A DNA stretch of 64,000 nt from Candidatus Multivoradales bacterium (GTDB lineage Bacteria; Acidobacteriota; Thermoanaerobaculia; Multivoradales; J023). Under the pieces are notes generated by a model that did no database searches, was not told the DNA's origin, and saw only the letters and a list, made by a program, of their open reading frames with translations. The DNA lies in contig CBDFLE010000005.1 in NCBI GenBank assembly GCA_965248925.1, positions 2,208,001 to 2,272,000 of the forward strand. The letters run 5' to 3'. The position numbers were made by a program, and so were the translations under genes. Shown piece after piece: positions 1-64,000 of this stretch; positions within the stretch are counted from its first letter, which is position 1, and each line of letters starts with the position of its first letter.

Positions 1-3000
1 CGCCTGGTGGGCCGCTCGAACGGCCCGTGGATCGGCGGCCTCGCCGCCATAGATCAAGGTCTGCAAACCGCGGAAGGCCGCTGGCCGGTCGCGGATCAGC
101 AGATTGAACACCGAGGTGGTGAGGAACATGTGATCGATCCGCAAGCGGGCCAGCGAATCGGCCAGCCGCTGTGGCGAGACCAGCACCTGCGAGTCGATGC
201 CGACCAGCTGGCCGCCGTTCAGCAGCGGCATCCAGAACTCGAGGGTGGCGGCGTCGAACGATGCGGTCGAGGCTTGGGCCGTGCGTTCGCCCGCCCGCGG
301 GTCGACATAATCGGTGTTGCGCACCAGCCGCAGGATCGCCAGATGGGGTATCGCGACCCCTTTCGGCTGACCGGTCGAACCGGAGGTGAACATGATGTAG
401 GCCAGCTGCGCCGGCTGCACCTCGGCGGAGCGATCGACAGCCTCTCCTGCTTCGATCTCCGGCCAATCGCGGTCGAGACACAAAACCTCAATCGCCGCGG
501 TCGGCAAGCGTTCGAGCAAGTCCTCGGAGGTCACCAGCACCGACACGCCAACGTCGCTCATCATCAATCGCAGGCGCTCTGCCGGATAACCTGGATCGAG
601 CGGCACGTAGGCGGCACCGGCCTTGAGCACCCCGACCATGGCGACCAGCAGCTCCAGCGAACGCTCGATCGACAGCCCGACCCGGCTTTCTAGGCCAACT
701 CCGCGGCGCTGCAAGGCGCCGGCCACCAAGGACGCTCGCCGGTCTAGTTCGGCGAAGCTCAAGGAGGCGTCGCCATAGCTGGCAACGATCGCCTGCGGCT
801 GCCGGGCACTGTGCTGAGCGAGCAACTGGCTGATCGAAAGATCCCGCTCGATCCACGACCGGGTGTCGTTATGCTCGACCAGCAGCTGGTGCCGTTCCGC
901 CGCCGCGAGTAGATCGATCGCCGCCAGAGTCTGGGTGGGTCGCTGCACCACCTGGCCAAGCAGATTCTCGAAATGGCCCAAGAAGCGTGCTGCCGTCGAG
1001 CGGTCGAAGATCTCTCGATCATATTCGAGTAGGCAGCTGAAATGACCACCGACCTCCGCCACCTGCAACGACCATTCAAACTTTGCCAGGCCGCTGCTGA
1101 CCGTGTCCAAGCCGCCGGGGTTGGTCGCGGCGCCATCGTCGGCTGGCGCCTCGGCATTTGCCGCCGCGGCGCTGTAGGTGAACATCGCTTGAAAGAGAGG
1201 CGTCCGGCCCAGGGCGCGCTCCGGCCGCAGCTCTTGCACTAACAGGTCAAACGGCAAGTCCTGGTGCTGGTGGGCCTGCAACACTTCGGCCCGAAGGCGC
1301 AGAAAGAGCTCCTCGAAGGTGTCGCCTGGCGCCCACTGGGCGCGCATCACCAAGGTGTTGACGAAAAGGCCGATCAGGTGGTGAAGCTCATGGCGATGAC
1401 GCCCACTGATTGGTGTTCCCACGCTGAAATCGAGCATGCCGGTGTAGCGACCGAGTAGGAGCTGGAAGACGGCCAAGGTCAGAATGAACGGCGTGGCGCG
1501 ATTCTGATGGGCAAACGCGAGGACATCTGTGGTCACCGCTGCCGATATTTGCCGGGTGCAGGCCGCCGACCGAGACCGCATAAGACCACCGCGAGGTCGG
1601 TCGGCTGGCAGCTCGAGAAACTCCGCCGCGCCATCAAGGCGCTGCCGCCAATAGTCGATCTCCGACTCCAGTAAGTCGCCCGACAACCACTGCTGTTGCC
1701 AAGCCGCGTAGTCACCATAGTGAATCGGCAGCTCGACCCAACGCGGCGCCCGACCGCTCACCGCGCCGCGATAGAACTCTGTCAGCTCCTGCTGTAGCAA
1801 GCCCAGCGACCAGCCGTCGGACACAATGTGATGCATGCTCACCAACAGCCGGTAACCCGACCCGCCAAGGCTGAGTAGAGTCCACCGCAGCAACCCCCCA
1901 GCCTGCAGATCGAAAGGCCGCCGAGCCAGCTCAGAGGCCCAGCGACCCGCTTGCAGCTGACCATCCCGCGGCTCGAGACCGGCCAGGTCTACCAGGGGTA
2001 CAGCGTAGGCGGCCGGCAGTGGCTCGATCTCCACCGAGGGCTCGTCGGCGACTTCCGGAAAACGACTGCGAAGCACCTCGTGACGCCGCAGAACCTGGTG
2101 CCAGGCCCAGCCCAGCGCAGGCCGATCAACCGCTTCTCCCAGATCGACCGCATAAGCCATGTTGTAGGTCGGGCTGCCCGGATCCAGCCGGTCGAGAAGC
2201 CACAAGCGACGCTGAGCGAAGGACAGCGTCCGCCGCTGATCAGCTGCCATCAACACCAGCGGCGGCAAGGCCCAGGCCGGTTCTCCCGTCGAGCCCTGGC
2301 GCAGCACTTCGGCCAGGCTGGCGACTGTCGCGTGCTCGAAGAACGAGGCCAACGGTAGATCCTGTTCGAACCGCTGCTGGATCTGAGCTTGTAGCCGCAC
2401 CGCCACCAACGAATGACCGCCCAGCTCGAAGAAACTCTGGTGGATGCCAACCGCCGACCGGCCAAGCAGCTTCTGGTAGATCTCCACCACCTCCATCTCG
2501 ACCGCATCCCGGGGCGAGCTCATCAACTCGGCCGCGACCGGCTCGCCGACATCCGGCAACGCCTGGCGATCGAGCTTGCCGTTGGCAAGCAATGGTAATT
2601 CGCTCAGAACAGCGATCCCGGTGGGCACCATGTAAGGCGGCAGATGTTGCTCCAGAACGTCAAGCAAGCTGCTGCGGAGATCACCTGCGGAGCCACTCGA
2701 GGGGAGGGCCGGGCTAGGCACGACATAGGCGAATATCCGGTTGCCGAGGGTGTCGTGGCGACGCACCACGGCGACCGCCCGAGCCACTCCCGGCGCCCCT
2801 TTCAGCAAGCATTCGATCTCCCCTAATTCGATGCGAAAACCGCGCACTTTGACCTGGTGATCGATGCGTCGCAGGTAATCGATCACCCCATCGGTGCGTG
2901 AGCTCACCAAATCACCGGTGCGGTAAAGCCGTTCTCCGGCCACCCGCGCCCAAGGATTCGGCACGAAGCTGGTGGCGGTCCTGGCGGCCAGTCCGCCATA

Positions 3001-6000
3001 GCCGCGGGCCAGGCCAACCCCGGCCAAGCACAGCTCGCCGACCACCCCCAGCGGCACTGGCCACAGCTCACCATCCACCAGATGAGTGCGCAGGTTGGCG
3101 ATCGGCCGACCGATCGGCACCCCAGCCTCAACATCCTCCGCGGTGCAAGTCCAGGCGGTCACCTCGATCGAGGCTTCAGTGGGTCCGTATAGATTGTGCA
3201 AGGGCACCGATCCCAGGCGGCGGCGATAGCTGCTCAGCAGCTCTGCCGACAACGCCTCACCGCTGGCCAGCACCCCCCGCAGGCTGGCGCAATGTCTCTC
3301 GATATCGGCGCTGGCCAGGAAAGCGCTCATCATCGACGGCACGAAGTGCACATGGGTGATCCGCCAGCGGGCCAAGGTCCGCTTCAAATACTCCGCATCA
3401 CCGTGCGCTTCAGGCCGCGCCAGATAGAGGGTGGCACCGGCGATCAGCGGCCAGAACAGCTCGTTGACCGACACATCGAAAGTCACCGGCGTCTTCTGCA
3501 ACCAGCGATCCGCTGCCACGAGGGGCATCGTCGTCTGCCCCCAGAGCAGCCGGTTGACCACTCCGCGATGAGAATTCATCACCCCCTTCGGCCGGCCGGT
3601 CGAGCCCGAGGTGTAGATCACGTAGGCCAGCTGGTCGGGGTCAGGACGCTGGAGGGCCGGCACCCGGAGCGCCGCCGACGGCGAAGCGGCGCTGTCGAGC
3701 AAGACCAGCTGGCGTTCGCTCGCCCAGCGCGAGGCCCACTTGGATTGGCTCAGCACCACGTCCACGTCGCTATCGTCAAGCATGAACTCCAACCGCTCTT
3801 GCGGATCGCCGGGATCGAGGGGCAAATAGGCAGCTCCGGCCTTCCAGATCGCCAACAGTCCAACCACCAGCTCGACCGAGCGCTCAGCGCAGATTCCCAC
3901 CCGGGTCTCCCGCCCCACACCGAGGTCACGTAGCCGCTGGGCCAGCGATTCACTGCACCGCTCGAGCTCGCCGTAGCTCAGCGCCGCCCGTTCTGAAACC
4001 AGCGCCAAGGCATCCGGATTCGCTACCGCCCGACTGCTGATCAGCTCATGAACACAGCCCTCGGCGGCCTCGAAGACGACCTCAGTATCGAGCTGCTCGA
4101 TCAACACCTGATGCCGCTCCGCCGGTCGCCAGAGAGCCAGTTCGGCGAGCGCCCGGGTGGGATCAGCAAGAGAGTTGGTGAGCAACTCACGGTAGTACGT
4201 CAGCCACCGCTGGGCAGTGACGTCGTCATAAAGGTCGGTGTTGTACTCCAGCTCACAACCCAGCTGGGTGCCATGTTCGGCCGCCGCGAAGGTCAGATCG
4301 AATTTGGCGGTGGCCGCCACCGCGCCGTCGCTCCCCTGCACCTCCAGACCGTCCGCTGGCGGCTCAGCAAGCTGCCGAGCGGCATCCACGGCACTGCGGA
4401 CCCGGGCCTCGGCCGAGAAGTTCATCAACACCTGAAATAACGGCGGGAAGGCCAGGCTGCGATTCGGTTGTAGCTCTTCAACCAACCGCTCGAAGGGCAG
4501 GTCCTGATGATCTTGAGCTTCGACCAGCAGCTCTCGCACCTGGGCGACGATGGCCGCGAAGCAGTCATTCGGCGCACACTGCACGCGGGCCACCACGACA
4601 TTGACGAACAGTCCGATCAAATCCTCCACCTGGCGGTGACGGCGACCGGCAACCGGCAGCCCGACCACCACGTCGCGCTGTCCGCTCAAGCGACTGAGCA
4701 GCATCGCCAGGACGCTGAGGGCAACCGTGAAGGTGGTCACTCGACTGCGCTGGGCGAAGCTCTTCAGCCGGTCGAAACTGGTGGCAGAGAGAGACGAAGC
4801 GATGCCCGCGCCGCGGAACGTCTGCACCGCAGGGCGCCGCCTGTCGGTCGGTAGCTCGAGCCGTTCCGGCGCCCCCGCTAGACGCTGGCGCCAGTAACTC
4901 AACAGCCGCTCCAAGCGCTCTCCACTGAGCCAGCGGCGCTGCCAGGAGGCGAAATCCGAATACTGCAAGCGAGGTTCTTCGAGCACTGGCGGATCGCCGG
5001 CGGCAAAGGACTGGTAGAGTTCCTCCAACTCGCGTTCCAACACCGACATCGACCAACCGTCAGAGAGGATGTGGTGCAAGGTGATCAGCAAACGGTGGCG
5101 CTGCTGGTCGATCCGCAGCACCTGCCAGCGACTGGTCGGGCCGCGTTCGAGGTCGAGAGCAGCGCTGGCTTGCTGAGCGGCGATACGGTCGGCCTGGCGG
5201 TCGCCGGCCGGCGACCGTAGGCGGCTGAGATCGATGCAGGTCAAGCCGACTGCCGAAGGTGGGTCGACGCAAACGCTGGGCCGCCCCTGGGAAGTGATGG
5301 GAAAGCGCGAGCGCAGCACCTGGTGGCGCCGCAGGAGTTCATACACCGCCCGGCGCAAGGCGCCCAGGGCGAGGCCTCCTTCGAGCCCGACGGAGTACGG
5401 CATGTTGTAGGCCGGGCTGTCCGGCTCCATCAAATGGAGGAACCACAGCCGCTCCTGGGCATAGGATAGCTGCGCCGGTTGGCTTTGCCCTCGAGCGGCG
5501 GCCAGAGAGCCGATCAGCGGCTCGAGCTGCAACTCCCATCCATCTTCCTCAGCCACCCCTCTGGACTCCAGAGTCGCCGCCAATCCAGCGATCGTCGGAT
5601 GTTCGAAGAGACTCGCCAGCGGCACCGCTCGACCGAGTTCCTGCTCGACTCGATTGAGCAGCCGAACCGCCACCAACGAGTGTCCGCCGAGCTCGAAGAA
5701 GTTCTCTCCGATAGCGACCGTCGGACGCTCCAACACCTCGCTCCAGATCTCCGACAAGACCTGCTCCAGAGCCGTGCGGGGGGCTTCCAAGCGAGCGTTC
5801 TCGAGCGGCTCCAGGGCGAGCAGAGCGCGACGGTTGAGCTTGCCGTTGGCGGTCAGTGGCAGCTCGTCGAGCAGTCGGTAAGCAGTCGGTAGCATGTAGA
5901 CCGGCAGAGCCACCTCAAGAGCTCCGCGCAGGCTGTCCAGGGTGCTGCGTTGATCATTCTCCGACGGCCTCTGGGCCAGCGGCTCAGCCGGCACCACAAA

Positions 6001-9000
6001 GGCCAGCAAACGCGGCGTGGAGCCCTCCTCTACCGCAGCCAGGACAACCGCCGACCGTACTGCGGCCAAACTCTCGAGAGTGCGCTCGATCTCCCCCAGC
6101 TCGACCCGGAAACCGCGAATCTTGAGCTGCTGATCGATCCGCCCGAGAATCTCGATTTCACCTGCGGCCGAATGGCGGGTCAAGTCACCGCTGCGATAGA
6201 GGCGACCACCGGGGTGGGCGGCGAACGGATCGGGGACGAAGCGCGCAGCGGTCAGAGCCGGCGAACCGCCATACCCCCGGGCCAGTAGCCCTCCCGCCAA
6301 CGCCAGCTCACCAGCGATCCCCGGAGCCACCGGCCGCAGCCAGCGATCCAGCACATAGGCCCGGCAACCGGGGAGCGGCCGCCCGATCGGCACCGCAGCG
6401 CTACCACCCCCGCGCGGTGACTGGCTGGTCAACACCCCGACGGTGGTCTCGCTGGGGCCGTAGTGATTGATCAGCAGGCACTCGGGAGCGAGCCGTTCGA
6501 GTTCGGCCCACAACTCCCAGGTCGAGGCTTCGCCGCCGAGGATAAGGCGCCGACGGGGCAGCGCATCCGCCGGCCTGTCGCCCTTCAGCAACTCGGCGAG
6601 GTGGGTCGGAACGATCTTCAAACAATCGATCGGATGGCGCTGGAAGTAGCTCTCAAAAGCCGCCGCGTCGGTCACCGTCTGATACGGCAAAACGTGCAGC
6701 ACAGCGCCGTTGACCAGGGCTGGGAAGAGCATGGTATTGCCCAGATCAGCGCCGAAAGTCGAGACCATCGCATACGAACGGCAGTGGCGCAGCTGCAGCC
6801 GCTCGATCACCGCCCAGCAGTAGCCCATCAGCTGGGCGTGGCCCACCTGCACCCCTTTCGGCAGACCACTGGAGCCGGAAGTGAAGATCACATAGGCCAG
6901 AGCGTCACCACCGAGTTCGCCGACCGGTTCGAGCACGCCGCCATCGAAATCCTCGAATTCCTGCCAGCAGGCATCGATCACCACCGCCGCCCGGCGCACC
7001 CCCGGCGGTAAGCCATCGACCAGCTCGGCGGCGGATAGAAGCAGTGGATTTGCCGCCTCGTCGAGGATCGCCGCGACCCGAGCGAGGGGCTGGCGGGGAT
7101 CGATCGGCAGGTAAGCGCCGCCGGCCTTGAGCACCGCCAGAAGAGCGACCACCATGCTGCTCGAACGCTCGAGCCACAGCGCCACCGGCACTTCCGGTCC
7201 AACCCCGCGGCGGCGCAGGAAGCGGGCCAATTGGTTGGCTCGGCGATCGAACTCGCCATAGCTCAGCTGGGTGTCGGCGGCCACCACCGCGATCGCCTGC
7301 GGCCGCTCAGCGGCATGGGCCTCCACCCACTGGTGGAGCTGGCGCGACGGCTGGACGCTGCCGGTGTCGTTCCATTCCTCGAGCAGCGTGTGGCGTTCGC
7401 CGCGACTCAGCAGGTCGACTTCCACCGGCAGCAGCGCCGGGTCGGAGATCAGCGCCCGCAGCAGACGTTCGAAGCGCGCCAACCACCCCTCAACCGTCTC
7501 AGCGCTGAACAGGTCACGGTCATATTCCAGCTCACACTGCCAGCTCGGGCCGCTGTTGACCGTCATTTTCAAGTCGAACTTGGCCCACCCGGTCGCCACC
7601 CCATAGGCATCGGCGGCATAGTTGCCAGGCTCCCCGGCCGCATTCGCGGCAGCCTCTCCGAGCGCTCCGAAGTTCGCCTCGTGGAACGAAAAGAGGGTTT
7701 GAAACAACGGCGTGTAGGAACGGTCACGCTCCGGTCGCAACTCCTCGACCAGCTTGTCGAAAGGCAAGTCTTGGTGCAAATGGGCATCGAGGGTGTGCTC
7801 GCGAACCATCCGGATGAGCGACCGGAAGGCCCGCTCACCGACTCCCCTGCTGCGGATCACCAGGGTATTGACGAAGAAACCGATCAAAGGCTCGAGCTGA
7901 CGATGGTGGCGGCCGGCGATCGGCGTCCCCACTGACAGATCAGCCTGACCGGTCAAGCGGGCCAGCAGAGCTTTGTAGGCCGCCAACATGACCATGAACG
8001 GCGTCGCGCCCTCGGTCCGCGCCAACTCTTCGATAGCCTCGACCAGCGTGGCTTCAAGCTCCAGCCGGGCGTAGCCGGCACGGTGGCCCTGGACCTTGGG
8101 GCGCGGCCAATCGAGGGGTAGTCGCAGCATCTTGGGCGCCTCGGCCAGGCGCTCTTGCCAGTAGGCGATTTCCGCCTCCAGCACCTCCCCCGCCAGCCAG
8201 CCTCGCTGCCAACCGGCGTAGTCGCCGTACTGCAACTCAAGCGCTTCGAGGGGCGAAGGGAGGCCGGCGGCGAAGGCCCGGTAGAGCGCCGACAGCTCAG
8301 CCCGCAAGATGTCGAGAGACCAACCGTCGGAGACGATGTGGTGCATTGCCACCAACAGCAAATGCTGCCGCGGAGTGAAGCGCAGCAAGCTCTGGTAGAG
8401 CATCGGACCGCGGCTCAGATCAAAGACCTTGAGCCGATGAGCGGCGGCCAGGCAGTCACCTATCGCCGTTCGATCGGCGGCTTCCAGATGGCTCAGATCG
8501 ATCAGCGGTAGGACCGCCACCGGCCCCTCGTCCAGCACTTGCTCGAGGGCATCCTGACCCATTTCTAAGCGACCCCGCAGCACCTCATGGCGACTCACCA
8601 CCGCGGCAAAAGCGCGCCCCATGGCGGCGGGATCGATGGCTCCTTCGAGGCGGACCTCGAACGGTATGGTGTAGAGAGGGCTTGCCGGAGCCAGTTGATC
8701 GAGCAACCACATCCGTTCCTGAGCGAACGAAGCGCGGCGGCGAACAGCGGGCGGCAGAGCCACCATCGGCGGTCGTTCGGCCTGCTGGCCAGCGCCCCGA
8801 GCCTGCTTCACTCCGGCCGCCAGTTGCCGGATGGTCGGCGACTCAAAGAGCACCCGCAGCGGCAGCTCGACCGCACAGGTCTCCCGCAACCGAGACATCA
8901 GCTGGGTGGCCATCAGCGAGTGACCACCGAGGGCAAAAAAGTCGTCTTCCACGCCAACCTCGGCGAGGCCCAGAACTTCCTTCCACAGGCCGACCAACAG

Positions 9001-12000
9001 CTCCTCTACCGCGGTCCGCGGCGGACTAGCTTCGCCACCGCGCAGCGCCACTTCTTCGAGCTGCCGACGCCGTAGCGCCGCGGTGTCGATCTTGCCGTTG
9101 GGGTTGAGCGGCAACTCCGGCAGCAGAACGTAACTCGCCGGCTGCATATAGGGTGGCAACTGCCGCGCCACAGCGCTGCTCAAGCTACGTTCGAGGCGGT
9201 CGTTGCGCGCTGCCTCCACATCGCCACCGGGAACTACGAACGCCACCAACTGGCGATCGGCCTGCTCACCCACCGGTAGCACAAAGGCCGCCGCCACCCC
9301 TTCCTCGGCCTCCAGCACGACGGCAATCTCGCTCGGCTCGATGCGGAAACCACGAATCTTGACTTGCTGATCGATCCGGCCCAAGAATTCCAGCTCGCCG
9401 CCGTGTTGCCGGCGCAGCCAATCGCCGCTACGGTAGAGCCGCTGCCCGGGCAGGTCGGTAAAGAGGGCCGGAACGAAGCACTCGGCGGTCAACGCGGGTC
9501 GGTTCCAATAGCCCCGCGCCAACCCCTGGCCGCCGATCCACAGCTCGCCGCCGACCCCCAGCGGCGCGACCTGCCCGCCGGCCCCGACCAAGTGCAGCGA
9601 GGTGTTGGCGATCGGCAGGCCGATCGGCACGGTCCTGGAACCCTCCTGCGGTAGCTCGGACACCACCTGCCAGGAAGCGAAAGTAGTGCATTCGGTAGGG
9701 CCGTAGACGTGCAACAAACGCAAGCTCGGCGAGGCCGCCAGCACCGTGCCCACCGACCGCGGATCGCAAGCTTCGCCGCCGAAGAGGACAGTCCGCAAGG
9801 TGGCGAGAGCCGCCGGTTGCAGCCGCGCCACCAGATTGAACACCGAGGTGGTGAGGAAGGCATGGTCGACCCGCTGCCGGCGCAGAACTCGCGCCAGACG
9901 ATCCGGCGCCAGCAGCTCCGACTGCTCGATTCCGACCACCTGCCCGCCCCCCAACAACGGCCCCCAAAGCTCGAAAGTGGCGGCGTCAAAGGAGGCGGTC
10001 GAAGCCTGGGCAACGCGCTCGCCGGAGCCCACCCGCAGGTAGTCGGTATTCAACAATAGGCGCAGAATGCCGGCCTGCGGCACCGCCACTCCCTTCGGCC
10101 GGCCGGTCGAGCCCGAGGTGTAGACGATGTAGGCTAGGCTCGCAGGTGGCGCCGCAACACCAGTCTCGATCGCCGAACCGGCCTCGATCGCCGACCAATC
10201 ACGGTCGAGGCAGAGCACCGTGACGCCAGCAGCCGGCAACCGCGTGGCCCCAGCCTGCTCGGTGACCAACACGCTCAAATCGGCGTCTTCGATCATCCAG
10301 CGCAGGCGCTCCTCGGGATAGGACGGATCGAGGGGCACGTAGGCGGCACCGGCTTGGACGATGCCGAGCATACCGACCAGCAGATCGGGCGAGCGCTCGA
10401 CACTGAGCCCAACCCGATCCTCGCGGCCGACCCCGAGTCCCGCCAGGCTGCCGGCCAGCAAGGCGGCACGGCGGCGCAGCTCGCCGTAGCTCAGCCACCG
10501 CTCGCCGTAACTCACCGCCGCCGCATCGGGCCGCGACCGAACTTGCTCCAGGAAGCAGCCGGCCAGGGTCAGTGGCGGCAAGGTGGCGGCCGCGTCGTTG
10601 AACTCCAGCAACAGCTGATGGCGCTCGGCGGCGGCGAGCAGCGGAACCGCGGAGAGTTTCAACGCCGGCACCTCGCTCCAAGCCTCGACCAGACCGCCGA
10701 ACTGCCGCAGCAGCCGCTGTATCGATACTCGGTCGAACAACTGCCGATCAAATTGCGCGCCCACCACGGCCCCGTCAGCGGTGACGGTCAAGGTCATCGA
10801 GAGGTCGAATTTAGTGGTCGCTTCAGCGCGGCTCCAGGGCTCGACTTCGATCCCCGGTACGGCGCCAGCGCGCTGCTCTTCCGGCCCCTGATCGTCGAAG
10901 CTGAAAGTGGTTTGGAACAGCGGCGTCAACGATAAATCCCGCCGCGGTTCGAGCTCCTCGACGAGGCGTTCGAAGGGCACCTCCCGGTGGGCGTAGGCTT
11001 CCAGCGCCAGCGATCGGGTGCTCTCCAGATGGCTAGCGAGGTTGGGGTCTGAGCCCAGCTCGGCGCGCAGCACCAGGGTGTTGACGAAGAAGCCGATCAA
11101 GCCCTCGGTCTCGGGCTGGTCGCGACCCGCCACCGGCGTGCCGACCACCACATCGCGCTGGCCGCAAATGCGCGCCAGCAGTCCTTGGTAAAGGCCCATG
11201 AAAGCCATGAAGTCGGTGGCGCCAACTCTCCGGGCGTGCTCGCGAAAGCGGAGGATCGAAGCCTCTGGCAGCCGCAACTCGCAGCCACCGGCCGGATAGC
11301 GGCGGCGCATCGGGCGCGGCCGATCAAGCGGGAGTTCAAGCCGCGCCACGCCGGCCAGTCGCCGCCGCCAGTAGTCCACTTGACGCTCGAGCAGCTCACC
11401 GCTCAGCCACTGCCGCTGCCAGATCGAGTAGTCGGCGTAGTGCACCGTCAGCGGCGCCAAGGGCGCCGGCCGGCCGGTGCTGGCGGCGGCGTAGAGGGCG
11501 GTCAGCTCGCGCCACAAGATATCGATCGACCAGCCGTCGGAGACGATGTGGTGCATGACCACCGCCCAGAGATGGTCGCCATCTCCGAGGCGGACCAGCA
11601 AGGCGCGGATCAGCGGCCCGTGGGCGAGGTCGAAGGGCCGCCGGACCACATCGGCAAGGCAGACCTCGGCCGCCGAGTTCGCCACCTCGCGCTCGAGGGC
11701 CGAGAGATCGACCACAGCACCGCCAGCGGCGGTCGGCGGCAGAATTTGTTGCACCGGCGACGGTCCGTCGCTACGGAACACGGTGCGCAGGCTTTCGTGC
11801 CGCTCGATCGCCGCCGCCAGCGCCGATCGCAATGCCGCGACGTCGAGCTTTCCCCGCAACCTTACCGCCAGCGGCATGTTGTAGGCGGTGCTGTCCGGAT
11901 CGAGCTGGTCGATCAACCACAGTCGCTGCTGAGCGAAAGACAGCGGCACCTGGTCGCCGCGTTCGAGCGCCAGCAAAGGTGGCCGCGCCAGGCTGTCGCC

Positions 12001-15000
12001 GACCTGTCCGGCCGCCACCGCCGCCGCCAGCTGGCGGATGGTTGGGCCGTCAAAGATGGTGCGTAGTTCGAGGTCAACCTCGAACTGGCGCCGCAGGCTG
12101 GAGATCACTCGGGTCGCCAGGATCGAGTGGCCACCGAGTTCGAAGAAGCTTTCCGTAGTGCCGACCACGTCGAGCCCGAGCAGCTCCTGCCACAGCTCGG
12201 CGATGGTCTGCTCGACCGGCGTGCGCGGCAGCTGCCGCTCGACCGCCCGCAGCATGCCAAAACGCTGCGGCGCCGGCAGAGCGGCGCGGTCCAGCTTGCC
12301 ATTCGGCAACAGCGGCAGCTCTTCGAGCTGGATCCAGGCCGCCGGCAGCATGTGCTCTGCCAGGTCGGGCGCCAGATGCTCTAGCAGCTGGTCGAGGGTC
12401 AGCTGATTGTCGCTGACCCCATAGGCCACCAGCCGCCGATCTCCAGGCTCATCCTGGCGGGCGATCACCACCGCGGCGCGGATCTTCGGATGCTCTAGGA
12501 TGCGCGCCTCGATTTTGCTGAGCTGGATCGGGAAGCCGCGAATACTGACCTGGGAGTCCAGCCTGCCGAGCAACAGCAAGGCTCCATCTAGCCGCCGACG
12601 AGCCACATCACCAGTGTGGTAGAGCCGCTCTCCCCAGGCCCCCGGTCGTGGGTCGGGCACGAAGGACTCGGCGGTCAGAGCCGGGCGCCCAGCATAGCCG
12701 CGGGCCAGGCCGACGCCGCCGATGTGGAGCTCACCGGCAACGCCGATCAGCGCCGGCTGCAGCTCTGGGGTCATGACGTCGAGGCGCAGGTTGGCGATCG
12801 GCCGGCCGATCGGTACGGCGCCGGATTCCTCTGCGGCGCCGCAACGCCAGGCGGTGACGTCGATCGCCGCCGAGGTGGGACCGTAGAGATTGTGTAGGTC
12901 GCAGTCCAGGCGGCGGCGGAAGTCCGCCACCAGGTCGGCCGGCAAGGCCTCGCCGCTGGAGATCACCCGCCGCAGCGAAACGCCGCGACGCTCTAATTCA
13001 CTGGCGGTCAGGAATCTACGCAATAGGGACGGCACAAAATGCAGCGTGGTGATGCGCTGCTGCTCAATCAGCTGCGCCAGCTGTCGCCCATCGCCCTGCC
13101 CACCCGGTAGCCCCAGCACCAACTCGGCGCCACTGAGCAACGGCCAGAAAACCTCCCATACCGAAACATCGAAACTTATCGGCGCGGTCTGCAACAGCCG
13201 GTCACCGAGCCCGACGGGGAAGGCCGATTGCATCCACAATAAGCGATTGACGATCGCCCGGTGGCTAATCATCGCCCCCTTCGGCTGGCCGGCCAGGCCC
13301 GCCGTGTAGATGACGTAGGCCAACTGATCGTCATCGATGGCAAGTCTGGGCTGGAGCTGGGAGCCGGTCTCTGGCCACGGCCGGTCGAAGCACAGAATCG
13401 CCGGGCCGTCTTCAGGCAATCGATCGAGCAGATCGCTGTGGCCCAAGACCAGCTCCACCGCACTGTCTTCGATCATGTAAGCGAGTCGATGCTGCTGATC
13501 CTCGGGGTCGAGGGGCACGTAGGCGGCGCCAGCACGGAGTACACCGTGCAGCGCGATCACCAGCTCCAGCGAGCGCTGCAAGCAGACCCCGACCCGGCTT
13601 TCCGGCCTGATCCCCTGGGCGCGCAGGCGGTCGGCCAGGCACTTGCTACGGCGATCAAGCTCGCCATAGCTCAAGGCGGTGGCGCCACAACGGATCGCGA
13701 CCCGCTCGGGCCAGCGCCGCGCGGCTCGCCACAAGAGCTCCGCCAGGCTGAGCTCAGCTCCCTCGAGTCGCTGCTGGGTATCGTTCCACTCGCTGATCAC
13801 CTGCTGGCGTTGAGGCGGCGGCAACAGCTCGCCGCTGGAGTGCGAGTCGTCTGGGGTGAAGGCCATCGCCAACAGCGTTCTGCGATAGACCTCGGCCACC
13901 CCGCGGACTTGCGCGGCGGTCAACTGATGGCTGTCGTACTCGAAGCTGAGATAAACCCGAGTGGACTCGAAGTCGCGGCTGAAATGGGCCAGCAGCGGAA
14001 AATCGGCGCCTTCTCGCTTGCGGAAGCCGAGCACCTCGACGTCGCCGCTGTCGAGCACTTCCTGGACGACGTGGAAGTAGATGTAGTTGAACGCCACCTC
14101 GTACAGGGGCCGGTCATGCAGCCGGCGCTGCAGCACGGCGAAGGGAAAGCGCCGGTGCGGCAGCAGCTCGGTCTCGCGGCGGAAAGTCCGCGCCACCAGG
14201 TCGCGCCAGGAACCAGCGCCGAGATGCAGCCGGAAGGGCAAGGTGTTGAGGAACAGGCCACGCACTTGATCACCGCCGCGCTCCTCCAAGCGGCCGTTCC
14301 AGACCACCCCGGTGACCACGTCCTGCTGACCGGTAACGCAGCCCAACGCCTTCAGGTGGGCGGCCAGTAAGACACTCTTGAGCGGCGCTCCCACCGCCAC
14401 CCCCAACGCCTTCAGGCCATGGCTGACGGCGGGGCCAAAATCGAGATCGACGTTGCGCATCCGTGGTCGGAGCCCGGCCTTGGCCAGTCCCAGACGCGGA
14501 ACCTCGGTCAACGGGCTATCCTCCAGTGCCCGGCGCCAAAACTCTTCGGCCTCGGGCGAGCGGATGGCCTGCTGCTCGAGCTGGATGAAGTCGCGGTAGC
14601 CGACGCTGGGCAGCTCGGGCTCGGCCGGCTCCTCGCCTTCGAGCAGACGGAAATAGAACTCGAAGATCTCCGCCAAGGTCGAGTGTAGGCTCCAGCCGTC
14701 GAAGATGGCGTGGTTTTCGGTCAGCATGAACTCGAAGCTGTCCGCAGCGCGCAGGCAGACGTGGAAACGCAGCTGCGGCACCTTGGTGAAATCGAAGCGA
14801 TGCCGCTTCTGCGCCGCCATCAGCGCCTGCACCCGCGCCTCCTGCTGCTCTGGGGTCAGCCGCCGCAGGTCGAGGATCGCGGTCGCCAGCTCCGCTTGCC
14901 GATGCACCAGCTGTAGGGCCTTGCTGAACCCGGTCAGGTGGAAGGAGGTCCGCATCACCGGGTGCCGCGCCACCACCCGCGCCACTGCCCGGCGGAATGG

Positions 15001-18000
15001 CCCGGCCTCGAAACGGGCCCGCAAATGCCAACTGTCCACGTTGTGGTACAGCGGATCCTCAGGGGTCAGCTCCATGTGGTACAACATGCCTGCCTGCAGC
15101 ACGCTCAGCGGATAAGCGTCTTCGACATCGGCCGGCAGCAGCCGCCGATCCGACTCCGAGACCAGGCCCAGCGGCCCCACGCGGGCCGCTGGCTCCGCCG
15201 CTCTAGACCCCGCATCGCCGTCCTTCGCCAGCGCCGCCACCAGGGCACCGATGGTCTGGTGGCGGAAGAGATCCGGCAAGCTCAGCTGCACCCCCTCCTC
15301 GGCCGCTCGCGCCAACACCCGCAGGCTAAAGATCGAGTCGCCGCCGAGAGCAAAGAAGTTGTCCTCCACCCCCACCCGATCGACCCCCAGCACCTCCGCC
15401 CACACCGCCGCCAAGATCCATTCTGTAGGATGCCGCGGCGCCACGTACTCGGCGCCACTGGCCAGCCGCTCGCCAGCCTCCGGCTCGGGCAGCGCTCCGC
15501 GATCGAGCTTGCCGTTGGCGGTCAGCGGCATTGACTCCAGCACCACGAACGCTGCCGGCATCATGTAGGCCGGCAGGCGCTCGCCGAGGTGGCCGCGCAA
15601 TGCCTCCAACTCCAGCTCCGCGCCCACCGCCGGCACTACCCAGGCCACCAGTCGCGCGGACTCGGCGCCCGCTTCCTGCCGCGCCAGCACCGCCGCCTCC
15701 GCCACCGCGGCATGCTCGGCCAACGCCGCCTCGATCTCCCCCAGCTCGATGCGAAAGCCCCGCACCTTTACCTGGTGGTCGATCCGACCGAGGTATTCCA
15801 GCTCGCCGCCCGCCAGCCAGCGAGCCAGATCCCCCGAGCGGTAAAGTCTCTCTCCCTCACCCCCGGAGTGAGGATCCGGCACGAAACGGGTCGCGGTCAG
15901 GCTCGGCCGGCCGAGGTAACCCGGCGCCACCCCAGCGCCACCGACCACCATCTCGCCACCCACCCCCTGCGCCACCGGCCCGCCGCGGCAATCCAGCAAG
16001 TACACCCGCAGATCCGCCAGCGCCCGGCCGATGCGGCTGCCGAAGCCCGAGCGCACCTCCGCCTCCAGCAGCCGATGGTAGGTCACATGCACCGTCGTCT
16101 CGGTGATGCCATACATGTTCACCAGGCCCGGCGAAGCATCGCCATACCGCTCCACCCAAGACAACAAGGTCGACGGATCGAGCGCCTCACCACCAAATAC
16201 CACCCAACGCAACGCCAGCTCGGTGGGACGCTCCGCCGCCACCTGAATGAGCTGGCGGAAGGCCGACGGAGTTTGATTGAGGACCGTCACCCCCTCCCCG
16301 CTCAGCAGCTCCAGGAAGCGCTCCGGCGAACGACTCACCCAATAGGGCACCACCACCAGCCGGCCGCCATAGAGCAACGCGCCCCAGATCTCCCACACCG
16401 AGAAATCGAAAGCGTAGGAGTGAAACAGGGTCCACACATCAGCCTCACCAAAGCCAAAATCGGCCTCGGTCGAAAGCATCAAGCGCAGCACCTGGCGGTG
16501 GCTGACCACCACCCCTTTCGGCCCGCCAGTCGAGCCTGAAGTGTAGATCACGTAAGCGGCTTGGGAGGGATCGCCAGCCACCCAGGAGGGCACTGCCTCG
16601 AAGCTTTCAGTCACCGCCCTCGGCGGCTCGCCAGCGTCGATCTCGAGCACCGTGCCCGCCACCTCAGGTAACCGGGAACGCAGTTCGGCGGTGGTCACCA
16701 GCGCCGTCACGCCACTATCCTCGGCGATGAAGCGCAAGCGCTCTGCCGGCACCTCGGGATCCACCGGCACATAGGCCGCGGCGCAGCGCAGAGTCGCCAA
16801 GATCGCCACCACCACGGACACCTCGCGCAAAAGCAGCAGACCCACGAAGTCCCCCGGTCGAACCCCCGCCGACCACAGCCGGCCCGCCAGTAACTCGGCA
16901 GCCGCCCGCAGCTCCGAGTAGCTCAAGGAGCGCTCTTCGTAGCTCAGAGCCAGGGCTTCAGGGCAGCGCGCGGCGACTGCCGCAAAGGCCTCCCACAACC
17001 CGCCCGCGAGCTCGTAGCTGGCACCGCTACCGCTCCACTCCAGCAGCAGCTCCTGGCGCTCGGCGGCGCTCAGCAATCTCAGCGATCCGAGTTCGGCGGC
17101 GGGATCCTCGGTCACCCCGCGTAGTAGTTGTTCGAAGTAAGCCGTCCAACGACTGATGGTTGAAGCTTCGAACAGGTCGAAGGCGTATTCCAAGCTGCCG
17201 ACCAGCCGACCGCTAGACCAGTGCATTTGCAAGTTGAGGTCGAATTTAGCGGTGCCGGTGGCGGTGCCGAGCGCCGAGATCCTCATCGCCGCGTCACCCT
17301 CCGCTACGGGCCCCTCGACCGACTCACTGCCGCTGTTCTGCACCGCCAGGACCACCTGGAAAATCGGCGTGTGATCGAGAACACGCTCGACCACCAAGTC
17401 GTCGACCAACTTCTCGAAGGGCATTCCCTGATGGTCATAGGTGGCGACCGTGAAGCTCCGCACCTGCCGCAGAAGCTCGGCGAAGTTGGGGTTGGCGCTG
17501 AGATCACCCCGCAGGACCACCATGTTGGCGAAGTAACCGATCAAGGGCTCGGTCTCGGCCAACATGCGACCCGCCACCGGCGCCCCCACCAGGACATCGG
17601 CTTGGCCACTCAGTCGGCTGAGCAGGGCCTGAAAGGCGGCGGTCAGGAGAATGAAAACCGTCGCATCTAGGGACTTCGCCAGCCCTTCGATCGCCACCGA
17701 CAATTCGCGGTCGAGGGCGAAGGGATGGGTCGCACCGCGGTAGGTCATCTCCTGCGGCCGTGGTCGGTCCGTCGGCAGGGGGAGGAAGCGCGGCGCGCCG
17801 GCCAGGGCCTGGCGCCAAAACTCCAGCTCCTGCTCCATCTCCTCCGCGCCCAGCTGCTGCCGTTGCCAAGCGGCGAAGTCGGCGTACTGCACCGGCAGCT
17901 CGGGCAGCGCCGGCATCTCGCCGGCCTGCTGGCCCAGGTACACGCTGCCGACTTCGCGAATCAAGATCTCGCTGGACCAACCATCGGTCAGCAAATGATG

Positions 18001-18534
18001 CAGGGTCAGCATTACCAGATGCTCGCCCGCCGCCAGGCGGACCAACGACACCCGCAGCGGCGGCCCGGCGCCGAAGTCGAACGGTCGGCGAGCATCGGCC
18101 GCCACCAGCGCCTCGCCGATCCGCCGCGCCTGTTGCAAGCTCAGCCGTGAAAGGTCGACCTGGGGAAGCTCGATCCGCTGCCGGCTTTGAATCTCCTGCA
18201 CCGGCGAGCCATCGACTTCAAAGAACCGGCTGCGCAGGATCCCGTGACGCTCGATGACCACGGTCAAAGAACGTGACAGCAACCCAACATCAAGCCGGCC
18301 GACCAGCCGAAACGGGCTGGGGATGTTGTAGACCGCCGTCCCCGGCGTCAAGCGCTCGAGGAACCAGAGTCTCAGCTGAGTGAAAGACAAGGGTGCCGGC
18401 CCGGACTCTCGCCGCACCGGGATGGTCGCAGCGGGCTGCTCTCGCAAGCGCTTCTGCTGCAACATCTTCAGCAGCAGGCGCCGCTTGGCCTTGGGTAGAC
18501 CTTCAAGGCGATCCAGGGTTCGCGAAGTGGTCAA
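1..18534 (-). CDS. Giant multimodular NRPS, 3'-truncated by the window (>6178 aa): C-A(Thr)-T-C(modAA)-A*(degenerate)-T-C-A(Ile)-T-C-A(Asp)-T-C-A(Ser-like)-T-C-A(partial)
   Basis: Not in the ORF track, most likely because no stop occurs in the window. A TTG at 18534 overlaps the upstream TGA (TTGA) and follows an AGAGGAG RBS. It translates MTTSRTLDRLEGLPKAKRRLLLKMLQQK...LSFTQLRLWFL. Manual spot translation in the same frame gives HHLLTDGWS (~17990), GGDSIF (~15340), TENHAIFDGWS (~14700), FDAATFELW (~9980), ADLGNTML (~6745), FDVSVNEL (~3470) and FLTTSVFNLL...YGGEAADP at the left edge. Confidence 0.93.
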   Translation of the reverse strand, partial: MTTSRTLDRLEGLPKAKRRLLLKMLQQKRLREQPAATIPVRRESGPAPLSFTQLRLWFLERLTPGTAVYNIPSPFRLVGRLDVGLLSRSLTVVIERHGILRSRFFEVDGSPVQEIQSRQRIELPQVDLSRLSLQQARRIGEALVAADARRPFDFGAGPPLRVSLVRLAAGEHLVMLTLHHLLTDGWSSEILIREVGSVYLGQQAGEMPALPELPVQYADFAAWQRQQLGAEEMEQELEFWRQALAGAPRFLPLPTDRPRPQEMTYRGATHPFALDRELSVAIEGLAKSLDATVFILLTAAFQALLSRLSGQADVLVGAPVAGRMLAETEPLIGYFANMVVLRGDLSANPNFAELLRQVRSFTVATYDHQGMPFEKLVDDLVVERVLDHTPIFQVVLAVQNSGSESVEGPVAEGDAAMRISALGTATGTAKFDLNLQMHWSSGRLVGSLEYAFDLFEASTISRWTAYFEQLLRGVTEDPAAELGSLRLLSAAERQELLLEWSGSGASYELAGGLWEAFAAVAARCPEALALSYEERSLSYSELRAAAELLAGRLWSAGVRPGDFVGLLLLREVSVVVAILATLRCAAAYVPVDPEVPAERLRFIAEDSGVTALVTTAELRSRLPEVAGTVLEIDAGEPPRAVTESFEAVPSWVAGDPSQAAYVIYTSGSTGGPKGVVVSHRQVLRLMLSTEADFGFGEADVWTLFHSYAFDFSVWEIWGALLYGGRLVVVPYWVSRSPERFLELLSGEGVTVLNQTPSAFRQLIQVAAERPTELALRWVVFGGEALDPSTLLSWVERYGDASPGLVNMYGITETTVHVTYHRLLEAEVRSGFGSRIGRALADLRVYLLDCRGGPVAQGVGGEMVVGGAGVAPGYLGRPSLTATRFVPDPHSGGEGERLYRSGDLARWLAGGELEYLGRIDHQVKVRGFRIELGEIEAALAEHAAVAEAAVLARQEAGAESARLVAWVVPAVGAELELEALRGHLGERLPAYMMPAAFVVLESMPLTANGKLDRGALPEPEAGERLASGAEYVAPRHPTEWILAAVWAEVLGVDRVGVEDNFFALGGDSIFSLRVLARAAEEGVQLSLPDLFRHQTIGALVAALAKDGDAGSRAAEPAARVGPLGLVSESDRRLLPADVEDAYPLSVLQAGMLYHMELTPEDPLYHNVDSWHLRARFEAGPFRRAVARVVARHPVMRTSFHLTGFSKALQLVHRQAELATAILDLRRLTPEQQEARVQALMAAQKRHRFDFTKVPQLRFHVCLRAADSFEFMLTENHAIFDGWSLHSTLAEIFEFYFRLLEGEEPAEPELPSVGYRDFIQLEQQAIRSPEAEEFWRRALEDSPLTEVPRLGLAKAGLRPRMRNVDLDFGPAVSHGLKALGVAVGAPLKSVLLAAHLKALGCVTGQQDVVTGVVWNGRLEERGGDQVRGLFLNTLPFRLHLGAGSWRDLVARTFRRETELLPHRRFPFAVLQRRLHDRPLYEVAFNYIYFHVVQEVLDSGDVEVLGFRKREGADFPLLAHFSRDFESTRVYLSFEYDSHQLTAAQVRGVAEVYRRTLLAMAFTPDDSHSSGELLPPPQRQQVISEWNDTQQRLEGAELSLAELLWRAARRWPERVAIRCGATALSYGELDRRSKCLADRLRAQGIRPESRVGVCLQRSLELVIALHGVLRAGAAYVPLDPEDQQHRLAYMIEDSAVELVLGHSDLLDRLPEDGPAILCFDRPWPETGSQLQPRLAIDDDQLAYVIYTAGLAGQPKGAMISHRAIVNRLLWMQSAFPVGLGDRLLQTAPISFDVSVWEVFWPLLSGAELVLGLPGGQGDGRQLAQLIEQQRITTLHFVPSLLRRFLTASELERRGVSLRRVISSGEALPADLVADFRRRLDCDLHNLYGPTSAAIDVTAWRCGAAEESGAVPIGRPIANLRLDVMTPELQPALIGVAGELHIGGVGLARGYAGRPALTAESFVPDPRPGAWGERLYHTGDVARRRLDGALLLLGRLDSQVSIRGFPIQLSKIEARILEHPKIRAAVVIARQDEPGDRRLVAYGVSDNQLTLDQLLEHLAPDLAEHMLPAAWIQLEELPLLPNGKLDRAALPAPQRFGMLRAVERQLPRTPVEQTIAELWQELLGLDVVGTTESFFELGGHSILATRVISSLRRQFEVDLELRTIFDGPTIRQLAAAVAAGQVGDSLARPPLLALERGDQVPLSFAQQRLWLIDQLDPDSTAYNMPLAVRLRGKLDVAALRSALAAAIERHESLRTVFRSDGPSPVQQILPPTAAGGAVVDLSALEREVANSAAEVCLADVVRRPFDLAHGPLIRALLVRLGDGDHLWAVVMHHIVSDGWSIDILWRELTALYAAASTGRPAPLAPLTVHYADYSIWQRQWLSGELLERQVDYWRRRLAGVARLELPLDRPRPMRRRYPAGGCELRLPEASILRFREHARRVGATDFMAFMGLYQGLLARICGQRDVVVGTPVAGRDQPETEGLIGFFVNTLVLRAELGSDPNLASHLESTRSLALEAYAHREVPFERLVEELEPRRDLSLTPLFQTTFSFDDQGPEEQRAGAVPGIEVEPWSRAEATTKFDLSMTLTVTADGAVVGAQFDRQLFDRVSIQRLLRQFGGLVEAWSEVPALKLSAVPLLAAAERHQLLLEFNDAAATLPPLTLAGCFLEQVRSRPDAAAVSYGERWLSYGELRRRAALLAGSLAGLGVGREDRVGLSVERSPDLLVGMLGIVQAGAAYVPLDPSYPEERLRWMIEDADLSVLVTEQAGATRLPAAGVTVLCLDRDWSAIEAGSAIETGVAAPPASLAYIVYTSGSTGRPKGVAVPQAGILRLLLNTDYLRVGSGERVAQASTASFDAATFELWGPLLGGGQVVGIEQSELLAPDRLARVLRRQRVDHAFLTTSVFNLVARLQPAALATLRTVLFGGEACDPRSVGTVLAASPSLRLLHVYGPTECTTFASWQVVSELPQEGSRTVPIGLPIANTSLHLVGAGGQVAPLGVGGELWIGGQGLARGYWNRPALTAECFVPALFTDLPGQRLYRSGDWLRRQHGGELEFLGRIDQQVKIRGFRIEPSEIAVVLEAEEGVAAAFVLPVGEQADRQLVAFVVPGGDVEAARNDRLERSLSSAVARQLPPYMQPASYVLLPELPLNPNGKIDTAALRRRQLEEVALRGGEASPPRTAVEELLVGLWKEVLGLAEVGVEDDFFALGGHSLMATQLMSRLRETCAVELPLRVLFESPTIRQLAAGVKQARGAGQQAERPPMVALPPAVRRRASFAQERMWLLDQLAPASPLYTIPFEVRLEGAIDPAAMGRAFAAVVSRHEVLRGRLEMGQDALEQVLDEGPVAVLPLIDLSHLEAADRTAIGDCLAAAHRLKVFDLSRGPMLYQSLLRFTPRQHLLLVAMHHIVSDGWSLDILRAELSALYRAFAAGLPSPLEALELQYGDYAGWQRGWLAGEVLEAEIAYWQERLAEAPKMLRLPLDWPRPKVQGHRAGYARLELEATLVEAIEELARTEGATPFMVMLAAYKALLARLTGQADLSVGTPIAGRHHRQLEPLIGFFVNTLVIRSRGVGERAFRSLIRMVREHTLDAHLHQDLPFDKLVEELRPERDRSYTPLFQTLFSFHEANFGALGEAAANAAGEPGNYAADAYGVATGWAKFDLKMTVNSGPSWQCELEYDRDLFSAETVEGWLARFERLLRALISDPALLPVEVDLLSRGERHTLLEEWNDTGSVQPSRQLHQWVEAHAAERPQAIAVVAADTQLSYGEFDRRANQLARFLRRRGVGPEVPVALWLERSSSMVVALLAVLKAGGAYLPIDPRQPLARVAAILDEAANPLLLSAAELVDGLPPGVRRAAVVIDACWQEFEDFDGGVLEPVGELGGDALAYVIFTSGSSGLPKGVQVGHAQLMGYCWAVIERLQLRHCRSYAMVSTFGADLGNTMLFPALVNGAVLHVLPYQTVTDAAAFESYFQRHPIDCLKIVPTHLAELLKGDRPADALPRRRLILGGEASTWELWAELERLAPECLLINHYGPSETTVGVLTSQSPRGGGSAAVPIGRPLPGCRAYVLDRWLRPVAPGIAGELALAGGLLARGYGGSPALTAARFVPDPFAAHPGGRLYRSGDLTRHSAAGEIEILGRIDQQLKIRGFRVELGEIERTLESLAAVRSAVVLAAVEEGSTPRLLAFVVPAEPLAQRPSENDQRSTLDSLRGALEVALPVYMLPTAYRLLDELPLTANGKLNRRALLALEPLENARLEAPRTALEQVLSEIWSEVLERPTVAIGENFFELGGHSLVAVRLLNRVEQELGRAVPLASLFEHPTIAGLAATLESRGVAEEDGWELQLEPLIGSLAAARGQSQPAQLSYAQERLWFLHLMEPDSPAYNMPYSVGLEGGLALGALRRAVYELLRRHQVLRSRFPITSQGRPSVCVDPPSAVGLTCIDLSRLRSPAGDRQADRIAAQQASAALDLERGPTSRWQVLRIDQQRHRLLITLHHILSDGWSMSVLERELEELYQSFAAGDPPVLEEPRLQYSDFASWQRRWLSGERLERLLSYWRQRLAGAPERLELPTDRRRPAVQTFRGAGIASSLSATSFDRLKSFAQRSRVTTFTVALSVLAMLLSRLSGQRDVVVGLPVAGRRHRQVEDLIGLFVNVVVARVQCAPNDCFAAIVAQVRELLVEAQDHQDLPFERLVEELQPNRSLAFPPLFQVLMNFSAEARVRSAVDAARQLAEPPADGLEVQGSDGAVAATAKFDLTFAAAEHGTQLGCELEYNTDLYDDVTAQRWLTYYRELLTNSLADPTRALAELALWRPAERHQVLIEQLDTEVVFEAAEGCVHELISSRAVANPDALALVSERAALSYGELERCSESLAQRLRDLGVGRETRVGICAERSVELVVGLLAIWKAGAAYLPLDPGDPQERLEFMLDDSDVDVVLSQSKWASRWASERQLVLLDSAASPSAALRVPALQRPDPDQLAYVIYTSGSTGRPKGVMNSHRGVVNRLLWGQTTMPLVAADRWLQKTPVTFDVSVNELFWPLIAGATLYLARPEAHGDAEYLKRTLARWRITHVHFVPSMMSAFLASADIERHCASLRGVLASGEALSAELLSSYRRRLGSVPLHNLYGPTEASIEVTAWTCTAEDVEAGVPIGRPIANLRTHLVDGELWPVPLGVVGELCLAGVGLARGYGGLAARTATSFVPNPWARVAGERLYRTGDLVSSRTDGVIDYLRRIDHQVKVRGFRIELGEIECLLKGAPGVARAVAVVRRHDTLGNRIFAYVVPSPALPSSGSAGDLRSSLLDVLEQHLPPYMVPTGIAVLSELPLLANGKLDRQALPDVGEPVAAELMSSPRDAVEMEVVEIYQKLLGRSAVGIHQSFFELGGHSLVAVRLQAQIQQRFEQDLPLASFFEHATVASLAEVLRQGSTGEPAWALPPLVLMAADQRRTLSFAQRRLWLLDRLDPGSPTYNMAYAVDLGEAVDRPALGWAWHQVLRRHEVLRSRFPEVADEPSVEIEPLPAAYAVPLVDLAGLEPRDGQLQAGRWASELARRPFDLQAGGLLRWTLLSLGGSGYRLLVSMHHIVSDGWSLGLLQQELTEFYRGAVSGRAPRWVELPIHYGDYAAWQQQWLSGDLLESEIDYWRQRLDGAAEFLELPADRPRGGLMRSRSAACTRQISAAVTTDVLAFAHQNRATPFILTLAVFQLLLGRYTGMLDFSVGTPISGRHRHELHHLIGLFVNTLVMRAQWAPGDTFEELFLRLRAEVLQAHQHQDLPFDLLVQELRPERALGRTPLFQAMFTYSAAAANAEAPADDGAATNPGGLDTVSSGLAKFEWSLQVAEVGGHFSCLLEYDREIFDRSTAARFLGHFENLLGQVVQRPTQTLAAIDLLAAAERHQLLVEHNDTRSWIERDLSISQLLAQHSARQPQAIVASYGDASLSFAELDRRASLVAGALQRRGVGLESRVGLSIERSLELLVAMVGVLKAGAAYVPLDPGYPAERLRLMMSDVGVSVLVTSEDLLERLPTAAIEVLCLDRDWPEIEAGEAVDRSAEVQPAQLAYIMFTSGSTGQPKGVAIPHLAILRLVRNTDYVDPRAGERTAQASTASFDAATLEFWMPLLNGGQLVGIDSQVLVSPQRLADSLARLRIDHMFLTTSVFNLLIRDRPAAFRGLQTLIYGGEAADPRAVRAAHQA
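12270..13800 (-). other. Degenerate (probably inactive) Ser-family adenylation domain
   Basis: A3 YTAGLAGQPKG, A5 YGPTSAAID and A8 GRLDSQVSIRGFPIQLSKIE all deviate at conserved residues. The pocket residues still read DVWHISLIDK. Confidence 0.8.
13850..15130 (-). other. Modified-amino-acid (modAA, dehydrating-type) condensation domain
   Basis: AYPLSVLQAGMLYH...RHPVMRTSFHLTGFSKALQLVH...KRHRFDF...FEFMLTENHAIFDGWSLHSTLAEIF. It follows a Thr module whose T has the GGDS motif. The pattern matches the McyA/AmbE/NocB-related modAA clade rather than LCL. Boundaries approximate. Confidence 0.75.
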
Positions 18535-21500
18535 CTCTGCTCTCCTCTATCGTGGCCTGCACCGGTTTCAGCTTCCAACAATCGCAGTGCCTCCTCGTCA
18601 TCCATCGACTCGAGCAGTTCTAACAAATCGTCAACTTGAGTCTCGCCAGCCTCTTCGATCAGCCGCTGGTCGAGATAACTGGCCAGCTGCGCCAGCTGGG
18701 AGCGGGCGAAGATCTCCCGCACCGCGACCTCGACCCCACAAGCCGAACGAATCCTGGCCACCATCCGCATGGCCAGCAGCGAGTGTCCGCCAAGAGCGAA
18801 GAAATCATGCCGCGAGCCGATCTCCTCCTTCCCCAGCAACTCACTCCAGATCTCTGCCAGCATCTCCTCCGATGGCGAGGAGGGTTGCACGTAGATCACC
18901 TCGTCAGCGACGCCGCCAGCCAGCGGCCGCTCGACCAGGGCTCGGCGATCGATCTTGCGACTGGCGGTCCGCGGCAGAACCTCCACCGCCTCGATACGAG
19001 TGGGTACCAGGTATTCGGGTAGCGCCTGCCGCAGCCAATCCGCGAGCTCTGCGGGAGCTACCTGGTCAGCGACGAAGAAAGCCACCAATTGCAGGCCGAC
19101 AGCGGCGGCCGGCCGAGCCACGACGGCCGCTTCCGCCACCGCCGGATGGTCGAGCAGACGGCCCTCGATCTCCTCTGGCTCGATGCGCATTCCGTTGATC
19201 TTGAGCTGCTGATCAATCCGACCGAGGAACTCGAGTCGACCGTCACTGAGCACCCGGACCAGATCCCCGGTGCGGTAGAGGCGCCCGCCGGGCCGGTCGC
19301 CGAGAGCGTTCGGCACGAGCTGAAGCGCGGTGACCGCCGGACGAGCGATGTAGCCGCGCGCCAGACACCGACCACTGATCACCAGCTCCCCGGCAGCGCC
19401 TATCGGCAGCGGACGAAGGTCTCGGCCAACGACCTCGACCCGCATATCTCCCCCCGGCCGCCCCAGCGGCACCGTGCTACCACTGCCGCGCCCCCCGGTC
19501 GAGCAGCATAGGGCGGTGACGTAGACCGCCGCCTCGGTCGGCCCGTAGAGATTGATCAGCTCGACTCCAGGCAGCAGCTCGGCGCAACGTTCACGCAGGC
19601 TCTCCGGGAGCGCTTCCCCACCGCTGATCAGCTTGCGCAAGGAAGTGCAGCGACCGATCTCCGGCTCGTCGAGCAGCAGACCGAGCTGTGACGGAACCAG
19701 CTGCAGCACCGTCGCTCGGCAGCTCTGCAGGTGACCCACCAGGCTGACCAGATCTCGGTGCCCGTCGGCCGGCGCGATCTCGACCGTCAGGCCGAGCAGC
19801 AGCGGCCCGAACAGCTCCAGGATCGAGACGTCGAACACCATCGGCGTCTTCAGGACTACCCGGTCCGCGACCTCGACTATGCCGCGGCGATGTAGCCAAC
19901 GCAGGAAATTGAGCACCGCGAAGTGCGGCACCATGACCCCTTTTGGCCGTCCGGTAGAGCCCGAGGTGTAGATCACGTAGGCAAGCCGGGCGGCGGCGCA
20001 GCGGTCCTCCAACGGCTTGTCGGAATAGGCGTCAATGGCGTCCGCATCGCGCCGCAGGTCAATCCGCTGAACCTCGAGGTCGGCCAGTAACCGCCCCTCG
20101 TCCCCGGCGGTGAGGACGACTTCGATCCCGGCATCTCGCAACTGGGTTTCGAGGCGCTCTCGGGGGGTCGCGGCGGCCAGCGGTACGTAGGCGCCACCGC
20201 TCTTGAGAATCGCCAGAGTGGCGACCGGCAGCTCCAGACAGCGCGCCATCAGCAACCCCACGCGGGCCTCGGCGACGACCCCCTCCGCGCGTAGCCGGCG
20301 AGCCAGCCGATTGGCCGCAGCATCCAGCTGGCGATAGCTCAGCTCGGTATCAGCGAAGCGAAGGGCGCTGCGCTCGGGGTTACTAGCCGCCTGCACGGCA
20401 AACAGCCCGTGCAGGGTCGCCTCGGCGTCGTCCGTTTGCCCGCAGGCGGTATCGTTCCACTCCTGGAGCAGCTGTTGAAGCTCGCTGGCGGCGAGCACCG
20501 GAAGTGCGCTCAGCGGTCGTTGGGGATCTATCAAGGCGGCGCCGAGCAGCGCTTGCAAATGATGCGCGAAACGGCTGGCGGTAGTGCTGTCGAAGAGGTC
20601 GGTATTGTAGACCAACGAACCACCCACCGCCCGGCCATCATCCAACACCCCGAAGCTGAGGTCGAATTGGGCGTCGACCCTGGCACCGTCCAGCGGTCGC
20701 ACTTCGACCTCCCCCAGGTCGAGTTCCAGGGGTTCGGTCTGCTCGAAGTTGATCAATGCCTGGACCAGGGGCGAACGACTCAGATCACGGGCCGGCTGAA
20801 GCGCCTCGACGAGCTTTTCGAAGGGCAAGTCTTGGTGGGCCGAGGCCTGCAAGGTGGCCTCCCGACAACGCCGAACCAAGGTCTCGAAGGATGGATCTTC
20901 AGCCAGGTCGGCGCGCAGCACCAGGGTGTTGACGAAACAGCCGATCAGCCCTTCTGTGGCGAGCTGCGAGCGCCCCGCCACCGGCGCACCGACCAGGAAG
21001 TCCAGGGCTCCGCCAAAACGTGATAGCAGGGCTTCGAAAGCGGCCAGCAGAGCGATGAAGAGAGTGGCGTGCCGGCGGCGGCAGAATTCGCGTAGCGCCG
21101 CGCTGGTCTCCCCGGACAAGCCGAATCCGGCCTGTGCACCGCGGTGGGTCATTACCCTGGGCCGCGGTCGGTCGGTGATCAAAGGCAAGGCCATCGGCGC
21201 ACCATCGAGCATCATCTGCCAACCTTGCACCAGCGTCGCCAGGGGTTGGTCGCGTAACCAGCCGCGCTGCCAGGCGGCGTAGTCGGCATATTGCAGCGGC
21301 AAGGGAGCCCAACTCGGCTGCTCTCCTGTCCGAGCCGCCCGGTAAGCGGCGCTCAGCTCGCGCAGCAAAATCTCCTCAGACCAGCCGTCGGTAACGATGT
21401 GGTGGAGGCCGAGCAACACGGCGTGCTCGCGGTGGTCAAGCCGCAACACCAGCGGACGCAGCAGCGGCCCCTGATCGAGAGCGTACGGATAAGCCAGCAG

Positions 21501-24500
21501 GCCATCTTGCCAGCGTTGCAGTTCGGCCTCCCGCTGCGCCGGTCGCAGCCCCTCCAGGTCGACCTGCGGTAGGGAGATCGGCACCGCTGATCGCACCACT
21601 TGACGAGGCTCGCCGTCGCGTTCGACGAAAACTGTTCGTAGCACGGCGTGGCGTTCGACCAGCCAGTGCAGAGCCATCGCCAGGGCCGCCAGATCCAAGG
21701 GACCGGAGAAGCGCACCGCCACTAGCAGATTGTAGGCGGTAAGCCAGGGGTCGAGCTGCTGCAAGAACCACAGCCGCTCCTGGGCGAAGCTCAGCGGCGG
21801 CTCCGGCTCCGTGGTCCGCACTAGTGGCGGCGGCGGCAGATCCGCGCCGCGCAGACCGCGGTCCAGCGCTCGCGCCAGATCGGCCAGCACCGGTGCCTCG
21901 AAGAGTTGGCGCAGCGCCACTTCCACCCCCAGCGCCTCGCGAATCTGGGAGATCACTCGAGTGGCCAGCAGCGAGTGGCCGCCAAGGTCGAAGAAATCAT
22001 CCTCGGGACCGACCGTCTCGAGCCCCAGAATCTGCTGCCAAACCCCGACCAGAAGCGACTCGGTAGGAGTCCGTGGAGCGCGGCGAACAGCCGCGGCCAA
22101 GCCTGCCGCCGGCAGTGCCAAAAGCGCCCCTCGATCTACCTTGCCGCTAGCCATGCGTGGCAGCTCATCGAGCATCACGTAGACACTCGGCAGCATTGTC
22201 TCGGGCAACTCGGCAGCCAGGTGCTGGCGCAGCTCGGCGGCGCTCGGAGGAGCGCCAAGAGCCACGCAATAGGCCACCAGCCGGCCCTCCGGCCCGTGGC
22301 CGGCCACCGCCACCGCTGCTGCCTGCAAGCCGGATTGCCGGTGCAGAACGGACTCGATCTCCCCCGGTTCGATCCGCACTCCCCGCACCTTGAGCTGCTG
22401 ATCGACCCGGCCGCGATACTCCAACCGGCCATCTGCCAGCCAGCGCACCCGGTCGCCGGTGCGGTAGAGCCGCGCGCCGGGCCGCGAGGGCCAAGGATCG
22501 GGTACGAAGCGCTCAGCGGTCCAGGTCGGCCGGCCGGCGTAGCCCCGCGCCAGGCCGAGGCCGCCGACCCAGAGTTCGCCGGCAGCTCCCGGCGGTACCA
22601 GCCGCATCCTCCGCGCAACCACCCGCGGGCGGAGATTGCCCACCGGACGGCCGATCGGCACCACGCTCGACGCACTAGTGCGCCGGTCGGCCGACTGGTG
22701 GCTGGCATCGATCGCGGTCTCAGTTGGCCCATAAAGATTGATCAGCGCCACGCCGAGGCGCTCACCAACCCGCTGGCGCAGGCGCTCGGGCAGTGCCTCG
22801 CCACCGCTGAACAAGCGCCGCAGCGCCGCCGGCTCGGCACTCACCGGCTCCTCGACATAGATCTGCAGCTGCGACGGCACCAGCTGTAGCACCGTGGTGC
22901 GGCGGCGTAGTACGCGACGGCCCAGGGCCGCCAGATCACGTTGCTCGCCGGCCGCTGCCAACTCCAGGGTGGCACCGGCGAGCAGCGGCGCGAAGAATTC
23001 CCACACCGAAGCATCGAAACCGAGGGAGGTCTTCTGCAACACCCGGTCGCCGCTGCCGATCGGGTAGGTCGCCTGCATCCACAACAAGCGGTTGAGAATC
23101 GCCCGCTGAGAGACCATCACCCCTTTAGGGCGACCGGTCGAGCCCGAGGTGTAGATCACGTAGGCCAGCTGATCAGGCAACGGCAGGCGCTCGACGAGTG
23201 ATGCGTCGTCACCGACCAGCTCGGCGACCCGCAGACAGCGGATGTCACCGGCCGGCGGCCGCTCGGCGGTGTCGCAGAGCAGCAGCTCGACACCGCTGTC
23301 CTCGATCAGAAAGCTCTGCCGCGCCGTCGGCAGCTCTGGATCGACCGGCACCCAGGCACCTCCAGCCGCCAGCACGCCGAGCAGCGCCAACACCATTTCC
23401 GGCGAGCGTTGTAGGCAAATCCCGACCCGCACCTCAGGACCTACACCGAGATCTAGCAACCGGGCTCCCAGGCGGCGCGACCGCTGGAGCAGCTCGGCGT
23501 AGCTCAAGCTGCCACCGACGGCCGACAGGGCCACCGCGTCCGGACGCTGCTCAGCCTGCCGAGCGATCAGCCGCCACAGCCCGAGGACCGCATCCGGGTA
23601 GGAGGTGGCGCTATCGCTGTACTCTTGCAGCAGCTGCTGGCGTTCGCTGGCGGCCAGCAGGGGAAGGCTGCTGAGCGCTGCCTCCGGCCGCTCGATCGCG
23701 ACGGCGAGCAGACGCTGCAGGTGGCCATTCAAGCGGCTGATCGTCGTCCGATCGAAGAGATCCTTGCGGAACTGCAGGGTGCCAGCGATGTGACCTTCTC
23801 GGTGCTCCAAAGACAGCACCAGGTCCATTTGCACGGCCTCACCGCGCACCCCCATAGGTTCGGCTTCGAGACCCTCCAGCTCGGCATCGGACTGCCAGCC
23901 GGCCTGCTGCACCAAGAGGGCCTGAAAAATCGGCGGGTAAGTCAGGCTACGCACCGGGTCGAGCTCTTCGACCAGCTTCTCGAACGGCAGATCCTGGTGC
24001 CGATAGGCCTCCAGCACACTGCTCTTGGTGCGCTGCAGCAGTGCCGCCAGACAGGGCTCCCCCGCCAGCTCGGCGCGCAGCACCAGAGTGTTGACGAAAA
24101 AGCCCACCAGGGACTCGGTTCCCGCATGGTGGCGGCCGGCCACCACGGTGCCGATACAGAAATCGTCCTGCCCCGAATAGCGCCCGAGCAGGGCTTGAAA
24201 AGCCGCCGTCTGCACCATGAATGGGGTCACCAGGTGCTGGCGGGCCAGGGCATCGACCGCCGCGGTCAACTCAGCCGAGAACACCACCGGCGCGAAGTCG
24301 CCAGCAGTGCTCGGCACTGACGGCCGCGGCCGGTCGATCGGCAACTCGAGCAAGGGTGGAATTCCCGCCAGCTGCTCGCGCCAATAGTCCAGCTGCCGGC
24401 CGACGGCCGCCTCCCCCATCCAGCGATGCTGCCACAGCGCCCAATCGGCAAACTGCACCTCGGGTTCGGCCAGCGGTGACTGGCGAGCCTGGCAATAGGC

Positions 24501-27500
24501 ACCGTAGAGCTCTCCCAACTCGCGCGCCATGACCCCCATCGACCAACCATCCGAGACGATGTGGTGGATCGCCAGCAGTGCCACGTGATGGTCATCCGCC
24601 AAACGCCACAGGCGGGCGCGAAACAGGGCGGAATGCTCGAGGTCGTACGACCGGTTGGCCTCGAGCCGCATCCCCCGGCGGGCCTCCGCGAGCCGGCACC
24701 CCGCCGCCAGGGAGCTCAGATCAACCACCGTCAAGAGGTCGGCAGCGAAGTCGACCAGCACCTGCGCCGGCGTCCCCGATCGGTCTTCGAAGGCGGTTCG
24801 CAGCGCCTCGTGACGCCGCACCAACTCGCTGATCGCAGCGGCAAACGCCCGCCTATCGAGGGCGCCGCGGAGGCGGAAGGCAGTCGCCAAGTTGTAGGCC
24901 GTGCTTTCCGGCCGTAGCTGATGCAGGAACCACAACTGCTGTTGCGCGAACGACAGGGGTATCGCGTCGCCACGCTCCAGGGGCTCGAGGGGCGGCAGCG
25001 GCAGAGCGCCGCCAGAGCGCCGGGAGATCTCGATCGAGGCCGCCAGCTCAGCCACCGTCGGGTGGCGCAGGACTTGCTGCAAGGCGACCTCCGTGGCGGT
25101 TACCTGACGCAGCGCCGAAGCCACTTGCAAAGCCAGCAGAGAGTGACCACCGAGAGCAAAGAAGCTATCCTCCGCCGCCACCTCCTCGACCCCCAGAAGG
25201 CGCTCAAAGGTCTGTGCCACCAAGGCTTCGAGCGGACCCATCGGCCGCTGCGGCCCGGCACTCGGGCGGATCTCCTGCAGCTCGCTGAGGGCGCGTCGAT
25301 CAAGCTTGCCGTTGGCGGTCAGCGGCAACTTCTCAAGGACGGTGACGGTCGCTGGCACCATATAGCTCGGCAACCGCTGGCCGAGATGGTCGCGCAATGC
25401 ATCCACCGCCGGGTGGTCACCCTGCGGCACCACCCAAGCCGCCAACCGGTCGGCGTCGCTGCCCGCCAGAGGCAGCGCCAACACCGCCGCCGCGACAACC
25501 GCCGGGTGGCTCTCCAGCGCCGCCTCGATCTCGCCCAGCTCAATGCGCAGGCCGCGGATTTTGACCTGCTGATCGAGCCGGCCAAAGTACTCCAAGGCAC
25601 CGTCGCTGCGCCAGCGCGCCAGATCGCCAGTGCGGTAGAGACGTTCACCCGGCACGCTCGGCGACGGTGCCGGCAGCCAGCTCTCGGCGGTCAGCGCCGG
25701 TCGCGCCCAATAGCCCCGCGCCAGCCCGACACCGGCGATGTGCAGCTCGCCGACCACCCCACCCGGCAGCCCGCGCAGATCCGGCGATAGCACCAGCAGA
25801 CGCAGATTGCCGATCGGCCGGCCGATTGGCACCCGTCCGGATTCCTCGGCCCGACCACAGGGCCAGGCGGTCACATCCACCGCCGCTTCGGTCGGGCCAT
25901 AGAGATTGTGCAGCGGGCAGCCGAGGCGCTGCCGGGTCGCTCTGACCAGCTCCGCCGGCAGCGCTTCGCCGCTCGAGATCAGCCGCCGCAGTGGCGCGCA
26001 GCGCGGCAAGCCCTCGGCCGCCAAGAACGCCCTCAGCATCGACGGCACGAAATGTAAGGTCGTCACCCGGCGACGCTCGATCAGCTCGACCAGATAGTCC
26101 GGGTCGCGATGCCCACCAGGCCGCGCCAGCACCAGACCAGCGCCAACGCTCAACGGCCAGAAAAACTCCCACACCGAAACATCGAAGCTCATTGGCGTCT
26201 TCTGCAACACCCGATCGTCGGCCTCCAGCCCGTAGGCTGCCTGCATCCACAGCAGCCGGTTGACGATCGCCCGATGGCTGTTCATGGCCCCCTTCGGCCG
26301 GCCGGTTGAGCCCGAGGTGTAAATCACGTAGGCCAAGCGGTCGGCCCCGCCCCGCCGGCAGGCAGCGAGCTGCGACTGCCGACAAACCCGCGCCAGCTCT
26401 TGCTCGAGGGAGTCGAGATAGATCAGCGGCGGTTTGACCCCAGCCAGGCGCTCGCCCAGCGCGGCGCTGGTCAGCACCAGACTCGGCGAGCTATCGTCGA
26501 CCATGAAGGCCAAACGCTGCGCGGGATACTCGGGATCGAGGGGCACATAGGCACCTCCAGCACGCAGGATGGCCACTAGCGCGATCACCAGATCGGTGCC
26601 ACGCTGCAAGCAGACCCCGACCCGGGACTCGGCACCCACCCCCCGCTCGAGCAACCAAAAGGCCAACGACGCCGAACGCTGATCGAGTTCGCCGTAGGAC
26701 AGCTCGGCGGTGCCAGAGATCACCGCGCAACGCTCCGGCCAGCGGCTGAAAGCGCGCTCCAATAGCTCCGCCAGACAATGATCCGCGGCGGCGAACTGTG
26801 CCGCACTATCGTTCCACTCCACCCGTGCCTGTTGCAGCTCGCTGGCGCTCCAAGTGGGCAACTCGAGCAGCGGCCGGTCGGCGTGCTCAGGCAGGCTAGC
26901 TAACAGCCGCTCGAGACTCGCCGCCAGGCGCCTCAGATCCACTTCAGCCAGCGTCGCACTGTCCGCTTGCAGGGTCAGCGACAGCCTGTCGAACGGTGCC
27001 GCCATCAAGGTCAGTGGATAGCCAGTGCTCTCCGAGAACCGGTAGTCGTCGACCCGCAAGCCTTGCTCGTCGGCCGAGCCGGAGGTGCGCTCCTCCGGAT
27101 AGTTCTCGAACACCAGCAAGCTGTCGAAGAGCCGAGTCGGCGGCGCCACGCCGGTAAAGGCTTGGATCACGTTCAACGGCAGGAACTCGTGCTGCCGGGC
27201 TTCGATCTGATCGCTCTGCAACTCGCCCAGCACGGCGACCGTCGCAGCTCCGTGCACCGACACTCGCACCGGAATAGTGTTGATGAACAGGCCGACCATG
27301 CGTTCGACCCCAGGCAGAGTCACCGGCCGGCCCGAGGTGACGGCGCCGAAAAGAACATCGGAGGTGCCACTCCAACGCGCCAGGAGCAAAGCCCACATCC
27401 CCTGCAAGACGGTATTGAGGGTCAGCCGGTTGCTAGCCGCGAAGGCGCGCAGATCGGCGGTGAGCTCAGCGGAAAGTAGCACCTGCCATTCGGCTCGCTC

Positions 27501-30500
27501 GGCAGCCCCGGCCTCCATCCCCCCCTCAACCTCGATGCGGCTCGGGGCTGAGAAATCCGCCAAGTGGCCACGCCAGTAACTTTCAGCCTGATCGCGATCT
27601 TGGCGCGAGATCCAGTCGATGTAGTCGCGGTAGGGGCGCGCCGCCAGCGCCGGCTCGACTTGCCCAGCCTGCTCAGCGGCGTAGCTTGAGAACACCTCGT
27701 TGAGCAGGATCGGCAGCGACCAACCATCCAACAACAGGTGGTGGAAGGTCCACAGCAAACGATGCTCGCGCGGTCCACAACGCATTAAGAACAATCGCAG
27801 GGGTGGTGTCTCAAGATCGAAACCACGCCTGGAGTCCTCATCCCGCAGCCGCGCCAGGCTCTCGTCTTGGGCAGCCCCATCGAGCTGACGCCAATCGAGC
27901 AACTCCAGCCGCGGCGCGGCTTGACGATGGACGATCTGCAGTGGCTGATCGAGATCTCGCCAATGAAACGACGTCCGCAGAATGGAATGCCGACCGATCG
28001 CTGTTCGCCAGGCCCGGTTGAAGGCAGATCGATCGAGCTCACCGACCAGCTTGCAGGTCAGCTGTTCGACGTAGACGCCAGCGGCGGGTTGCTCCAAGCT
28101 GTGGAACAGCAGACCCTGTTGCAGCGGCGCCAGCGGGTAGATGTCCTCGACATCACCGACTTGGTCAGCCAGCCGATCGAGGGTCTGCTGATCAAGTCCG
28201 GCGAGGACGAAATCCGACGGGGTGAAGCCACCCGCCGCGGGCTCCAGGCAGTGGCGGATCAACTCTCGCAGCGCCTCACGAAACCCTGCCGCCAGAGCTT
28301 CGATGGTGGCAGCCCGGTGGCACTCGCTACTGAAGTCGAAATGAGCCTGCAGCCGATGGTCGGCAATCCGCGCTCCAACCTCCAGCAGATAGACCCGCTC
28401 CTGCTGCGGGCTGAGATCGCGGCCGGCCTGCTCGGCAGCCGGGACGAACGATGATTCGGCACCCAGCACCCGATCGAGCTGCCCCAGGTAGTTGAAGCTC
28501 ACCTCGGCATCGGGCAACGGCGCGGCGGCCGCTGCCGATGAGCCCGCGGCGTAGCGCGCTAAACCGTAGGCCAACCCTTGCCGCGGCAGTGTCCGCAGGC
28601 TCTCCTTGACCTCCTTGAGAACTTCGGCGGGCTGTTCCAAACCTTGCAGATCCAGCGCCACCGGCGCGATCACCGTAAACCAGCCGACGGTGCGCGAAAC
28701 ATCGATGTCGTCCGCCAGTTCTTCCCGGCCGTGACTCTCCAAGTCGAGCAGCAATCCCGGCGCCCCAGTCCAGCGACGAAATGCCATCGCCAAGGCGGCG
28801 ATCAGCAGATCCTGCACCCGGGTGCGATAGGCGCCATGCACCTCGTTGAGTAAGGCGCGGGTTTCGGCCTCATCGAGGGAGATGCCGAGCGAGCGGGTCG
28901 ACCTTCGCCGGCCATTGCCGCTAGCGGCGGCCGGCCGCCGTGGCAGTCGCCGGCCAGCCCAGCCTCGGTCGACCGACCAATAGCGCAGCTCGTCCGCGAC
29001 CCGGGAGGACGAAGCATGCTGCCACAGCCGCTGCGCCCAACGCTGGTAGGAAGTCGTCTTCGCCGGCAGGGCGAGCGGCCGGCCGGCGGCCAGGTCGGCG
29101 TAGGCACTCTGCAGATCTTCGAGCAAGATCCGCCAGGAAACGCCGTCGATCACCAGGTGGTGAACCACCAGCAGCAGCCGACCATGCTCGCCGCTGCCCA
29201 TCTCGATCCAGCCGATCCGCAGCAGCGGACCGGCTGCGAGATCCAGGCTGGTTTGGACCGCGGCCGCCAGCTTCTCCAGAGCGGCAGAGCGGGCAACCTG
29301 CGGCAAGGCCGAAAGATCAGCCTCAAACGCCACATTCGGTCGATCAGCCGTCTCGTAGCGAGCTTGCCAACCACTGGCGCTTTCGCTAAACCTCAGTCGC
29401 AAGGCATCGTGCTGGCCGAGCAAGACCCCGACCACCGCCAGCAGCCGTGCCGGATCCAACCGCTGGCGCACCTCGAAGAGCAGCGATTGGTTGAAGTGGT
29501 GCCGGTCGGTCGCACAACTGGCGAAAAACCAACGCTGGATCGGCGTCAGCCACTGCTCGCCGGTGACCTCGCCCGCCTCGGCATCGATCGCCGGCGCCTG
29601 ACCGACCACCGCCGCCAGCTCGGCCACCGTCTGATGCAAGAAAACATCCTTCGGCAGCAGCCTGAGAGCCGCTTGGTTGGCCTTGGCGACGATCTGGATC
29701 GACAGGATCGAGTCGCCACCGAGGGCGAAGAAGTTGTCCTGGCTACCGATCCCCTCGACCCCCAAGACCTCTTCCCAGATCCGCACCAGAGTTTCTTCCA
29801 CTGGCCCCCGCGGAGCCACCAAGGAGCCCGCCAACTGCGGGCGTTGAGCCTCCGGCGCGGGCAAAGCCCGCCGATCGAGCTTGCCGTTGGCAGTCAGCGG
29901 CAGCGCCGGCAGCTCGACGAAAGCCGCAGGCACCATGTAGGCCGGCAGCCGCGCAGCCAGATGAGCGCGTAGCTCTTCAAGCGCCAGACCCGCCGCCGTC
30001 GGCACCACATAGGCCACCAACCGGATCGATTCCGCCGCGCCGTCGCGCCGCGCCATCACCGCCACCTCGGCCACCGCCTGATGCTGGCTCAGCACCGCCT
30101 CGATCTCCCCCAACTCGATGCGGAAGCCCCGCACCTTGACCTGCTGGTCGAGCCGCCCGAGATATTCCACTCCCCCATCGGCCAACCAACGACCAAGGTC
30201 CCCCGAGCGGTAAAGGCGCTCCCCCGAGTCGCAACCGTAGGGATCGGGCACGAAGCGCGCCGCGGTCAGCCCGGCACGCCCTAAATATCCCCGCGCCACG
30301 CCACCACCACCCACCACCAACTCGCCACCGACCCCCTGCGGCACCGGCTGCCCCAGCCGGTCCAGCAAGTAGAGCCGCAAATCCGCCAGCGGCTGGCCAA
30401 TAGCGCTGCCGAATCCCCCCCGCACCTCGGCCCGCAGCAGCCGGTGGTAGGTCACATGCACGGTCGTCTCGGTGATGCCGTACATGTTCACCAAGCCCGG

Positions 30501-33500
30501 CGCGTCATCGCCATGCCGATCCACCCAGGCCGATAAGGTCGACGGATCGAGTGCCTCGCCGCCGAAAATTACCCAGCGCAACGCCAGCTCGGTGGGTCGC
30601 AGCGCCTCCGCCTGGATCAATTGGCGGAAGGCCGAAGGGGTTTGATTGAGCACCGTCACCCTGGAGGTCGCCAGCAGTTTCAGGAAGCGCTCCGGCGAAC
30701 GGCTAACCCAATAGGGAACCACCACCAGCCGACCACCATAGAGCAAGGCGCCCCAAATCTCCCACACCGAAAAATCGAAGGAATAGGAGTGGAATAAGGT
30801 CCACACCTCCGTCGCGGTGAAGCGGAAGTCCGCCTTGGTCGCCCGCAGCAGCCGCAGCACCTGGCCGTGACTCACCACCACCCCCTTCGGCCGGCCGGTC
30901 GAACCCGAGGTGTAGATTACGTAGGCCGGCAGCTCGGGCTCGCCGGTCACCCAAGACGGTACCCTCTCGAGCGGCTCCGGTAGCGACTCACCCACCTCTA
31001 GCTCCACCACCGAACCGACCGCCGGCGGCAGCTGCTGGCGCAGCGCAGCGCAGGTCACCCAGACCTCCGCGCCACTATCAGCGGCGATGAAGCGCAGTCG
31101 CGCGGCCGGCAACTCTGGATCCACCGGTAGGTAAGCCGCGGCGCAGCGCAAGATCGCCAGGATCGACACCACCAGGGTGGTATCGCGGGGCAGCAGCAGC
31201 GCCACCAAGGCCCCTGGCCGCACTCCGGCGGACCACAGCTGGCCGGCCAGCGACCCGGCCGCCGCGTGCAGCTGGCCATAAGTCAGAGAGTGCCCTTCGA
31301 AGCTCAGCGCCAGCGCCTCGGGACAGCTGGCGGAGGTCGCCGCGAAAGCTTCCCACAAGCCGCCCCGCAGCTCGTAGCGCGCCCCGGTGCCGCTCCACTC
31401 TTGCAACAGTTCCTGCCGCTCAGCGGTGCTCAGCAGCGCCACCGAGGCGAGTTCGGCCTGCGGATCCTCAATCACCGCCTGCGCCAGCCGCTGCAAATAG
31501 CCCATCCAGCGCTCGATGGTGCTGGCATCGAAAATCTCGCTGCCATACTCGAAGGCCAGCGCCAAACCATCATCCTGCTCAGAAGCCAGGAGAGTCAGAT
31601 CAAACTTCGCCACCGCCGGCGCGGCCTTGAAACCCTCGACCCGCAATCCGGGCAGCTCCAGCGCCGCCGGCGCTCGCTGCTCGAAGACCAGCATCGCTTC
31701 GAATAGGGGGGTACGGCTCAGACTGCGCTCAGGCTGGAGTTCATCGACCAGCTTCTCGAACGGCACTTCCTGATGGGCGTAAACCTCCAGGGCGACCTGT
31801 CGCACCTGCTGCAGCAGGTCGACGAAAGTCGACCCCACCTCAAGCTCGCCGCGCAACACCAGGGTGTTGACGAACATCCCCACCAGGCCTTCGGTGGCGA
31901 GCTCCCCACGACCGGCCACCGGCGTGCCAAGGGTCACCTCGGACTGGCCGCTGAGACGACTGAGAAGGGCTTCGAAGAGAGCCGCCAAGACCATGAAAGG
32001 AGTCATGCTCCGAGCCCGGCCAAGCTGCCGTAAGGCGGCATAGGAGTCGGCCCCGAGGTGGCTGTGATACCTCCCTCCGGCCACACTGCGCAGCGCTAGC
32101 CGAGCCCGGTCGACGGGCAGCTCTAAACGTTCTGGAGCACCGTCGAGCTGGCCCTTCCAGAAATCGAGCTGGCGCTGCAAGAAGTCGCCGGCCAGCCAGC
32201 CCCGCTGCCAGGTCGCGTAGTCGGCATACTGCACCGGTAGGGCGGGCAGGGAGGCCACCGGCTGGCCAAGCGCCTGACGATAGAAGTGCGAGAGTTCGCT
32301 GATCATGATCTCGATCGAGCGACCATCGGACACGGTGTGATGCATGCTCAAGACAGCGACATGTTCGCTGGGCGCCAGGCGCAATAGCAGCGCCCGCAGC
32401 AGTGGCCCGCGGGCCAGGTCGAAGGGGCGGCGGGCAAAGTCGGCAACTTGGCGCTCGACTTCGCTGGCCGGGCAGCCAGCCAGCTCGACCAGCGGCATAT
32501 CCAACAGCGCCGACTGATCGATCTGCTGTCGCGGGCGGCCACCGCTATCGGGAAAAGTGGTGCGCAAGGCTTCGTGGCGGTCCACCAGCCGCCGCAGAGC
32601 TTGTCGCAGAGCCGCCACGTCGAGAGGGCCGAGAAGTCGCAAGGCCAGCGGCAGGTTGTAGGTCGAACTGCCCGGATCCAGGCGCTGCAAGAACCACAAG
32701 CGCTGCTGGGCGAAAGACAGCGGAATCTGCCGCGGGCGGCGAGCCGCGGTCAGGGGTGGCAGGGAAACTCCGCGCGCCTCGGTGACCAAGAGGCGCAGCT
32801 CGGTCGCCAGGTCGGGCAACCTGGGGGTGTCGAAGATCGACCTCAAGGGGACCTCGACCCGCAGCGCCTGGCGCAGCCGCGACACCGCCCGGGTAGCCAG
32901 CAGTGAGTTGCCTCCCTGGGCGAAGAAGTCGCTCTCGGCGCCGATCGAGTCGACCCCCAACACCTCGCTCCAGACCTCGACCAGCAGCTCCTCGATCCAA
33001 TCCCAGCGGCCGCGGCTAGATTCCTCCGGCTGTGCCTCCTCAGCCAGCCGCAGCAGGGCGCGGTGATCGATCTTACCGCTGGCCAAACGCGGCATTTCTT
33101 CGACCCCCACCAACAAGCTGGGGACCATGTACTCCGGCAACCACGAGCGCAGGTGGTCCATTAGCTCGCGCCGCTGGGTCGAGGGCAGTGGGCGGGGAAC
33201 GATCCAGGCCACCAGCGGTGCCGCCGCCTGCTGACGGATCGCCACCACGGTTTCCTCGAGCGCGGGAAAGCGCCGCAGAACCGCTTCGATCTCACCGATC
33301 TCAACCCGCGCGCCATGCACCTTGACCTGCTGGTCGAGGCGCCCGAGAATCTCTAACCGCCCCGCCGAAGTGTGTCGCGCCAGGTCTCCGGTGCGGTACA
33401 TCCGCGAACCCGCGGCGCCGAAGGGATCGGGCGCGAAGCGCTCGGCAGTCATGCCCGGCCGCCCCAGATAACCCCTTGCCAAACCGGCGCCAGCGACGTA

Positions 33501-35918
33501 CAGCTCACCGCTCGCCCGTGGCGACAGCGGCTCGGCGCGAGAGTTCAGCACGTAGGCGCGGTAGTTACCCACCGGCCGGCCAACGCTCGGCGGGTCACCC
33601 TCCGAGACCTGCTGCCAGGTGCAGTTAATGGTGCACTCCGTAGGCCCGTAGACGTTGTAGAACCGCGACCCAGATCGCCGTGCCGCCAGCTGCCAGAGGT
33701 CTTCATTGAAGGGCTCGCCACCGACCAGCACCAGCTCCGGCCGGCCCTCGCCTTGACCTAGCCCGGCCGCCAGAGCTTGGCGCAAGAGGGTCGGCGTCAA
33801 ATCGAGAACGTCGATCTCATGATCTTCGAGATAGGCCACCAAGGCGGCCGGCTCGGCGCGCACCTCCGCTTTCAGAATATGCACCTGATCGCCCCACGCC
33901 AGCCTCCCGACCCCTTGCCAGGAGGCGTCGAAATAAAGCGGCGCATTGACCGTCACCGCCAACTGCTTGGAGGTTCGCGAATAAACCTCCTGGTCGAGCA
34001 TCTGGTTGAGGTTGAACAGGGCCGCATGGGGAATAACAATCCCCTTCGGCACCCCGGAAGAGCCCGAGGTGAAAATGGCGTAGGCCGCCTGCTGCATGTC
34101 GACCCGCAAATCCAGTGGGCCACTGCCGAGCCCTGCGGCCCGCTCGAGTTCATGTTGCAGATCGTCGACGCCAGCGATTGCCAGTTCGGCCAACCGGGCG
34201 AGGGGCTTGCCAGCGCTGAGGATCCGTCGAGCTCCGATCGATCCGAGCAGGGTGCGCAAGCGCTCGACCGGCTGCCAAGGGTCGAGCGGAACGCAGGTTC
34301 CGCCAGCTTTGAGAATCGCCAGCAGGGCAACGATCTGGCCCACTGAGCGGTCGAGCAACAAGACCACCGGCGCCTCTTCGGCGATGCCCCGCTGGCGCAG
34401 CCGCCGAGCCAGCTGGTTGGACTGCTCGCCGAGCTCGCCATAGGTCAGTTGGTCATCACCGCAGACCAGCGCCGTGGCGGCTGGCGAGCGCTCGGTCGCC
34501 GCCTCGACCCAGCGGTGAAAGGGCCTTGGCCACGCGCTCTGCCGGAGGGTGTCGTTCCAACCCTCGATCACTTGATGGCGGTCACTCGGAGTGAGTATCG
34601 GCAGCTCCTCCAGGCGCCGGTCTAGCCCCCCCGCCATCGCTTCCATCAAGGCACCGAGCTGGCCCACCAGACGCTGCATCACCTCCAGCTCGAGTTCTTC
34701 AGCGGCCAGCAGCAGGCCGATCTCGCGGCCGGGAGCCGCCACCAGGGTCACGCCGTAATGATCGCCGCTCCACATCCGCACTTCGCTGATCTCGAGACTG
34801 AGGTCGACTTCGGCCAGCGACTCTCCCAGCGGGTAGTTTTCAAAGGCCAGCAAGGTATCGAAAAGAGGGTGCTCGGTGGGCAGCCCCAGCGAGCGTTGGA
34901 TCTGCATCAGCGAGCTGCTCTCGAACTGCCGCGCTTCGACCTGGCCGGCCTGCAAGCTCTCCAACCAGTCCGCCAGCGGCGCGTCCCAGTCGATCACCGC
35001 TCGCACTGGCAAGGTGTTAATGAACATCCCGACCATGGCCTCGGCACCGGCCAACTCAGCCGGCCGTCCGGCGGTCACCGCACCGAAGAGCAGGTCTTCC
35101 CGGCCTCCGTAGTGGGCGAGCAAGATCGCCCAAGCGCCCTGCACCAGGGTGTTGAGGGTCAAACCATGTTGGGCCACCAAGGCGCGCAGCCGGTCGGTGG
35201 TCGTCGCGTCGACCCGGTAGCGGGCCTCCTGCTGTTGGCGTCCCGACGGCGGCGGCGCTACCAGCGGCAGACCCAGGCGGGTCGACGCGACGACCCCGCG
35301 CAAATATCTGTTCCAGAAACTCGACGCCAGGGTCGCATCTTGCTGCAAGTGCCAAGCGATGAAATCCCGAAAGGGCCGCGGCCGCCGGGCTCGCAGCTCA
35401 TCGCCACGGACCTTCGCCTCATAGGCGTCGAAAGCCTCCTGCACCACGATCGACACCGACCAGCCGTCCAGCAGCAAGTGGCTGTGGCTCCAGACGAAGC
35501 GCACTCGGTCCGCCGACAGACGGAAGAGGGCCAGGCGCATCAGGGGGGCCTGGCCGAGTTCGAACCCGGTCTGCCGATCTTGGGTCAGATAGTCGTTCAG
35601 GGCCGCCTCGCGGGCGGCTGGCGGCAAGTGGCGCCAGTCCTCCACCCGCAGCGGCACCTCGAATTTCCGGGTCACCACTTGCACCGGTGTCTCGACCCCT
35701 TCCCAGACGAAAGCGGTACGGAGCACCGGATAGCGCTCGATGATCCACCGCCAAGCGGCCTCGAACTGCTCGATGTCGAGACTGCCCGCCAAAGTGCAGC
35801 CGAGCTGCACGCAGTAGACCCCGCTGCCAGGATCGCGCAAAGTGTGAATCAGGATCCCCTGCTGGGCCGGCGACAGGGGATAGATGTCTTCGATATCTGG
35901 ACGGGCGCTCATCGTCAC
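18531..35918 (-). CDS. Five-module NRPS (5795 aa): C(DCL)-A(Glx-like)-T-C-A(Thr)-T-E-C(DCL)-A(Ser)-T-C-A(Gln)-T-C-A(Gly/Ala-like)-T
   Basis: The ORF translation shows C motifs SHLLLDGWS, HHTVSDGRS, HHLLLDGWS, HHIVSDGWS and HHIVTDGWS, and E motif HHLVIDGVSW. It has five A3 loops (TSGSxGxPKG) and T motifs GGNS, GGDS and GGHS x3. Codes read by eye: DAQDLGVINK, DFWNIGMVHK, DVWHISLVDK, DAWQFGLIDK, DVLQIGLVYK. The start is either the GTG at 35918 (GTGA overlap) or the ATG at 35912. Confidence 0.96.
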   Translation of the reverse strand: MTMSARPDIEDIYPLSPAQQGILIHTLRDPGSGVYCVQLGCTLAGSLDIEQFEAAWRWIIERYPVLRTAFVWEGVETPVQVVTRKFEVPLRVEDWRHLPPAAREAALNDYLTQDRQTGFELGQAPLMRLALFRLSADRVRFVWSHSHLLLDGWSVSIVVQEAFDAYEAKVRGDELRARRPRPFRDFIAWHLQQDATLASSFWNRYLRGVVASTRLGLPLVAPPPSGRQQQEARYRVDATTTDRLRALVAQHGLTLNTLVQGAWAILLAHYGGREDLLFGAVTAGRPAELAGAEAMVGMFINTLPVRAVIDWDAPLADWLESLQAGQVEARQFESSSLMQIQRSLGLPTEHPLFDTLLAFENYPLGESLAEVDLSLEISEVRMWSGDHYGVTLVAAPGREIGLLLAAEELELEVMQRLVGQLGALMEAMAGGLDRRLEELPILTPSDRHQVIEGWNDTLRQSAWPRPFHRWVEAATERSPAATALVCGDDQLTYGELGEQSNQLARRLRQRGIAEEAPVVLLLDRSVGQIVALLAILKAGGTCVPLDPWQPVERLRTLLGSIGARRILSAGKPLARLAELAIAGVDDLQHELERAAGLGSGPLDLRVDMQQAAYAIFTSGSSGVPKGIVIPHAALFNLNQMLDQEVYSRTSKQLAVTVNAPLYFDASWQGVGRLAWGDQVHILKAEVRAEPAALVAYLEDHEIDVLDLTPTLLRQALAAGLGQGEGRPELVLVGGEPFNEDLWQLAARRSGSRFYNVYGPTECTINCTWQQVSEGDPPSVGRPVGNYRAYVLNSRAEPLSPRASGELYVAGAGLARGYLGRPGMTAERFAPDPFGAAGSRMYRTGDLARHTSAGRLEILGRLDQQVKVHGARVEIGEIEAVLRRFPALEETVVAIRQQAAAPLVAWIVPRPLPSTQRRELMDHLRSWLPEYMVPSLLVGVEEMPRLASGKIDHRALLRLAEEAQPEESSRGRWDWIEELLVEVWSEVLGVDSIGAESDFFAQGGNSLLATRAVSRLRQALRVEVPLRSIFDTPRLPDLATELRLLVTEARGVSLPPLTAARRPRQIPLSFAQQRLWFLQRLDPGSSTYNLPLALRLLGPLDVAALRQALRRLVDRHEALRTTFPDSGGRPRQQIDQSALLDMPLVELAGCPASEVERQVADFARRPFDLARGPLLRALLLRLAPSEHVAVLSMHHTVSDGRSIEIMISELSHFYRQALGQPVASLPALPVQYADYATWQRGWLAGDFLQRQLDFWKGQLDGAPERLELPVDRARLALRSVAGGRYHSHLGADSYAALRQLGRARSMTPFMVLAALFEALLSRLSGQSEVTLGTPVAGRGELATEGLVGMFVNTLVLRGELEVGSTFVDLLQQVRQVALEVYAHQEVPFEKLVDELQPERSLSRTPLFEAMLVFEQRAPAALELPGLRVEGFKAAPAVAKFDLTLLASEQDDGLALAFEYGSEIFDASTIERWMGYLQRLAQAVIEDPQAELASVALLSTAERQELLQEWSGTGARYELRGGLWEAFAATSASCPEALALSFEGHSLTYGQLHAAAGSLAGQLWSAGVRPGALVALLLPRDTTLVVSILAILRCAAAYLPVDPELPAARLRFIAADSGAEVWVTCAALRQQLPPAVGSVVELEVGESLPEPLERVPSWVTGEPELPAYVIYTSGSTGRPKGVVVSHGQVLRLLRATKADFRFTATEVWTLFHSYSFDFSVWEIWGALLYGGRLVVVPYWVSRSPERFLKLLATSRVTVLNQTPSAFRQLIQAEALRPTELALRWVIFGGEALDPSTLSAWVDRHGDDAPGLVNMYGITETTVHVTYHRLLRAEVRGGFGSAIGQPLADLRLYLLDRLGQPVPQGVGGELVVGGGGVARGYLGRAGLTAARFVPDPYGCDSGERLYRSGDLGRWLADGGVEYLGRLDQQVKVRGFRIELGEIEAVLSQHQAVAEVAVMARRDGAAESIRLVAYVVPTAAGLALEELRAHLAARLPAYMVPAAFVELPALPLTANGKLDRRALPAPEAQRPQLAGSLVAPRGPVEETLVRIWEEVLGVEGIGSQDNFFALGGDSILSIQIVAKANQAALRLLPKDVFLHQTVAELAAVVGQAPAIDAEAGEVTGEQWLTPIQRWFFASCATDRHHFNQSLLFEVRQRLDPARLLAVVGVLLGQHDALRLRFSESASGWQARYETADRPNVAFEADLSALPQVARSAALEKLAAAVQTSLDLAAGPLLRIGWIEMGSGEHGRLLLVVHHLVIDGVSWRILLEDLQSAYADLAAGRPLALPAKTTSYQRWAQRLWQHASSSRVADELRYWSVDRGWAGRRLPRRPAAASGNGRRRSTRSLGISLDEAETRALLNEVHGAYRTRVQDLLIAALAMAFRRWTGAPGLLLDLESHGREELADDIDVSRTVGWFTVIAPVALDLQGLEQPAEVLKEVKESLRTLPRQGLAYGLARYAAGSSAAAAAPLPDAEVSFNYLGQLDRVLGAESSFVPAAEQAGRDLSPQQERVYLLEVGARIADHRLQAHFDFSSECHRAATIEALAAGFREALRELIRHCLEPAAGGFTPSDFVLAGLDQQTLDRLADQVGDVEDIYPLAPLQQGLLFHSLEQPAAGVYVEQLTCKLVGELDRSAFNRAWRTAIGRHSILRTSFHWRDLDQPLQIVHRQAAPRLELLDWRQLDGAAQDESLARLRDEDSRRGFDLETPPLRLFLMRCGPREHRLLWTFHHLLLDGWSLPILLNEVFSSYAAEQAGQVEPALAARPYRDYIDWISRQDRDQAESYWRGHLADFSAPSRIEVEGGMEAGAAERAEWQVLLSAELTADLRAFAASNRLTLNTVLQGMWALLLARWSGTSDVLFGAVTSGRPVTLPGVERMVGLFINTIPVRVSVHGAATVAVLGELQSDQIEARQHEFLPLNVIQAFTGVAPPTRLFDSLLVFENYPEERTSGSADEQGLRVDDYRFSESTGYPLTLMAAPFDRLSLTLQADSATLAEVDLRRLAASLERLLASLPEHADRPLLELPTWSASELQQARVEWNDSAAQFAAADHCLAELLERAFSRWPERCAVISGTAELSYGELDQRSASLAFWLLERGVGAESRVGVCLQRGTDLVIALVAILRAGGAYVPLDPEYPAQRLAFMVDDSSPSLVLTSAALGERLAGVKPPLIYLDSLEQELARVCRQSQLAACRRGGADRLAYVIYTSGSTGRPKGAMNSHRAIVNRLLWMQAAYGLEADDRVLQKTPMSFDVSVWEFFWPLSVGAGLVLARPGGHRDPDYLVELIERRRVTTLHFVPSMLRAFLAAEGLPRCAPLRRLISSGEALPAELVRATRQRLGCPLHNLYGPTEAAVDVTAWPCGRAEESGRVPIGRPIGNLRLLVLSPDLRGLPGGVVGELHIAGVGLARGYWARPALTAESWLPAPSPSVPGERLYRTGDLARWRSDGALEYFGRLDQQVKIRGLRIELGEIEAALESHPAVVAAAVLALPLAGSDADRLAAWVVPQGDHPAVDALRDHLGQRLPSYMVPATVTVLEKLPLTANGKLDRRALSELQEIRPSAGPQRPMGPLEALVAQTFERLLGVEEVAAEDSFFALGGHSLLALQVASALRQVTATEVALQQVLRHPTVAELAASIEISRRSGGALPLPPLEPLERGDAIPLSFAQQQLWFLHQLRPESTAYNLATAFRLRGALDRRAFAAAISELVRRHEALRTAFEDRSGTPAQVLVDFAADLLTVVDLSSLAAGCRLAEARRGMRLEANRSYDLEHSALFRARLWRLADDHHVALLAIHHIVSDGWSMGVMARELGELYGAYCQARQSPLAEPEVQFADWALWQHRWMGEAAVGRQLDYWREQLAGIPPLLELPIDRPRPSVPSTAGDFAPVVFSAELTAAVDALARQHLVTPFMVQTAAFQALLGRYSGQDDFCIGTVVAGRHHAGTESLVGFFVNTLVLRAELAGEPCLAALLQRTKSSVLEAYRHQDLPFEKLVEELDPVRSLTYPPIFQALLVQQAGWQSDAELEGLEAEPMGVRGEAVQMDLVLSLEHREGHIAGTLQFRKDLFDRTTISRLNGHLQRLLAVAIERPEAALSSLPLLAASERQQLLQEYSDSATSYPDAVLGLWRLIARQAEQRPDAVALSAVGGSLSYAELLQRSRRLGARLLDLGVGPEVRVGICLQRSPEMVLALLGVLAAGGAWVPVDPELPTARQSFLIEDSGVELLLCDTAERPPAGDIRCLRVAELVGDDASLVERLPLPDQLAYVIYTSGSTGRPKGVMVSQRAILNRLLWMQATYPIGSGDRVLQKTSLGFDASVWEFFAPLLAGATLELAAAGEQRDLAALGRRVLRRRTTVLQLVPSQLQIYVEEPVSAEPAALRRLFSGGEALPERLRQRVGERLGVALINLYGPTETAIDASHQSADRRTSASSVVPIGRPVGNLRPRVVARRMRLVPPGAAGELWVGGLGLARGYAGRPTWTAERFVPDPWPSRPGARLYRTGDRVRWLADGRLEYRGRVDQQLKVRGVRIEPGEIESVLHRQSGLQAAAVAVAGHGPEGRLVAYCVALGAPPSAAELRQHLAAELPETMLPSVYVMLDELPRMASGKVDRGALLALPAAGLAAAVRRAPRTPTESLLVGVWQQILGLETVGPEDDFFDLGGHSLLATRVISQIREALGVEVALRQLFEAPVLADLARALDRGLRGADLPPPPLVRTTEPEPPLSFAQERLWFLQQLDPWLTAYNLLVAVRFSGPLDLAALAMALHWLVERHAVLRTVFVERDGEPRQVVRSAVPISLPQVDLEGLRPAQREAELQRWQDGLLAYPYALDQGPLLRPLVLRLDHREHAVLLGLHHIVTDGWSEEILLRELSAAYRAARTGEQPSWAPLPLQYADYAAWQRGWLRDQPLATLVQGWQMMLDGAPMALPLITDRPRPRVMTHRGAQAGFGLSGETSAALREFCRRRHATLFIALLAAFEALLSRFGGALDFLVGAPVAGRSQLATEGLIGCFVNTLVLRADLAEDPSFETLVRRCREATLQASAHQDLPFEKLVEALQPARDLSRSPLVQALINFEQTEPLELDLGEVEVRPLDGARVDAQFDLSFGVLDDGRAVGGSLVYNTDLFDSTTASRFAHHLQALLGAALIDPQRPLSALPVLAASELQQLLQEWNDTACGQTDDAEATLHGLFAVQAASNPERSALRFADTELSYRQLDAAANRLARRLRAEGVVAEARVGLLMARCLELPVATLAILKSGGAYVPLAAATPRERLETQLRDAGIEVVLTAGDEGRLLADLEVQRIDLRRDADAIDAYSDKPLEDRCAAARLAYVIYTSGSTGRPKGVMVPHFAVLNFLRWLHRRGIVEVADRVVLKTPMVFDVSILELFGPLLLGLTVEIAPADGHRDLVSLVGHLQSCRATVLQLVPSQLGLLLDEPEIGRCTSLRKLISGGEALPESLRERCAELLPGVELINLYGPTEAAVYVTALCCSTGGRGSGSTVPLGRPGGDMRVEVVGRDLRPLPIGAAGELVISGRCLARGYIARPAVTALQLVPNALGDRPGGRLYRTGDLVRVLSDGRLEFLGRIDQQLKINGMRIEPEEIEGRLLDHPAVAEAAVVARPAAAVGLQLVAFFVADQVAPAELADWLRQALPEYLVPTRIEAVEVLPRTASRKIDRRALVERPLAGGVADEVIYVQPSSPSEEMLAEIWSELLGKEEIGSRHDFFALGGHSLLAMRMVARIRSACGVEVAVREIFARSQLAQLASYLDQRLIEEAGETQVDDLLELLESMDDEEALRLLEAETGAGHDRGEQS
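18542..18548 (-). promoter_or_regulatory. Shine-Dalgarno (AGAGGAG) for the TTG start at 18534; translational coupling
   Basis: The minus strand reads ATAGAGGAGAGCAGAG-TTG-A, with the TTG overlapping the upstream TGA. Confidence 0.65.
28230..29550 (-). other. Epimerization domain after Thr module
   Basis: LTPIQRWF, HHLVIDGVSWRIL, LESHGRE, RTVGWFT, FNYLGQ. It is preceded by a GGDS T domain and followed by a DCL-type C domain. Confidence 0.92.
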
Positions 35919-38900
35919 TCCCCGACCTTGCCGAAGCGTCCGAGAACATTCTCGAGCTGCCCGGCGTCGAGCTTGGCGAGTGGAAAGTCCGCTGGCGTAG
36001 GTTCAGGCCGCTCGGCCTCGCTGGCGACATCGATGAGCTTGCCGAGCTGCTTCAAGAAGCCGCCCGCGACCCGTTCCAGGGCGCCGTGATCTCCGCTTTC
36101 ACCGGCCAGGTTCCAGCTCACCGTCAGGCGACCATCGGCAACCTTGGCGGTGATCTCCAGACTGTGCGAGGGCTTCTGTAGCGGGCTCCGCTGGGGACCG
36201 GTGCTCTCGGCAGCCTGAACGAAGGAAGACTCGGCTTCGAGCACCCGATCGAGCTGCCCCAAGTAGTTGAAGAGGACCTCGGAGGGTGCTATCGCGGCGA
36301 TCCCGTGGCCGCTCTCGTCGGTCCGCAGATAGCGCAGCAGGCCGAAGCTCAAACCCCGGCGCGGCACGGATCGCAACCGCTCTCTGACCTGGCGCAAGAT
36401 CGCCATCGGTTGCCGGCAGCGACGAAGATCGAAGCTCACCGGATAGATGGTGGTGAACCAGCCGACCGTACGGGTGACGTCGATATCGTCGCCGACGTCC
36501 TCCCGGCCATGCCCCTCAAGGTCGAGTTGCACGATCCGCGAACCCATCCAGGTGGCCAAGGCTTCCAGGATCGCCGCCAGCAAGATCTCCTGGGTCTGCA
36601 CCGCCAGATCTTCCGGTAGCCCGTGCAACAGAACCTCGGTCTGCTCCGGATCGAGGCTCACCGTGGTGCTCTGGCCGGCCTCGCTATGGGTCGAAGCGCG
36701 ATGGATCCGCGGCAGCCGGCCGGCCTGACTCTGGCCCCGGCTGAGCCAAAAATCGCCATCCCCGACCAAAGCCTCCGACCCGGCGAGGGCGGTCAGCCGC
36801 TCGGCCCAGGCTTGGTAGGAAGACGAACGCGGCGGCAACCGCGCTGGCTGGCCGGCAGCGAGCTGCTGGTAGACCCGCTGCAAGTCAGCCAGCAAGATTC
36901 GCCAAGAGATACCGTCGACCGCCAGGTGATGGATGATCAGCAGCAGGCGCGAGGAACGCTCGGCGCCCAGATCGAGCCAGATCACCCGCGCTAGCGGCCC
37001 GGCACCGAGGTTCAGAGCGCGTTGGGCGCGGTCGGCGGCCGCGCTCAGCAGCTCGGCAGGAGGGTGCTGCTCGTCGACCACCGCCGACAGGTCGAGCACC
37101 GAGAACGGCGCCGCTTCCCCAGGCGGCAGGTTGTGCGCTTGCCAACCGGCGTCCTGGCGGACGAAGCGCAGCCGCAATCCGTCGTGGTGTTCGACCAGAG
37201 TATCGAACACCCGCCGCAGAATCTTCGGATCGAGGCGCTCCCGCACCTCCAACATCAGCGCTTGGTTGAAATGATCGACCTCGACCAGCTGCTGGTCGAA
37301 GAACCAATGCTGGATCGGGGTCAGCTGCACTGGCCCGCTGACCGGCCCGCGATCGGCGATCGGCGGCCCTAGACTCTCCGCAACTCGGGCCAACTCGGCG
37401 ATGTTCTGATGCAGGAAAATATGCCGGGGGGCGATCTTGAGCCCCGCCTCGTTGACCTTGGCGACGATCTGGATCGATTGGATCGAGTCGCCTCCGAGGA
37501 CAAAGAAATTGTCTTCGACACCGATCTTCTCGAGCCCCAAGACCTCCTCCCAGATGGACGTCAGCAGGTGTTCGACCGGGGTCTCGGGAGCCAGGTAGGA
37601 AGTTTCGGCGGCCAGCCTTTCCTCGGTCTTCGGCCGCGGCAGCGCTCGCCGGTCGAGCTTGCCGTTGCTGGTCAAGGGCAGCCGCTCGAGAACGACGAAT
37701 TCGGCCGGTACCATGTACGACGGCAAGCGTTCGCCGAGACCCTGCCGCAGCTCCTCGAGACGCAGCTCTTGGTCCGCCGCGGCGACCAAGTAGGCGACCA
37801 GCCGAGCGTCCGCCGAACCCGCCTCGCGCAGCGCCATCACCGCCGCCGCCGCCACTTGCGGCTGCTCGCGCAGTAGCGCTTCGATCTCTCCTGGCTCGAT
37901 GCGGAAGCCCCGCACCTTCACCTGCTGATCGATCCGTCCCAAGTACTCGAGATCGCCATCGGCAAGCCAACGCGCCAGATCACCAGAGCGGTAGAGCCGG
38001 GCGCCGGAGCCGCCACCGAGAGCATCTGGCACGAAGCGGCTGGCGGTCAGCGCGCCACGGCCCAGGTAGCCTAGCGCCACTCCAGCGCCACCCACCACCA
38101 GCTCACCGCCAACCCCCTGGGGTACCGGGTGGCCGCGGCGATCGAGTAAGAAGATCCGTAGATCCGCCAGCGGCCGTCCGACATTGCTGCCGAACCCGGC
38201 GCTGATCTCAGCGGCGCTGATCCGGTGAAAGGTCGAGTGGACGGTGGTTTCGGTGATGCCGTACATGTTGATCAACCGCGGCGAGCTGTCGCCATGGCGA
38301 TCCAGCCACCCCCTGAGGGTCGAGGGGTCGAGGGCCTCGCCGGCAAAAACGACGTAGCGCAGGGTGTGCTGGACGGCTCGGTCGAGGGTCGACTCCGCCG
38401 AGATCAGCTGCCGGAACGCCGACGGCGTCTGGCTCAGCACGGTCACCCCCTCGGTCTGCAGCAGCTCGAGAAAACGATCCGGTGATCGGCTCACCCAATA
38501 GGGCACAACGACCAGACGGCCACCGTGCAGCAGTGCCCCCCAGATCTCCCACACCGACACATCGAAAGCGTAGGAGTGGAACAAGGTCCAGACATCCTCA
38601 GCAGCGAAACCGAAGTGCTGTTGGCTGGAGCGCAGCAGGCGGAGCACCTGATCATGGGCCACCACCACCCCTTTCGGCACACCGGTTGATCCGGAGGTGT
38701 AGATCACATAGGCGGCATGCCCCGGATCGCCCGTCACCCAGGCGGGCACGGTGGGCGGATTCGGCCCGGTCGCGGCGTCGATCTCGATCACCTGGCCAGC
38801 CAAAGGCGGCAGGCGATCGCGCAGCGAAGAAGAGGTCAGCAATAGGGAGCAAGCGCTGTCTTCGGCGAGGAAGCGCAGCCGTTCCGCTGGCACCTCGGGA

Positions 38901-41900
38901 TCGATCGGCACGTAGACCGCGGCGCAGCGCAGGGTCGCCAGAATGGCCACCACCAGCAGCGCGTCGCGCTCCAGGAAGAGGCCCACCGACTGTCCCGGAC
39001 GCACCCCGTAGGCCCACAGCCGGCCAGCCAGCTCAGCGGCCTGATCGCGCAGCTCCAGGTAGGTCAGCTGGACTTCCCCGGCATTCACCGCGATGGCTTG
39101 CGGCTGCAGCTCGACGGTGGTGGCAAAAGCTTCCCACAGGCCACCCTCGAATTCGAAGGTCACTCCCTGGCCACTCCATTCCACCACCAGCTCCTGCCGC
39201 TCCGCCTCGCTGAGCAGCGACAGCGTGGTCAAAGCCCGATCCGGCTCAGCCACCGCTGCTGCCAGCAGCTGCTCCAGCTGCCCCACCCAGCGGGCGATGG
39301 TCGAGCGGTCGAACAAGTCGGTGGCGTATTGCAGATCGCCGACCACACCGGCGGCAGTTTCCTGCAGGCCCAAAGTCAGGTCGAACTTGGCGCTCTGACT
39401 GTCGATCTGCAGCCCCTTGATCACCAGCTCCGCCACCTCGAGCTCAACCCCAGGCACGTTCTGGAAAGCGAACATGGTCTGGAAGAGTGGCGAGTAGGCC
39501 AGATCCCGCACCAGCTGCAGCTCGTCCACCAATCTCTCGAAGGGCAGGTCTTGATGGGCGTCGGCCGCCAGCGCGGTCTCGCGGGCCGCCGTCAGGGCCT
39601 CGCCGAAGCTCAGCTGATCACCGAATCGGCCGCGCAGCACGAGGGTGTTGACAAACAGGCCGATCAAGCCTTCGACCTCCAACCGGCGGCGGCCGGCGAT
39701 CGGCGTTCCTAGCAGGATGTCGTCTTGCCCACTGAGTCTGAAGAGCAGGGTTTGGAAGGCGGTCAGCAACACCATGAATGGGGTCGCGCCATGGCTCCTA
39801 CCAAGCTCGCGGGCAGCTTCCGAGAGCGCCTTGGGCAGCCGCACCGGATAGGAGCCGCCAGCGAAACTCCAGCTTGCCGGACGCGGCCGATCGAGCGGCA
39901 GGTCGAGCAGTGCCGGCGCTCCGGCAAGCTCGCTCCGCCAATACTCCAGCTGGCGTTCGAGCACCGCTCCCGACAGCCACTGCCGCTGCCAGACGGCGAA
40001 GTCGGCATATTGAATCGGCAGCGCCGGCAGGATCGCCGCGCGACCAGCCACCGCCGCCTCATAGAGCTTGGCGACCTCGTCGATCAGGATCGAAACCGAC
40101 CAACCATCAGCGGCGATGTGGTGAATCGTCGCCACCACCCAATGCTGGGTAGCACCGAGGCGGAGGATCTGCAGCCGCAGCAGAGGAGCCCGGCTCAAGT
40201 CGTAGGGCCGGCGGTTGAGCTGCTCGCTGTGGCGCCGCGCCGCCGCCGATCGCTGCGGCTCGCTCAAGGCCGACAGATCGATCAACGGCAAGTCCAGCGG
40301 TAGCGCCGCTTCGACCACTTGCACCGCCCCACCACCACCCAGGGCGAAGCGGGTGCGCAGCGTCTCATGGCGCTGGCGCAACTGGTTGATCGCCTGGCGC
40401 AAGGCCCGCGGGTCGAGAGCGCCCTCGAGCTCGAGAGCGAAGGGAATGTTGTAGGCCGAGCTCTGCGGATCGAGCTGCTGGATGAACCACATCCGCTGCT
40501 GGGCGAAGGACAGAGCCAGCCCTGCGCCTCGCTCCACCGGCTGCAGCGGCACCGCCGGCGGCTCCTCCCCCGCCACCCGGGCCATCGCCACCCGGCGAGC
40601 AAAGCCGGCCAGGGTCGAGTCCTCGAAGATCGCCCGCAGCTCGAGCTCGACGCCAAGCACCTTGCGCAGTCGCGACAAAACGCGGGTGGCCAGCAGCGAG
40701 TGTCCGCCCAAGGCGAAAAAATCATCCTGCCGGCCAATCTCGCCCAGCGCCAGCACCTCGCTCCAGATACCGCTCACCAGATCTTCTACAAAGCCGCCAC
40801 CAGCCCAGCCACCGGTAGCCGCCGTGCTCGGCGCTGCCAGCTCGAGCGCCGCCAAAGCCGCGCGGTCGATCTTGCCGTTGGCGTTCAGCGGCAGTCGTTC
40901 GAGCACCGTCACGACGCTCGGCACCATCGCCTCCGGCAGGCTTGCCGCCACCCGCTTGCGGAGCTCTTCGGCGCTGACCTGAGCGTCGTTGGCCAGCACC
41001 ACAAAGGCCATCAGGCTCAGCGAGCCGCCGACCTCCGGCCTGGCGATGGTGACGGCGGTCACGACCTCCGGCTGGCGCTGCAAGACCGCGTCGACCTCGC
41101 CAGGCTCGATACGCTGGCCGCGTACCTTGACCTGGAAATCGACCCGGCCCAAGAAGTCCAAATTGCCGTCGCCGCAATACTTCACCAGATCACCGGTGCG
41201 ATAGAGGCGCTGGCCCTCCCCATAGGGGTCGGGAATGAAGACCTCGGCGGTCCTGCCGGGCTGCGCCAGATAGCCGCGGCCAACTCCGACACCACTGGCG
41301 AAGAGCTCGCCGACGACGCCGACCGGCAAGCGGCGGAGCTGCCGATCGAGCACCGAGAGGTCGATGTTGGCTATCGGTCGGCCCACCACTATGCGTTCGA
41401 CTCGGCAATCGTCGATCTTCCGCACAAAGGTCTGGGAGATATTGTCGGAGCACTCGGCCGGCCCGTAGGCATTGATGATCGGAATCCGCGGATATCGCCG
41501 CAGCCAGCGCCGGCACAGCTCAGGGGCGATCGCCTCGCCACTCGACATCAACCATTCGAGGGCGGTGAGTCGCGGCGCCTTGGATCCGGCGCCATCGAGC
41601 TCCTCCAACGCATAGCGCAAGAAGGACGGCACCACTTCCAGAATCGTCACCCCGCGTTGCTCGATCGCGCCCAGCAGACGTGACGGGTCGAAGGCCAGCC
41701 GGTCGTCGAAGATCTCGGTTCGCCCACCCGCCAAGATCGCCGCCAGCAGCTGCCAGACCGAGACGTCGAAGGTCTGGGCGGCGCTCTGCGCCACCACCGT
41801 GGACGGACTGAATCGGTAGTCACAGATCTTCGCCCACACCTGGTTGAGCAAGCCGCGATGGTCGAGCATCGCCGCCTTGGGCAGGCCGGTGGAACCGGAA

Positions 41901-44900
41901 GTAAAGAGCACGTAGGCCAGCTGGCTGGGGTCGATGGGCCTGGCCGGCGGCGACCAGCGCTGCGCGGCCACCAGCTCGTCCAGCACCAGCACCGCGGTGT
42001 CGAGTTGGGGCGAGCTCCGCACCGCCTCGGCGAGCTCGGCCCGCCGATCATCGATCAACAGCACGGCGACTCGACTGCGCTCCACCAGTCCGAGCAGGCG
42101 CGGTGTCGGCTGCTTCGGCCCGAGAGGAAGATAGACCGCACCGGCCTTGAGAATGCCGACCAACGCCACCAGGTATGCCGACCGGCGGCGGGCGCAGAGC
42201 GCGACGGGCATCTCCCTCTCGACCCCCTGCTCAACCAGCGTCCAAGCCACCGCGTTGGAGCATCGATCCAGCTCGCGGTAGGTCAGACGGGTGCTGCCAT
42301 CGGCGACCGCGATCGCCGACGGGGTCTGATCGACATGGCTGGCGAATAGCTCCAGGATGGTGCCGGCAAAGCCTGTTTCGACCTCGGTCGCATTCCACTC
42401 GACCGCCAGCTGATGACGCTCCGCCGGGCTGAGCAGCGGCAGGGCGGAAACCGCGGTCGTCGGGCTGGCGACGATGCCGCGCAGCAAGCTGCCCAGGTGC
42501 CCCCACAAGCGCTCGATGGTGGTGTGATCAAAGAGGTCGGAGCTGTACTGCACGGCGGCGACCAACCCGCCCTGTTTCTCGGCCATCGAGATGGCCAGAT
42601 CCAGTTTCGCCGTGTCGGTTCGCAAGACCACCTCGTGGAGCTCCACCGCGGGCAGATCGAAGCGTTCGAAACTGGCTTCGTGCGCAAGCTCGAACATCAC
42701 CTGGAAGAGAGGCGTGCGGCTCAGATCGCGCCGCGGCAGCAGCTCTTCGATCAGCCGCTCGAAAGGTAGATCCTGATAGGTGTGAGCGTCGAGCGCGGTG
42801 CGGCGAACTTGCAAGAGCAGCTCGTCGAAGCCAGGATCGCCGGCGAAACGGCCGCGCATCACCAGCGTGTTGACGAACAGACCGATCAACGACTCACTCT
42901 CGAGATGCTGACGCCCGGCGATCGGCACGCCGACACAGAGGTCGGTCTGGCCGGTGTAGCGATGGAGCAAGGTCTCGAAGGCCGCCAGCAGCAGCATGAA
43001 AGCGGTCACTCCTTGCTGCCGCGCCAGCTGCAGCAACTCCGCCGACAACGCCGGCGGCAGGGAGACTCGCCGGGTCACGCCTCGATCACTGAGCGCTCTC
43101 GGGCGCGGCCGATCGGTGGGTAGATCGAGCCTTGCGCCGGCGCCGTCGAGCTGGGCGAGCCAGTAGCCGAGCTGCGCTTCGAGACGGGCCCCGGAGAGCA
43201 GCTCGCGCTGCCAGTCGGCGAAGTCGGAATAGCTCATCCGCAACGGTGGCAGGGCGACCGGCTCAGCTTGCGCCAGGGCCCGATAGAACGCCGCCAGCTC
43301 ACGGATCAGGATGCCCATCGACCAGGCATCAGAAACCGCGTGATGGCAGTTCAGCAAAGCCTGGTAACGCTCCTCGCCAAGACGGAACAACAGCGCTCGA
43401 GCGGCCGGCTCAGCGCCGAGATCGAACGGCCGCGCACTCTCCCGTTGCAACCAGCTGTGCGCTTCTAGCTCGGCGTCGGCAGGGCGCAATGCCTGCAAGT
43501 CGACCAGCGGCATGCGCAGGCCATCGGCGCCGGCTTGTTGCCAGATCTCACCGTCTATCTGCACTAACCGAGCGGCCAAGACCTGATGCCGCTCAGCCAG
43601 CTGACGCAGGCTCTCCGCCAGCACTGCAACTTCCAGCCGACCCTCAAATGCCACCGCCACCGGGGTGTTGTACGAAGCACTCTCCGGCTCCAGCTGTTGC
43701 AGCAACCACATCCGCTCCTGGGCAAAGGAAGCCCGCCGCCGGCCGCCGACTGCGGCTTTGCCGAGAGCCATCGGCGGCAACGGCGGCAACGGCGCGGTTC
43801 GCTCGAGCCTTCGCACCAGCTCGGCCACGGTCGGTGCTTCGAACAGATCGCGGACCTCGACCGCCGCATCGCAAGCCCGCCGCACTCGCGAGATGATCCG
43901 GGTAGCCAGCAGCGAATGACCGCCGTGGTCGAAGAAGTCGTCGTGAATCCCCAGGCTGTCGACCCGCAGAACTCCTCGCCAGATGTCCAGCACCTGTTCT
44001 TCGAGCAGGCTCCTGGGGGCCGCCGCGGTCGATGGCGCCGCCGCCCCCGAGTCCTCTACCCCTGCCAATGCCACCAGGGCTTGGCGGTCGATCTTGCCGC
44101 CGACAGTCCGCGGCAAGATGTCCAGGAATACCACTTCGGTCGGCACCAAAGCCGGCGGCAAGCGCTCCTCGAGATGCTCGCGGACCTCTTTGGCGGTCAG
44201 CTCGCCAACGCCGCGTGGCTCGGCCAGCAGGCGGGGGGCAGCATCCGGGAAGAGCCGGCGGTAGAACTCCGAGCGTCCCAGGCCAGGCCGGCGGAAAGGC
44301 GAATCCAGCTCGATCGGCAGCGGCTCCGAGCCAGGCCGGGCGAGATGCCCGCGCAGCCGATAGTCCGGGTGGATGCCATCGGCTTCGAGAACCGCGGTGA
44401 TGGTCAGCTCGAAAGTGTCACCCGCCTCTAGCTCAAGGCTCTCGGCGGCGGGAATGAACACCGGCAGCCAGGAATGCTCGTGACGCAGGCTGTCGATCAC
44501 CAGACACTCGGCAGTCTCTAGCTCGATCCAAGCGAGGAAACCATCGCAGCGGCCAGCGTGCTCGACCTTCAAAATCGTGCGGCGCTCGAACTCGGCGGAA
44601 AAATCGCTCTGGAAATCGAGCTCTTCAAAGATCCCGGGCGCCGACAGCAGATATTCGCTCGGCAAGTGGCGAAGACACAGCCGGAGGTCGAAGGGATAGC
44701 CAATCTCGGCAAAGACCCGCTCGACGTAATGCACCGCGGTGGCTACGAATCCGGGCTGGCGACGGACCGCCTCAGGCAACGACACGGCAGCGATTCGCGT
44801 CACACAGCGCCGTGGGACAAAGATCCCGCCAGGCGCCATCAGCCGGCGGGCCTGGCGCAACAGCACGGCGGCTCCTTCAGAGCCCCCGAGAGTGCCGATC

Positions 44901-47900
44901 AGGTTGGAGACACAGACCTCCACTTTCTCGGCCAGATCGACCTGGCTGATATCGCCGTGAATGACCTCGACGATATCCTGCAAGCCTTCGCTGGCAATGC
45001 GCTGGCGAGCATGATCGGCAGCCTCTTCGACAATCTCCAGGGCATAGACCCGGCGAGCGCCGGCCGCCGCGCAGTAGCGTGCCCAGATCGCTTCGTGGCC
45101 GGTACCCACGTCGAGCACTACCTTGCCCGCCACGGTGGCCTGGATGGCACGGCGGTAGAGCTGGTTGCGACGCTCGTCCTTGACCATCGAGTAATAGAGC
45201 AGTTCCTCGTAGATCTGGTATTCACCGACGCAGGGCCAGATCTCGACCTGCTGGCTGCCAACCGCGGCGTCGGCAGTCGATCCACGAGTGGCGACATAGG
45301 CCACCAGCGTCTTGTCGGCGCCGCTGCCGCGGGCGACCACCGCGGCCCCCTCGATGGCGGGATGCTCGGTCAGCCGGGCCTCGATCTCACCCGGCTCAAT
45401 ACGCACTCCGCGCACCTTGATCTGCTGGTCGGCGCGGCCCAAGTACTCCAGCCGACCGTCGGCCAGCCGGCGCCCCCGGTCACCGGTCCGGTAGAGCCGG
45501 CCACCGGCACGCGGCGACCACGGGTCGGGAACGAAGCGCTCGGCGGTTAAGGCAGCGCGACCCTGGTAGCCCCGCGCCAAGCTCGGACCGGCGACGTAGA
45601 GTTCACCAGCCGCCGCCACCGGCAACGACTCCAACCCGCCATCCAACACCGACAAGCGCAGATTGCCCAACGGCCGGCCGATCGGCACGATTTGCCCCGT
45701 CCCGGCCTGGCCCCGGCGACAGCGGTTGTGACTGGCGTCGATCGCCGTCTCGGTCGGGCCATAGAGGTTGATCAGCTCCGCGTCCAGCAGTGACTCGAAG
45801 CGCCCACGCAGCGCCTCCGGCAGCGCTTCTCCACCGCTGAAGACCCGCCGCAGGCTGCCGCACGAAGCCGCCCCGACCTCCTCCAACCAGACCTGCAGCT
45901 GCGACGGAACGAGCTGCAGCACACTCACCCCGCGCTCCTCGATCAGCTGCCGCAAGTAAGCCATGTCCCGATGGCCACCGTCTCGCGCCAGCTCGATCGA
46001 GGCGCCGGCCACCAGCGGCGTCAGCAGCTCCCACAGCGAGGCGTCAAAAGACAGCGGGGTCTTCTGCAAGACCCGGTCAGCAGCCGCCAGCGGATACTCC
46101 GACTGCATCCACAACACCCGGTTGGCGATCGCCCGATGCGACACCATCACTCCCTTCGGACGGCCGGTCGAGCCCGAGGTGTAGATCACGTAGGCCAGCT
46201 GATCTGCCGCCACCGCCACCGCGGGGGCCGCCCGCTGGTGCCGCCCGGCAACCGCCTGGTGAAGCTCTATGACCGGCAGGTCGCCGCTCAGTCCGGCGGT
46301 TTGTGGTCGCGTCGTCCAGGCCGGGTCGACCAGCAGCAGCGAGGCGCCGCTGTCCTCGATCAGGTAGCTCAGTCGCGCCGCCGGATAGTCTGGATCCAGC
46401 GGCACCACGGTGCCACCGCCGCTCAAGATGGCCAGCAGGCCGACCACCATCTCCGGCGAGCGGACGCTGGACAATCCCACCCTGGTTTCCGCCACCATGC
46501 CCCGCGAGCGCAATAAGCTCGACAGCTGATCGACCCGCGACCACAGCTCGGCGTAACTCCACGACACGGCACCCTGCGCTACTGCCTGAAGGCTGCCGCA
46601 ATCAGCGCGCCGAGCGAGCAGCGGGCCGAGCAGCGAGTCAGCGCCGTAGGGCACCGCAGTATCATTCCAATCCCACAGCAGCTGGTGCCGCTGCCCGCGG
46701 TTCAACACCGGCAGCTGGTCGAGCCTCGAGTCGGGGTGCCGCAACACCGCCTGCAAAACGCGATCGAAATGGTCAAGCAAGCGCTGGATCGTCGTGCGGT
46801 CGAAGAGATCCGGGTTGAACACCGCCCCGGCGCGGAAGCGGCCTTCGGCCTGGTCGAGAGTCACGGTCAGGTCGAACTTCGACCCGGCGCCACCGAGTTC
46901 CAGGCGCTGCAACTCGATGCCGGCCAGCCGCAACGACTGGCCGTGCGGTGGTTGCAGGTCGAAACCGACCTGGAACAGGGGTGAATGACTCAGGCTGCGC
47001 GATGGGCGCAGTTCCTCGACCAGCTTCTCGAAGGGCACGTCCTGATGGGCGTGAGCGTCGAGCACCACCTCCCTTAAACGGTCGAGCAGCTGGCTAAATG
47101 GCAGCCGCTCGGCCAGCTCAGTGCGCAGCACCAGGGTGTTGACCAGGAAGCCAATCAGCCCTTCGGTCTCGAGCTGATGGCGATTGGCCACTGCCGTACC
47201 GACACTCAGATCGGTCTGCCCGGTGTAGCGCCACAGCACCGTCTTGAAAACCGCTAGCAAGATCATGTAAGGGGTCACGCTGCTGCTCGCCGCCAGCTTC
47301 TGCACCGCTGCCGTATCGCTGCTGATCAGCCGCGTCAAGACAGCGCCGCGGAAGGTCTGCACCGCCGGCCGCGGCCGATCGGTTGGCAGCTCGAGTAGCT
47401 CGGGCAAGCCAGCCAGCTGCTGGCGCCAATACCCCAGGCGCTCCTCGAGTATCTCCCCCGCCAACCAGCCGCGCTGCCAGATGGCGTAGTCGCCATATTG
47501 GATCGGCAGCTCGGCCAAGGCCGCCGGCCGCCCCCCTGCGAAGGCGGCGTAGAACTCGCTCAGCTCGCGGATCAAAACTCCCATCGACCAACCATCGGCG
47601 ACGATGTGGTGGAGGGAGAAGAGCACCACATGGCGTGCCTCCCCCAGACGCAGCAGCTGGGCACGAATCAACGGTCCGCGGCCGAGATCGAAGGGAGTCG
47701 CCGCTTCCAATCGGCCGCGGCGGCGCACCTCGGCGTCAGCGACGGTCGCCGACAGCTGCGCGAGATCCACTAGCGGAAGGTCGAAGGGAACCGCTGGCAG
47801 CACTTGCTGCCGAGGTTCCCCGTGACGGTCGGGGAACACCGTCCGCAGCGACTCATGGCGCCCGACCACCGCGCTCAGCGCCGCCACCACCAGCGCCGGG

Positions 47901-50900
47901 TCGAGCTGCCCTTCGAGGGCCAGGGCGGTCATCGAGTTATAGGCCGTATTTCCCGGCTTCAACCGATCGAGGAACCACAGTCGCTGCTGGGCAAAGGACA
48001 GTGGAATATCCTCCGCCGTGGAGCTCGCCTGGGCGCGGGGCTCGATCGGCGGCAAGACTTCGCCGCCGGTCTGCAGCAGTTCCTCAACCACCCCGGCCAG
48101 GCCCTCGACCGTGGGCTCTTCGAACAGCCTGCGCAACGGCAGCTCGACATGAAAGCCTCGGCGCACTCGGGAAACCAGCTGGGTGGCCAGCAGGGAATGG
48201 CCGCCGATCTCGAAAAAGCTGTCGTCGACGCTGACCTGATCGACCCCAAGGATGTCGCACCACATCGACACCATGAGTTCCTCGAAGGGTGTTCGTGGCG
48301 CGATTACCCGACGCGAGCCCTGCTGCTCTTCGGGGGCCGGCAGCGAACTCCAATCAATCTTGCCGCGCCGGTCGAGGGGCAGAAACGGCAGCGGAACGAT
48401 CGCCGACGGCAGCATAAAGTCTGGCAACCGTTGGGCCAGGAAGGCGCGCAGTTGGTCGGCTTCGAGCACCGCCGCGGCATCTTCCGGCAGGGCCGCCATC
48501 GCCAGCTCAGCAAGTCGCTCACCGGCGGGACCGACGATGCCGGGCCGCGAGGCGTAGAGATTGTAGCGATCGGTGCCAGTCAGCAGCTGGTCTTGTTCTA
48601 CCACCACCTCGAAGCCGTGCCCGGAGAGCAGCTCTCGCAGCTCCTCGACGCGCCCCGAGGTTGCCTCGTCAGGGGCGTCGTGGACCTCCATCACAACTTG
48701 CTGGACCTTGTCCCAATCGGCTTCGTCGAGGCCGGCCAGCACATCCATCTCCGCCCGCTGCACGTCGATCTTCAGCAGGTCAATGCGGTCGATTCCCTGC
48801 TCGCTAATAACCTCGCTCAGACGGCGCAGCCGGACGCTGTGCCGCTCTTCCCGGAAGCGACCGGCGAGAAGTTCATCCGCCTGCTCCAACAGCTCCCCCG
48901 CGGCGGCCTCCCCCTGCTCCAGCTCATTGCTGAGAAAGCGCTTGATCACCTCCACCTCACCCTCTGGGTTGGCGTAGTCGGCCGACCCCGACATCATCGT
49001 GTAGCGGGGGTAGAAGGTGAAGGTCTCGGAGCACTCGGAAGCCGACAAGCCGTACTCGAAGAGCCGCGTGCCACTCGCGTGGCGGGCGACATTGCGTCGC
49101 AGGCTGAGATAGATCGGCGGCAGGGGCTCGAAAGCGAAGATTCGCGCCGTCGGACAGGCGCGGCTGACGAACAGGGTGAACATGCCGATGTTGGCCCCGA
49201 TGTCGAAGACGCAGGCGTTCTCCGGCAGGGTAATGCCATGCAAGGTGTAACAGCGGTTGGCGAAGATCTCCTGATAGAGGTAGTCGGTTTCGTTACGGTT
49301 CTGATGCGCCACCACCAGGCCATTGGGCAAGGTGTGGAGGTCGGGATCGTCGGCAGCGGTCGAGGCGCCGGCAACATAGGCCACCAGGCGCGGATCGTCG
49401 GCGCGATCGTGGCGCAGCTGCACCGCGGATTCGGAGATCGCCGGGTGCTGGCGGAGCACTGACTCGATCTCGCCAAGCTCGATGCGGAAACCGCGCAACT
49501 TGATCTGCCGGTCGACCCGACCGAGAAACTCGAGTTCGCCGTCTTCGCCGTGACACACCCGGTCACCGGAGCGGTACAGCCGGCTGCCTGGTGCCGCCGC
49601 GAAAGGATCGGGGACGAAGCGCTCGGCGGTCAAGGCCGGCCGGCCGAGGTAGCCCCGCGCGACACCAGCTCCGGCAATGGCGAGTTCTCCGTCAATGCCC
49701 TGGTGGGTAAGCCGACTGCGGCGATCGAGCACATAAACCTGGATGTTGGCCAGCGGCCGCCCTAGGCTCGGTCCCGAGGGTCGCGCCGCCACCTCACGCA
49801 AGGTCGAATCGACCGTACACTCGGTCGGACCATAGACGTTGAAGACGCGCAGCCGCGGCAGATTCACCAGCTGCCCCCAGAGCCCGGCATCGATCCCCTC
49901 GCCGCCGAGCAACACCTTCGCCAACGGCAGCTCTGCTTGGTCCAGGCCCGCCGCCAACAACAGGCGAAGCTGCCCTGGGGTAGCGTCCAAGAGATCAATT
50001 TGCTGGTCTGTGAGTAGCCGCAGCAGCGCTTCACCGTCCGGCCGCACAGCCTGCGGGATGATGCATAGGGTGTCGCCCCAGGCCAACCGCACAAGCTGCT
50101 TGATCGAAGCATCGAAGGACAGCGGCGCGTTGAGGCTGATCCGCAGCGTCCCGGTGCGATCGGCATAAACCGCCTGTTCGAGGGCGTAGGTCAGATTGGT
50201 GACACTTGAGTGGCGCACCATGGTGCCCTTGGGCCGCCCGGTCGAGCCAGAGGTGAAGAGGACGTAGGCGAGCTGCTCAGCGGCGGTCGAGAGCGTCGGC
50301 GAAATCGCTGAACAGGCAGCGATCAGCTGCTGGTCGCGCCGCAGGTCGACCGCTTGATCGGCCGCCACCAACTCGGCCCCCGCCCCCCCCTCGAGGATCA
50401 CCAGCCGTGGCTCGATATCGGCCAGCATCTGCCGCAGTCTCTCGACCGGTTGATCTGCATCCAGCGGCACGAAGGCGGCACCGGCTTCGTGCACCGCCAA
50501 AAGGGCGATGATCTGGTCGACTCCACGCTCCAGCAGCAGCACGATGCGGTCTTCGCGCCGCACCCCGCGACGCAGCAGGTGGTGAGCGAGCCGGTGGGCG
50601 CGTTCGCTGACCACCCCGTAGCTGATCTCAACCCGACCGTCGAGCACCGCGACCACCTCGGGAAACTGCTCGGCCCGCTGGCGAAAGAGTTCGTGCAGAG
50701 GAAGTTGTGGAAACTCGCTGGCGGTCTGGTTCCAGCTTGCCACCAAGCGCTGGCGCTCAGCGCTCGGCAAGCCATCGATCCGTTCGATGGGCAGGCTTGG
50801 GGTGGCGGCCACTTCGGTCAGAATCTTGAGCAGCGAGTCGACTATCCGCTCGACCACCCGGCGGGGAAATCTGCCACCGTCATAGCTCAGTCGTAGATCG

Positions 50901-52042
50901 ACTACCGGCCCACTCCGGACACCGCCGAGCAGCAGCTTGAAGCTCTCGCTCAGTCCGCGGGCGCAGCCGATCCCAGCCATGGCACCGCCATCTTGCGGCT
51001 CGTCAAACTCAAAACCGAAGCCAAAACCGGACTCGCCCTCCGCCGCGCTCGGCGGCGGGCCGGCGAAATACTCCATCCACTCGAAGACACCTTCACCGGC
51101 ATCTCCCAATGCCTTGGCGAAAGCCAGCAGAGAGTCCCCTGGACGGAGCGTCGCAGCGATCGGAATCGAGCGTTCGAAGAGCCCGAGAGAAGTGGCCAGA
51201 TCGTCGTATTTTCGACCATCCAACAACCAGCCGAGCACCAGCTCGGTATCTCCCGACAGCCGCCAAAGCAAGGTTCTCCAGGCGGCCAGCAGGAGGGCGC
51301 TCCATTCGAGCTGGCGGTCTTCGAGCTGGCGATCGAGAACCGCGACCAAGTGCCGATCGAGCTGCCGGGTGACGCTTTCCAACTCCGCCGCGGGCGCCGC
51401 AACTTCGGTCTCGAACAGCAAGCGTGGGCCGGCCGCATCGATCTCCCGCCGCTGCTGCCAGAAGGCTTTACCCTGCTCGGCTTCTTCACCTTGCAGAAGC
51501 TCGTTGTGCCACTCGGCGAAGTCGGCATACTGCAAAATCTCGTCGGCGTCCTCGGTGGCGCCTTGGCCGGCGGCCAGGAGGAGCAGGATTTCGTTCGCCA
51601 ACAAACGCAGGCTGTAGCGATCGAGGCACATCAGAGGGGCGGTCAGGATCAGCGTCGAGGCGGCCGGTGAGCGATCGAACCACCCCGCCCGCAAGCCACT
51701 GCCGGAATCCTCCTGGCGGACCGCTTGGCGTTCGCTGAGCAGTAGCGCCGCTAGCTCTGGCGGCTTCTCGGAATCGAATTCGAGCCGTTCGAGGCACGGC
51801 GGGCGAGCGTCATCGATGACCTGCAGCGGCACGCTGACCCCGGCCGGCGCCTTGAACGAGGTGCGAAGGATCTCGTAGCGCTCGACCAAGGTGCCCAGCA
51901 CCTCTTGCAGGCCCTCAAAACTGACCCCAGGGTCAAGCTCGAGAGAGATCTGCGACCACCTGACGCCGGCCGAGCGCTGCCACTTCCAGAGCCTCTCCTG
52001 GAGCGGTGACAGGTGAAATCCTTCAACTACTTTCGTCGTCAT
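35915..52042 (-). CDS. Four-module NRPS (5375 aa): I-A(Glu)[FkbM MT]-T-C-A(Gln)[PRMT-like MT]-T-C-A(Dab-like)-T-C-A(Thr-family variant)-T-E
   Basis: The N-terminal C-like domain lacks HHxxxDG (PLMCLDRYS instead). Codes: DAKDLGVVDK, DAWQFGLIDK, DVWEMSADNK, DVWSVAMVHK. FkbM motifs VFDIGANIGMF and LLKIDVQRAE; second MT motif VVLDVGTG; terminal E motif HHLAVDGISW. The ATG lies 6 nt after the upstream TAG, with a GAGGAG RBS. Confidence 0.96.
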   Translation of the reverse strand: MTTKVVEGFHLSPLQERLWKWQRSAGVRWSQISLELDPGVSFEGLQEVLGTLVERYEILRTSFKAPAGVSVPLQVIDDARPPCLERLEFDSEKPPELAALLLSERQAVRQEDSGSGLRAGWFDRSPAASTLILTAPLMCLDRYSLRLLANEILLLLAAGQGATEDADEILQYADFAEWHNELLQGEEAEQGKAFWQQRREIDAAGPRLLFETEVAAPAAELESVTRQLDRHLVAVLDRQLEDRQLEWSALLLAAWRTLLWRLSGDTELVLGWLLDGRKYDDLATSLGLFERSIPIAATLRPGDSLLAFAKALGDAGEGVFEWMEYFAGPPPSAAEGESGFGFGFEFDEPQDGGAMAGIGCARGLSESFKLLLGGVRSGPVVDLRLSYDGGRFPRRVVERIVDSLLKILTEVAATPSLPIERIDGLPSAERQRLVASWNQTASEFPQLPLHELFRQRAEQFPEVVAVLDGRVEISYGVVSERAHRLAHHLLRRGVRREDRIVLLLERGVDQIIALLAVHEAGAAFVPLDADQPVERLRQMLADIEPRLVILEGGAGAELVAADQAVDLRRDQQLIAACSAISPTLSTAAEQLAYVLFTSGSTGRPKGTMVRHSSVTNLTYALEQAVYADRTGTLRISLNAPLSFDASIKQLVRLAWGDTLCIIPQAVRPDGEALLRLLTDQQIDLLDATPGQLRLLLAAGLDQAELPLAKVLLGGEGIDAGLWGQLVNLPRLRVFNVYGPTECTVDSTLREVAARPSGPSLGRPLANIQVYVLDRRSRLTHQGIDGELAIAGAGVARGYLGRPALTAERFVPDPFAAAPGSRLYRSGDRVCHGEDGELEFLGRVDRQIKLRGFRIELGEIESVLRQHPAISESAVQLRHDRADDPRLVAYVAGASTAADDPDLHTLPNGLVVAHQNRNETDYLYQEIFANRCYTLHGITLPENACVFDIGANIGMFTLFVSRACPTARIFAFEPLPPIYLSLRRNVARHASGTRLFEYGLSASECSETFTFYPRYTMMSGSADYANPEGEVEVIKRFLSNELEQGEAAAGELLEQADELLAGRFREERHSVRLRRLSEVISEQGIDRIDLLKIDVQRAEMDVLAGLDEADWDKVQQVVMEVHDAPDEATSGRVEELRELLSGHGFEVVVEQDQLLTGTDRYNLYASRPGIVGPAGERLAELAMAALPEDAAAVLEADQLRAFLAQRLPDFMLPSAIVPLPFLPLDRRGKIDWSSLPAPEEQQGSRRVIAPRTPFEELMVSMWCDILGVDQVSVDDSFFEIGGHSLLATQLVSRVRRGFHVELPLRRLFEEPTVEGLAGVVEELLQTGGEVLPPIEPRAQASSTAEDIPLSFAQQRLWFLDRLKPGNTAYNSMTALALEGQLDPALVVAALSAVVGRHESLRTVFPDRHGEPRQQVLPAVPFDLPLVDLAQLSATVADAEVRRRGRLEAATPFDLGRGPLIRAQLLRLGEARHVVLFSLHHIVADGWSMGVLIRELSEFYAAFAGGRPAALAELPIQYGDYAIWQRGWLAGEILEERLGYWRQQLAGLPELLELPTDRPRPAVQTFRGAVLTRLISSDTAAVQKLAASSSVTPYMILLAVFKTVLWRYTGQTDLSVGTAVANRHQLETEGLIGFLVNTLVLRTELAERLPFSQLLDRLREVVLDAHAHQDVPFEKLVEELRPSRSLSHSPLFQVGFDLQPPHGQSLRLAGIELQRLELGGAGSKFDLTVTLDQAEGRFRAGAVFNPDLFDRTTIQRLLDHFDRVLQAVLRHPDSRLDQLPVLNRGQRHQLLWDWNDTAVPYGADSLLGPLLARRADCGSLQAVAQGAVSWSYAELWSRVDQLSSLLRSRGMVAETRVGLSSVRSPEMVVGLLAILSGGGTVVPLDPDYPAARLSYLIEDSGASLLLVDPAWTTRPQTAGLSGDLPVIELHQAVAGRHQRAAPAVAVAADQLAYVIYTSGSTGRPKGVMVSHRAIANRVLWMQSEYPLAAADRVLQKTPLSFDASLWELLTPLVAGASIELARDGGHRDMAYLRQLIEERGVSVLQLVPSQLQVWLEEVGAASCGSLRRVFSGGEALPEALRGRFESLLDAELINLYGPTETAIDASHNRCRRGQAGTGQIVPIGRPLGNLRLSVLDGGLESLPVAAAGELYVAGPSLARGYQGRAALTAERFVPDPWSPRAGGRLYRTGDRGRRLADGRLEYLGRADQQIKVRGVRIEPGEIEARLTEHPAIEGAAVVARGSGADKTLVAYVATRGSTADAAVGSQQVEIWPCVGEYQIYEELLYYSMVKDERRNQLYRRAIQATVAGKVVLDVGTGHEAIWARYCAAAGARRVYALEIVEEAADHARQRIASEGLQDIVEVIHGDISQVDLAEKVEVCVSNLIGTLGGSEGAAVLLRQARRLMAPGGIFVPRRCVTRIAAVSLPEAVRRQPGFVATAVHYVERVFAEIGYPFDLRLCLRHLPSEYLLSAPGIFEELDFQSDFSAEFERRTILKVEHAGRCDGFLAWIELETAECLVIDSLRHEHSWLPVFIPAAESLELEAGDTFELTITAVLEADGIHPDYRLRGHLARPGSEPLPIELDSPFRRPGLGRSEFYRRLFPDAAPRLLAEPRGVGELTAKEVREHLEERLPPALVPTEVVFLDILPRTVGGKIDRQALVALAGVEDSGAAAPSTAAAPRSLLEEQVLDIWRGVLRVDSLGIHDDFFDHGGHSLLATRIISRVRRACDAAVEVRDLFEAPTVAELVRRLERTAPLPPLPPMALGKAAVGGRRRASFAQERMWLLQQLEPESASYNTPVAVAFEGRLEVAVLAESLRQLAERHQVLAARLVQIDGEIWQQAGADGLRMPLVDLQALRPADAELEAHSWLQRESARPFDLGAEPAARALLFRLGEERYQALLNCHHAVSDAWSMGILIRELAAFYRALAQAEPVALPPLRMSYSDFADWQRELLSGARLEAQLGYWLAQLDGAGARLDLPTDRPRPRALSDRGVTRRVSLPPALSAELLQLARQQGVTAFMLLLAAFETLLHRYTGQTDLCVGVPIAGRQHLESESLIGLFVNTLVMRGRFAGDPGFDELLLQVRRTALDAHTYQDLPFERLIEELLPRRDLSRTPLFQVMFELAHEASFERFDLPAVELHEVVLRTDTAKLDLAISMAEKQGGLVAAVQYSSDLFDHTTIERLWGHLGSLLRGIVASPTTAVSALPLLSPAERHQLAVEWNATEVETGFAGTILELFASHVDQTPSAIAVADGSTRLTYRELDRCSNAVAWTLVEQGVEREMPVALCARRRSAYLVALVGILKAGAVYLPLGPKQPTPRLLGLVERSRVAVLLIDDRRAELAEAVRSSPQLDTAVLVLDELVAAQRWSPPARPIDPSQLAYVLFTSGSTGLPKAAMLDHRGLLNQVWAKICDYRFSPSTVVAQSAAQTFDVSVWQLLAAILAGGRTEIFDDRLAFDPSRLLGAIEQRGVTILEVVPSFLRYALEELDGAGSKAPRLTALEWLMSSGEAIAPELCRRWLRRYPRIPIINAYGPAECSDNISQTFVRKIDDCRVERIVVGRPIANIDLSVLDRQLRRLPVGVVGELFASGVGVGRGYLAQPGRTAEVFIPDPYGEGQRLYRTGDLVKYCGDGNLDFLGRVDFQVKVRGQRIEPGEVDAVLQRQPEVVTAVTIARPEVGGSLSLMAFVVLANDAQVSAEELRKRVAASLPEAMVPSVVTVLERLPLNANGKIDRAALAALELAAPSTAATGGWAGGGFVEDLVSGIWSEVLALGEIGRQDDFFALGGHSLLATRVLSRLRKVLGVELELRAIFEDSTLAGFARRVAMARVAGEEPPAVPLQPVERGAGLALSFAQQRMWFIQQLDPQSSAYNIPFALELEGALDPRALRQAINQLRQRHETLRTRFALGGGGAVQVVEAALPLDLPLIDLSALSEPQRSAAARRHSEQLNRRPYDLSRAPLLRLQILRLGATQHWVVATIHHIAADGWSVSILIDEVAKLYEAAVAGRAAILPALPIQYADFAVWQRQWLSGAVLERQLEYWRSELAGAPALLDLPLDRPRPASWSFAGGSYPVRLPKALSEAARELGRSHGATPFMVLLTAFQTLLFRLSGQDDILLGTPIAGRRRLEVEGLIGLFVNTLVLRGRFGDQLSFGEALTAARETALAADAHQDLPFERLVDELQLVRDLAYSPLFQTMFAFQNVPGVELEVAELVIKGLQIDSQSAKFDLTLGLQETAAGVVGDLQYATDLFDRSTIARWVGQLEQLLAAAVAEPDRALTTLSLLSEAERQELVVEWSGQGVTFEFEGGLWEAFATTVELQPQAIAVNAGEVQLTYLELRDQAAELAGRLWAYGVRPGQSVGLFLERDALLVVAILATLRCAAVYVPIDPEVPAERLRFLAEDSACSLLLTSSSLRDRLPPLAGQVIEIDAATGPNPPTVPAWVTGDPGHAAYVIYTSGSTGVPKGVVVAHDQVLRLLRSSQQHFGFAAEDVWTLFHSYAFDVSVWEIWGALLHGGRLVVVPYWVSRSPDRFLELLQTEGVTVLSQTPSAFRQLISAESTLDRAVQHTLRYVVFAGEALDPSTLRGWLDRHGDSSPRLINMYGITETTVHSTFHRISAAEISAGFGSNVGRPLADLRIFLLDRRGHPVPQGVGGELVVGGAGVALGYLGRGALTASRFVPDALGGGSGARLYRSGDLARWLADGDLEYLGRIDQQVKVRGFRIEPGEIEALLREQPQVAAAAVMALREAGSADARLVAYLVAAADQELRLEELRQGLGERLPSYMVPAEFVVLERLPLTSNGKLDRRALPRPKTEERLAAETSYLAPETPVEHLLTSIWEEVLGLEKIGVEDNFFVLGGDSIQSIQIVAKVNEAGLKIAPRHIFLHQNIAELARVAESLGPPIADRGPVSGPVQLTPIQHWFFDQQLVEVDHFNQALMLEVRERLDPKILRRVFDTLVEHHDGLRLRFVRQDAGWQAHNLPPGEAAPFSVLDLSAVVDEQHPPAELLSAAADRAQRALNLGAGPLARVIWLDLGAERSSRLLLIIHHLAVDGISWRILLADLQRVYQQLAAGQPARLPPRSSSYQAWAERLTALAGSEALVGDGDFWLSRGQSQAGRLPRIHRASTHSEAGQSTTVSLDPEQTEVLLHGLPEDLAVQTQEILLAAILEALATWMGSRIVQLDLEGHGREDVGDDIDVTRTVGWFTTIYPVSFDLRRCRQPMAILRQVRERLRSVPRRGLSFGLLRYLRTDESGHGIAAIAPSEVLFNYLGQLDRVLEAESSFVQAAESTGPQRSPLQKPSHSLEITAKVADGRLTVSWNLAGESGDHGALERVAGGFLKQLGKLIDVASEAERPEPTPADFPLAKLDAGQLENVLGRFGKVGE
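35990..37330 (-). other. C-terminal epimerization domain
   Basis: LTPIQHWF, HHLAVDGISWRIL, LEGHGRE, RTVGWFT, FNYLGQ and a TPADFPLA tail. The next gene starts with a DCL-type C domain (EDIYPLSP). Confidence 0.92.
44230..45250 (-). other. PRMT-like SAM methyltransferase interrupting a Gln A domain (between A8 and A9)
   Basis: WPCVGEY...YSMVKDERRNQLYRRAI...VVLDVGTG...VYALE...VCVSNLIGTLGGSEG...CDGFLAW...SWLPVFIP. This resembles the PRMT Rossmann plus beta-barrel layout. Confidence 0.7.
48550..49340 (-). other. FkbM-family methyltransferase interrupting a Glu A domain
   Basis: LPNG...ETDYLYQEIF...VFDIGANIGMF...FAFEP...LLKIDVQRAE...QVVMEVH. Confidence 0.85.
50760..52042 (-). other. Interface-type pseudo-condensation domain
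   Basis: EGFHLSPLQ start, catalytic His motif replaced (TAPLMCLDRYS), QYADFAEW retained. The upstream gene supplies a terminal, intact C domain. Confidence 0.72.
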
Positions 52043-52048
52043 CTTGGG

Positions 52049-55000
52049 CTACTCCTCAGGGGACCTGTCGGGGCTCTGAAGCGCTCCCTCGCCGACCGCC
52101 GGGTCGGTCTGGGATTCACTTCGCGCTGCCGCCACTACCTTGCGCCTGCGAATCTTGCGCAGCCGTCTCGAATTCACTGCCTTGCGCTGCTGCCGCTCTA
52201 GGCGTTGCCGCTGGCGCTCGCTCTGACTGAGCCACTCGACGGCATCGAGGCTCTGCTCGGGATCACCGCAGAGGGAACTCAGCAAGGTCTGGTAGCGCGC
52301 CTGCCAAGACTCGATCGTCGACCGGTCAAATAGATCGCGGGCGTAGGACCAAGTCGCCGCCAGTCCATCGCCGCGGTCACTGATCCACAGAGTCAAGTCG
52401 TAGCGCACCAGGTCCCGCTGGCGCTCGACCAGCAGCAGTTCCAGATCGTCGATCAGACGCTTCTCAAGCGGTGCGTTGCGCAGTCCGAAAGCGACCTGGA
52501 AAATCGGCGTCACCCCCGGCTGGCGGGGCGGTCGCAGCTCCTCGACCAGCCGATCGAAGGGCAGGCTCTGATGGCTCAACGCGGCCATGGTCTGCTCCCT
52601 AACGGATCCCAGAAGATGGCTGAAGCTCGCCGCGCCATCGACCTCGATGCGCACCGGCAGCATGTTGATGAAACAGCCGACCAACCCTTGAATCGCGGCG
52701 TGCTCCCGGCCGGCGACCGCGGTGCCGACAATCAGATCCCGCTGCCCGGTGAGGCGATAGAGCAAGACCTCGAAAGCCGCCAGCAGGGTCATGAAGAGGG
52801 TGGTGCCGGAGCGCCGGCTGAGGCGCCGCAGCTCCACCACTAGAGCCGGCGGCAGCGACTGGCAAACACGCCCCCCCAACTGGCTAGCAACCGCCGGCCG
52901 TGGACGATCTGTGGGCACCGCCAGCAACGGCAGCTCGCCGGCCAGCCGGTGGCGCCAGAAGGCCAGGTTGCTGGCCAGCAATTCGCCCTGCAGGGTCTGC
53001 CGCTGCCACGCCGCATAGTCGGCGTACTGCAGCGGCAACTCCGCCAGCGGAGCCGGCTGGCCGTCGGCGAACGCCTGGTAGAGCTCGGCGACCTCCGCCA
53101 CCAACTGCTCGATCGACCAGGCGTCACTGACCACATGGTGGAGGGTGAAGAGAACCTGGTGATCATCGCCGGCTAGCTTCACCAAGGTCACTCGCAGCAG
53201 CGGCGCCCGCTCGAGATCGAAGGGCCAGCGGGCTTCTTGAGCCGCCGCCCGACCGGCCTCTCGCTCACTGCCAGCCAGAGTCGATAGGGCCGACAGATCA
53301 ATCATCGGACAGCGCATCTCGACCGTCGAATGAATGATCTGCAGCGGCTCTTCGCGGTCGAAGCTGGTGCGCAAGACCTCGTGCCGTGCGACCGTGTGGC
53401 GGATCGCGGCATGGAGGATCGGCAAACGCAGCGGACCGCGCAAACGCACCGCCGAAGGAATGTTGTAAGCGGCGCTGGCGGGCTCCATCCAATGCAACAC
53501 CCAGAGCCTCTGCTGGGCGAAAGACAGGGCCAACGGGCGGTCGCGGGGGACCTGCCGCAGCGGCACTGGCCGCCCGCCGCCGGGATTTCGAGTGGCCTGG
53601 TCGACCCGTTCCGCCAGCTCGGCCAGAGTCTGAGCACGAAAGAACTCGGCCAGGCTCACCTCGAGGTCGAACAGCGACTGCAAGCGGACCAACATTTGGG
53701 TGGCCAAGAGCGAATGACCGCCGAGGGCGAAGAAATTCGCCTCGACCCCAACCTCTTGGCGGCCCAGCAGCTCGCACCACAGGCCGTGCAGGATCTCCTC
53801 GGTGGCGGTCCTGGGAGCCACCGAAGCGGCATCCCGCGGCGCCGACGCCAGCAAGGCCCGGCGGTCGATCTTGCCGCTGACCGTCCGCGGCAGCAGATCG
53901 AGCTCGACCCAGGAAGAGGGCACCATCACCGGATCGAGGTGCAGCAGCAGATGGTCCCTAACCGCCTCCGTGCTCACCCCTTCAGCCAGCACCAAGTAGG
54001 CGCGGAGAGCGTTGAATCCCACGGCGTCCAGAACCTCCACCAAGGCCACGTCGACGACTCCCCGACAGCCCCGCAGGACATTCTCCACCTCGCCCAGCTC
54101 GACCCGGACACCGCGAATCTTGAGCTGCTGGTCGCGGCGACCGACGAACTCAAGTGCTCCGTCGGCGTGCCGCCGCGCGAGGTCGCCGGTGCGGTAGACG
54201 ATGTCCGCTGGCTGGTCGGTGAACGGATTCTGGACAAACACTTGCTGGGTCAGCTCCTGGTCGTGCAGATAGCCGAGAGAACGGTAGGGAGTGCGGATCA
54301 AGATCTCCCCCACCGTGGCCTGAGGGCAAGCCCTGTTCGCCGTATCCACCAACACCACCGCCGCGCCCGGCATCGGCTGGCCGAGAGGGATGAAACGGCG
54401 TCCGCCATCGGCCGGCGCGACGCGGTAGAAGAGCTTGGTCATGGTGGTCTCGGACGGACCATAGAGATTGACCAGCTGCACCCTCTCGCCGTAGCGCTCG
54501 ACGAATCTCTCGACATCGCTGGGCAGGAGGACTTCGCCAGCGAGCAGCAGGTAGCGCAAGCTGGCCAGAGCAGGAGCCTGCCGGTCGGGTAGGCCGAGCA
54601 GCGACCGCAGCAGCGAGGGCACGCAGTGCAACACCTCGACCTGGGCTCGATCCAGCCATCGGGCGAGGGCTCGGGCGTCGCGAATGGTGGCCCGTGAACG
54701 TGGCGCGCAGACCGTGCCACCCACCGCCAAGGCAACAAAAATATCTCGCAGGCAGGCATCGAAGGCCGGCGAGGCCAACTGACTGACCCGGCAGCCGGGG
54801 CCAAGCCGCAGCTCTTCGATCTCCCAGCGAACGAAATGGTCGATCGCTTTCAGCCGGCCAGTGATCGCTTTAGGTTGGCCGGTGGAACCCGAGGTCATGA
54901 AGACATAGCAGAGATCGTCCCCCTGCCACTCATGCTCCTCCGCCAGCAACGCCGCGGCACTGCCCGATGGGATCGCCGGATCGGCCCAGGACCGTAGGCG

Positions 55001-55414
55001 AAGATCCTCGGCAGAGGCTGCTTGCAGATTCTTGATCAGGCCCTGACGCAGGTCGCCATCCAGCAGCCAAGAATGAGGCCGCGCCTGGGTGCACATCGCT
55101 CGCAAGCGGGACGGCGCCGTGGCCGGGTCGATCGGCATGAAAGCACATCCGGCTCGCAGTGCCGCCAGCAGGCCGACGATCAAGCGATCCGGCCGAGTGG
55201 TCAGCAGGGCCAGCAGATCCCCCGCCTGGGCGCCGCCGGCGTGCAACTCGTCGGCCAGTCGTGCCGAACGCCGCTCCAGCTCAGCGTAGCTCGTCACCAC
55301 CCCCTCGAGGTCGATCGCCGGCTCGTCCGGATAGCGCCGCGCCGACTCGAGGAAAAGCTGGTGAACGAACCCAGATGCCAGCCGAGGGTCGCTAGATGCT
55401 AGGCCGCCGATCAT
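52049..55414 (-). CDS. Split-module NRPS A-T-C (about 1121 aa), A domain of the DxRH-code (acidic/iso-linking-like) type
   Basis: A3 TSGSTGQPKA, A5 YGPSETTMTK, T GGHSL, C HHVVSDAWS, and an Arg-rich C-terminal tail. The track starts it at 55429, but the ATG at 55414 forms an ATGA overlap with the upstream stop and has GGGAGGG 6 nt upstream, so I prefer 55414. Confidence 0.93.
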   Translation of the reverse strand: MIGGLASSDPRLASGFVHQLFLESARRYPDEPAIDLEGVVTSYAELERRSARLADELHAGGAQAGDLLALLTTRPDRLIVGLLAALRAGCAFMPIDPATAPSRLRAMCTQARPHSWLLDGDLRQGLIKNLQAASAEDLRLRSWADPAIPSGSAAALLAEEHEWQGDDLCYVFMTSGSTGQPKAITGRLKAIDHFVRWEIEELRLGPGCRVSQLASPAFDACLRDIFVALAVGGTVCAPRSRATIRDARALARWLDRAQVEVLHCVPSLLRSLLGLPDRQAPALASLRYLLLAGEVLLPSDVERFVERYGERVQLVNLYGPSETTMTKLFYRVAPADGGRRFIPLGQPMPGAAVVLVDTANRACPQATVGEILIRTPYRSLGYLHDQELTQQVFVQNPFTDQPADIVYRTGDLARRHADGALEFVGRRDQQLKIRGVRVELGEVENVLRGCRGVVDVALVEVLDAVGFNALRAYLVLAEGVSTEAVRDHLLLHLDPVMVPSSWVELDLLPRTVSGKIDRRALLASAPRDAASVAPRTATEEILHGLWCELLGRQEVGVEANFFALGGHSLLATQMLVRLQSLFDLEVSLAEFFRAQTLAELAERVDQATRNPGGGRPVPLRQVPRDRPLALSFAQQRLWVLHWMEPASAAYNIPSAVRLRGPLRLPILHAAIRHTVARHEVLRTSFDREEPLQIIHSTVEMRCPMIDLSALSTLAGSEREAGRAAAQEARWPFDLERAPLLRVTLVKLAGDDHQVLFTLHHVVSDAWSIEQLVAEVAELYQAFADGQPAPLAELPLQYADYAAWQRQTLQGELLASNLAFWRHRLAGELPLLAVPTDRPRPAVASQLGGRVCQSLPPALVVELRRLSRRSGTTLFMTLLAAFEVLLYRLTGQRDLIVGTAVAGREHAAIQGLVGCFINMLPVRIEVDGAASFSHLLGSVREQTMAALSHQSLPFDRLVEELRPPRQPGVTPIFQVAFGLRNAPLEKRLIDDLELLLVERQRDLVRYDLTLWISDRGDGLAATWSYARDLFDRSTIESWQARYQTLLSSLCGDPEQSLDAVEWLSQSERQRQRLERQQRKAVNSRRLRKIRRRKVVAAARSESQTDPAVGEGALQSPDRSPEE

Positions 55415-58400
55415 CCTATTCCCTCCCAAGGGGCGGTGAATTCGTCCTCCACGATCGGCCCCTCGGTCCCCGCTTCGGCACTGATCGACAACCTCGACAA
55501 GGGCTGATCCAGATGCTGCGGCAGCTGCTCCAAAAGGCTGACCAGTCGTTCCAGCATCAGCGCGACAGTGGCCCGGTCAAAGAGATCCGTGCAGTACTCG
55601 ATGGCCAGAGCCACTCCCCCTGCGGTCGGTTCGACGAAGACCGTCAGATCGAATTTCGAGACCGGGAACTCCGGCTCGATGCTGGTCAGCTCCACCTTGG
55701 CCAGGGTGACGACCTCCTGCGGTGTGTTCTGTTGCACCAGCATGATCTGGAACAGAGGCGGCAGCGCCGGATCGCGCTCCACCCCGAGTTCGTCGACCAG
55801 GGTTTCGAAGGGCAGATCTTGATGGGCGTAGGCGCCCAAGCACACCTGACGAACCCGGTCGAGGAACTCAGCGACCGTCGGATCACCCTCGAGATCGACC
55901 CGCAGCACCAAGCTGTTGATGAAGAAACCGACCAACTCCTCAAGTTCGCGGCGAGTGCGGTTGGCGACCGCCGTGCCGAGCACGATGTCGCGCTGCCCCG
56001 AGTAGCGCTCGAACAGCACCGCCAGGGCCGCCAGCACCGCCATGAACAGGGTCAGACCCTGGTGCCGGCAGAGCCGCTGCAACGCCATCGCCACCGCCAC
56101 CGGCAGGCGCAGCTCGACGCGGCCTCCCCGCAGTGTCTGCTCGGCCGGTCGCGGCCGGTCGAGGGGCAGCGAGTGAACCGACGGAAGGCCGTCGAGCTGG
56201 GCTTGCCAATAGTCCAGCTGGCGCTGCATCTCGGCTCCTGCCAACCAACTTCTCTGCCAACCGGCGAAGTCGGCATATTGGATCGGCAACGGCGCCAGCG
56301 GCGACCTCTCACCAGCTGCAAAAGCGTCATAGAGGGCCGTCAGCTCGCGCACGAAGACCCCGGTCGACCAACCATCAGAGACAATGTGGTGCAGGTTCAC
56401 TACCAACAGATGATGGTCGGCTGTCAGGCGCACCAGAATAGCCCGCAGCAGGGGGCCTTGGCTGAGGTCGAAGGGTCGCCCCACCTCGGCCGCCGCCAGG
56501 ACCATCGCCGCTCGCCAGGCGGCCGACGGTGCCAGCCCACTCAAGTCCGCCCGCCGGATGGAGCTGGCTGCCGCGGCGGCGATGATCTGCCGCGGCTGCT
56601 GGTCGATTAGCTCGAAAGTGGTGCGCAGCACCTCGTGGCGATCCACGATCTCGGCCAGCACTCGATCCAGCACCCCGGCATCCAGCGCCCCGCGCAGCTC
56701 TAACACCGCCGGGATGTTGTAGGCCGCGCTGTCGGGCCGCAGGCGCGACACCAACCAGAGCCGTTGCTGGGCGTATGACAGCTGTGGCGCGGCAGCTTGA
56801 GAGCGCGGCCGCAAGGGCTGCCGATCCGCCTCGGAGAGCTTCGTCAACCCGGCCAGTCGCGTCGCCAGATCGTCCACTTCAGGGTGGTCGAAGAGCAGCG
56901 ATAGGGGTGCGTCGACGGCGAGCGCCCGGCGCAGCCTGGAGAGCAACTGAGTGGCCAGCAGCGAGTGACCGCCAAGGTCGAAGAAGTTGTCGTCACCGCC
57001 AACCTCTGGAGTCCCCAGAAGCTCGGCGTAGAGACCGGCGACAATCTCAGCGATCGGCGTCTTGGGCCTCCCCGACTGGCACCGACTCGCCGGCCGCTGG
57101 GGCTCCGGCAGGGCACCACGGTCGAGTTTGCCACTCGGCCGACGGGGCAGCTCATCGAGCAGCGTAAAGGAAGCCGGCACCAAATAACTTGGCAGCCGGC
57201 GACCGAGGATCGCCGGCAGCTCGGGGATCAACTCGCGGGTTAAGCGACCCAAGAGAGGATTGTTGGTCAGCTCGCGGCGGCTAGGGCGCAAACCCTCAGC
57301 CGCGCTGGTAGCCGGTCGCGTGGCAGCCGGTCGCGTGGCAGCCGGCGCCGCCAGCCGGGTGATCCGCAAGTCGAATCGATCGAGTCCCAGGGCCGAGGGC
57401 GACAAGCTCACTCGCTGGCCGGATCGCTGAGCGAGCCCCCAGAGATCTTCCGGCTCGATGCCAGGCCCCGACTCAGCAACCAGCCGCCGCAGATCAGCGG
57501 CCGTTTCCTCGACCGCTGCGGCCCGCATCCGCTCAGCATTGGCGACCGCCCCGACCAGCCGGGCGTTGGCAACGCCCAACCGCTCGAGGCCGGCAAAGTC
57601 GGCGGCGTCGATCAGCTCAGCGAACTCCTCGACCCACCCCGGCTCACCGTCCCAGCGCCGGCAGTCGGCGACCGCCGGGCGGCGACGGTGATCGAGATAC
57701 AAGACGACGTCATAGCGAAAGCGGTTGAGTTCGTTGTGCAGCCGGCCACGCTTGAGCTGCGCCTCGACCTCGGCAATCCGCGGTAGCAGGCCGGACAAGT
57801 GATCGAAAAACGCTGGCGCCACCACCAACTCCTCGTCCTGCGCGACGCTCTTAGCCACCTCCTCGGAGAGTTCCGCAGCAGCCACTCCGTCAGCCGCCTG
57901 GAAGAGCTTGACCGAAGCGTGGAAGGCGCTCAGCAAGCGAAGATCGCGGACATCGCCGACGAATATCGAGCCACCTGGGGCCAGCACCCTGACCGTTTCG
58001 CTCAGAACTTGGCTGAGGTAGTCGGAGCTGGGGAAATACTGCACCACCGAGTTGAGCACCACGGTGTCGAATTCGCCGCTGGCAAAGGCCCCCAGGTCAG
58101 CCGCCGAGCCTTGCCGGGCGGTCACTGAGTCCAGCCCCAAGCGGTCGGCGTGGTGGGTGACGTAATCGATCACCGCGGCCGAGAAATCGATCCCGACATA
58201 GACTTCGCATTCGGCCGCCAGGCGAAACAGCAGCAGGCCAGTGCCACAGCCGATTTCCAGTACCCGACGTGGACCGAGGTCGCGGATCCGCTCGACCGTT
58301 CCATTGATCCACTCGTCCATCTCCGGCCGGGGGATCTCTTGACCGCTGTAGCTGCTCTGCCAGCCGGTTGTGTTGTGCAGCGGATCGAGCTCGGCATGGT

Positions 58401-61194
58401 GGCCATACATGTCCTCGAAGACCGCCTGCCACTGCTCTATCTGGCGCGCGGCGGTATCGCCGCCAAGCTCCGTCACCGGCCCGCTGTAGAGCGGATCGGC
58501 GGTGACATAAGCCGCCAGCTGTTGGTCGTCGCCAGCTCCCCGCAGCACCACCACCGCCTCACGCACCACCGGATGCCCGAGCAGCACCGCCTCAATCTCG
58601 CCGGGTTCGATGCGAAAACCACGCAACTTAACCTGCTGATCGATCCGGCCGAGGAACTCCACCAGGCCGTCGGCGCGCCACCGCGCCCGATCACCGGTGC
58701 GGTAGAGGCGCTCGCCAGCGGTGTCGCTGAACGGGTCGGGAACAAACTTGGTGGCGGTTTCTGCCGCTTTTTCTAAATAGCCCCGGGCCAGGCCTTCACC
58801 GCCGATCCAAAGCTCGCCGTCCAAACCCGTGGGGGTGGGAATCAACTGGCCGTCGAGGACCAAGACCCGCAGGTTGTCGATTGGCCGGCCGAGGGGTTGG
58901 ATCGCAAGCTCGATCGCTGCAGAACACCGCCAATGGGTGGCATCGATAGCGGTTTCGGTGGGACCGTAGAGGTTATGGAGCTGCGCCGCCAACAGACCTT
59001 GAAACTGCCGTTGCACCGTACCGGGTAGCGCCTCCCCGCCGCAGAACACATGGCGCAAGGTGCCACACTCGGCAACAGCGGGTTCGAGCAGCAGAGTCTT
59101 CAGCATCGACGGTACGAGCTGCAATATGGTGATCCGCCGTTGCCGCAGGGTCTCGACCAGATAGCCACTGTCCGCCGCTCTGCCGGCCTCGGCCAGCACC
59201 ACGCAGGCACCACTCACCAACGGCGAGAAGATTTCCCAGATCGCCGCGTCGAAACTGATTGAGGTCTTCTGCAGCAGCCGGTCGCCGGGGCCGATCGCGC
59301 AGGCTTGTTGGGTCCACAGGACTCGGTTGGCGATCGCTGAATGAGCGACCATGACCCCCTTGGGCCGACCGCTCGAACCCGAAGTGTGGATGATGTAGGC
59401 CAGGCTCTCGGCGCTGCTCGAGGCGCGTCGCGGCAGCGCCTCGGCAGCCACCGGTTCGCGGTCCACGCAGACCACTTCGACCTCGAGGTCGGCGAACCGC
59501 TCAGCGAAGTCCGTGTGGGTCACCAGCAGGGCCACCCCCGCATCGCTCAAGATCCAGCGTAAGCGCTCCAGCGGATAGTCCGGATCGAGGGGCACGAATG
59601 CCGCACCCAGCCGCAGCACCGCCAGTAGGCTCGGCACCAGGTCTGCACCGCGCTGCAAGGCAACCGCGATACGCGCGTCGGTCGCGATCTGGATCCGCGA
59701 GGCCAGCCGCCGGGCCAAGGCTTCGGCCCGCTGATTGAGCGCCTGGTAGGAAAGCTCAAGTTCACCAACTATCAGTGCCGGAGCTCGGGGAGTGCGGTCG
59801 ACCTGCTCGGCAAAAAGCTGATCGAGACACCGCCCCCGGCTTGACCGCCGAGTGGTGAGGTTGTACTCCAGCAGCAATCTGTGCCGTTCTGCCGCGCCCA
59901 ACAGCGGCAACTCGGCCAGCGGCCTGTCGCCGGCCACCGCCGCTTCGCTCAGCAACTCCACCCACTGATCGACCAGGCAGGCCGCCGCCGGTCGGCCGAC
60001 CGCCGCCGCATCGAAATGCAGCTGCACTTCGACGCCCTCAGCGCTGCTGACCAAGACCACCTCGAGGGTGAAGCTATCGACCGGCGCCCGCCGAATCTCG
60101 ATCTCGGCCTCGAGTTTCTGACCCGATCCAGCGACGGCGCCATGGGTCGGCAGCGACCGATGGCTGAAAGCGAGGGTCAGAGCCGAAGATTCAGCGGCGG
60201 TACCGTCTTGCTGATCCGACCGCGGGAAGTAGTACTCCTGCCACTCGCGATGCTCCGCCAACCGCTGGGCCAGCGCCGCGACCTCCGCCCCGACAGGACC
60301 GGGCGCAGGCGAGTAACTTAGCGGTAGGTAGCGCTCGAACAAACCCAGGCTGACATCGAGCCCGTCGTAGCTGCGACCCTCCGCGGCCACCGCGATCGAC
60401 AGGCTGCTCACTGCCCCGTGGCGGCTCAGGAGACTACCCCAGCAGGCCAGTGCCAGAGCCTCATCCTGGCCCTCCACGGCCAACTCCGCCAACCGCTGAG
60501 CCACCTCGGCGTCGAGCTTCCGAACCTCCACCGAGGCTGCCCCCGGCACCTCATCATCCCTATCTGAAACACTGGCAACCGTGATTGGCAAGCTGAGGTC
60601 AGAAGTCGCGGGCAAATTGGCCTGCGACCAGTACTGGCGCCCTTCCTCGGTCTCCTCTGACTCGAGAATCTGATTGAAGACTTCGGCGATATCGGCGTAC
60701 TGCAGCGGCTCGTCGTCAACCGGCCGGTCGCCGTAGAGGGCCATCAACTCGTCTACCAGATTGTCGAGCCCGATGCTGTCGGCTGCCATCGCCGGCAGGG
60801 CCAGGGTGAGGCGACGCTCAGCTTCGCCGAGGGGCGACAGCCCAGCCAGCAGCACCACCGACGGGGCGGCGGCGCGGTAGCTTTCGAGCGTTGCCCGCAG
60901 AGCATCCTCAGCCGCCAGGCCGGCTTGCAGGTCGATCACTACGGGCTCGCCGGCCGAGCTGATGGTCTGCACCGCCACCTTCATTCCCGCCAGCCGGCGA
61001 TAGCGAGTCCGCAGAATCTCGTGACGCTCGAGCAAGCGAACCAGCGCCCACCGCAGCCGAACTCCATCGAACTCGCCGCGGAGACGCACTACGCAGCAGC
61101 TGACTCGTGGCAAGCCGTCTCCGCGCTGTTGCAGGTGCCACATTCGCAGCTGTTGTGGTGACAGCCGGAAACCTTCAAGGTGCTGCTCGTTCAT
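55411..61194 (-). CDS. NRPS (1927 aa): interface(I)-A(Gln)[backbone-type N-methyltransferase]-T-C
   Basis: The N-terminus EGFRLSPQQ leads into a C-like domain with LPAMAADS in place of HHxxxDG. Code DAWQFGLIDK. The MT is inserted between A8 and A9 and has VLEIGCGTG and LNSVVQYFP. T GGHSL; terminal C HHIVSDGWS. ATGA overlap with the dioxygenase stop. Confidence 0.95.
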   Translation of the reverse strand: MNEQHLEGFRLSPQQLRMWHLQQRGDGLPRVSCCVVRLRGEFDGVRLRWALVRLLERHEILRTRYRRLAGMKVAVQTISSAGEPVVIDLQAGLAAEDALRATLESYRAAAPSVVLLAGLSPLGEAERRLTLALPAMAADSIGLDNLVDELMALYGDRPVDDEPLQYADIAEVFNQILESEETEEGRQYWSQANLPATSDLSLPITVASVSDRDDEVPGAASVEVRKLDAEVAQRLAELAVEGQDEALALACWGSLLSRHGAVSSLSIAVAAEGRSYDGLDVSLGLFERYLPLSYSPAPGPVGAEVAALAQRLAEHREWQEYYFPRSDQQDGTAAESSALTLAFSHRSLPTHGAVAGSGQKLEAEIEIRRAPVDSFTLEVVLVSSAEGVEVQLHFDAAAVGRPAAACLVDQWVELLSEAAVAGDRPLAELPLLGAAERHRLLLEYNLTTRRSSRGRCLDQLFAEQVDRTPRAPALIVGELELSYQALNQRAEALARRLASRIQIATDARIAVALQRGADLVPSLLAVLRLGAAFVPLDPDYPLERLRWILSDAGVALLVTHTDFAERFADLEVEVVCVDREPVAAEALPRRASSSAESLAYIIHTSGSSGRPKGVMVAHSAIANRVLWTQQACAIGPGDRLLQKTSISFDAAIWEIFSPLVSGACVVLAEAGRAADSGYLVETLRQRRITILQLVPSMLKTLLLEPAVAECGTLRHVFCGGEALPGTVQRQFQGLLAAQLHNLYGPTETAIDATHWRCSAAIELAIQPLGRPIDNLRVLVLDGQLIPTPTGLDGELWIGGEGLARGYLEKAAETATKFVPDPFSDTAGERLYRTGDRARWRADGLVEFLGRIDQQVKLRGFRIEPGEIEAVLLGHPVVREAVVVLRGAGDDQQLAAYVTADPLYSGPVTELGGDTAARQIEQWQAVFEDMYGHHAELDPLHNTTGWQSSYSGQEIPRPEMDEWINGTVERIRDLGPRRVLEIGCGTGLLLFRLAAECEVYVGIDFSAAVIDYVTHHADRLGLDSVTARQGSAADLGAFASGEFDTVVLNSVVQYFPSSDYLSQVLSETVRVLAPGGSIFVGDVRDLRLLSAFHASVKLFQAADGVAAAELSEEVAKSVAQDEELVVAPAFFDHLSGLLPRIAEVEAQLKRGRLHNELNRFRYDVVLYLDHRRRPAVADCRRWDGEPGWVEEFAELIDAADFAGLERLGVANARLVGAVANAERMRAAAVEETAADLRRLVAESGPGIEPEDLWGLAQRSGQRVSLSPSALGLDRFDLRITRLAAPAATRPAATRPATSAAEGLRPSRRELTNNPLLGRLTRELIPELPAILGRRLPSYLVPASFTLLDELPRRPSGKLDRGALPEPQRPASRCQSGRPKTPIAEIVAGLYAELLGTPEVGGDDNFFDLGGHSLLATQLLSRLRRALAVDAPLSLLFDHPEVDDLATRLAGLTKLSEADRQPLRPRSQAAAPQLSYAQQRLWLVSRLRPDSAAYNIPAVLELRGALDAGVLDRVLAEIVDRHEVLRTTFELIDQQPRQIIAAAAASSIRRADLSGLAPSAAWRAAMVLAAAEVGRPFDLSQGPLLRAILVRLTADHHLLVVNLHHIVSDGWSTGVFVRELTALYDAFAAGERSPLAPLPIQYADFAGWQRSWLAGAEMQRQLDYWQAQLDGLPSVHSLPLDRPRPAEQTLRGGRVELRLPVAVAMALQRLCRHQGLTLFMAVLAALAVLFERYSGQRDIVLGTAVANRTRRELEELVGFFINSLVLRVDLEGDPTVAEFLDRVRQVCLGAYAHQDLPFETLVDELGVERDPALPPLFQIMLVQQNTPQEVVTLAKVELTSIEPEFPVSKFDLTVFVEPTAGGVALAIEYCTDLFDRATVALMLERLVSLLEQLPQHLDQPLSRLSISAEAGTEGPIVEDEFTAPWEGIG
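57310..57345 (+). repeat. 15-bp tandem repeat (agccggtcgcgtggc x2 + partial), in-frame PAATR duplication in the MT-to-A linker
   Basis: Directly visible in the sequence; the translation reads APAATRPAATRPATS. Confidence 0.85.
57350..58450 (-). other. Backbone-type N-methyltransferase interrupting a Gln A domain
   Basis: GWQSSYSG...EMDEW...VLEIGCGTGLLL...LNSVVQYFP...FVGDVR...NELNRFRYDV. Confidence 0.88.
59900..61194 (-). other. Interface-type pseudo-condensation domain
   Basis: EGFRLSPQQ start, LPAMAADS in place of HHxxxDG, directly coupled (ATGA) to the TauD hydroxylase gene. Confidence 0.75.
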
Positions 61195-62282
61195 GGCCGG
61201 CCGCTGACCTCCTCGCCAATCTCGATCTGGCTATCGATGTCCTGCCACGAACGCGGCTCGGCCATGCCGACGGCAATCTTCCGCGGCCCCGCGAAGGGCT
61301 GCCGGCCGTGCGCCACCAACATGTTGTCGAGCAGCAGAATGTCTCCCTTCTGCCAAGGAAAGGCGACGGTCTCGGCGTGGTATGCCTGGCGCAGCTCCTC
61401 GAGAGTCTCGGCGGCGATCGGCCCACCGTCTCCGAAGTAGCTGTTGCTCGGCAGGTCGGCCTCCGAGAACTCCTCCAACAAAGCGTCGCGGGCGATCGTT
61501 TCAAGGGTCGAGACGTTGAAGATCGTGGCGTGATTGAACCAAGTCAGCTCGTCGGTGACCGGATGCCGGGCGATCGCCGAGCGAACTGCTTCAGTGCGCA
61601 AACGCCCTTCCGCTTTCCACTCGACCGCGATCCCATGACCGGCGCAGTAGTCCTCGACCACAGTTCGGTCTTCGGTCTGGAAAACGGTCTGCCACGGCAG
61701 CCCGAAGCCATCTCCGAAATTGCGGCGATACATCCATTGGCGTTCTGAGAAACGTTTTTTAGTGGCCTCGGACAGCCGCTGATAAACCCGTCGGCAGTCG
61801 GCGATCGGCGTCTCACCACCGGTTGCCGGTGGGATCACACAGAAAAAGAAAATTCTCAGCGGAAAGCTACTCTGATAGGAGTTTTCGTTGTGCAAGAAGA
61901 TCGTCTGATCGGCCGGAAAGTCGGTCGAAGAGTAGATCTTGCCAGTGATCTGGGAACGCGGCGAGGAGCGCTCCTTGTACTCCAAAGCGCTACCGGACAC
62001 CGCTTCGATAAAATTTTCGAACTGCTCCTCGGTGTCGACATCAAAACCACGGAAAAGGATACCTCCGTGATGACAGAGCTTCTCCTGCAGCAGCGGGCGT
62101 TGGCGGCGCGCCCACTCGATCAACGCCACGCTGCCCGGCTCCGCCGGCTCGATCAGCAATGGCAGGAGTCCTTCTGCGAACAATGGCCGCATGGTCACCA
62201 GCTCGCCCGAGGTCACGCTCATGACCCGGCGGCGGGAGCCGCTGATTCCCGCCTGTAGGTGTTTGGGCAATGGTTTCTTCAT
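61191..62282 (-). CDS. TauD/TfdA-family Fe(II)/2-oxoglutarate dioxygenase, SyrP-like aminoacyl-PCP beta-hydroxylase
   Basis: 363 aa with GGILFRGF, SSPRS, FLHNENSY (H-x-E), GGETPIAD, WFNHA and LLLDNMLVAHGR (distal His). This motif set is typical of SyrP/AspH-like NRPS-associated hydroxylases. GAGGA RBS upstream. Confidence 0.93.
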   Translation of the reverse strand: MKKPLPKHLQAGISGSRRRVMSVTSGELVTMRPLFAEGLLPLLIEPAEPGSVALIEWARRQRPLLQEKLCHHGGILFRGFDVDTEEQFENFIEAVSGSALEYKERSSPRSQITGKIYSSTDFPADQTIFLHNENSYQSSFPLRIFFFCVIPPATGGETPIADCRRVYQRLSEATKKRFSERQWMYRRNFGDGFGLPWQTVFQTEDRTVVEDYCAGHGIAVEWKAEGRLRTEAVRSAIARHPVTDELTWFNHATIFNVSTLETIARDALLEEFSEADLPSNSYFGDGGPIAAETLEELRQAYHAETVAFPWQKGDILLLDNMLVAHGRQPFAGPRKIAVGMAEPRSWQDIDSQIEIGEEVSGRP

Positions 62283-62307
62283 CTTCTTCCTCGACTGACC
62301 GCCGACA

Positions 62308-64000
62308 TCACGGGCTGACCGCCCGGCGGCGGGTGTTACGGAATTTCGCCAGATTGGCTTGCTTCAATTTCTTGCCGACACCCTGTTGGCGTTGGCGGCG
62401 CCCGGCCAGCACTTGTTGCCAGATCTCACCGATGGGGAGTTCGGGCTGGGCGACTCCGAGCCGCAAAATCTCTTGGTGATCATTGATCCAACGATCGACC
62501 CGAGCCGGCTCGAAGAGGTCGCGGCGGTACTCCCAGGTGCCGAAGAAACCGCCCTCCAATTGACGCAGATTAGCCACCAGATCGAAGCGCGCGGCGCGGC
62601 GCTCGACATGCACGGAAGACATCTTCAACCCTGGAAGATCCAAGTCCTGAAGCGGCGCGTTCTGCAGATTGAACGCCACCTGCACCAGCGGTGTGGCGCC
62701 GCTACGCCGCTCCGGCTGGATCTCTTCCACCAAACGATCGAAAGGCAACGCCTGGTGGGCGAAGGCGTTCAAACAAACACCACGCACCCGCTCAAGCAGC
62801 TGCACGAAGCTGGGCTCGCCCGATAGGTCGACTCGCAGCACAAGCGAGTTCACCAGACAACCGATCAGATTCTCGGTCTCGAGCCGCTCACGACTGCCGA
62901 TATCCGTTCCCACCACCAGATCCTCGGCGCCGGTCTCGGCATGCAACAGAGAGAGGAAAGCGGTCAGCAAGGACATGTAGGGGGTCACTCCCGCCGCTCG
63001 ACTGAAACTATCGAGGCGCTCGGCCCAGCCGGCTTCGAGGCGCTGATAGCGGGTGCCACCGGCGAAGCGCCCGCCGCGGCGCTGGTGATCGGCGGGTAGT
63101 TGCAAGAGCGCTGGCACGCCACTCAGCTGCCGGCGCCAGAAGATCAGCTCGTTTTCTACCCACTGCTGATCGAGCCAGTCCCGCTGCCAGCCGGCATAGT
63201 CGACATATTGAATCGGCAACGCCGGCAGCTCGGCCAACCGGCCCCGCTGCTGGGCTTCGTAGAGCTGAACCACCTCGCGCACCAGGACGGTGAACGACCA
63301 GGCGTCGGCGATGATGTGGTGAATGCAGAACAGCGCCAGATGCTGGTCAGCGGCAACCCGCAGCAGCAAGACCCGCACCAGGGGACCGCTGGCCAGAGCG
63401 AAGGGGCGATGAGCAAAATCGCCCAGCAGGCGGTGCGCGACCGGGTCGTGCTGTTGCGCGGGCAAACGGGTCAGATCAACCACTGGCGTCCGCAGCCGCC
63501 AGGGCTCGATGATCACCGCCTGCGGCTCTCCCTGTCGCGATTCGAATCGGGTGCGGAGGACTTCGTGGCGGCGCACGACGGTCTCGAAAGCCGCGGTCAG
63601 CACTGCGGCAGCGAGTTCACCCTCGAATCGGAAGGCCGAGAACATGTTGTATCCCGGATTCGCCGGCTCCAGTTGGGCCATGAACCACAGGCGCTGCTGA
63701 GCGTAGGACAGTGGATGCTGCTGATCGCGCTGGCGGCGCTCAATGGGCTGCGCGACCGGGCTGCCGACCGCCGCCGGATCCAAACGTCCGATCAGCTCGG
63801 CCTGGGCGCGCAATATCGGCGCTGAGAAGAGATGGTGCAGTTGCAGCCGGACGCCAAAAGCGCTCTGGACCCTGGCCAGCAAGCGAGTGGCCAACAGGGA
63901 ATGCCCTCCCAGGGCAAAGAAGTCATCCTCTCGCCGCACTCCGGGAAGCTCGAGAGTCTCGCTCCAAATGCTCGCCAGCAGCTCTTCCGCCGTGCCCCGT
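62308..64000 (-). CDS. C-terminal part of an upstream NRPS (T-C), 5'-truncated by the window
   Basis: The frame stays open past the track's GTG start to the window edge (RGTAEELLASIWSETLELPGVRREDDFFALGGHSLL). C motif HHIIADAWS; basic tail KKLKQANLAKFRNTRRRAV. Confidence 0.93.
   Translation of the reverse strand, partial: RGTAEELLASIWSETLELPGVRREDDFFALGGHSLLATRLLARVQSAFGVRLQLHHLFSAPILRAQAELIGRLDPAAVGSPVAQPIERRQRDQQHPLSYAQQRLWFMAQLEPANPGYNMFSAFRFEGELAAAVLTAAFETVVRRHEVLRTRFESRQGEPQAVIIEPWRLRTPVVDLTRLPAQQHDPVAHRLLGDFAHRPFALASGPLVRVLLLRVAADQHLALFCIHHIIADAWSFTVLVREVVQLYEAQQRGRLAELPALPIQYVDYAGWQRDWLDQQWVENELIFWRRQLSGVPALLQLPADHQRRGGRFAGGTRYQRLEAGWAERLDSFSRAAGVTPYMSLLTAFLSLLHAETGAEDLVVGTDIGSRERLETENLIGCLVNSLVLRVDLSGEPSFVQLLERVRGVCLNAFAHQALPFDRLVEEIQPERRSGATPLVQVAFNLQNAPLQDLDLPGLKMSSVHVERRAARFDLVANLRQLEGGFFGTWEYRRDLFEPARVDRWINDHQEILRLGVAQPELPIGEIWQQVLAGRRQRQQGVGKKLKQANLAKFRNTRRRAVSP

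Follow-up and report, generated by a model that had tools for sequence, protein, structure and literature searches.

A full-length adenylation domain with eroded catalytic motifs, probably retained as a scaffold, behind a dehydrating-type condensation domain in a large NRPS of Candidatus Multivoradales bacterium

Inactive adenylation (A) domains are already known, for example from albicidin biosynthesis and from PyrG, and a retained dead A domain is a known though uncommon situation. The inactive A domains of the albicidin, cystobactamid, ramoplanin and enduracidin lines are complemented in trans (PMC8949500); like the domain described here, they have poorly conserved A core motifs, and their lines work with a functional carrier behind the domain, as is proposed for the present one. 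Clusters of the albicidin/ramoplanin type carry a separate A-T (or A) gene dedicated to this task, whereas no such gene was seen in the present one. Moreover, in contrast to this group, the domain described here (A2) has an active Ser-type A domain of its own cluster as a recent paralog and is located behind a dehydrating C domain. In PyrG of the pyridomycin pathway (PMC10510592), a non-functional A domain was likewise recognized by the loss of A3 phosphate-binding residues; however, that domain also lacks the catalytic Lys and has a tandem active A domain in its module, whereas in A2 the Lys is retained and an active partner within the module is missing. In the keto-acid module of dolastatin 15 (PMC13643306), an inactive A domain termed Ax is retained and the carrier is loaded by another adenylating enzyme, namely a built-in 2-keto-acid AMP ligase domain, to which nothing in the A2 module is comparable.

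With respect to the condensation domain, the closest described systems are McyA and AmbE. Module 2 of McyA (C-A-PCP, PDB 8jbr) likewise follows a Ser/Thr module and is arranged as C(modAA)-A-T, but its A domain is active and its RGxR motif contacts the C domain, whereas A2 reads RGFP and additionally lacks A3 and A5 residues. AmbE C2(CmodAA)-T2 of AMB biosynthesis (7r9x; PMC10880069) resembles the present locus in that the carrier behind a C(modAA) domain lacks service by its own A domain and in that dehydration takes place on the upstream carrier, as is predicted here. By contrast, the AmbE C2 and T2 domains are not separated by an A domain and a TE comes after T2, the two features of its non-elongating unit (no intervening A domain; a T followed by a release domain), while here a full-length, eroded A domain intervenes and an LCL-type C domain and eight more modules come after T2. 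In the literature searched, as far as it was available, no earlier description of a C(modAA)-dead A-T module was found, which does not prove that such a module is unpublished.

The window analyzed here is the whole 64,000-nucleotide stretch of contig CBDFLE010000005.1 (positions 2,208,001 to 2,272,000). The last NRPS gene of the cluster is an open frame of 11,037 aa and ten modules (G000:C5:2193436-2226546) without an internal stop, and A2 is the second of its A domains; nine modules lie downstream of A2. The following features are referred to below, with positions in the window:

1..18534, minus strand: 5' portion, 6,178 codons long, of the cluster's last NRPS gene, read in the minus-strand translation
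15487..17064, minus strand: A domain of module 1 with the Thr-type code DFWNVGMVHK and canonical motifs
15235..15447, minus strand: carrier domain T1, of the FFALGGDSI type
13855..15219, minus strand: C2, C(modAA)/dehydrating-type condensation domain
12274..13812, minus strand: A2, adenylation domain with eroded catalytic motifs and the Ser-type pocket code DVWHISLIDK
13276..13308, minus strand: A3 phosphate-binding loop of A2, YTAGLAGQPKG (consensus TSGSTGxPKG), with S to A, S to L and T to A
12871..12891, minus strand: A5 of A2, NLYGPTS, with the invariant Glu replaced by Ser (Ser codon 12871-12873)
12508..12567, minus strand: A8 of A2, GRLDSQVSIRGFPIQLSKIE, with K to S, R to P (second Arg of RGxR), E to Q, G to S and E to K
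12289..12315, minus strand: A10 of A2, PLLPNGKLD, with the catalytic Lys kept, followed by an LPAP linker
12010..12243, minus strand: carrier domain T2, Ser present (FFELGGHSI at 12121-12147)
10681..12027, minus strand: C3, condensation domain of the ordinary LCL type (MHHIVSDGWS), which would receive the chain from T2
25284..26843, minus strand: Ser-type A domain of the preceding gene, with the code DVWHISLVDK and canonical motifs, candidate loader of T2 in trans

T domains of the FFALGGDSI type precede E or C(modAA) domains in this cluster, and several other large NRPS clusters are present in the same genome.

The motifs A3, A5, A8, A10 and T quoted in the initial annotation were each found in the minus-strand translation of 1-18534, as was A7, and the statement of the annotation that A2 looks catalytically disabled agrees with a profile alignment that covers 270 complete A domains, of which 56 belong to this genome and 214 to fetched loci. 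In this alignment A2 is changed at 8/8 key catalytic columns of A3, A5 and A8 as compared to at most three elsewhere. Among the 269 comparison domains, 254 showed no change at these columns, nine showed one, one showed two and five showed three; the latter five start their proteins at the N-terminus, as starter domains with LQYTSGS...PKG, and have a different A8. In a further 1,093 complete A domains (proteins P0002-P0271) none exceeded 3/8. The other A domains of the cluster had been described as largely canonical; of the 55 other complete ones in this genome, 53 carry no changed key column and two carry one. Ser172 of A3 is present in 269/269 other domains, Glu316 of A5 in 269/269 and in 1,092/1,093 of the further set, and the joint loss of both residues was seen only in A2. 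When all columns conserved at 90% or more were considered (n = 61), A2 altered 8/21 in A3, A5 and A8 and 2/40 elsewhere (Fisher p = 0.0019, for a grouping of A3/A5/A8 against the rest that was chosen post hoc with the data already seen). The erosion of A2 is far above chance expectation. The eleven motif replacements amount to at least 18 nucleotide differences and are in-frame, multi-nucleotide codon replacements confined to the motifs; the Glu to Ser exchange in NLYGPTSAA differs at 3/3 codon positions (TCG as compared to GAA in both paralogs). Since at least 18 nucleotide differences are needed, the constraint on the motif sites would have been lifted long ago. In A8, which reads QVSIRGFPIQLSKIE, the hinge R-x-D...G is preserved.

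The A5 Glu is a Mg ligand in PheA, and the A8 Lys serves the second half-reaction. The A3 motif (S/T)(S/T)G(S/T)TGxPK binds the nucleotide phosphates (PMC10510592), and in a Ser-activating domain the invariant A5 Glu was found water-bridged to the alpha-phosphate beside the Mg site (PMC8244413). In McyA2, the second Arg of the A8 motif RGxR contacts the C domain, and the exchange R2132A lowered adenylation by 60% (bioRxiv 10.1101/2023.11.13.566838). A2 would hence be without the phosphate-holding A3 residues, the Glu of the Mg/alpha-phosphate site and the Lys, Arg and Glu of A8 in the mobile subdomain, and we infer that its activity has been lost.

The remainder of the domain is well preserved. 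A2 retains the A4 Asp, the A7 Asp (YHTGD, 12607-12621, minus strand), the A8 hinge RLDSQVSIRG, the Lys of A10 (PLLPNGK) and the LPxP linker, as well as the Lys and both Gly residues of A3. The retention of the A4 and A7 Asp, hinge, A10 Lys and pocket code could mean residual function or recent inactivation. An intact Ser-like pocket and A10 NGK had been claimed from the translation alone and both were read again in the translation and the profile alignment: in the profile-aligned columns the pocket code is DVWHISLIDK, identical in 15/59 other Ser-type domains compared. At the ten pocket positions one change was seen as compared to about 1.4 expected (69 unique changes per 512 sites), a comparison with too little power to serve as a test of selection. 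The profile score of A2 (653.6 bits) lies within the span of the uninterrupted A domains of the cluster (498.5-715.3), Pfam recognized AMP-binding (PF00501, 271.9 bits) and AMP-binding_C (PF13193, 34.3 bits), and the best solved-structure matches are NRPS A domains, which places A2 in the NRPS adenylation (ANL superfamily) fold. An AlphaFold2 model (mean pLDDT 90.5, pTM 0.86, a confidence that is largely alignment-driven) shows only that the sequence is compatible with this fold.

The closest relative of A2 is the Ser-type A domain at 25284-26843 (57.6% identity), and A2 is a descendant of the cluster's own Ser-activating A domain, its sister at ~26 kb. Lineage-specific changes in the core numbered 50 in A2 and 36 in the active sister (p = 0.13), whereas in the mobile C-terminal subdomain A2 showed 19 as compared to 6 (p = 0.009), i.e., it changed about three times faster. 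Overall, 69 unique changes were counted in A2 and 42 in the sister (p = 0.01); this modest acceleration would also fit a late loss of function. The branch dN/dS was 0.224/0.511 for A2 (~0.44, <1) and 0.152/0.557 for the sister, both values being rough because synonymous differences are near saturation (pS 0.55-0.57). The core of A2 thus does not appear to evolve neutrally.

The placement of A2 directly behind a dehydrating-type C domain, which had been proposed from the letters of this DNA, was confirmed by structure matches, the clade motif and the clade score gap. The best solved matches of C2 were McyA (2.4e-102, 346 bits) and, second, AmbE (1.1e-58, 202 bits), the next match that is not a microcystin protein being at 2e-33; in the local set, members of the clade scored at least 187 bits as compared to at most 150 bits for the rest, which groups C2 with the C(modAA) domains, and in a tree of the C domains of the cluster C2 is sister to the DCL clade. 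C(modAA) domains are described as carrying [K/R]SVLLAAH before C5, a strict DG and usually the second His, with the first His missing in 7/50 (PMC11342130). C2 contains KSVLLAAH at 14356-14379 and the active-site motif NHAIFDG at 14695-14715; in NHAIFDGWS the second His and the DG are kept and the first His is Asn, as it is in both paralogs with active A domains. C2 deviates at 6/52 clade-conserved columns, all six changes being conservative, and other clade members deviate at 0-7. The module upstream of C2 is of the Ser/Thr-activating kind, its code DFWNVGMVHK being Thr-type, and the upstream codes of 25 clade members examined were Thr-type in seven, Ser-type in 15 and other in two, with one off the locus; the reading of such codes as Thr or Ser is backed for two codes by a table in PMC11586506. 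Taken together, C2 is confirmed as a member of the C(modAA) clade, predicted to be of the dehydrating type, and it is not eroded.

The carrier behind A2 is likewise intact, as had been stated: T2 carries its GGxS site in FFELGGHSI, none of ten conserved columns is changed (0/10, among 27 T domains) and PF00550 matches with 63.8 bits. Downstream of A2, nine A domains have canonical motifs and about 9,000 codons remain in open frame. We propose that A2 is a catalytically disabled A domain, a pseudo-enzyme, that is kept as a scaffold in a still-working line, and we assign this reading a probability of about 0.6. With its ATP-handling residues lost and the rest well preserved, A2 probably no longer works as an enzyme and serves as a structural spacer, and it may be retained as the structural middle of C(modAA)-A2-T because its core fold is kept and this core forms a platform with the C domain in solved modules; the 'bottom interface' between A core and C domain is described as a stable platform (bioRxiv 10.1101/2023.11.13.566838). 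The suggestion of the initial annotation that the domain is kept as a scaffold gains support from the rates given above (core 50 vs 36, subdomain 19 vs 6, dN/dS ~0.44), from the uninterrupted 11,037-aa frame and from the nine canonical modules after A2. In the proposed sequence of events, module 1 would load Thr on T1, C2 would turn this Thr into dehydrobutyrine on the growing chain, T2 would receive its cargo without help from A2, and the LCL-type C3 would hand the chain to eight further modules.

How T2 would be served can be viewed in two ways. Our tentative first choice, which falls short of even odds, is that an active A domain other than A2 aminoacylates T2. The sister Ser-type A domain (25284-26843), a second Ser-type A domain upstream and the Thr-type A domain of module 1 are candidates. 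This would be in line with C2 keeping the second His and the DG like the two paralogs that precede active A domains, and with C3 being an ordinary LCL domain, which fits an L-aminoacyl end on T2. On the other hand, the loading A domain would have to be part of a megasynthetase, which is rarely the case, and T2 shows no particular similarity to the T domain served by the sister domain. A free-standing enzyme, which had been offered as an alternative source, has become less plausible: the ~17 kb beyond each cluster end showed no free-standing A or A-T gene, none was recognized elsewhere in the genome, and the NRPS-type A domains found genome-wide are all part of ORFs of at least 1,132 aa; hence the only candidates for loading in trans are A domains embedded in synthetases. 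The ORFs within ~17 kb on both sides comprise three TauD-family dioxygenases, an ABC transporter, a MacB-like permease, M28 peptidases and a carbamoyltransferase. The other way, only slightly less probable, is that C2 makes Dhb on T1 and transthioesterifies the chain to the free thiol of T2 without adding a residue; this is a sub-case of the main reading and competes with loading in trans only. A precedent is AmbE-C2, which dehydrates on T1 and whose product is transthioesterified to a T2 without an A domain (PMC10880069), and the intact T2, unlike a skipped carrier, the absence of a dedicated loading enzyme within ~17 kb on each side and the relaxed A subdomain and RGxR contact to the C domain fit such a transfer; moreover, death of an A domain is the simplest way of dropping one product residue. 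However, C2 scores higher with the condensing C domain of McyA2 (346 bits) than with AmbE (202 bits), it matches the two paralogs before active A domains at clade-conserved columns, and T2 is followed not by a TE, as in AmbE, but by an ordinary LCL domain, which would have to accept a conjugated dehydro-acyl donor. Furthermore, no internal example of such a transfer was found in the available parts of the literature searched. It is possible, though doubtful, that the unit is a dedicated non-elongating station for dehydration and relay within a 27-module lipopeptide line, with a fossil A core as platform for the C domain.

The main reading of a disabled but retained domain must also be weighed against explanations in which A2 works, the line does not, or the letters are wrong. 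It is improbable that A2 continues to activate Ser, albeit slowly or in an unusual manner, in a module that works in the ordinary way. The pocket code shared with 15/59 Ser-type domains, the retained A4 and A7 Asp, hinge, A10 Lys and LPxP linker, the A3 Lys and both Gly residues, and a core rate close to that of the sister would be in accordance with activity, and a Ser at the Glu position could still hold a water molecule. Contrarily, none of the 269 + 1,093 other domains lacks both Ser172 and Glu316 or is changed at more than 3/8 columns, the phosphate loop has lost three hydroxyl residues, one of which is now Leu, and a single R-to-A exchange in the RGxR of McyA2 already costs 60% of activity (bioRxiv 10.1101/2023.11.13.566838), while the first A domain of PyrG, without A3 residues and catalytic Lys, was shown to be inactive (PMC10510592).

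That A2 died recently and uncompensated, the cluster being in decay or yielding a truncated product only, appears similarly unlikely. An ortholog that would display a maintained state was not found: in 40 relatives the best match to C2-A2-T2 had 44% identity, as compared to 48% and 46% for the in-genome paralogs; 120 longer homologous proteins listed (39-51% identity) and 150 representative proteins listed (34-49%) included none close, both listings being ranked by summed score over many A domains and therefore poor at finding the single nearest domain; and the best matches reached 49% in genome contigs and, at full length, 49% in metagenome contigs, two collections that may exclude records of this genome. 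The other large NRPS clusters of the genome might, in addition, make one loss tolerable. Against a recent death stand the eleven motif replacements with at least 18 nucleotide differences, which indicate an old loss of constraint, the ~9,000 downstream codons kept open with nine canonical A domains in the meantime, the intact state of C2 and T2 and the non-neutral evolution of the A2 core. A sequencing or assembly artefact, which the initial annotation had listed as a refuting outcome, can be considered practically negligible: in separately built contigs of four public runs, which come from one sample, probably the source of this DNA, and are not independent samples, the stretch 12010-13800 was reproduced with no differing letter and no gap (word depths 2.2-23.5), and the changes are in-frame, multi-nucleotide and confined to motifs. 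Evidence in support of an artefact was not found in these four runs of a shared sample.

If A2 is dead and the line is working, the locus would constitute a natural experiment on the non-catalytic contribution of an A domain, and it would show whether a dehydrating C domain needs the platform of the A core and how a carrier without its own A domain is served. This bears on NRPS engineering, in which A domains are swapped or modules deleted, and on structure prediction from sequence, since a tool that assigns a residue to each A domain would give Dhb-Ser at this place, which may be wrong. Should C2 indeed pass the chain to T2 without elongation, the product would be one residue shorter than the module count, and the locus would provide the first AmbE-like relay at an internal (non-terminal) position as well as a natural case of deleting one residue without deleting a module. 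A2 belongs to a single, uncharacterized cluster. Given the active sister of 57.6% identity in the cluster and the two Thr-C(modAA)-A-T paralogs with intact A domains in the genome, a direct comparison is easy.

Three catalytic motifs (A3, A5 and A8) of the second A domain of the 11,037-aa NRPS gene are eroded, and to judge from the sequence it is probable (about 0.6) that this domain is dead and has been retained as a platform within a working module. The features concerned are as follows, C5 and C6 being contigs of the host genome:

C5:2193436-2295791, minus strand: NRPS cluster of about 102 kb, containing the window (C5:2208001-2272000)
Window 1-18534, minus strand: last NRPS gene of the cluster, 11,037 aa in total, carrying the eroded A domain
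Start of the last gene, domain order: C, A, T1, dehydrating-type C, eroded A, T2, C3, then eight more C-A-T modules
Window 12274-13812, minus strand: eroded A domain
Window 13855-15219: C domain of the dehydrating C(modAA) clade, in front of the eroded A domain
C5:2271796-2274975 and C6:5152723-5155926: paralogous C(modAA) units with intact A domains

The motifs quoted in the initial annotation were all found in place: A3 reads YTAGLAGQPKG, A5 NLYGPTSAA and A8 GRLDSQVSIRGFPIQLSKIE, and A7 (YHTGD), A10 (PLLPNGK), the LPAP linker and the GGHSI of the T domain are ordinary; the pocket code taken from aligned columns is DVWHISLIDK. For comparison, 270 complete A domains (56 from the host genome; the other 214 from loci retrieved with the eroded domain as query) were aligned to a profile built from the genome's own A domains. 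Ser172 and Glu316 are kept in all 269 others. The eroded domain is changed at all eight key columns of A3, A5 and A8, whereas 254 of the others are changed at none, nine at one, one at two and five at three, the last being starter domains at N-termini whose A8 is of another type; none of another 1,093 complete A domains, taken from retrieved proteins (P0002-P0271), is changed at more than three. Within the genome, 53 of the other 55 complete A domains have no key column changed and two have one, in agreement with the earlier remark that the cluster's other A domains are largely canonical. At the 61 columns conserved to at least 90%, the eroded domain deviates at 10 (median 1). Seven domains exceed it (12 to 21), six of them at N-termini of frames, five of these six being starter-type, and all seven keep Ser172 and Glu316. 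Its deviations fall at 8 of 21 columns within A3, A5 and A8 vs 2 of 40 elsewhere (Fisher p = 0.0019, a post hoc grouping). A9 adds one more motif change (LAEHMLP vs LPxYMxP), and the eleven replacements together correspond to 18 or more nucleotide differences from the two paralogs, the A5 Glu to Ser change being GAA to TCG. An AlphaFold2 model of the domain reached a pLDDT of 90.5, a confidence owed as much to the alignment as to the sequence itself. In the 5,823-aa gene, the final A domain (window 18936-20483, minus strand) is mildly atypical: in its A8, QQLKINGMRIEPEEIE, Asn replaces the first Arg of RGxR, and in its A10, LPRTASRKIDR, the Gly that precedes the catalytic Lys is replaced by Arg; it retains A3 and the Glu of A5.

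An assembly artefact, which the initial annotation had named as a possible source of the substitutions, was ruled against by the reads. Window 12010-13800 is present in four public runs of one sample only, probably the source of this DNA (word depths 4.3, 23.5, 12 and 2.2), and a separately built contig in each run spans it with no other letter and no gap, reproducing the motif substitutions in 4/4 runs.

The eroded domain is one of 60 domains (57 distinct) in a Ser-type clade, and the cluster's three Ser-type domains form one clade in a maximum-likelihood tree (support 0.993). Its sister is the Ser A domain of the preceding gene (window 25284-26843, minus strand; support 0.93, 57.6% identity). 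A search for orthologs through 40 relatives, two protein collections, 185,579 species genomes and metagenome contigs brought up nothing closer than this paralog from within the cluster. The module is a mosaic, resembling the cluster's other C(modAA) unit up to about residue 1520 and the Ser A domain from about residue 1581. Since the split, the eroded domain has accumulated 0.70 substitutions per site vs 0.45 in the sister and 69 vs 42 lineage-specific changes (p = 0.01), of which 19 vs 6 fall in the mobile C-terminal subdomain (p = 0.009) and 50 vs 36 in the core (p = 0.13); branch dN/dS values of 0.44 and 0.27 are rough, synonymous sites being near saturation. The rate excess in the subdomain, together with the hits focused in A3, A5 and A8, indicates that nucleotide-handling residues and the mobile subdomain were relaxed and the core was kept.

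The solved structures closest to the preceding C domain are McyA (8jbr, 2.4e-102) and AmbE (7r9x, 1.1e-58). Its alignment contains KSVLLAAH, matching the motif-like signature [K/R]SVLLAAH described for C(modAA) domains in the corallorazine paper (PMC11342130). It retains the DG and the second His with Asn at the first His, a residue given there as absent in 7/50 members. Its NHAIFDGWS is common to the genome's two paralogous units, both with intact A domains. The clade comprises 25 domains in the local set, separated by a score gap (at least 187 vs at most 150 bits); at its 52 conserved columns this domain deviates at six, all conservatively, and other members at 0-7. The A domain upstream carries a Ser-type code in 15 members, a Thr-type code in seven and another code in two, and is off the locus in one, which fits dehydration of Ser or Thr supplied by the upstream module; the first A domain of the last gene has the Thr-type code DFWNVGMVHK. 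Downstream, A3, A5 and A8 are canonical in 23 of the 24 members with a downstream A domain in view, as far as the loci reach (two end before A10, one before A8) and eroded only here. Counting the present one, the genome has three Thr-C(modAA)-A-T units: this cluster carries a second, and the third lies in another large NRPS cluster, on C6. In both of these (regions C6:5111570-5183467 and C5:2270311-2278536) the A domain that follows is intact, and the two codes are DILQLGLVWK and DALQMGVTYK. T1 is among the 5/27 cluster T domains (window and fetched loci L021 and L022) that are of the GGDSI type, each preceding an E domain (three) or a C(modAA) domain (two), which agrees with a review's remark that dehydrating C and E clades have their carrier type in common (PMC10880069).

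A3 is described as binding nucleotide phosphates (PMC10510592), and in a Ser-activating domain the invariant A5 Glu is placed at the alpha-phosphate/Mg site (PMC8244413). Among solved structures the nearest relative of this C-A-T2 module is McyA2, in which the second Arg of A8 RGxR touches the C domain, R2132A lowers adenylation by 60% and the contact between A core and C domain is said to form a stable platform (bioRxiv 10.1101/2023.11.13.566838). With all eight key columns replaced, residual activity of the eroded domain would be improbable, its ordinary A7, A10 and pocket code notwithstanding. A broken line appears just as improbable: the 11,037-aa frame is uninterrupted by stops, the nine A domains behind the eroded one are all canonical, and about 9,000 codons downstream remained intact through an erosion of at least 18 nucleotide differences, an argument that the line went on working without catalysis by the eroded domain.

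For a dead domain retained as a platform, T2 might be loaded by another A domain, a tentative proposal. The two flanking C domains look suited to an aminoacyl acceptor and to a donor whose end has the L configuration, C3 being an ordinary LCL-type domain, but no free-standing loader was seen within about 17 kb of either end of the cluster. Somewhat less probable is an AmbE-like relay without elongation: C(modAA) domains are described as dehydrating the donor ahead of condensation, and in AmbE-C2 dehydration on T1 is followed by movement of the chain to T2 (PMC10880069). T2 is intact, as the initial annotation had stated, with 0/10 conserved columns changed.

Dead A domains within NRPS lines are already documented for albicidin, cystobactamid, ramoplanin and enduracidin (PMC8949500), PyrG (PMC10510592) and dolastatin 15, where one is drawn as 'Ax' (PMC13643306), and the domain described here would be a further example. 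It differs from these in three respects: it stands behind a dehydrating C domain, its paralog in the same cluster is active, and it has no dedicated trans-acting A-T.

The cluster's open frames encode 5,843, 2,742, 390, 1,939, 1,175, 5,377, 5,823 and 11,037 aa, with one starter-type adenylating domain, which we take to be fatty-acyl-AMP-ligase-like, and 27 NRPS A domains in profile searches and 27 T domains in a pattern search. Divergent C-like domains open the 1,939-aa and 5,377-aa frames (window 59905-61194 and 50783-52042, both minus strand; 87 and 125 bits against Pfam Condensation). The HHxxxDG motif was not found in either, and in a tree built from C domains of the cluster they form a clade by themselves. 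The protein preceding each has a complete C domain at its own end, and the A domain behind each contains an inserted methyltransferase. It is possible that they are degenerate C domains retained for docking or as a platform; if so, the cluster would have a second example of a dead domain that was kept.

TauD/TfdA-family dioxygenases are encoded by the 390-aa frame (363 aa from the first start codon; window 61191-62282, minus strand) and by two genes just downstream of the cluster (11871-13079 and 12964-14148 of fetched locus L020, minus strand), adjoined by an ABC transporter and a MacB-like permease; judging by similar clusters, we presume that the three probably hydroxylate carrier-bound residues. 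The last gene ends in 188 residues with a weak match to the thioesterase family (22.5 bits, below the Pfam cut-off of 26.4). Within its last two modules, 1,063 codons (3,189 nt; C5:2194492-2200869, outside the window, locus L023) are duplicated in tandem with 98.8% nucleotide identity and identical protein from about residue 8601 to 9600 in 100-residue windows; either a module was duplicated very recently or the assembly has collapsed or expanded here.

Follow-up and report, generated by a model that had tools for sequence, protein, structure and literature searches.

The closest described relatives of the condensation (C) domain analyzed here, by both sequence and fold, are the module 2 C domain of the microcystin synthetase McyA (PDB 8jbr) and, in second place, AmbE-CmodAA (PDB 7r9x) of AMB biosynthesis in Pseudomonas aeruginosa. 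The McyA domain, which appears as McyA-C1 among the CmodAA domains listed in PMC11342130 (Table S2), occupies the same place in its assembly line as ours does, downstream of the carrier of a β-hydroxy amino acid module and upstream of a normal A-T module, and its donor is N-methyl-Ser, which becomes Mdha. The preprint on the McyA structure, in its accessible text, does not address dehydration. AmbE-CmodAA likewise acts on a substrate bound to the donor carrier, in this case 3-hydroxy-4-methoxy-Glu, and it is directly followed by a second carrier and a TE domain, with no condensation. The same job as the one proposed below has been assigned to AlbB-C2 and AlbB-C3 (albopeptide), NdaA-C1 (nodularin), BogB, HasO, JagA/C and PuwF, which our domain resembles by class only; these are described as turning Ser or Thr into Dha or Dhb ahead of the condensation step, with the residue on the assembly line (review; PMC11342130, Table S2). 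Many dehydration-only CmodAA domains are tabulated there for Dhb- or Dha-containing peptides including bogorol, hassallidin, jagaricin, nodularin, puwainaphycin, romidepsin and microcystin (PMC11342130, Table S2).

Domain layout and the Thr donor module

Within the window, by which we mean the whole stretch of 64,000 nucleotides that was analyzed, the confirmed NRPS features all lie on the minus strand and in one reading frame, which occupies positions 1..18534 of the window and belongs to a protein of 11,037 amino acids in the genome. The first C domain of the protein, which is LCL-like (17119..18447), was identified by Pfam Condensation, by its best seed (LCL) and by its position in the LCL part of our tree. 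This is followed by a Thr-type A domain with canonical core motifs (15475..17022), a donor carrier (T) domain identified by motif reading and Pfam (15220..15420, bounds approximate), the C domain under study (13741..15180), an acceptor-module A domain whose code, DVWHISLIDK, is Ser-like and whose core motifs are degenerate, as read from code and motif alignment (12265..13740), and an acceptor carrier, T2, recognized by its motif LGGHSILAT (12112..12138). The Pfam Condensation, AMP-binding and PP-binding matches on the stretch have E-values from 1e-32 to 1e-167, so chance is not an issue. The initial annotation placed the Thr module and its C domain at 13850..17050, a span that is about right except that the C domain ends approximately 110 bases further on, at 13741.

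Reading the ten specificity positions of the upstream A domain by hand (FDFSVWE lies at 16390..16410), and then by alignment, returned the same code that had been annotated originally, DFWNVGMVHK, which we take to specify Thr. It differs at one position from the code of the Thr-E module of orfD, DFWNIGMVHK. The upstream module is thus of a Thr type, and a β-hydroxy amino acid is the kind of donor that the CmodAA class requires. Approximately 100 residues separate the end of this A domain from the start of the C domain; they contain the carrier with GGDSI at 15331..15345, and neither Pfam nor a comparison of C-type domains revealed an E domain between this carrier and the C domain, in agreement with the original description of a GGDS carrier lacking an E domain. 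Across the cluster, GGDSI is found only before the three E domains and the two CmodAA domains, and the remaining 20 T motifs found are GGHS[LI].

The protein belongs to an orphan lipopeptide cluster that spans approximately 102 kb and encodes a FAAL along with 27 amino-acid modules, among which there is a second Thr-CmodAA pair. The nearest relatives of the cluster are in Acidobacteriota genomes. The cluster also contains odd N-terminal C-like domains, and methyltransferase inserts were seen as well. NCBIfam gave no specific model for these C-like domains, which matched general NRPS models with scores well under the cut-offs.

Class membership of the condensation domain

The C domain bears RTSFHLTGFSKALQLVH and TENHAIFDGWS, the two elements by which it was originally described, and both are on the minus strand. 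Along the domain, YPLSVLQAGMLYH lies at 15076..15114, MRTSFHLTGFSKALQLVH starts from 14955 and NHAIFDGWS lies at 14689..14715. In the passages of PMC11342130 that define the class, CmodAA domains carry a [K/R]SVLLAAH section just before C5, which is said to be absent from other D-clade subtypes, they begin C6 with an Arg (96%) and a second Arg (78%), and they have an active site, xHxxxDG, in which DG is strict and both His residues are not required. We found an exact KSVLLAAH (14356..14379), 33 residues ahead of LFLNTLPFR (C5; 14230..14256), and a C6 start, HRRFP (14143..14157), whose counterparts in the alignment are RRYP in McyA and RRHP in AmbE. Of the active-site residues, the second His is retained in NHAIFDG, as are the Asp and the Gly. 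The Lys of KSVLLAAH aligns with R1605 of AmbE, a residue named in PMC11342130 and in the review. With the McyA domain, ours has in common RTSF..LQLVH, the K-SVLLAAH motif, GLFLNTLP and RR-P; the two differ in the active site (HH in McyA, NH here), in the donor (N-methyl-Ser in McyA, Thr here) and in the host, which is a cyanobacterium for McyA, whereas the nearest loci of our domain are in Acidobacteriota.

A phmmer search of all PDB sequences gave the McyA module 2 C domain as the best match, over its full length (362 bits, E = 4e-107), AmbE-CmodAA as the second (202 bits, E = 1e-58) and the DCL-type McyB as the next best (147 bits). The DCL chains in the PDB scored 118 to 147 bits, as compared to 202 to 362 bits for the CmodAA chains. 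Control domains behaved in the opposite manner: an LCL domain from this protein scored 59.7 bits on 8jbr and 306 bits on Txo1, and a DCL domain of orfD scored 129.7 bits on 8jbr, 341 bits on PvdL and 334 bits on McyB. The AF2 model of the domain (mean pLDDT 89.7, pTM 0.88) produced the same order in Foldseek, with 8jbr as the top match (E = 2.7e-48, TMq 0.85, 38% identity) and 7r9x as the second (E = 1.1e-39, TMt 0.93, rmsd 2.2). In NCBIfam, no CmodAA-specific model was found; the domain matched general NRPS models, and these with scores well short of the cut-offs.

A C-domain phylogeny, suggested as a check when the domain was first annotated, was built from 91 C-type domains (75 from this genome and 16 relatives). 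It places the domain in a clade of 19 (SH-aLRT 99) that is sister to nine DCL domains (99) and lies apart from 47 LCL and nine E domains, indicating that the domain belongs to a clade of its own beside DCL and not within LCL or DCL. None of the domains in the tree is a named CmodAA domain, so that it is the two PDB chains that tie ours to the named members of the class. Judged by its sequence, modeled fold, motifs and place in the tree, the domain is a member of the CmodAA (dehydrating) class, as its original assignment to the modAA clade had it. NocB, which was cited along with that assignment as a modAA example, was rejected as such, as the review, where it mentions NocB, calls it a special DCL member.

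Related domains and the first active-site His

We surveyed 82 related domains in 80 loci, collected by scanning a genome collection with two peptide patterns, both derived from the three copies of this genome. The set represents the near subclade; loci from Microcystis or Pseudomonas aeruginosa were not returned by the scan, and many of the loci are kin (more than 14, for example, are from Myxococcaceae). In the active site, the DG pair and the second His are invariant across all 82 domains. At the position of the first His we observed Asn in 39, Cys in 32, Phe in five, Pro in four and His in two, such that 71 of the 82 carry Asn or Cys. The initial annotation had treated the Asn in place of the first His as a distinguishing feature. 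Since Asn or Cys is the rule in related domains, the Asn is not special, and we rejected it as a mark of special function; the first His is also missing in 7 of the 50 CmodAA domains for which PMC11342130 gives this count.

The upstream A code could be read for 67 of the 82 domains and is Thr-type in 52, Ser in nine and something else in six (Asn-like twice, Gln-like once and three odd codes). Thr or Ser therefore precedes the domain in 61/67 cases, a proportion that should not be taken as a count of independent events because the set is a near subclade in which many loci are kin. Downstream, the A code is Thr-type or Ser in 20 of the 74 readable cases, and the carrier motif GGDS(I/M/L) is found in 75 of the 76 rows with the linker on the locus. 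The subclade is associated with Thr/Ser donor modules. It extends over Acidobacteriota, Myxococcaceae and a small number of further phyla.

Proposed chemistry and the acceptor module

Given a C domain of the modAA clade and a Thr module upstream of it, conversion of Thr to dehydrobutyrine (Dhb), as originally proposed, would be the expected chemistry. We consider it likely, with good confidence, that the domain at 13741..15180 is of the CmodAA class and that dehydration of Thr to Dhb followed by chain transfer is what it does. The upstream module would load L-Thr on its GGDSI-type carrier, and the module's own C domain, the LCL-like domain at 17119..18447, would deliver the growing acyl-peptide from upstream onto Thr-T. 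The CmodAA domain would then take the α-proton of the peptidyl-Thr thioester on the donor carrier and eliminate the β-hydroxyl to give peptidyl-Dhb, after which the same domain would move the chain to the next carrier, normally through amide formation with a Ser-type acceptor. That dehydration occurs, that it precedes condensation and that the second His (H1275 of the translated protein) acts as the base is inferred from what has been published for AlbB, AmbE and LgnD, as summarized in the review. The acceptor A domain looks degenerate, so the condensation half of this scheme may not run as drawn.

The A domain that follows the CmodAA domain looks catalytically broken. Its A3 (YTAGLAGQPKG, 13276..13308), A5 (NLYGPTSAAID, 12859..12891) and A8 (GRLDSQVSIRGFPIQLSKIE, 12508..12567) are deviant, with Glu changed to Ser in A5 and Lys changed to Ser, along with further changes, in A8. 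It is alone in this among the 27 amino-acid A domains of the cluster, the other 26 of which keep these motifs; the A5 Glu and the A8 Lys are kept in 69/69 downstream A domains of the related loci, and the nine nearest A domains in 40 relatives are all canonical. These observations favor an AmbE-like variant, in which Thr is dehydrated but, because the next A domain is dead, no condensation with a cis-loaded Ser takes place. The Dhb-peptide would instead be passed to the free T2 thiol by transthioesterification, or T2 would receive its residue in trans from a different Ser A domain encoded in the cluster. AmbE passes its dehydrated intermediate from T1 to T2 according to the review, and orfD has a Ser A domain that is 59% identical to the degenerate one. 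Unlike AmbE, our locus has a full, if degenerate-looking, A domain between the C domain and T2. Against TIGR01733, a model of A domains, this A domain still reaches 396 bits, its A4, A6, A7 (YHTGD) and A10 (NGKLDR) look usable, and the roles of the changed A3, A5 and A8 residues are taken from general knowledge of the enzyme superfamily. Its branch (0.60) is hardly longer than that of its sister (0.50), so there is no clear signal of relaxed selection, and the domain may be weakened yet active. On balance, we hold the AmbE-like variant to be possible but rather doubtful. Using the degenerate A domain to look for an orthologue of the cluster, we found none in the 40 relatives searched; the best match there is 55% identical, which is less than the 59% of the orfD paralogue.

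Less likely still than the reading with a dead A domain is the suggestion, also made originally, that Dhb serves as an electrophile for an intramolecular bridge, with a Dab-like side-chain amine attacking it by conjugate addition, either domain-catalyzed or spontaneous; we judge this to be quite improbable. Conjugate-addition subclasses of CmodAA, CA and CA*, do exist (PMC11342130, Table S2 legend), and three A domains of the cluster have acidic-pocket codes (DVGDTGIVNK once and DVGDLGLINK twice). However, both His residues are lacking in the CA* domains (BlmVI, TlmVI and ZbmVI), being replaced by Phe and Gly/Ala in the BlmVI-C2 type, which forms no amide, and in two of the three CA domains the first His is replaced by Cys (PMC11342130). 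Our domain has Asn-His with the Asp and Gly kept, it is followed by a full A-T module, and among solved structures it is closest to the McyA domain, which is dehydration-only. The candidate amines lie eight and nine modules downstream, or in another protein, and the sequence offers nothing in favor of a bridge. An ordinary DCL or dual E/C domain, which would condense, or epimerize and condense, with Thr left intact, strikes us as very improbable. The domain is a D-clade member, sister to DCL in the tree; the GGDSI motif of its donor carrier also precedes E domains, this type of carrier and D-clade motifs are common to it and DCL domains such as McyB-C1 (8hlk) and PvdL C3, and dual E/C references were absent from both the tree and the list of PDB matches. 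In contrast to our domain, DCL domains follow an E domain and are without KSVLLAAH, a section said in PMC11342130 to be missing from other D-clade subtypes. Moreover, the domain falls outside this genome's DCL clade with an SH-aLRT of 99, CmodAA chains outscore DCL chains on it by 55 to 215 bits while a true DCL control shows the reverse, and upstream modules in the subclade are largely Thr or Ser.

Under dehydration of Thr to Dhb and chain transfer, the C domain is an ordinary member of a known Thr-to-Dhb class, and it does not change the picture of that class, which has already been characterized biochemically and structurally (AlbB, AmbE, LgnD and McyA). A literature search found no nonribosomal peptide with dehydrobutyrine from Acidobacteria; the one match, as far as its text was available, concerned a Pseudomonas strain. 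The survey documents a whole CmodAA subclade in which Asn or Cys is normally present at the first active-site His. The findings also support a structure prediction in which two of the approximately 27 residues of an orphan lipopeptide would be Dhb, the nearest relatives of its cluster being from a phylum, Acidobacteriota, with few characterized nonribosomal peptides. The pairing of a CmodAA domain with a degenerate A domain also lends itself as a natural test of the way in which dehydrating C domains pass their product along. If the AmbE-like variant is true, which in this form we hold to be unlikely, there would be an AmbE-style step of dehydrating and passing on, or trans-loading of T2, inside a lipopeptide line of 27 modules, and the locus would show a naturally occurring dehydrating C domain whose work is uncoupled from elongation in cis.

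The Thr module and the class of its following condensation domain

Every long reading frame of the window lies on the minus strand, and the frame that bears the condensation (C) domain at window 13741-15180 (hereafter the window domain) spans window 1..18534 and extends past the window, reaching 11,037 residues in the genome (orfE). In the translation of window 1..18534, a first C domain (Pfam Condensation, aa 47-497) is followed by an A domain (AMP-binding, aa 518-874 plus a C-terminal subdomain; window 15475-17022), a carrier domain with GGDSI at aa 1064, and a second C domain, the window domain, with YPLSVLQAGMLYH at aa 1141, RTSF at aa 1195, and NHAIFDG at aa 1274. No E domain is present in this module of the frame. 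We read the A domain's ten specificity positions by hand at the standard landmarks and again by alignment, obtaining the code DFWNVGMVHK, one position apart from the DFWNIGMVHK that orfD, another NRPS protein of the cluster, carries in its Thr-E module. Based on published code tables, we take both codes to specify Thr. The code reading and the motifs thus bear out the Thr code, the GGDS carrier without an E domain, and the C domain signatures described in the initial annotation, of which every listed feature is present; only its strand, which is actually minus, and approximately 110 bases at the far end required correction.

When the window domain was compared with all PDB sequences using phmmer, McyA 8jbr came first, with 362 bits (E 4e-107) over residues 2-461. 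The dehydrating condensation domain of AmbE, 7r9x, followed at 202 bits (E 1e-58), after which scores drop to 147 bits for McyB, 118 for PvdL, and 97 for SrfA-C. The 8jbr entry is a McyA module-2 C-A-PCP construct whose C domain comes after an Mdha-forming module, according to a preprint, and this domain is listed as CmodAA, a dehydrating condensation domain, in Table S2 of PMC11342130. As controls, an LCL-type domain (window 10684-12123) scored 306 bits against Txo1 and only 59.7 against 8jbr, and a DCL-type domain located after an E domain (window 26844-28253) scored 341 against PvdL, 334 against McyB, and 129.7 against 8jbr. An AlphaFold2 model of the window domain (mean pLDDT 89.7, pTM 0.88), whose input alignment comprised 39 rows for the domain and its relatives, was also searched against the PDB using Foldseek. 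This search ranked 8jbr at the top (E 2.7e-48, TMq 0.85), ahead of the two 7r9x chains (E 1.1e-39, TMt 0.93), and these were followed by the C domains of SrfA-C, TycB, and PvdL.

The corallorazine paper (PMC11342130) describes for CmodAA domains a motif-like section, [K/R]SVLLAAH, which stands just before C5 and is absent from the other D-clade subtypes, and a C6 start with Arg in 96% and a second Arg in 78%. It reports the DG as strictly conserved and both His residues as not, the first being missing in 7 of 50 domains. The window domain carries exact KSVLLAAH, HRRFP, and N-H-x-x-x-D-G, and the Lys of its KSVLLAAH aligns in the phmmer alignment with AmbE R1605, mutation of which impairs AmbE (PMC11342130, PMC10880069). 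On the strength of the PDB comparisons, we conclude that the window domain is a regular CmodAA, a class for which biochemistry, structures, and motifs have already provided a definition.

A C-domain phylogeny had been named in the initial annotation as a check. We took 75 C-type domains from all genome reading frames of at least 400 residues, labelled each by the best of four window seeds (modAA, LCL, DCL, and E), and supplemented them with 16 relatives encoded elsewhere, in other genomes (quick IQ-TREE, LG+G4, SH-aLRT only, 500 columns). The window domain falls outside the LCL, DCL, and E domains in a clade of 19 (SH-aLRT 99) made up of three domains from the source genome and all 16 relatives; its group is sister to nine DCL domains (SH-aLRT 99), with 47 LCL and nine E domains on the other side. 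This topology matches the published D-clade of CmodAA, dual E/C, and DCL domains (PMC11342130). The tree, which contains neither named references nor dual E/C domains, shows that the window domain stands apart from DCL, LCL, and E. A divergent domain, the fourth of the source genome, comes from its other large NRPS cluster and branches basally to the clade (SH-aLRT 98). This modAA-like domain (contig C6:5120401-5138058, plus strand, aa 3256-3732) has a long branch, scores 140 bits to the window domain, and comes after a Thr-code A domain.

Relatives of the window domain

The source genome holds three close copies, including the window domain. The others are L002 (contig C5:2273524-2274924; CmodAA, 55% identical), in a 2,742-aa protein that belongs to the same cluster and lies immediately upstream of the window, and L003 (C6:5152765-5154180; CmodAA, 51% identical), in the second large NRPS cluster, on another contig. 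In both cases the preceding A domain has a Thr code and the carrier reads GGDSI, and ENHAI.DGWS is common to all three copies. Patterns from their alignment, scanned against one genome per species, found 80 loci at 39-58% identity holding 82 such domains, mostly in Acidobacteriota MAGs (Thermoanaerobaculia, Holophagales, Pyrinomonadaceae) and Myxococcaceae, with a few in Chloroflexota, Bacillota, and Pseudomonadota. These loci are a near subclade picked by similarity and include many kin, so the counts describe the subclade and are not independent trials.

The upstream A code is readable for 67 of the 82 domains and is Thr-type (DFW[NSC].GMVHK) in 52, Ser (DVWH.SL.DK) in nine, and other in six. 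These six comprise two Asn-like codes (both DLTKVGEVGK), one Gln-like code (DAWQYGLIDK), and three that are odd. On the downstream side, Thr-type and Ser codes account for only 20 of the 74 that are readable. GGDS(I/M/L) occurs at the donor carrier in 75 of 76 rows with the linker on the locus. The second His, Asp, and Gly are invariant (82/82), and the first-His position is N in 39, C in 32, F in five, P in four, and H in two. Asn at this position, singled out in the initial annotation, is therefore not a distinguishing trait, being the commonest state in the subclade.

Dehydration, cross-linking, and the degenerate acceptor A domain

In AlbB and AmbE, dehydration on the donor carrier precedes condensation or transfer, according to a review (PMC10880069) that groups these domains with dual E/C and DCL domains, which likewise begin with alpha-proton removal. 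If the window domain acts in the same way, its second His (H1275) would take the alpha-proton from peptidyl-Thr on the donor carrier T1, the beta-hydroxyl would depart with aid from the Lys/His pair of KSVLLAAH, and the Dhb-peptide would be handed to the next carrier. The PDB matches, motifs, and Thr-type donor code all argue for the main proposal of the initial annotation, namely that the Thr module and modAA-type C domain form Dhb. The cross-link it also suggested is possible but very unlikely, and nothing supports it. The catalytic His is kept, an A-T pair follows, and the CmodAA subtype that adds to a side chain instead of forming an amide, the BlmVI-type conjugate-addition domains, lacks both His residues as described in PMC11342130.

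Aligning all cluster A domains to the Thr A domain revealed altered core motifs in just one of the 27, the A domain directly after the window domain (window 12265-13740, minus strand; Ser-like code DVWHISLIDK). Its A3 reads YTAGLAGQPKG (.TSGS[ST]G.PK. in the other 26), its A5 reads NLYGPTSAAID (the others have Glu where this domain has Ser), and its A8 reads GRLDSQVSIRGFPIQLSKIE, with Lys changed to Ser and further changes (the others have Q[VLI]K and, for the most part, RIE.GEIE). In this enzyme superfamily, the phosphates of ATP are bound by the A3 loop and Mg by the A5 Glu, while the A8 Lys functions in the conformation that forms the thioester; given these roles, the domain may be inactive or weak. 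Among 69 downstream A domains in related loci, none has lost the A5 Glu or A8 Lys and two have a mild A3 change, and canonical motifs are present in every one of the nine A domains found nearest to it in 40 relatives. On TIGR01733 the domain still reaches 396 bits, and its branch shows no clear excess in length over that of its sister. If it is inactive, the acceptor carrier T2 would be loaded in trans, or the window domain would pass the chain to free T2, much as AmbE moves its chain between T1 and T2 (PMC10880069); we regard such a variant, by either route, as possible but rather unlikely. The dehydration reading is unaffected by the state of this A domain.

The surrounding assembly line

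The assembly line covers approximately 102 kb of the contig on the minus strand and totals 27 amino-acid modules plus a fatty-acyl starter. A 5,843-aa protein has the order FAAL-T-C-A-T-C-A(Ser)-T-E-C-A(Gln)-T-C-A(Gly, luciferase-like monooxygenase insert)-T, and the 2,742-aa protein C-A(Thr)-T-CmodAA-A(Gly)-T-C. The remaining proteins are orfA, C'-A(Gln, methyltransferase insert)-T-C; orfB, A-T-C; orfC, C'-A(Glu-like, FkbM methyltransferase insert)-T-C-A(Gln, MT)-T-C-A-T-C-A-T-E; orfD, C-A-T-C-A(Thr)-T-E-C-A(Ser)-T-C-A(Gln)-T-C-A-T; and orfE, ten modules with T-TE at the end. Residues in brackets are presumed from the specificity codes; codes without an assignment include DVGDLGLINK (twice), DVGDTGIVNK, DVWEMSADNK, and DARHLALMTK. 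Among 25 carrier motifs found by pattern, five are GGDSI (three before E and two before CmodAA domains) and 20 are GGHS[LI].

The monooxygenase domain (Pfam E 2.6e-53; L090:7412-8563, minus strand, C5:2279412-2280563) splits the Gly A domain ending the first protein. Methyltransferase inserts interrupt three A domains (window ~57100-58400, ~48300-49200, and ~44400-45100, minus strand), class I SAM-MT in two Gln modules and FkbM-type in the Glu-like module. C-like domains with PALCxD/PAMAAD replacing HHxxxDG form the N-termini of orfA (~59930-61170) and orfC (~51070-52040, both minus strand), each starting a protein whose predecessor ends in a C domain. With three more in the second cluster, they make up a separate clade of five on a long branch (SH-aLRT 99) and sit before Gln, Glu, or Asp A domains, and a TauD-family gene adjoins. 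We presume that they may be 'interface' domains recruiting a beta-hydroxylase. The TauD-family gene (window 61191-62282, minus strand), a stand-alone TauD/TfdA dioxygenase (Pfam E 1.6e-49) between the 2,742-aa NRPS and orfA, matched no specific NCBIfam model and is probably a beta-hydroxylase acting on a carrier-bound residue. A recent tandem duplication of a module is suggested by the final two modules of orfE, which lie beyond the window (C5:2193436-2226546, minus strand, aa 8588-10670): their C domains are identical, and both A domains have the code DVGDLGLINK.

An orthologous cluster was not found in the 40 relatives searched. Judged from its sequence, the cluster is predicted to yield a product with two Dhb residues. 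Beyond the known CmodAA class, what interest remains in this locus lies in its degenerate acceptor A domain and orphan 27-module cluster.

Follow-up and report, generated by a model that had tools for sequence, protein, structure and literature searches.

The first module of a giant nonribosomal peptide synthetase (NRPS) encoded in the 64,000-nucleotide stretch of DNA analysed here (the window) is, judged by its sequence, an in-line copy of the AmbE front end (Q-A-MT-T1), AmbE being the synthetase of the toxin AMB (methoxyvinylglycine). We propose that Glu bound to the T domain of this unit is hydroxylated, O-methylated and kept in the peptide, a reading to which we give a probability of roughly 0.6; the retained residue would probably be 3-hydroxy-4-methoxy-Glu, the most likely form, or else a mono-methoxy-Glu. 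Positions 48080-52042 of the minus strand correspond to residues 1-1321 of a 5375-aa NRPS whose ORF start coincides with 52042, and they encode, in order, a C-like domain without HHxxxDG, an A domain, an FkbM-family methyltransferase (MT) insert and a T domain, followed by an LCL-like C domain (Table 1). This cassette opens the fifth NRPS protein of a ~26-module lipopeptide assembly line, and past the LCL-like C domain the same protein continues with four more modules. An earlier, sequence-only reading of this DNA had described an AmbE-like I-A(Glu)-FkbM-T layout in a giant NRPS, and Pfam matches, motifs and collinearity all bear it out.

Table 1. The cassette gene, its domains and the neighbouring genes, with positions in the window.
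Feature	Position	Strand	Residues and evidence
NRPS ORF (cassette gene)	35915-52042	minus	5375 aa, ATG at 52042
Condensation-like 'Q' domain (AmbE nomenclature; interface-like), without catalytic His	50708..52042	minus	aa 1-445
A domain, core through motif A8	49358..50686	minus	aa 453-895, Pfam AMP-binding 453-799
FkbM-family MT, inserted between A8 and A9	48473..49357 (Pfam core 48608-49204)	minus	aa 896-1190
A domain remainder, A9 LPDFMLP, A10 RRGKID (aa 1226, K1228)	48323..48472	minus	aa 1191-1240, from translation
Thiolation (carrier) domain	48092..48271	minus	aa 1258-1317, Pfam PP-binding 63 bits
Downstream C domain, HHIVADG, ordinary LCL-like	46676..48013	minus	aa 1344-1789, Pfam 361 bits
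g4, A-T-C	52049..55429	minus	1126 aa, Pfam; terminal C HHVVSDA; code DARHLALMTK
g3: His-less C-like, A, class I MT insert, T, C	55411..61194	minus	1927 aa, Pfam
TauD_w, TauD-family oxygenase	61191-62282	minus	363 aa, PF02668 170 bits

AmbE of Pseudomonas aeruginosa shares with the cassette the order Q-A-MT-T1, the A domain here being putatively for Glu, with an FkbM-family MT in both. The Lys of motif A10 and the Ser of T1 have almost equal numbering, with K1228 and S1283 (the Ppant serine, in the motif FFEIGGHSL) here and K1230 and S1286 among the AmbE landmarks given in PMC4357302, which also describes the AmbE N-terminus as a 461-aa stretch of unknown function. AmbE itself was not recovered: no 2050-2200 aa library representative had K1230, S1286, S1819 and S1958, P. 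aeruginosa is absent from the 75 related loci, and none of 14 control genomes yielded a usable match for AmbE, AmbC or AmbD. Its stand-in is P0090, picked by its architecture, Q-A-MT-T-C-T-TE, and by its C domain, whose best match is the AmbE structure 7R9X (E 1e-92). Residues 6-1320 of the cassette protein (P0001) align with residues 13-1317 of P0090 at 36% identity, and relatives lie behind tandem TauD pairs, so the comparison with AmbE that had been drawn from the letters alone holds. As in the AMB locus, where AmbB has this position, an A-T-C protein (g4) lies directly upstream, ending 6 nt ahead of the cassette gene; unlike that of AmbB, its A domain has no Ala-like code. Also as in the AMB locus, with its AmbC and AmbD, the cluster holds two TauDs whose clades are those of the ambC and ambD positions of AmbE-like loci. 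Unlike in AmbE, the cassette is not followed by a dehydrating C domain (7R9X type), a second T and a TE, and the oxygenase pair, adjacent in the AMB locus, is distal here.

In the AMB pathway, T1-bound Glu is hydroxylated by AmbC at C3 and by AmbD at C4, and the AmbE MT methylates the 4-OH (PMC8968710, PMC10880069). For the cassette, we propose that the A domain charges S1283 with L-Glu and that TauD-type Fe(II)/2-oxoglutarate oxygenases of the cluster, most likely the distal pair TauD_b/TauD_a, hydroxylate the tethered residue, one enzyme coming from the ambC-position clade and one from the ambD-position clade. The embedded FkbM-type MT would then O-methylate the new hydroxyl, and the terminal C domain of g4, in the AmbB-like position, would link the growing chain to the modified Glu, to which it should join the g4 residue. 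The next C domain being an ordinary LCL type rather than the dehydrating type of AmbE, the modified Glu would stay in the peptide. We infer the substrate, the order of the reactions and their regiochemistry from the domain order, motifs, homology and gene-neighbourhood statistics reported here.

In the A domain, motif A3 reads TSGSTGRPK (aa 597) and motif A8 reads GRVDRQIKLRG (aa 841). Its code at the ten Stachelhaus positions, read again from the sequence and by script, is the same DAKDLGVVDK that the sequence-only reading gave. We take this to be the 'Glu(2)/SrfA-A' code, which suggests Glu activation. It is common to 32 of the 150 proteins of the MT-relative list (query included), most of the others having near variants, and relatives with AmbE architecture also have such variants: DAKDLGLVNK (P0090), DSKDMGLVNK (P0106) and DSKDLGVVNK (P0082). 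K1228 is nearly invariant in A1. The MT noticed earlier inside the A domain is matched by Pfam Methyltransf_21/FkbM (PF05050; aa 947-1145, 62-66 bits, cut-off 22.7) and by NCBIfam TIGR01444 fkbM_fam (102 bits, cut-off 37.7). It keeps every column that is invariant in 24 cassette proteins, including D947, G949, A950, N951, I952 and G953, with the SAM motif DxGANIG intact. This retention and the close kinship with the MTs of AmbE-type synthetases argue against an inactive or N-methylating insert, which would give hydroxy-Glu or N-methyl-Glu; we think such an outcome very improbable, even though EreM, a member of the FkbM family, is a peptide N-methyltransferase (PMC9811515).

At the front of the protein, the site of the HHxxxDG motif reads APLMCLDRY, with no His, in keeping with the pseudo-C domain noted earlier. 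Pfam Condensation matches this Q domain at aa 10-314 with 133 bits, compared with 290-360 bits for the other C domains. It resembles the N-terminal domain of g3 (31% identity, E 3e-39), while the remaining C domains in the cluster give it only 14-51 bits, and its D141 is invariant across the 24 cassette proteins. A starter or normal C function for the N-terminal domain was rejected on the lack of the His motif and the presence of a true C domain on the preceding protein. Genome-wide there are five Q-type domains, all N-terminal in their proteins and all within the two clusters that hold TauDs; one comes after a protein ending in a fused TauD. We take the Q domain to be non-condensing and probably a docking platform for the oxygenases. 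Structure prediction of Q (aa 1-445) together with TauD_a gives this role weak support: the complex scored 0.52 in three runs, with 0.00 for the best of three controls. Of 157 solved complexes 116 attained that mark, as did 2 of 215 mismatched pairs, but just 18 of the 157 did so with a score of 0.60 or under, compared with both of the passing mismatches. Contacts agreed by at least 73% between the runs, with a partner pLDDT of at least 81. Among relatives, Q3-like and Q5-like subtypes gave no consistent pairing pattern with TauD clades.

A search with the Q domain alone returned just distant relatives (36% identity or less) intermixed with ordinary C domains, and so did not define a family; an analysis anchored on the MT did. 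At E<=1e-30, 1825 library representatives match the MT. We sampled the 149 best MT relatives, 29 of which have no A core and 83 a Glu-type code. A His-less C-like domain stands at the protein N-terminus in 77 of these 83 and is internal in one; five are too short to tell, and HHxxxD occurs in none. From this sample, the cassette is one of a large family that is mostly used in-line. Of 75 related loci, 60 were kept (MT hit >100 bits) and 15 weaker ones left out. TauD genes are present at 18 of the 24 Glu-code loci and at 1 of the 36 others, counts that are not independent events since the relatives share ancestry; several of the six Glu-code loci where no TauD was seen are short contigs. At eight loci, a tandem TauD pair lies directly upstream of the cassette gene, as in ambC-ambD-ambE. 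An AmbE-like C domain of the dehydrating type occurs at three loci (L011, L022 and L035), and each of them has such a pair, preceded in L011 and L022 by an A-(T)-C gene.

These patterns bear on whether the MT might instead methylate the gamma-carboxylate of an unhydroxylated Glu, giving the side-chain methyl ester, with the TauDs acting on other residues. Some relatives of the MT combine an Asp-type code with a normal C domain and have no TauD within 10 kb (L059; P0014 and P0063), so this MT family may include carboxyl methylators, and the TauD pair here is not adjacent to the cassette. However, TauD genes go with Glu-code loci at the rates just given, and in none of the 83 Glu-code relatives does a catalytic C domain stand where Q would be. 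The FkbM-family enzymes known to us have hydroxyl groups as their targets. The MT is also 54% identical to that of P0090, the synthetase with AmbE architecture, and the AmbE MT targets a hydroxyl (PMC10880069). We therefore regard the ester as improbable.

The cluster holds three TauDs, all with the HxE...HGR motifs kept. The sequence-only reading had assigned the hydroxylation to a TauD in the window. That gene is there (TauD_w; Table 1), but it is more likely the partner of g3, because the two genes share 4 nt at the g3 start and g3 has its own His-less C-like domain with an A code, DAWQFGLIDK, that reads as Gln. The other two, TauD_b and TauD_a, are in tandem on the same strand between transporter genes of the same cluster, outside the window, ~18-20 kb beyond its low end and ~55 kb from the start of the cassette. 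This pair is not adjacent to the cassette and could serve other modules. In a TauD tree of 33 rows, clade 'a' (100/96) unites TauD_a with every second-of-pair gene, and clade 'bw' (98/95) groups TauD_b and TauD_w with all but one of the eight first-of-pair genes; the exception, L019_5233, falls just outside as sister to the clade (91/89). TauD_b followed by TauD_a is also the order of the first and second genes of tandem pairs elsewhere. By clade and order, then, the distal pair appears to match the oxygenases found beside Glu cassettes at other loci; the assignment of its clades as AmbC-like and AmbD-like is by analogy with the gene order in three AmbE-like loci. NCBIfam profiles gave no name for any of the three TauDs, and the NRPS and fkbM_fam names are generic.

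Since the cluster has oxygenases of both the AmbC and AmbD positions, 3-hydroxy-4-methoxy-Glu is likelier than the simple methoxy-Glu proposed earlier. On the rival view that corresponds to this earlier version, a single oxygenase (TauD_w or one of the distal pair) acts and the MT caps the lone hydroxyl, giving 3- or 4-methoxy-Glu. The closest relatives, which are of the LCL type (L001, L003, L005, L006 and L009), have one TauD ahead of two cassette genes, so cassettes of this type may as a rule undergo a single hydroxylation, and TauD_w, in the window, shares a clade with TauD_b (53% identity). Single TauDs are of the bw type in L001, L003 and L008 and of the a type in L005, L006 and L009. 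However, the contigs that hold L001 with L005 and L003 with L006 have both types in one cluster, and thus a lone adjacent TauD does not show lone action. Two further points weigh against a single oxygenase, which we consider unlikely: TauD_w overlaps the g3 start, and g3 brings a Q-type domain of its own; and the cluster has three TauDs for two Q-type modules.

Retention of the modified residue would depend on the C domain that follows. Its best PDB matches are Txo2 (E 5e-110), Txo1 and TycC (E 5e-110 to 2e-75), and in the same comparison the AmbE structure 7R9X did not reach E 1e-20, which upholds the earlier assignment to the ordinary LCL type. Behind it comes an A domain, not T-TE. The front-end cassette and both TauD clades occur here as in AmbE-like loci, and the module could in principle proceed, as AmbE does, to an AMB-like vinylglycine by dehydration and decarboxylation. 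The LCL match of the downstream C domain, the missing T2-TE, and the clean split among relatives into 19 LCL-like and 3 dehydrating-type C domains after the cassette leave us giving that outcome scarcely any credence.

The cassette also has traits of two other known systems. In siderophore NRPSs, interface (I) domains are reported to have stand-alone beta-hydroxylases of the TauD type as partners (Reitz et al. 2019). The shared trait, a His-less C-like domain directly before the A domain of a carrier-hydroxylated residue, with a presence that tracks TauD genes, is found here. I domains have been described for Asp modules of siderophores, whereas the codes here are Glu and Gln; unlike them, the Glu unit has an O-MT, and the domain is always N-terminal in its protein, behind a protein ending in C. 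In the kutzneride system, KtzH is said to contain an O-methylating interrupted A domain, and KtzO and KtzP to hydroxylate carrier-bound Glu. An FkbM-type MT in an A domain and TauD-type hydroxylation of T-bound Glu, the latter proposed here, are common to both systems. Two Allokutzneria loci, L054 (36% identity) and L067 (32% identity), have matches to the MT. The kutzneride pathway methylates and hydroxylates separate residues (O-methyl-Ser and 3-hydroxy-Glu), whereas here we propose the same Glu for both. Kutzneride contains beta-OH-Glu according to PMC7100376, and a profile for the interface domain is part of antiSMASH 8 (PMC12230676).

We found no description of an in-line AmbE-type cassette in the open-access literature searched (methoxy-Glu, AmbE-like modules, Acidobacteria O-methyl/hydroxyglutamate). 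PMC8968710 poses the recruitment of AmbC and AmbD as a question still to be answered, and this locus and its relatives offer a testable answer, both to that and to the role of the AmbE N-terminal domain: the His-less C-like domain always stands where the carrier and the oxygenases have to come together with the C domain that ends the upstream protein, and it tracks TauD genes. It may be, and we say so tentatively, that the Q domain recruits carrier-acting TauDs, that Q-A(Glu)-FkbM-T with AmbC/AmbD-type oxygenases is an ancient portable cassette, and that the AMB pathway is a specialised offshoot of it. The AMB front end is no Pseudomonas oddity but a member of a large cassette family, 1825 cluster representatives matching the MT. 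On the tentative reading, the AMB pathway would have arisen by adding a dehydrating C domain to the portable cassette. We know of no characterised nonribosomal peptide with a hydroxy-methoxy-glutamate residue. The mostly in-line use of the cassette predicts such a hydroxy/methoxy-Glu building block, which isolated peptides have so far not shown. Genome mining gains a rule by which to predict the modified residue and to pair distal TauD genes with modules. If the tentative reading is true, the cassette sets hydroxy-methoxy-Glu, sometimes four or more residues per cluster, in many peptides and peptide-polyketides, as yet uncharacterised, from Acidobacteriota, Sorangium and other groups.

The large genes of the window are all on the minus strand. 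One encodes a 5375-aa NRPS, whose domains we mapped with Pfam, run both on the full window and on overlapping segments of 600 aa (Table). The sequence-only reading had described, embedded in a giant NRPS, an interface pseudo-C domain, a DAKDLGVVDK A domain and an FkbM-family methyltransferase (MT) inserted in that A domain, and Pfam, NCBIfam and motifs bear out each element. The N-terminal condensation-like domain (Q-type, after the AmbE nomenclature) carries APLMCLDRY at the HHxxxDG position; the ten specificity positions of the A domain read DAKDLGVVDK, which we take to be a classical Glu code; and the MT (TIGR01444 fkbM_fam, 102 bits in NCBIfam) sits between A8 (GRVDRQIKLRG, aa 841) and A9/A10 (LPDFMLP; RRGKID with K1228). 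S1283 is the carrier serine of the T domain that completes this Q-A(Glu)-MT-T cassette. In an alignment of 24 cassette proteins the MT retains every invariant column, D947, G949, A950, N951, I952 and G953 among them, and so looks active. The C domain that follows (HHIVADG) is of the ordinary kind, as had been proposed: its top matches are C domains of Txo2, Txo1 and TycC (E 5e-110 to 2e-75), and the dehydrating C domain of AmbE (7R9X) does not match it at 1e-20. Beyond aa 1789, three further A-T modules precede an epimerase-like or C-like end.

Table. Coordinates of the cassette, its domains and related features (C5 and C6, contigs of the same genome; aa, residues of the protein named).
Feature	Location	Strand	Details
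Window	C5:2208001-2272000		
5375-aa NRPS	window 35915-52042	minus	
Cassette	window 48080-52042	minus	first 1321 residues of 5375-aa NRPS
Condensation (N-terminal, weak)	aa 10-314 of 5375-aa NRPS		Pfam, 133 bits; other C domains of the window, 290-360 bits
AMP-binding	aa 453-799 of 5375-aa NRPS		Pfam
Methyltransf_21 / FkbM	aa 947-1145 of 5375-aa NRPS		Pfam, 62-66 bits; cut-off 22.7
PP-binding	aa 1258-1317 of 5375-aa NRPS		Pfam
Condensation (full domain)	aa 1344-1789 of 5375-aa NRPS		Pfam
g4	window 52049-55429	minus	A-T-C; ends 6 nt before cassette gene
g3	window 55411-61194	minus	His-less C-like, A (DAWQFGLIDK) with class I MT insert, T, C
TauD_w	window 61191-62282	minus	4-nt overlap with g3 start
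g3 with its TauD gene	window 55411-62282	minus	
TauD_b	C5:2188964-2190148	NRPS-gene strand	tandem with TauD_a
TauD_a	C5:2187871-2189079	NRPS-gene strand	tandem with TauD_b
Assembly line	C5:2193433-2295770		window plus both flanks
Class I MT insert, g3	window 57160-58482	minus	
Class I MT insert, module 2 of 5375-aa NRPS	window 44063-45400	minus	
Module 4 of 11033-aa NRPS	window 5761-7338	minus	A code TMPKIGHV-
Matching modules	aa ~8641-10164 of 11033-aa NRPS		outside window
5091-aa ORF	C5:1533742-1549014	minus	second FkbM-type MT, aa 2594-2879
Second Q-type cluster	C6:5142992-5180393		three proteins beginning with Q-type domains
Stand-alone TauD	C6:5099142		

A search with the MT insert alone (301 aa) matched, at E<=1e-30, 1825 of 1.84 billion cluster representatives. 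Among the 150 best are three proteins of 2096-2130 aa (P0090, P0106 and P0082) whose domains run C-like, A, FkbM, T, C, T, TE, which is the order published for AmbE, Q-A-MT-T1-C-T2-TE (PMC10880069; PMC4357302). The closest structure to the P0090 C domain is AmbE 7R9X (E 1e-92), with McyA second, and the comparison with AmbE runs through P0090 as a stand-in for the AmbE sequence. Over aa 6-1320 the cassette is 36% identical to P0090 (the value is low for Q, rises in A and reaches 54% in the MT), in a shared domain order, which upholds the analogy to AmbE that had been drawn. K1228 and S1283 correspond to AmbE K1230 and S1286, both of which have been mutagenised (PMC4357302). Judged by its sequence, the cassette serves in-line as a front end of the AmbE type.

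Cassettes of this kind form a family whose syntax is fixed. Among the best 149 MT relatives, 29 lack an A core (fragments), 83 have a Glu-type code (defined as D[AGS]K[DE]xG...) and 37 have other codes. A His-less C-like domain is N-terminal in 77 of the 83 Glu-type proteins (typical motif position LPALCAD) and internal in one, five being too short to tell; HHxxxD occurs in none of the 83. The 37 other-code relatives comprise 15 with normal C domains, whose codes include Ser-, Thr- and Asp-type ones, 11 with His-less domains (codes such as DAWQFGLID and DLTKIGHIG) and 11 too short. Glu-code cassettes are followed by an LCL-like C domain in 19 cases and by one of the AmbE/dehydrating type in three; in nine the C domain is absent or unread. 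Two tandem FkbM MT domains lie within one A domain in the representatives P0007 and P0008 and at loci L019 and L024, seen as two Pfam stretches and as two MT matches ~850 nt apart. The genome also encodes a second FkbM-type MT, 47% identical, in an NRPS/PKS-like 5091-aa ORF with no readable A core before the MT and no TauD nearby.

TauD-type oxygenases accompany the Glu-code cassettes. Of 75 loci fetched around MT relatives we kept 60 (MT match >100 bits; 15 weaker ones dropped), and at least one TauD was present in 18 of 24 Glu-code loci, the six without including short contigs, versus 1 of 36 others. In eight loci a tandem TauD pair lies immediately upstream of the cassette gene, and, wherever a locus was inspected, a C domain lies at the end of the gene before the TauDs. 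All three dehydrating-type loci (L011, Isosphaeraceae; L022, Micromonospora; L035, Novosphingobium) have the pair; the order at L011, A-T-C, TauD, TauD, Q-A-MT-C-A-T, TE, mirrors ambB-C-D-E. At L016, L018 and L023 (Pyrinomonadaceae/Acidobacteriota MAGs), TauD, TauD and Q-A-MT-T are followed by a 2300-2380-aa ORF that matches no NRPS-domain query and may be a PKS module extending the modified Glu. A maximum-likelihood tree of 33 TauDs has two supported clades: 'a' (100/96), with TauD_a and all second-of-pair genes, and 'bw' (98/95), with TauD_b, TauD_w and the first-of-pair genes from seven of the eight pairs; that of the remaining pair (L019_5233) is sister to bw (91/89). From gene order, rather than AmbC or AmbD sequences, we infer that bw corresponds to AmbC and a to AmbD.

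ORF calling on the contig and Pfam on the window flanks revealed a single assembly line, from a fatty-acyl-AMP-ligase-like domain plus carrier at C5:2295770 to a T-TE at C5:2193433, comprising seven NRPS proteins (5836, 2651, 1927, 1126, 5375, 5795 and 11033 aa). Its 26 A domains, counted by domain scan, predict abundant Gln, Ser and Thr. Downstream of the NRPS genes lie a MacB/FtsX permease gene, the tandem TauD pair and an ABC exporter. Within the cluster only the N-terminal domains of the cassette and g3 are alike (~120 bits, 31% identity, E 3e-39); against its other C domains they score 14-51 bits. Given the gene orders, both His-less-domain-first proteins come after a protein ending in a catalytic C domain. 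The g3 domain reads LPAMAAD at the motif position. The class I MT inserts of g3 and of module 2 of the 5375-aa protein have no detectable similarity (best E 0.64) in A domains of identical code, DAWQFGLIDK, and may perform different methylations. The A code of module 4 of the 11033-aa protein lacks Asp235, which binds the alpha-amino group; similar xxxK[IV]GHVG codes, likewise without it, recur close to FkbM MTs and Q-type domains, both in other genomes and in the C6 cluster. The substrate of module 4 may be an Asp-like acid whose alpha-amine is not free. Two consecutive modules of the same protein have C domains that score 370.3 bits each and the same A code DVGD--LIN, which points to a module duplicated in tandem very recently, or to an assembly repeat.

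The cluster holds two Q-type modules and three TauDs, the latter all with HxE...HGR motifs kept. The sequence-only reading had the TauD enzyme hydroxylate the T-bound Glu of the cassette. A TauD-type partner stands, but the translational coupling of TauD_w is with g3, which has a Gln code, in the usual 'TauD then Q-module' syntax, and its sister in the tree is a TauD of another cluster in the same genome. The distal genes run bw then a, like pairs elsewhere. Since the genome has a single clade-a TauD and a single Glu/FkbM cassette, we assign, with moderate confidence, TauD_b and TauD_a to the cassette and TauD_w to g3, whose module probably yields a Gln that is hydroxylated and methylated.

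In the AMB pathway, T1-bound Glu is hydroxylated at C3 by AmbC and at C4 by AmbD, and the 4-OH is methylated by the MT before condensation by the AmbB C domain (PMC8968710; PMC10880069). For the cassette, a methoxylated Glu is retained from the earlier proposal; in place of plain methoxy-Glu we favour 3-hydroxy-4-methoxy-Glu. Only one oxygenation per Glu residue is the less favoured outcome, yet one to be reckoned with because the closest relatives (Thermoanaerobaculia and other Acidobacteriota MAGs), which encode runs of single-module Q-A(Glu)-MT-T-C proteins of ~1830 aa, have one TauD ahead of two such proteins; the same contig has both TauD types. The close association with TauDs and the homology of the MT to an O-methylating one make a side-chain methyl ester improbable. 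Vinylglycine formation is likewise unlikely, as the dehydrating C domain is absent.

What might the Q domain do? Across the genome, Q queries outscore ordinary C queries on five domains; every one is N-terminal, and they are confined to the two TauD-holding clusters. The three in the C6 cluster precede A codes DAWQYGLID, PA-KVGHVG and DLTKVGHVG; one of these proteins directly follows a 7268-aa NRPS with a C-terminal fused TauD domain, and the stand-alone TauD on C6 is the sister of TauD_w. Siderophore 'interface' domains reportedly position the hydroxylase (Reitz 2019). By analogy, the co-occurrence of Q domains and TauDs fits such a role; interface domains are named in PMC12230676. The predicted complex of Q (aa 1-445, 24-row alignment) with TauD_a (12-row alignment) scored 0.52 in three of three runs, against 0.00 for the best of three controls. 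Solved complexes reached that mark in 116 of 157 cases and mismatched pairs in 2 of 215, but scores <=0.60 account for only 18 of the 157 and for both passing mismatches. Contact agreement between runs was at least 73% and partner pLDDT at least 81. The model thus raises the odds of Q-TauD_a binding slightly, and no more.

In the open-access literature searched we found no description of an in-line AmbE-type cassette or of a methoxy-glutamate residue within a finished peptide. What the cassette chiefly offers is a direct way to test what the AmbE Q domain does and how the oxygenases are recruited.
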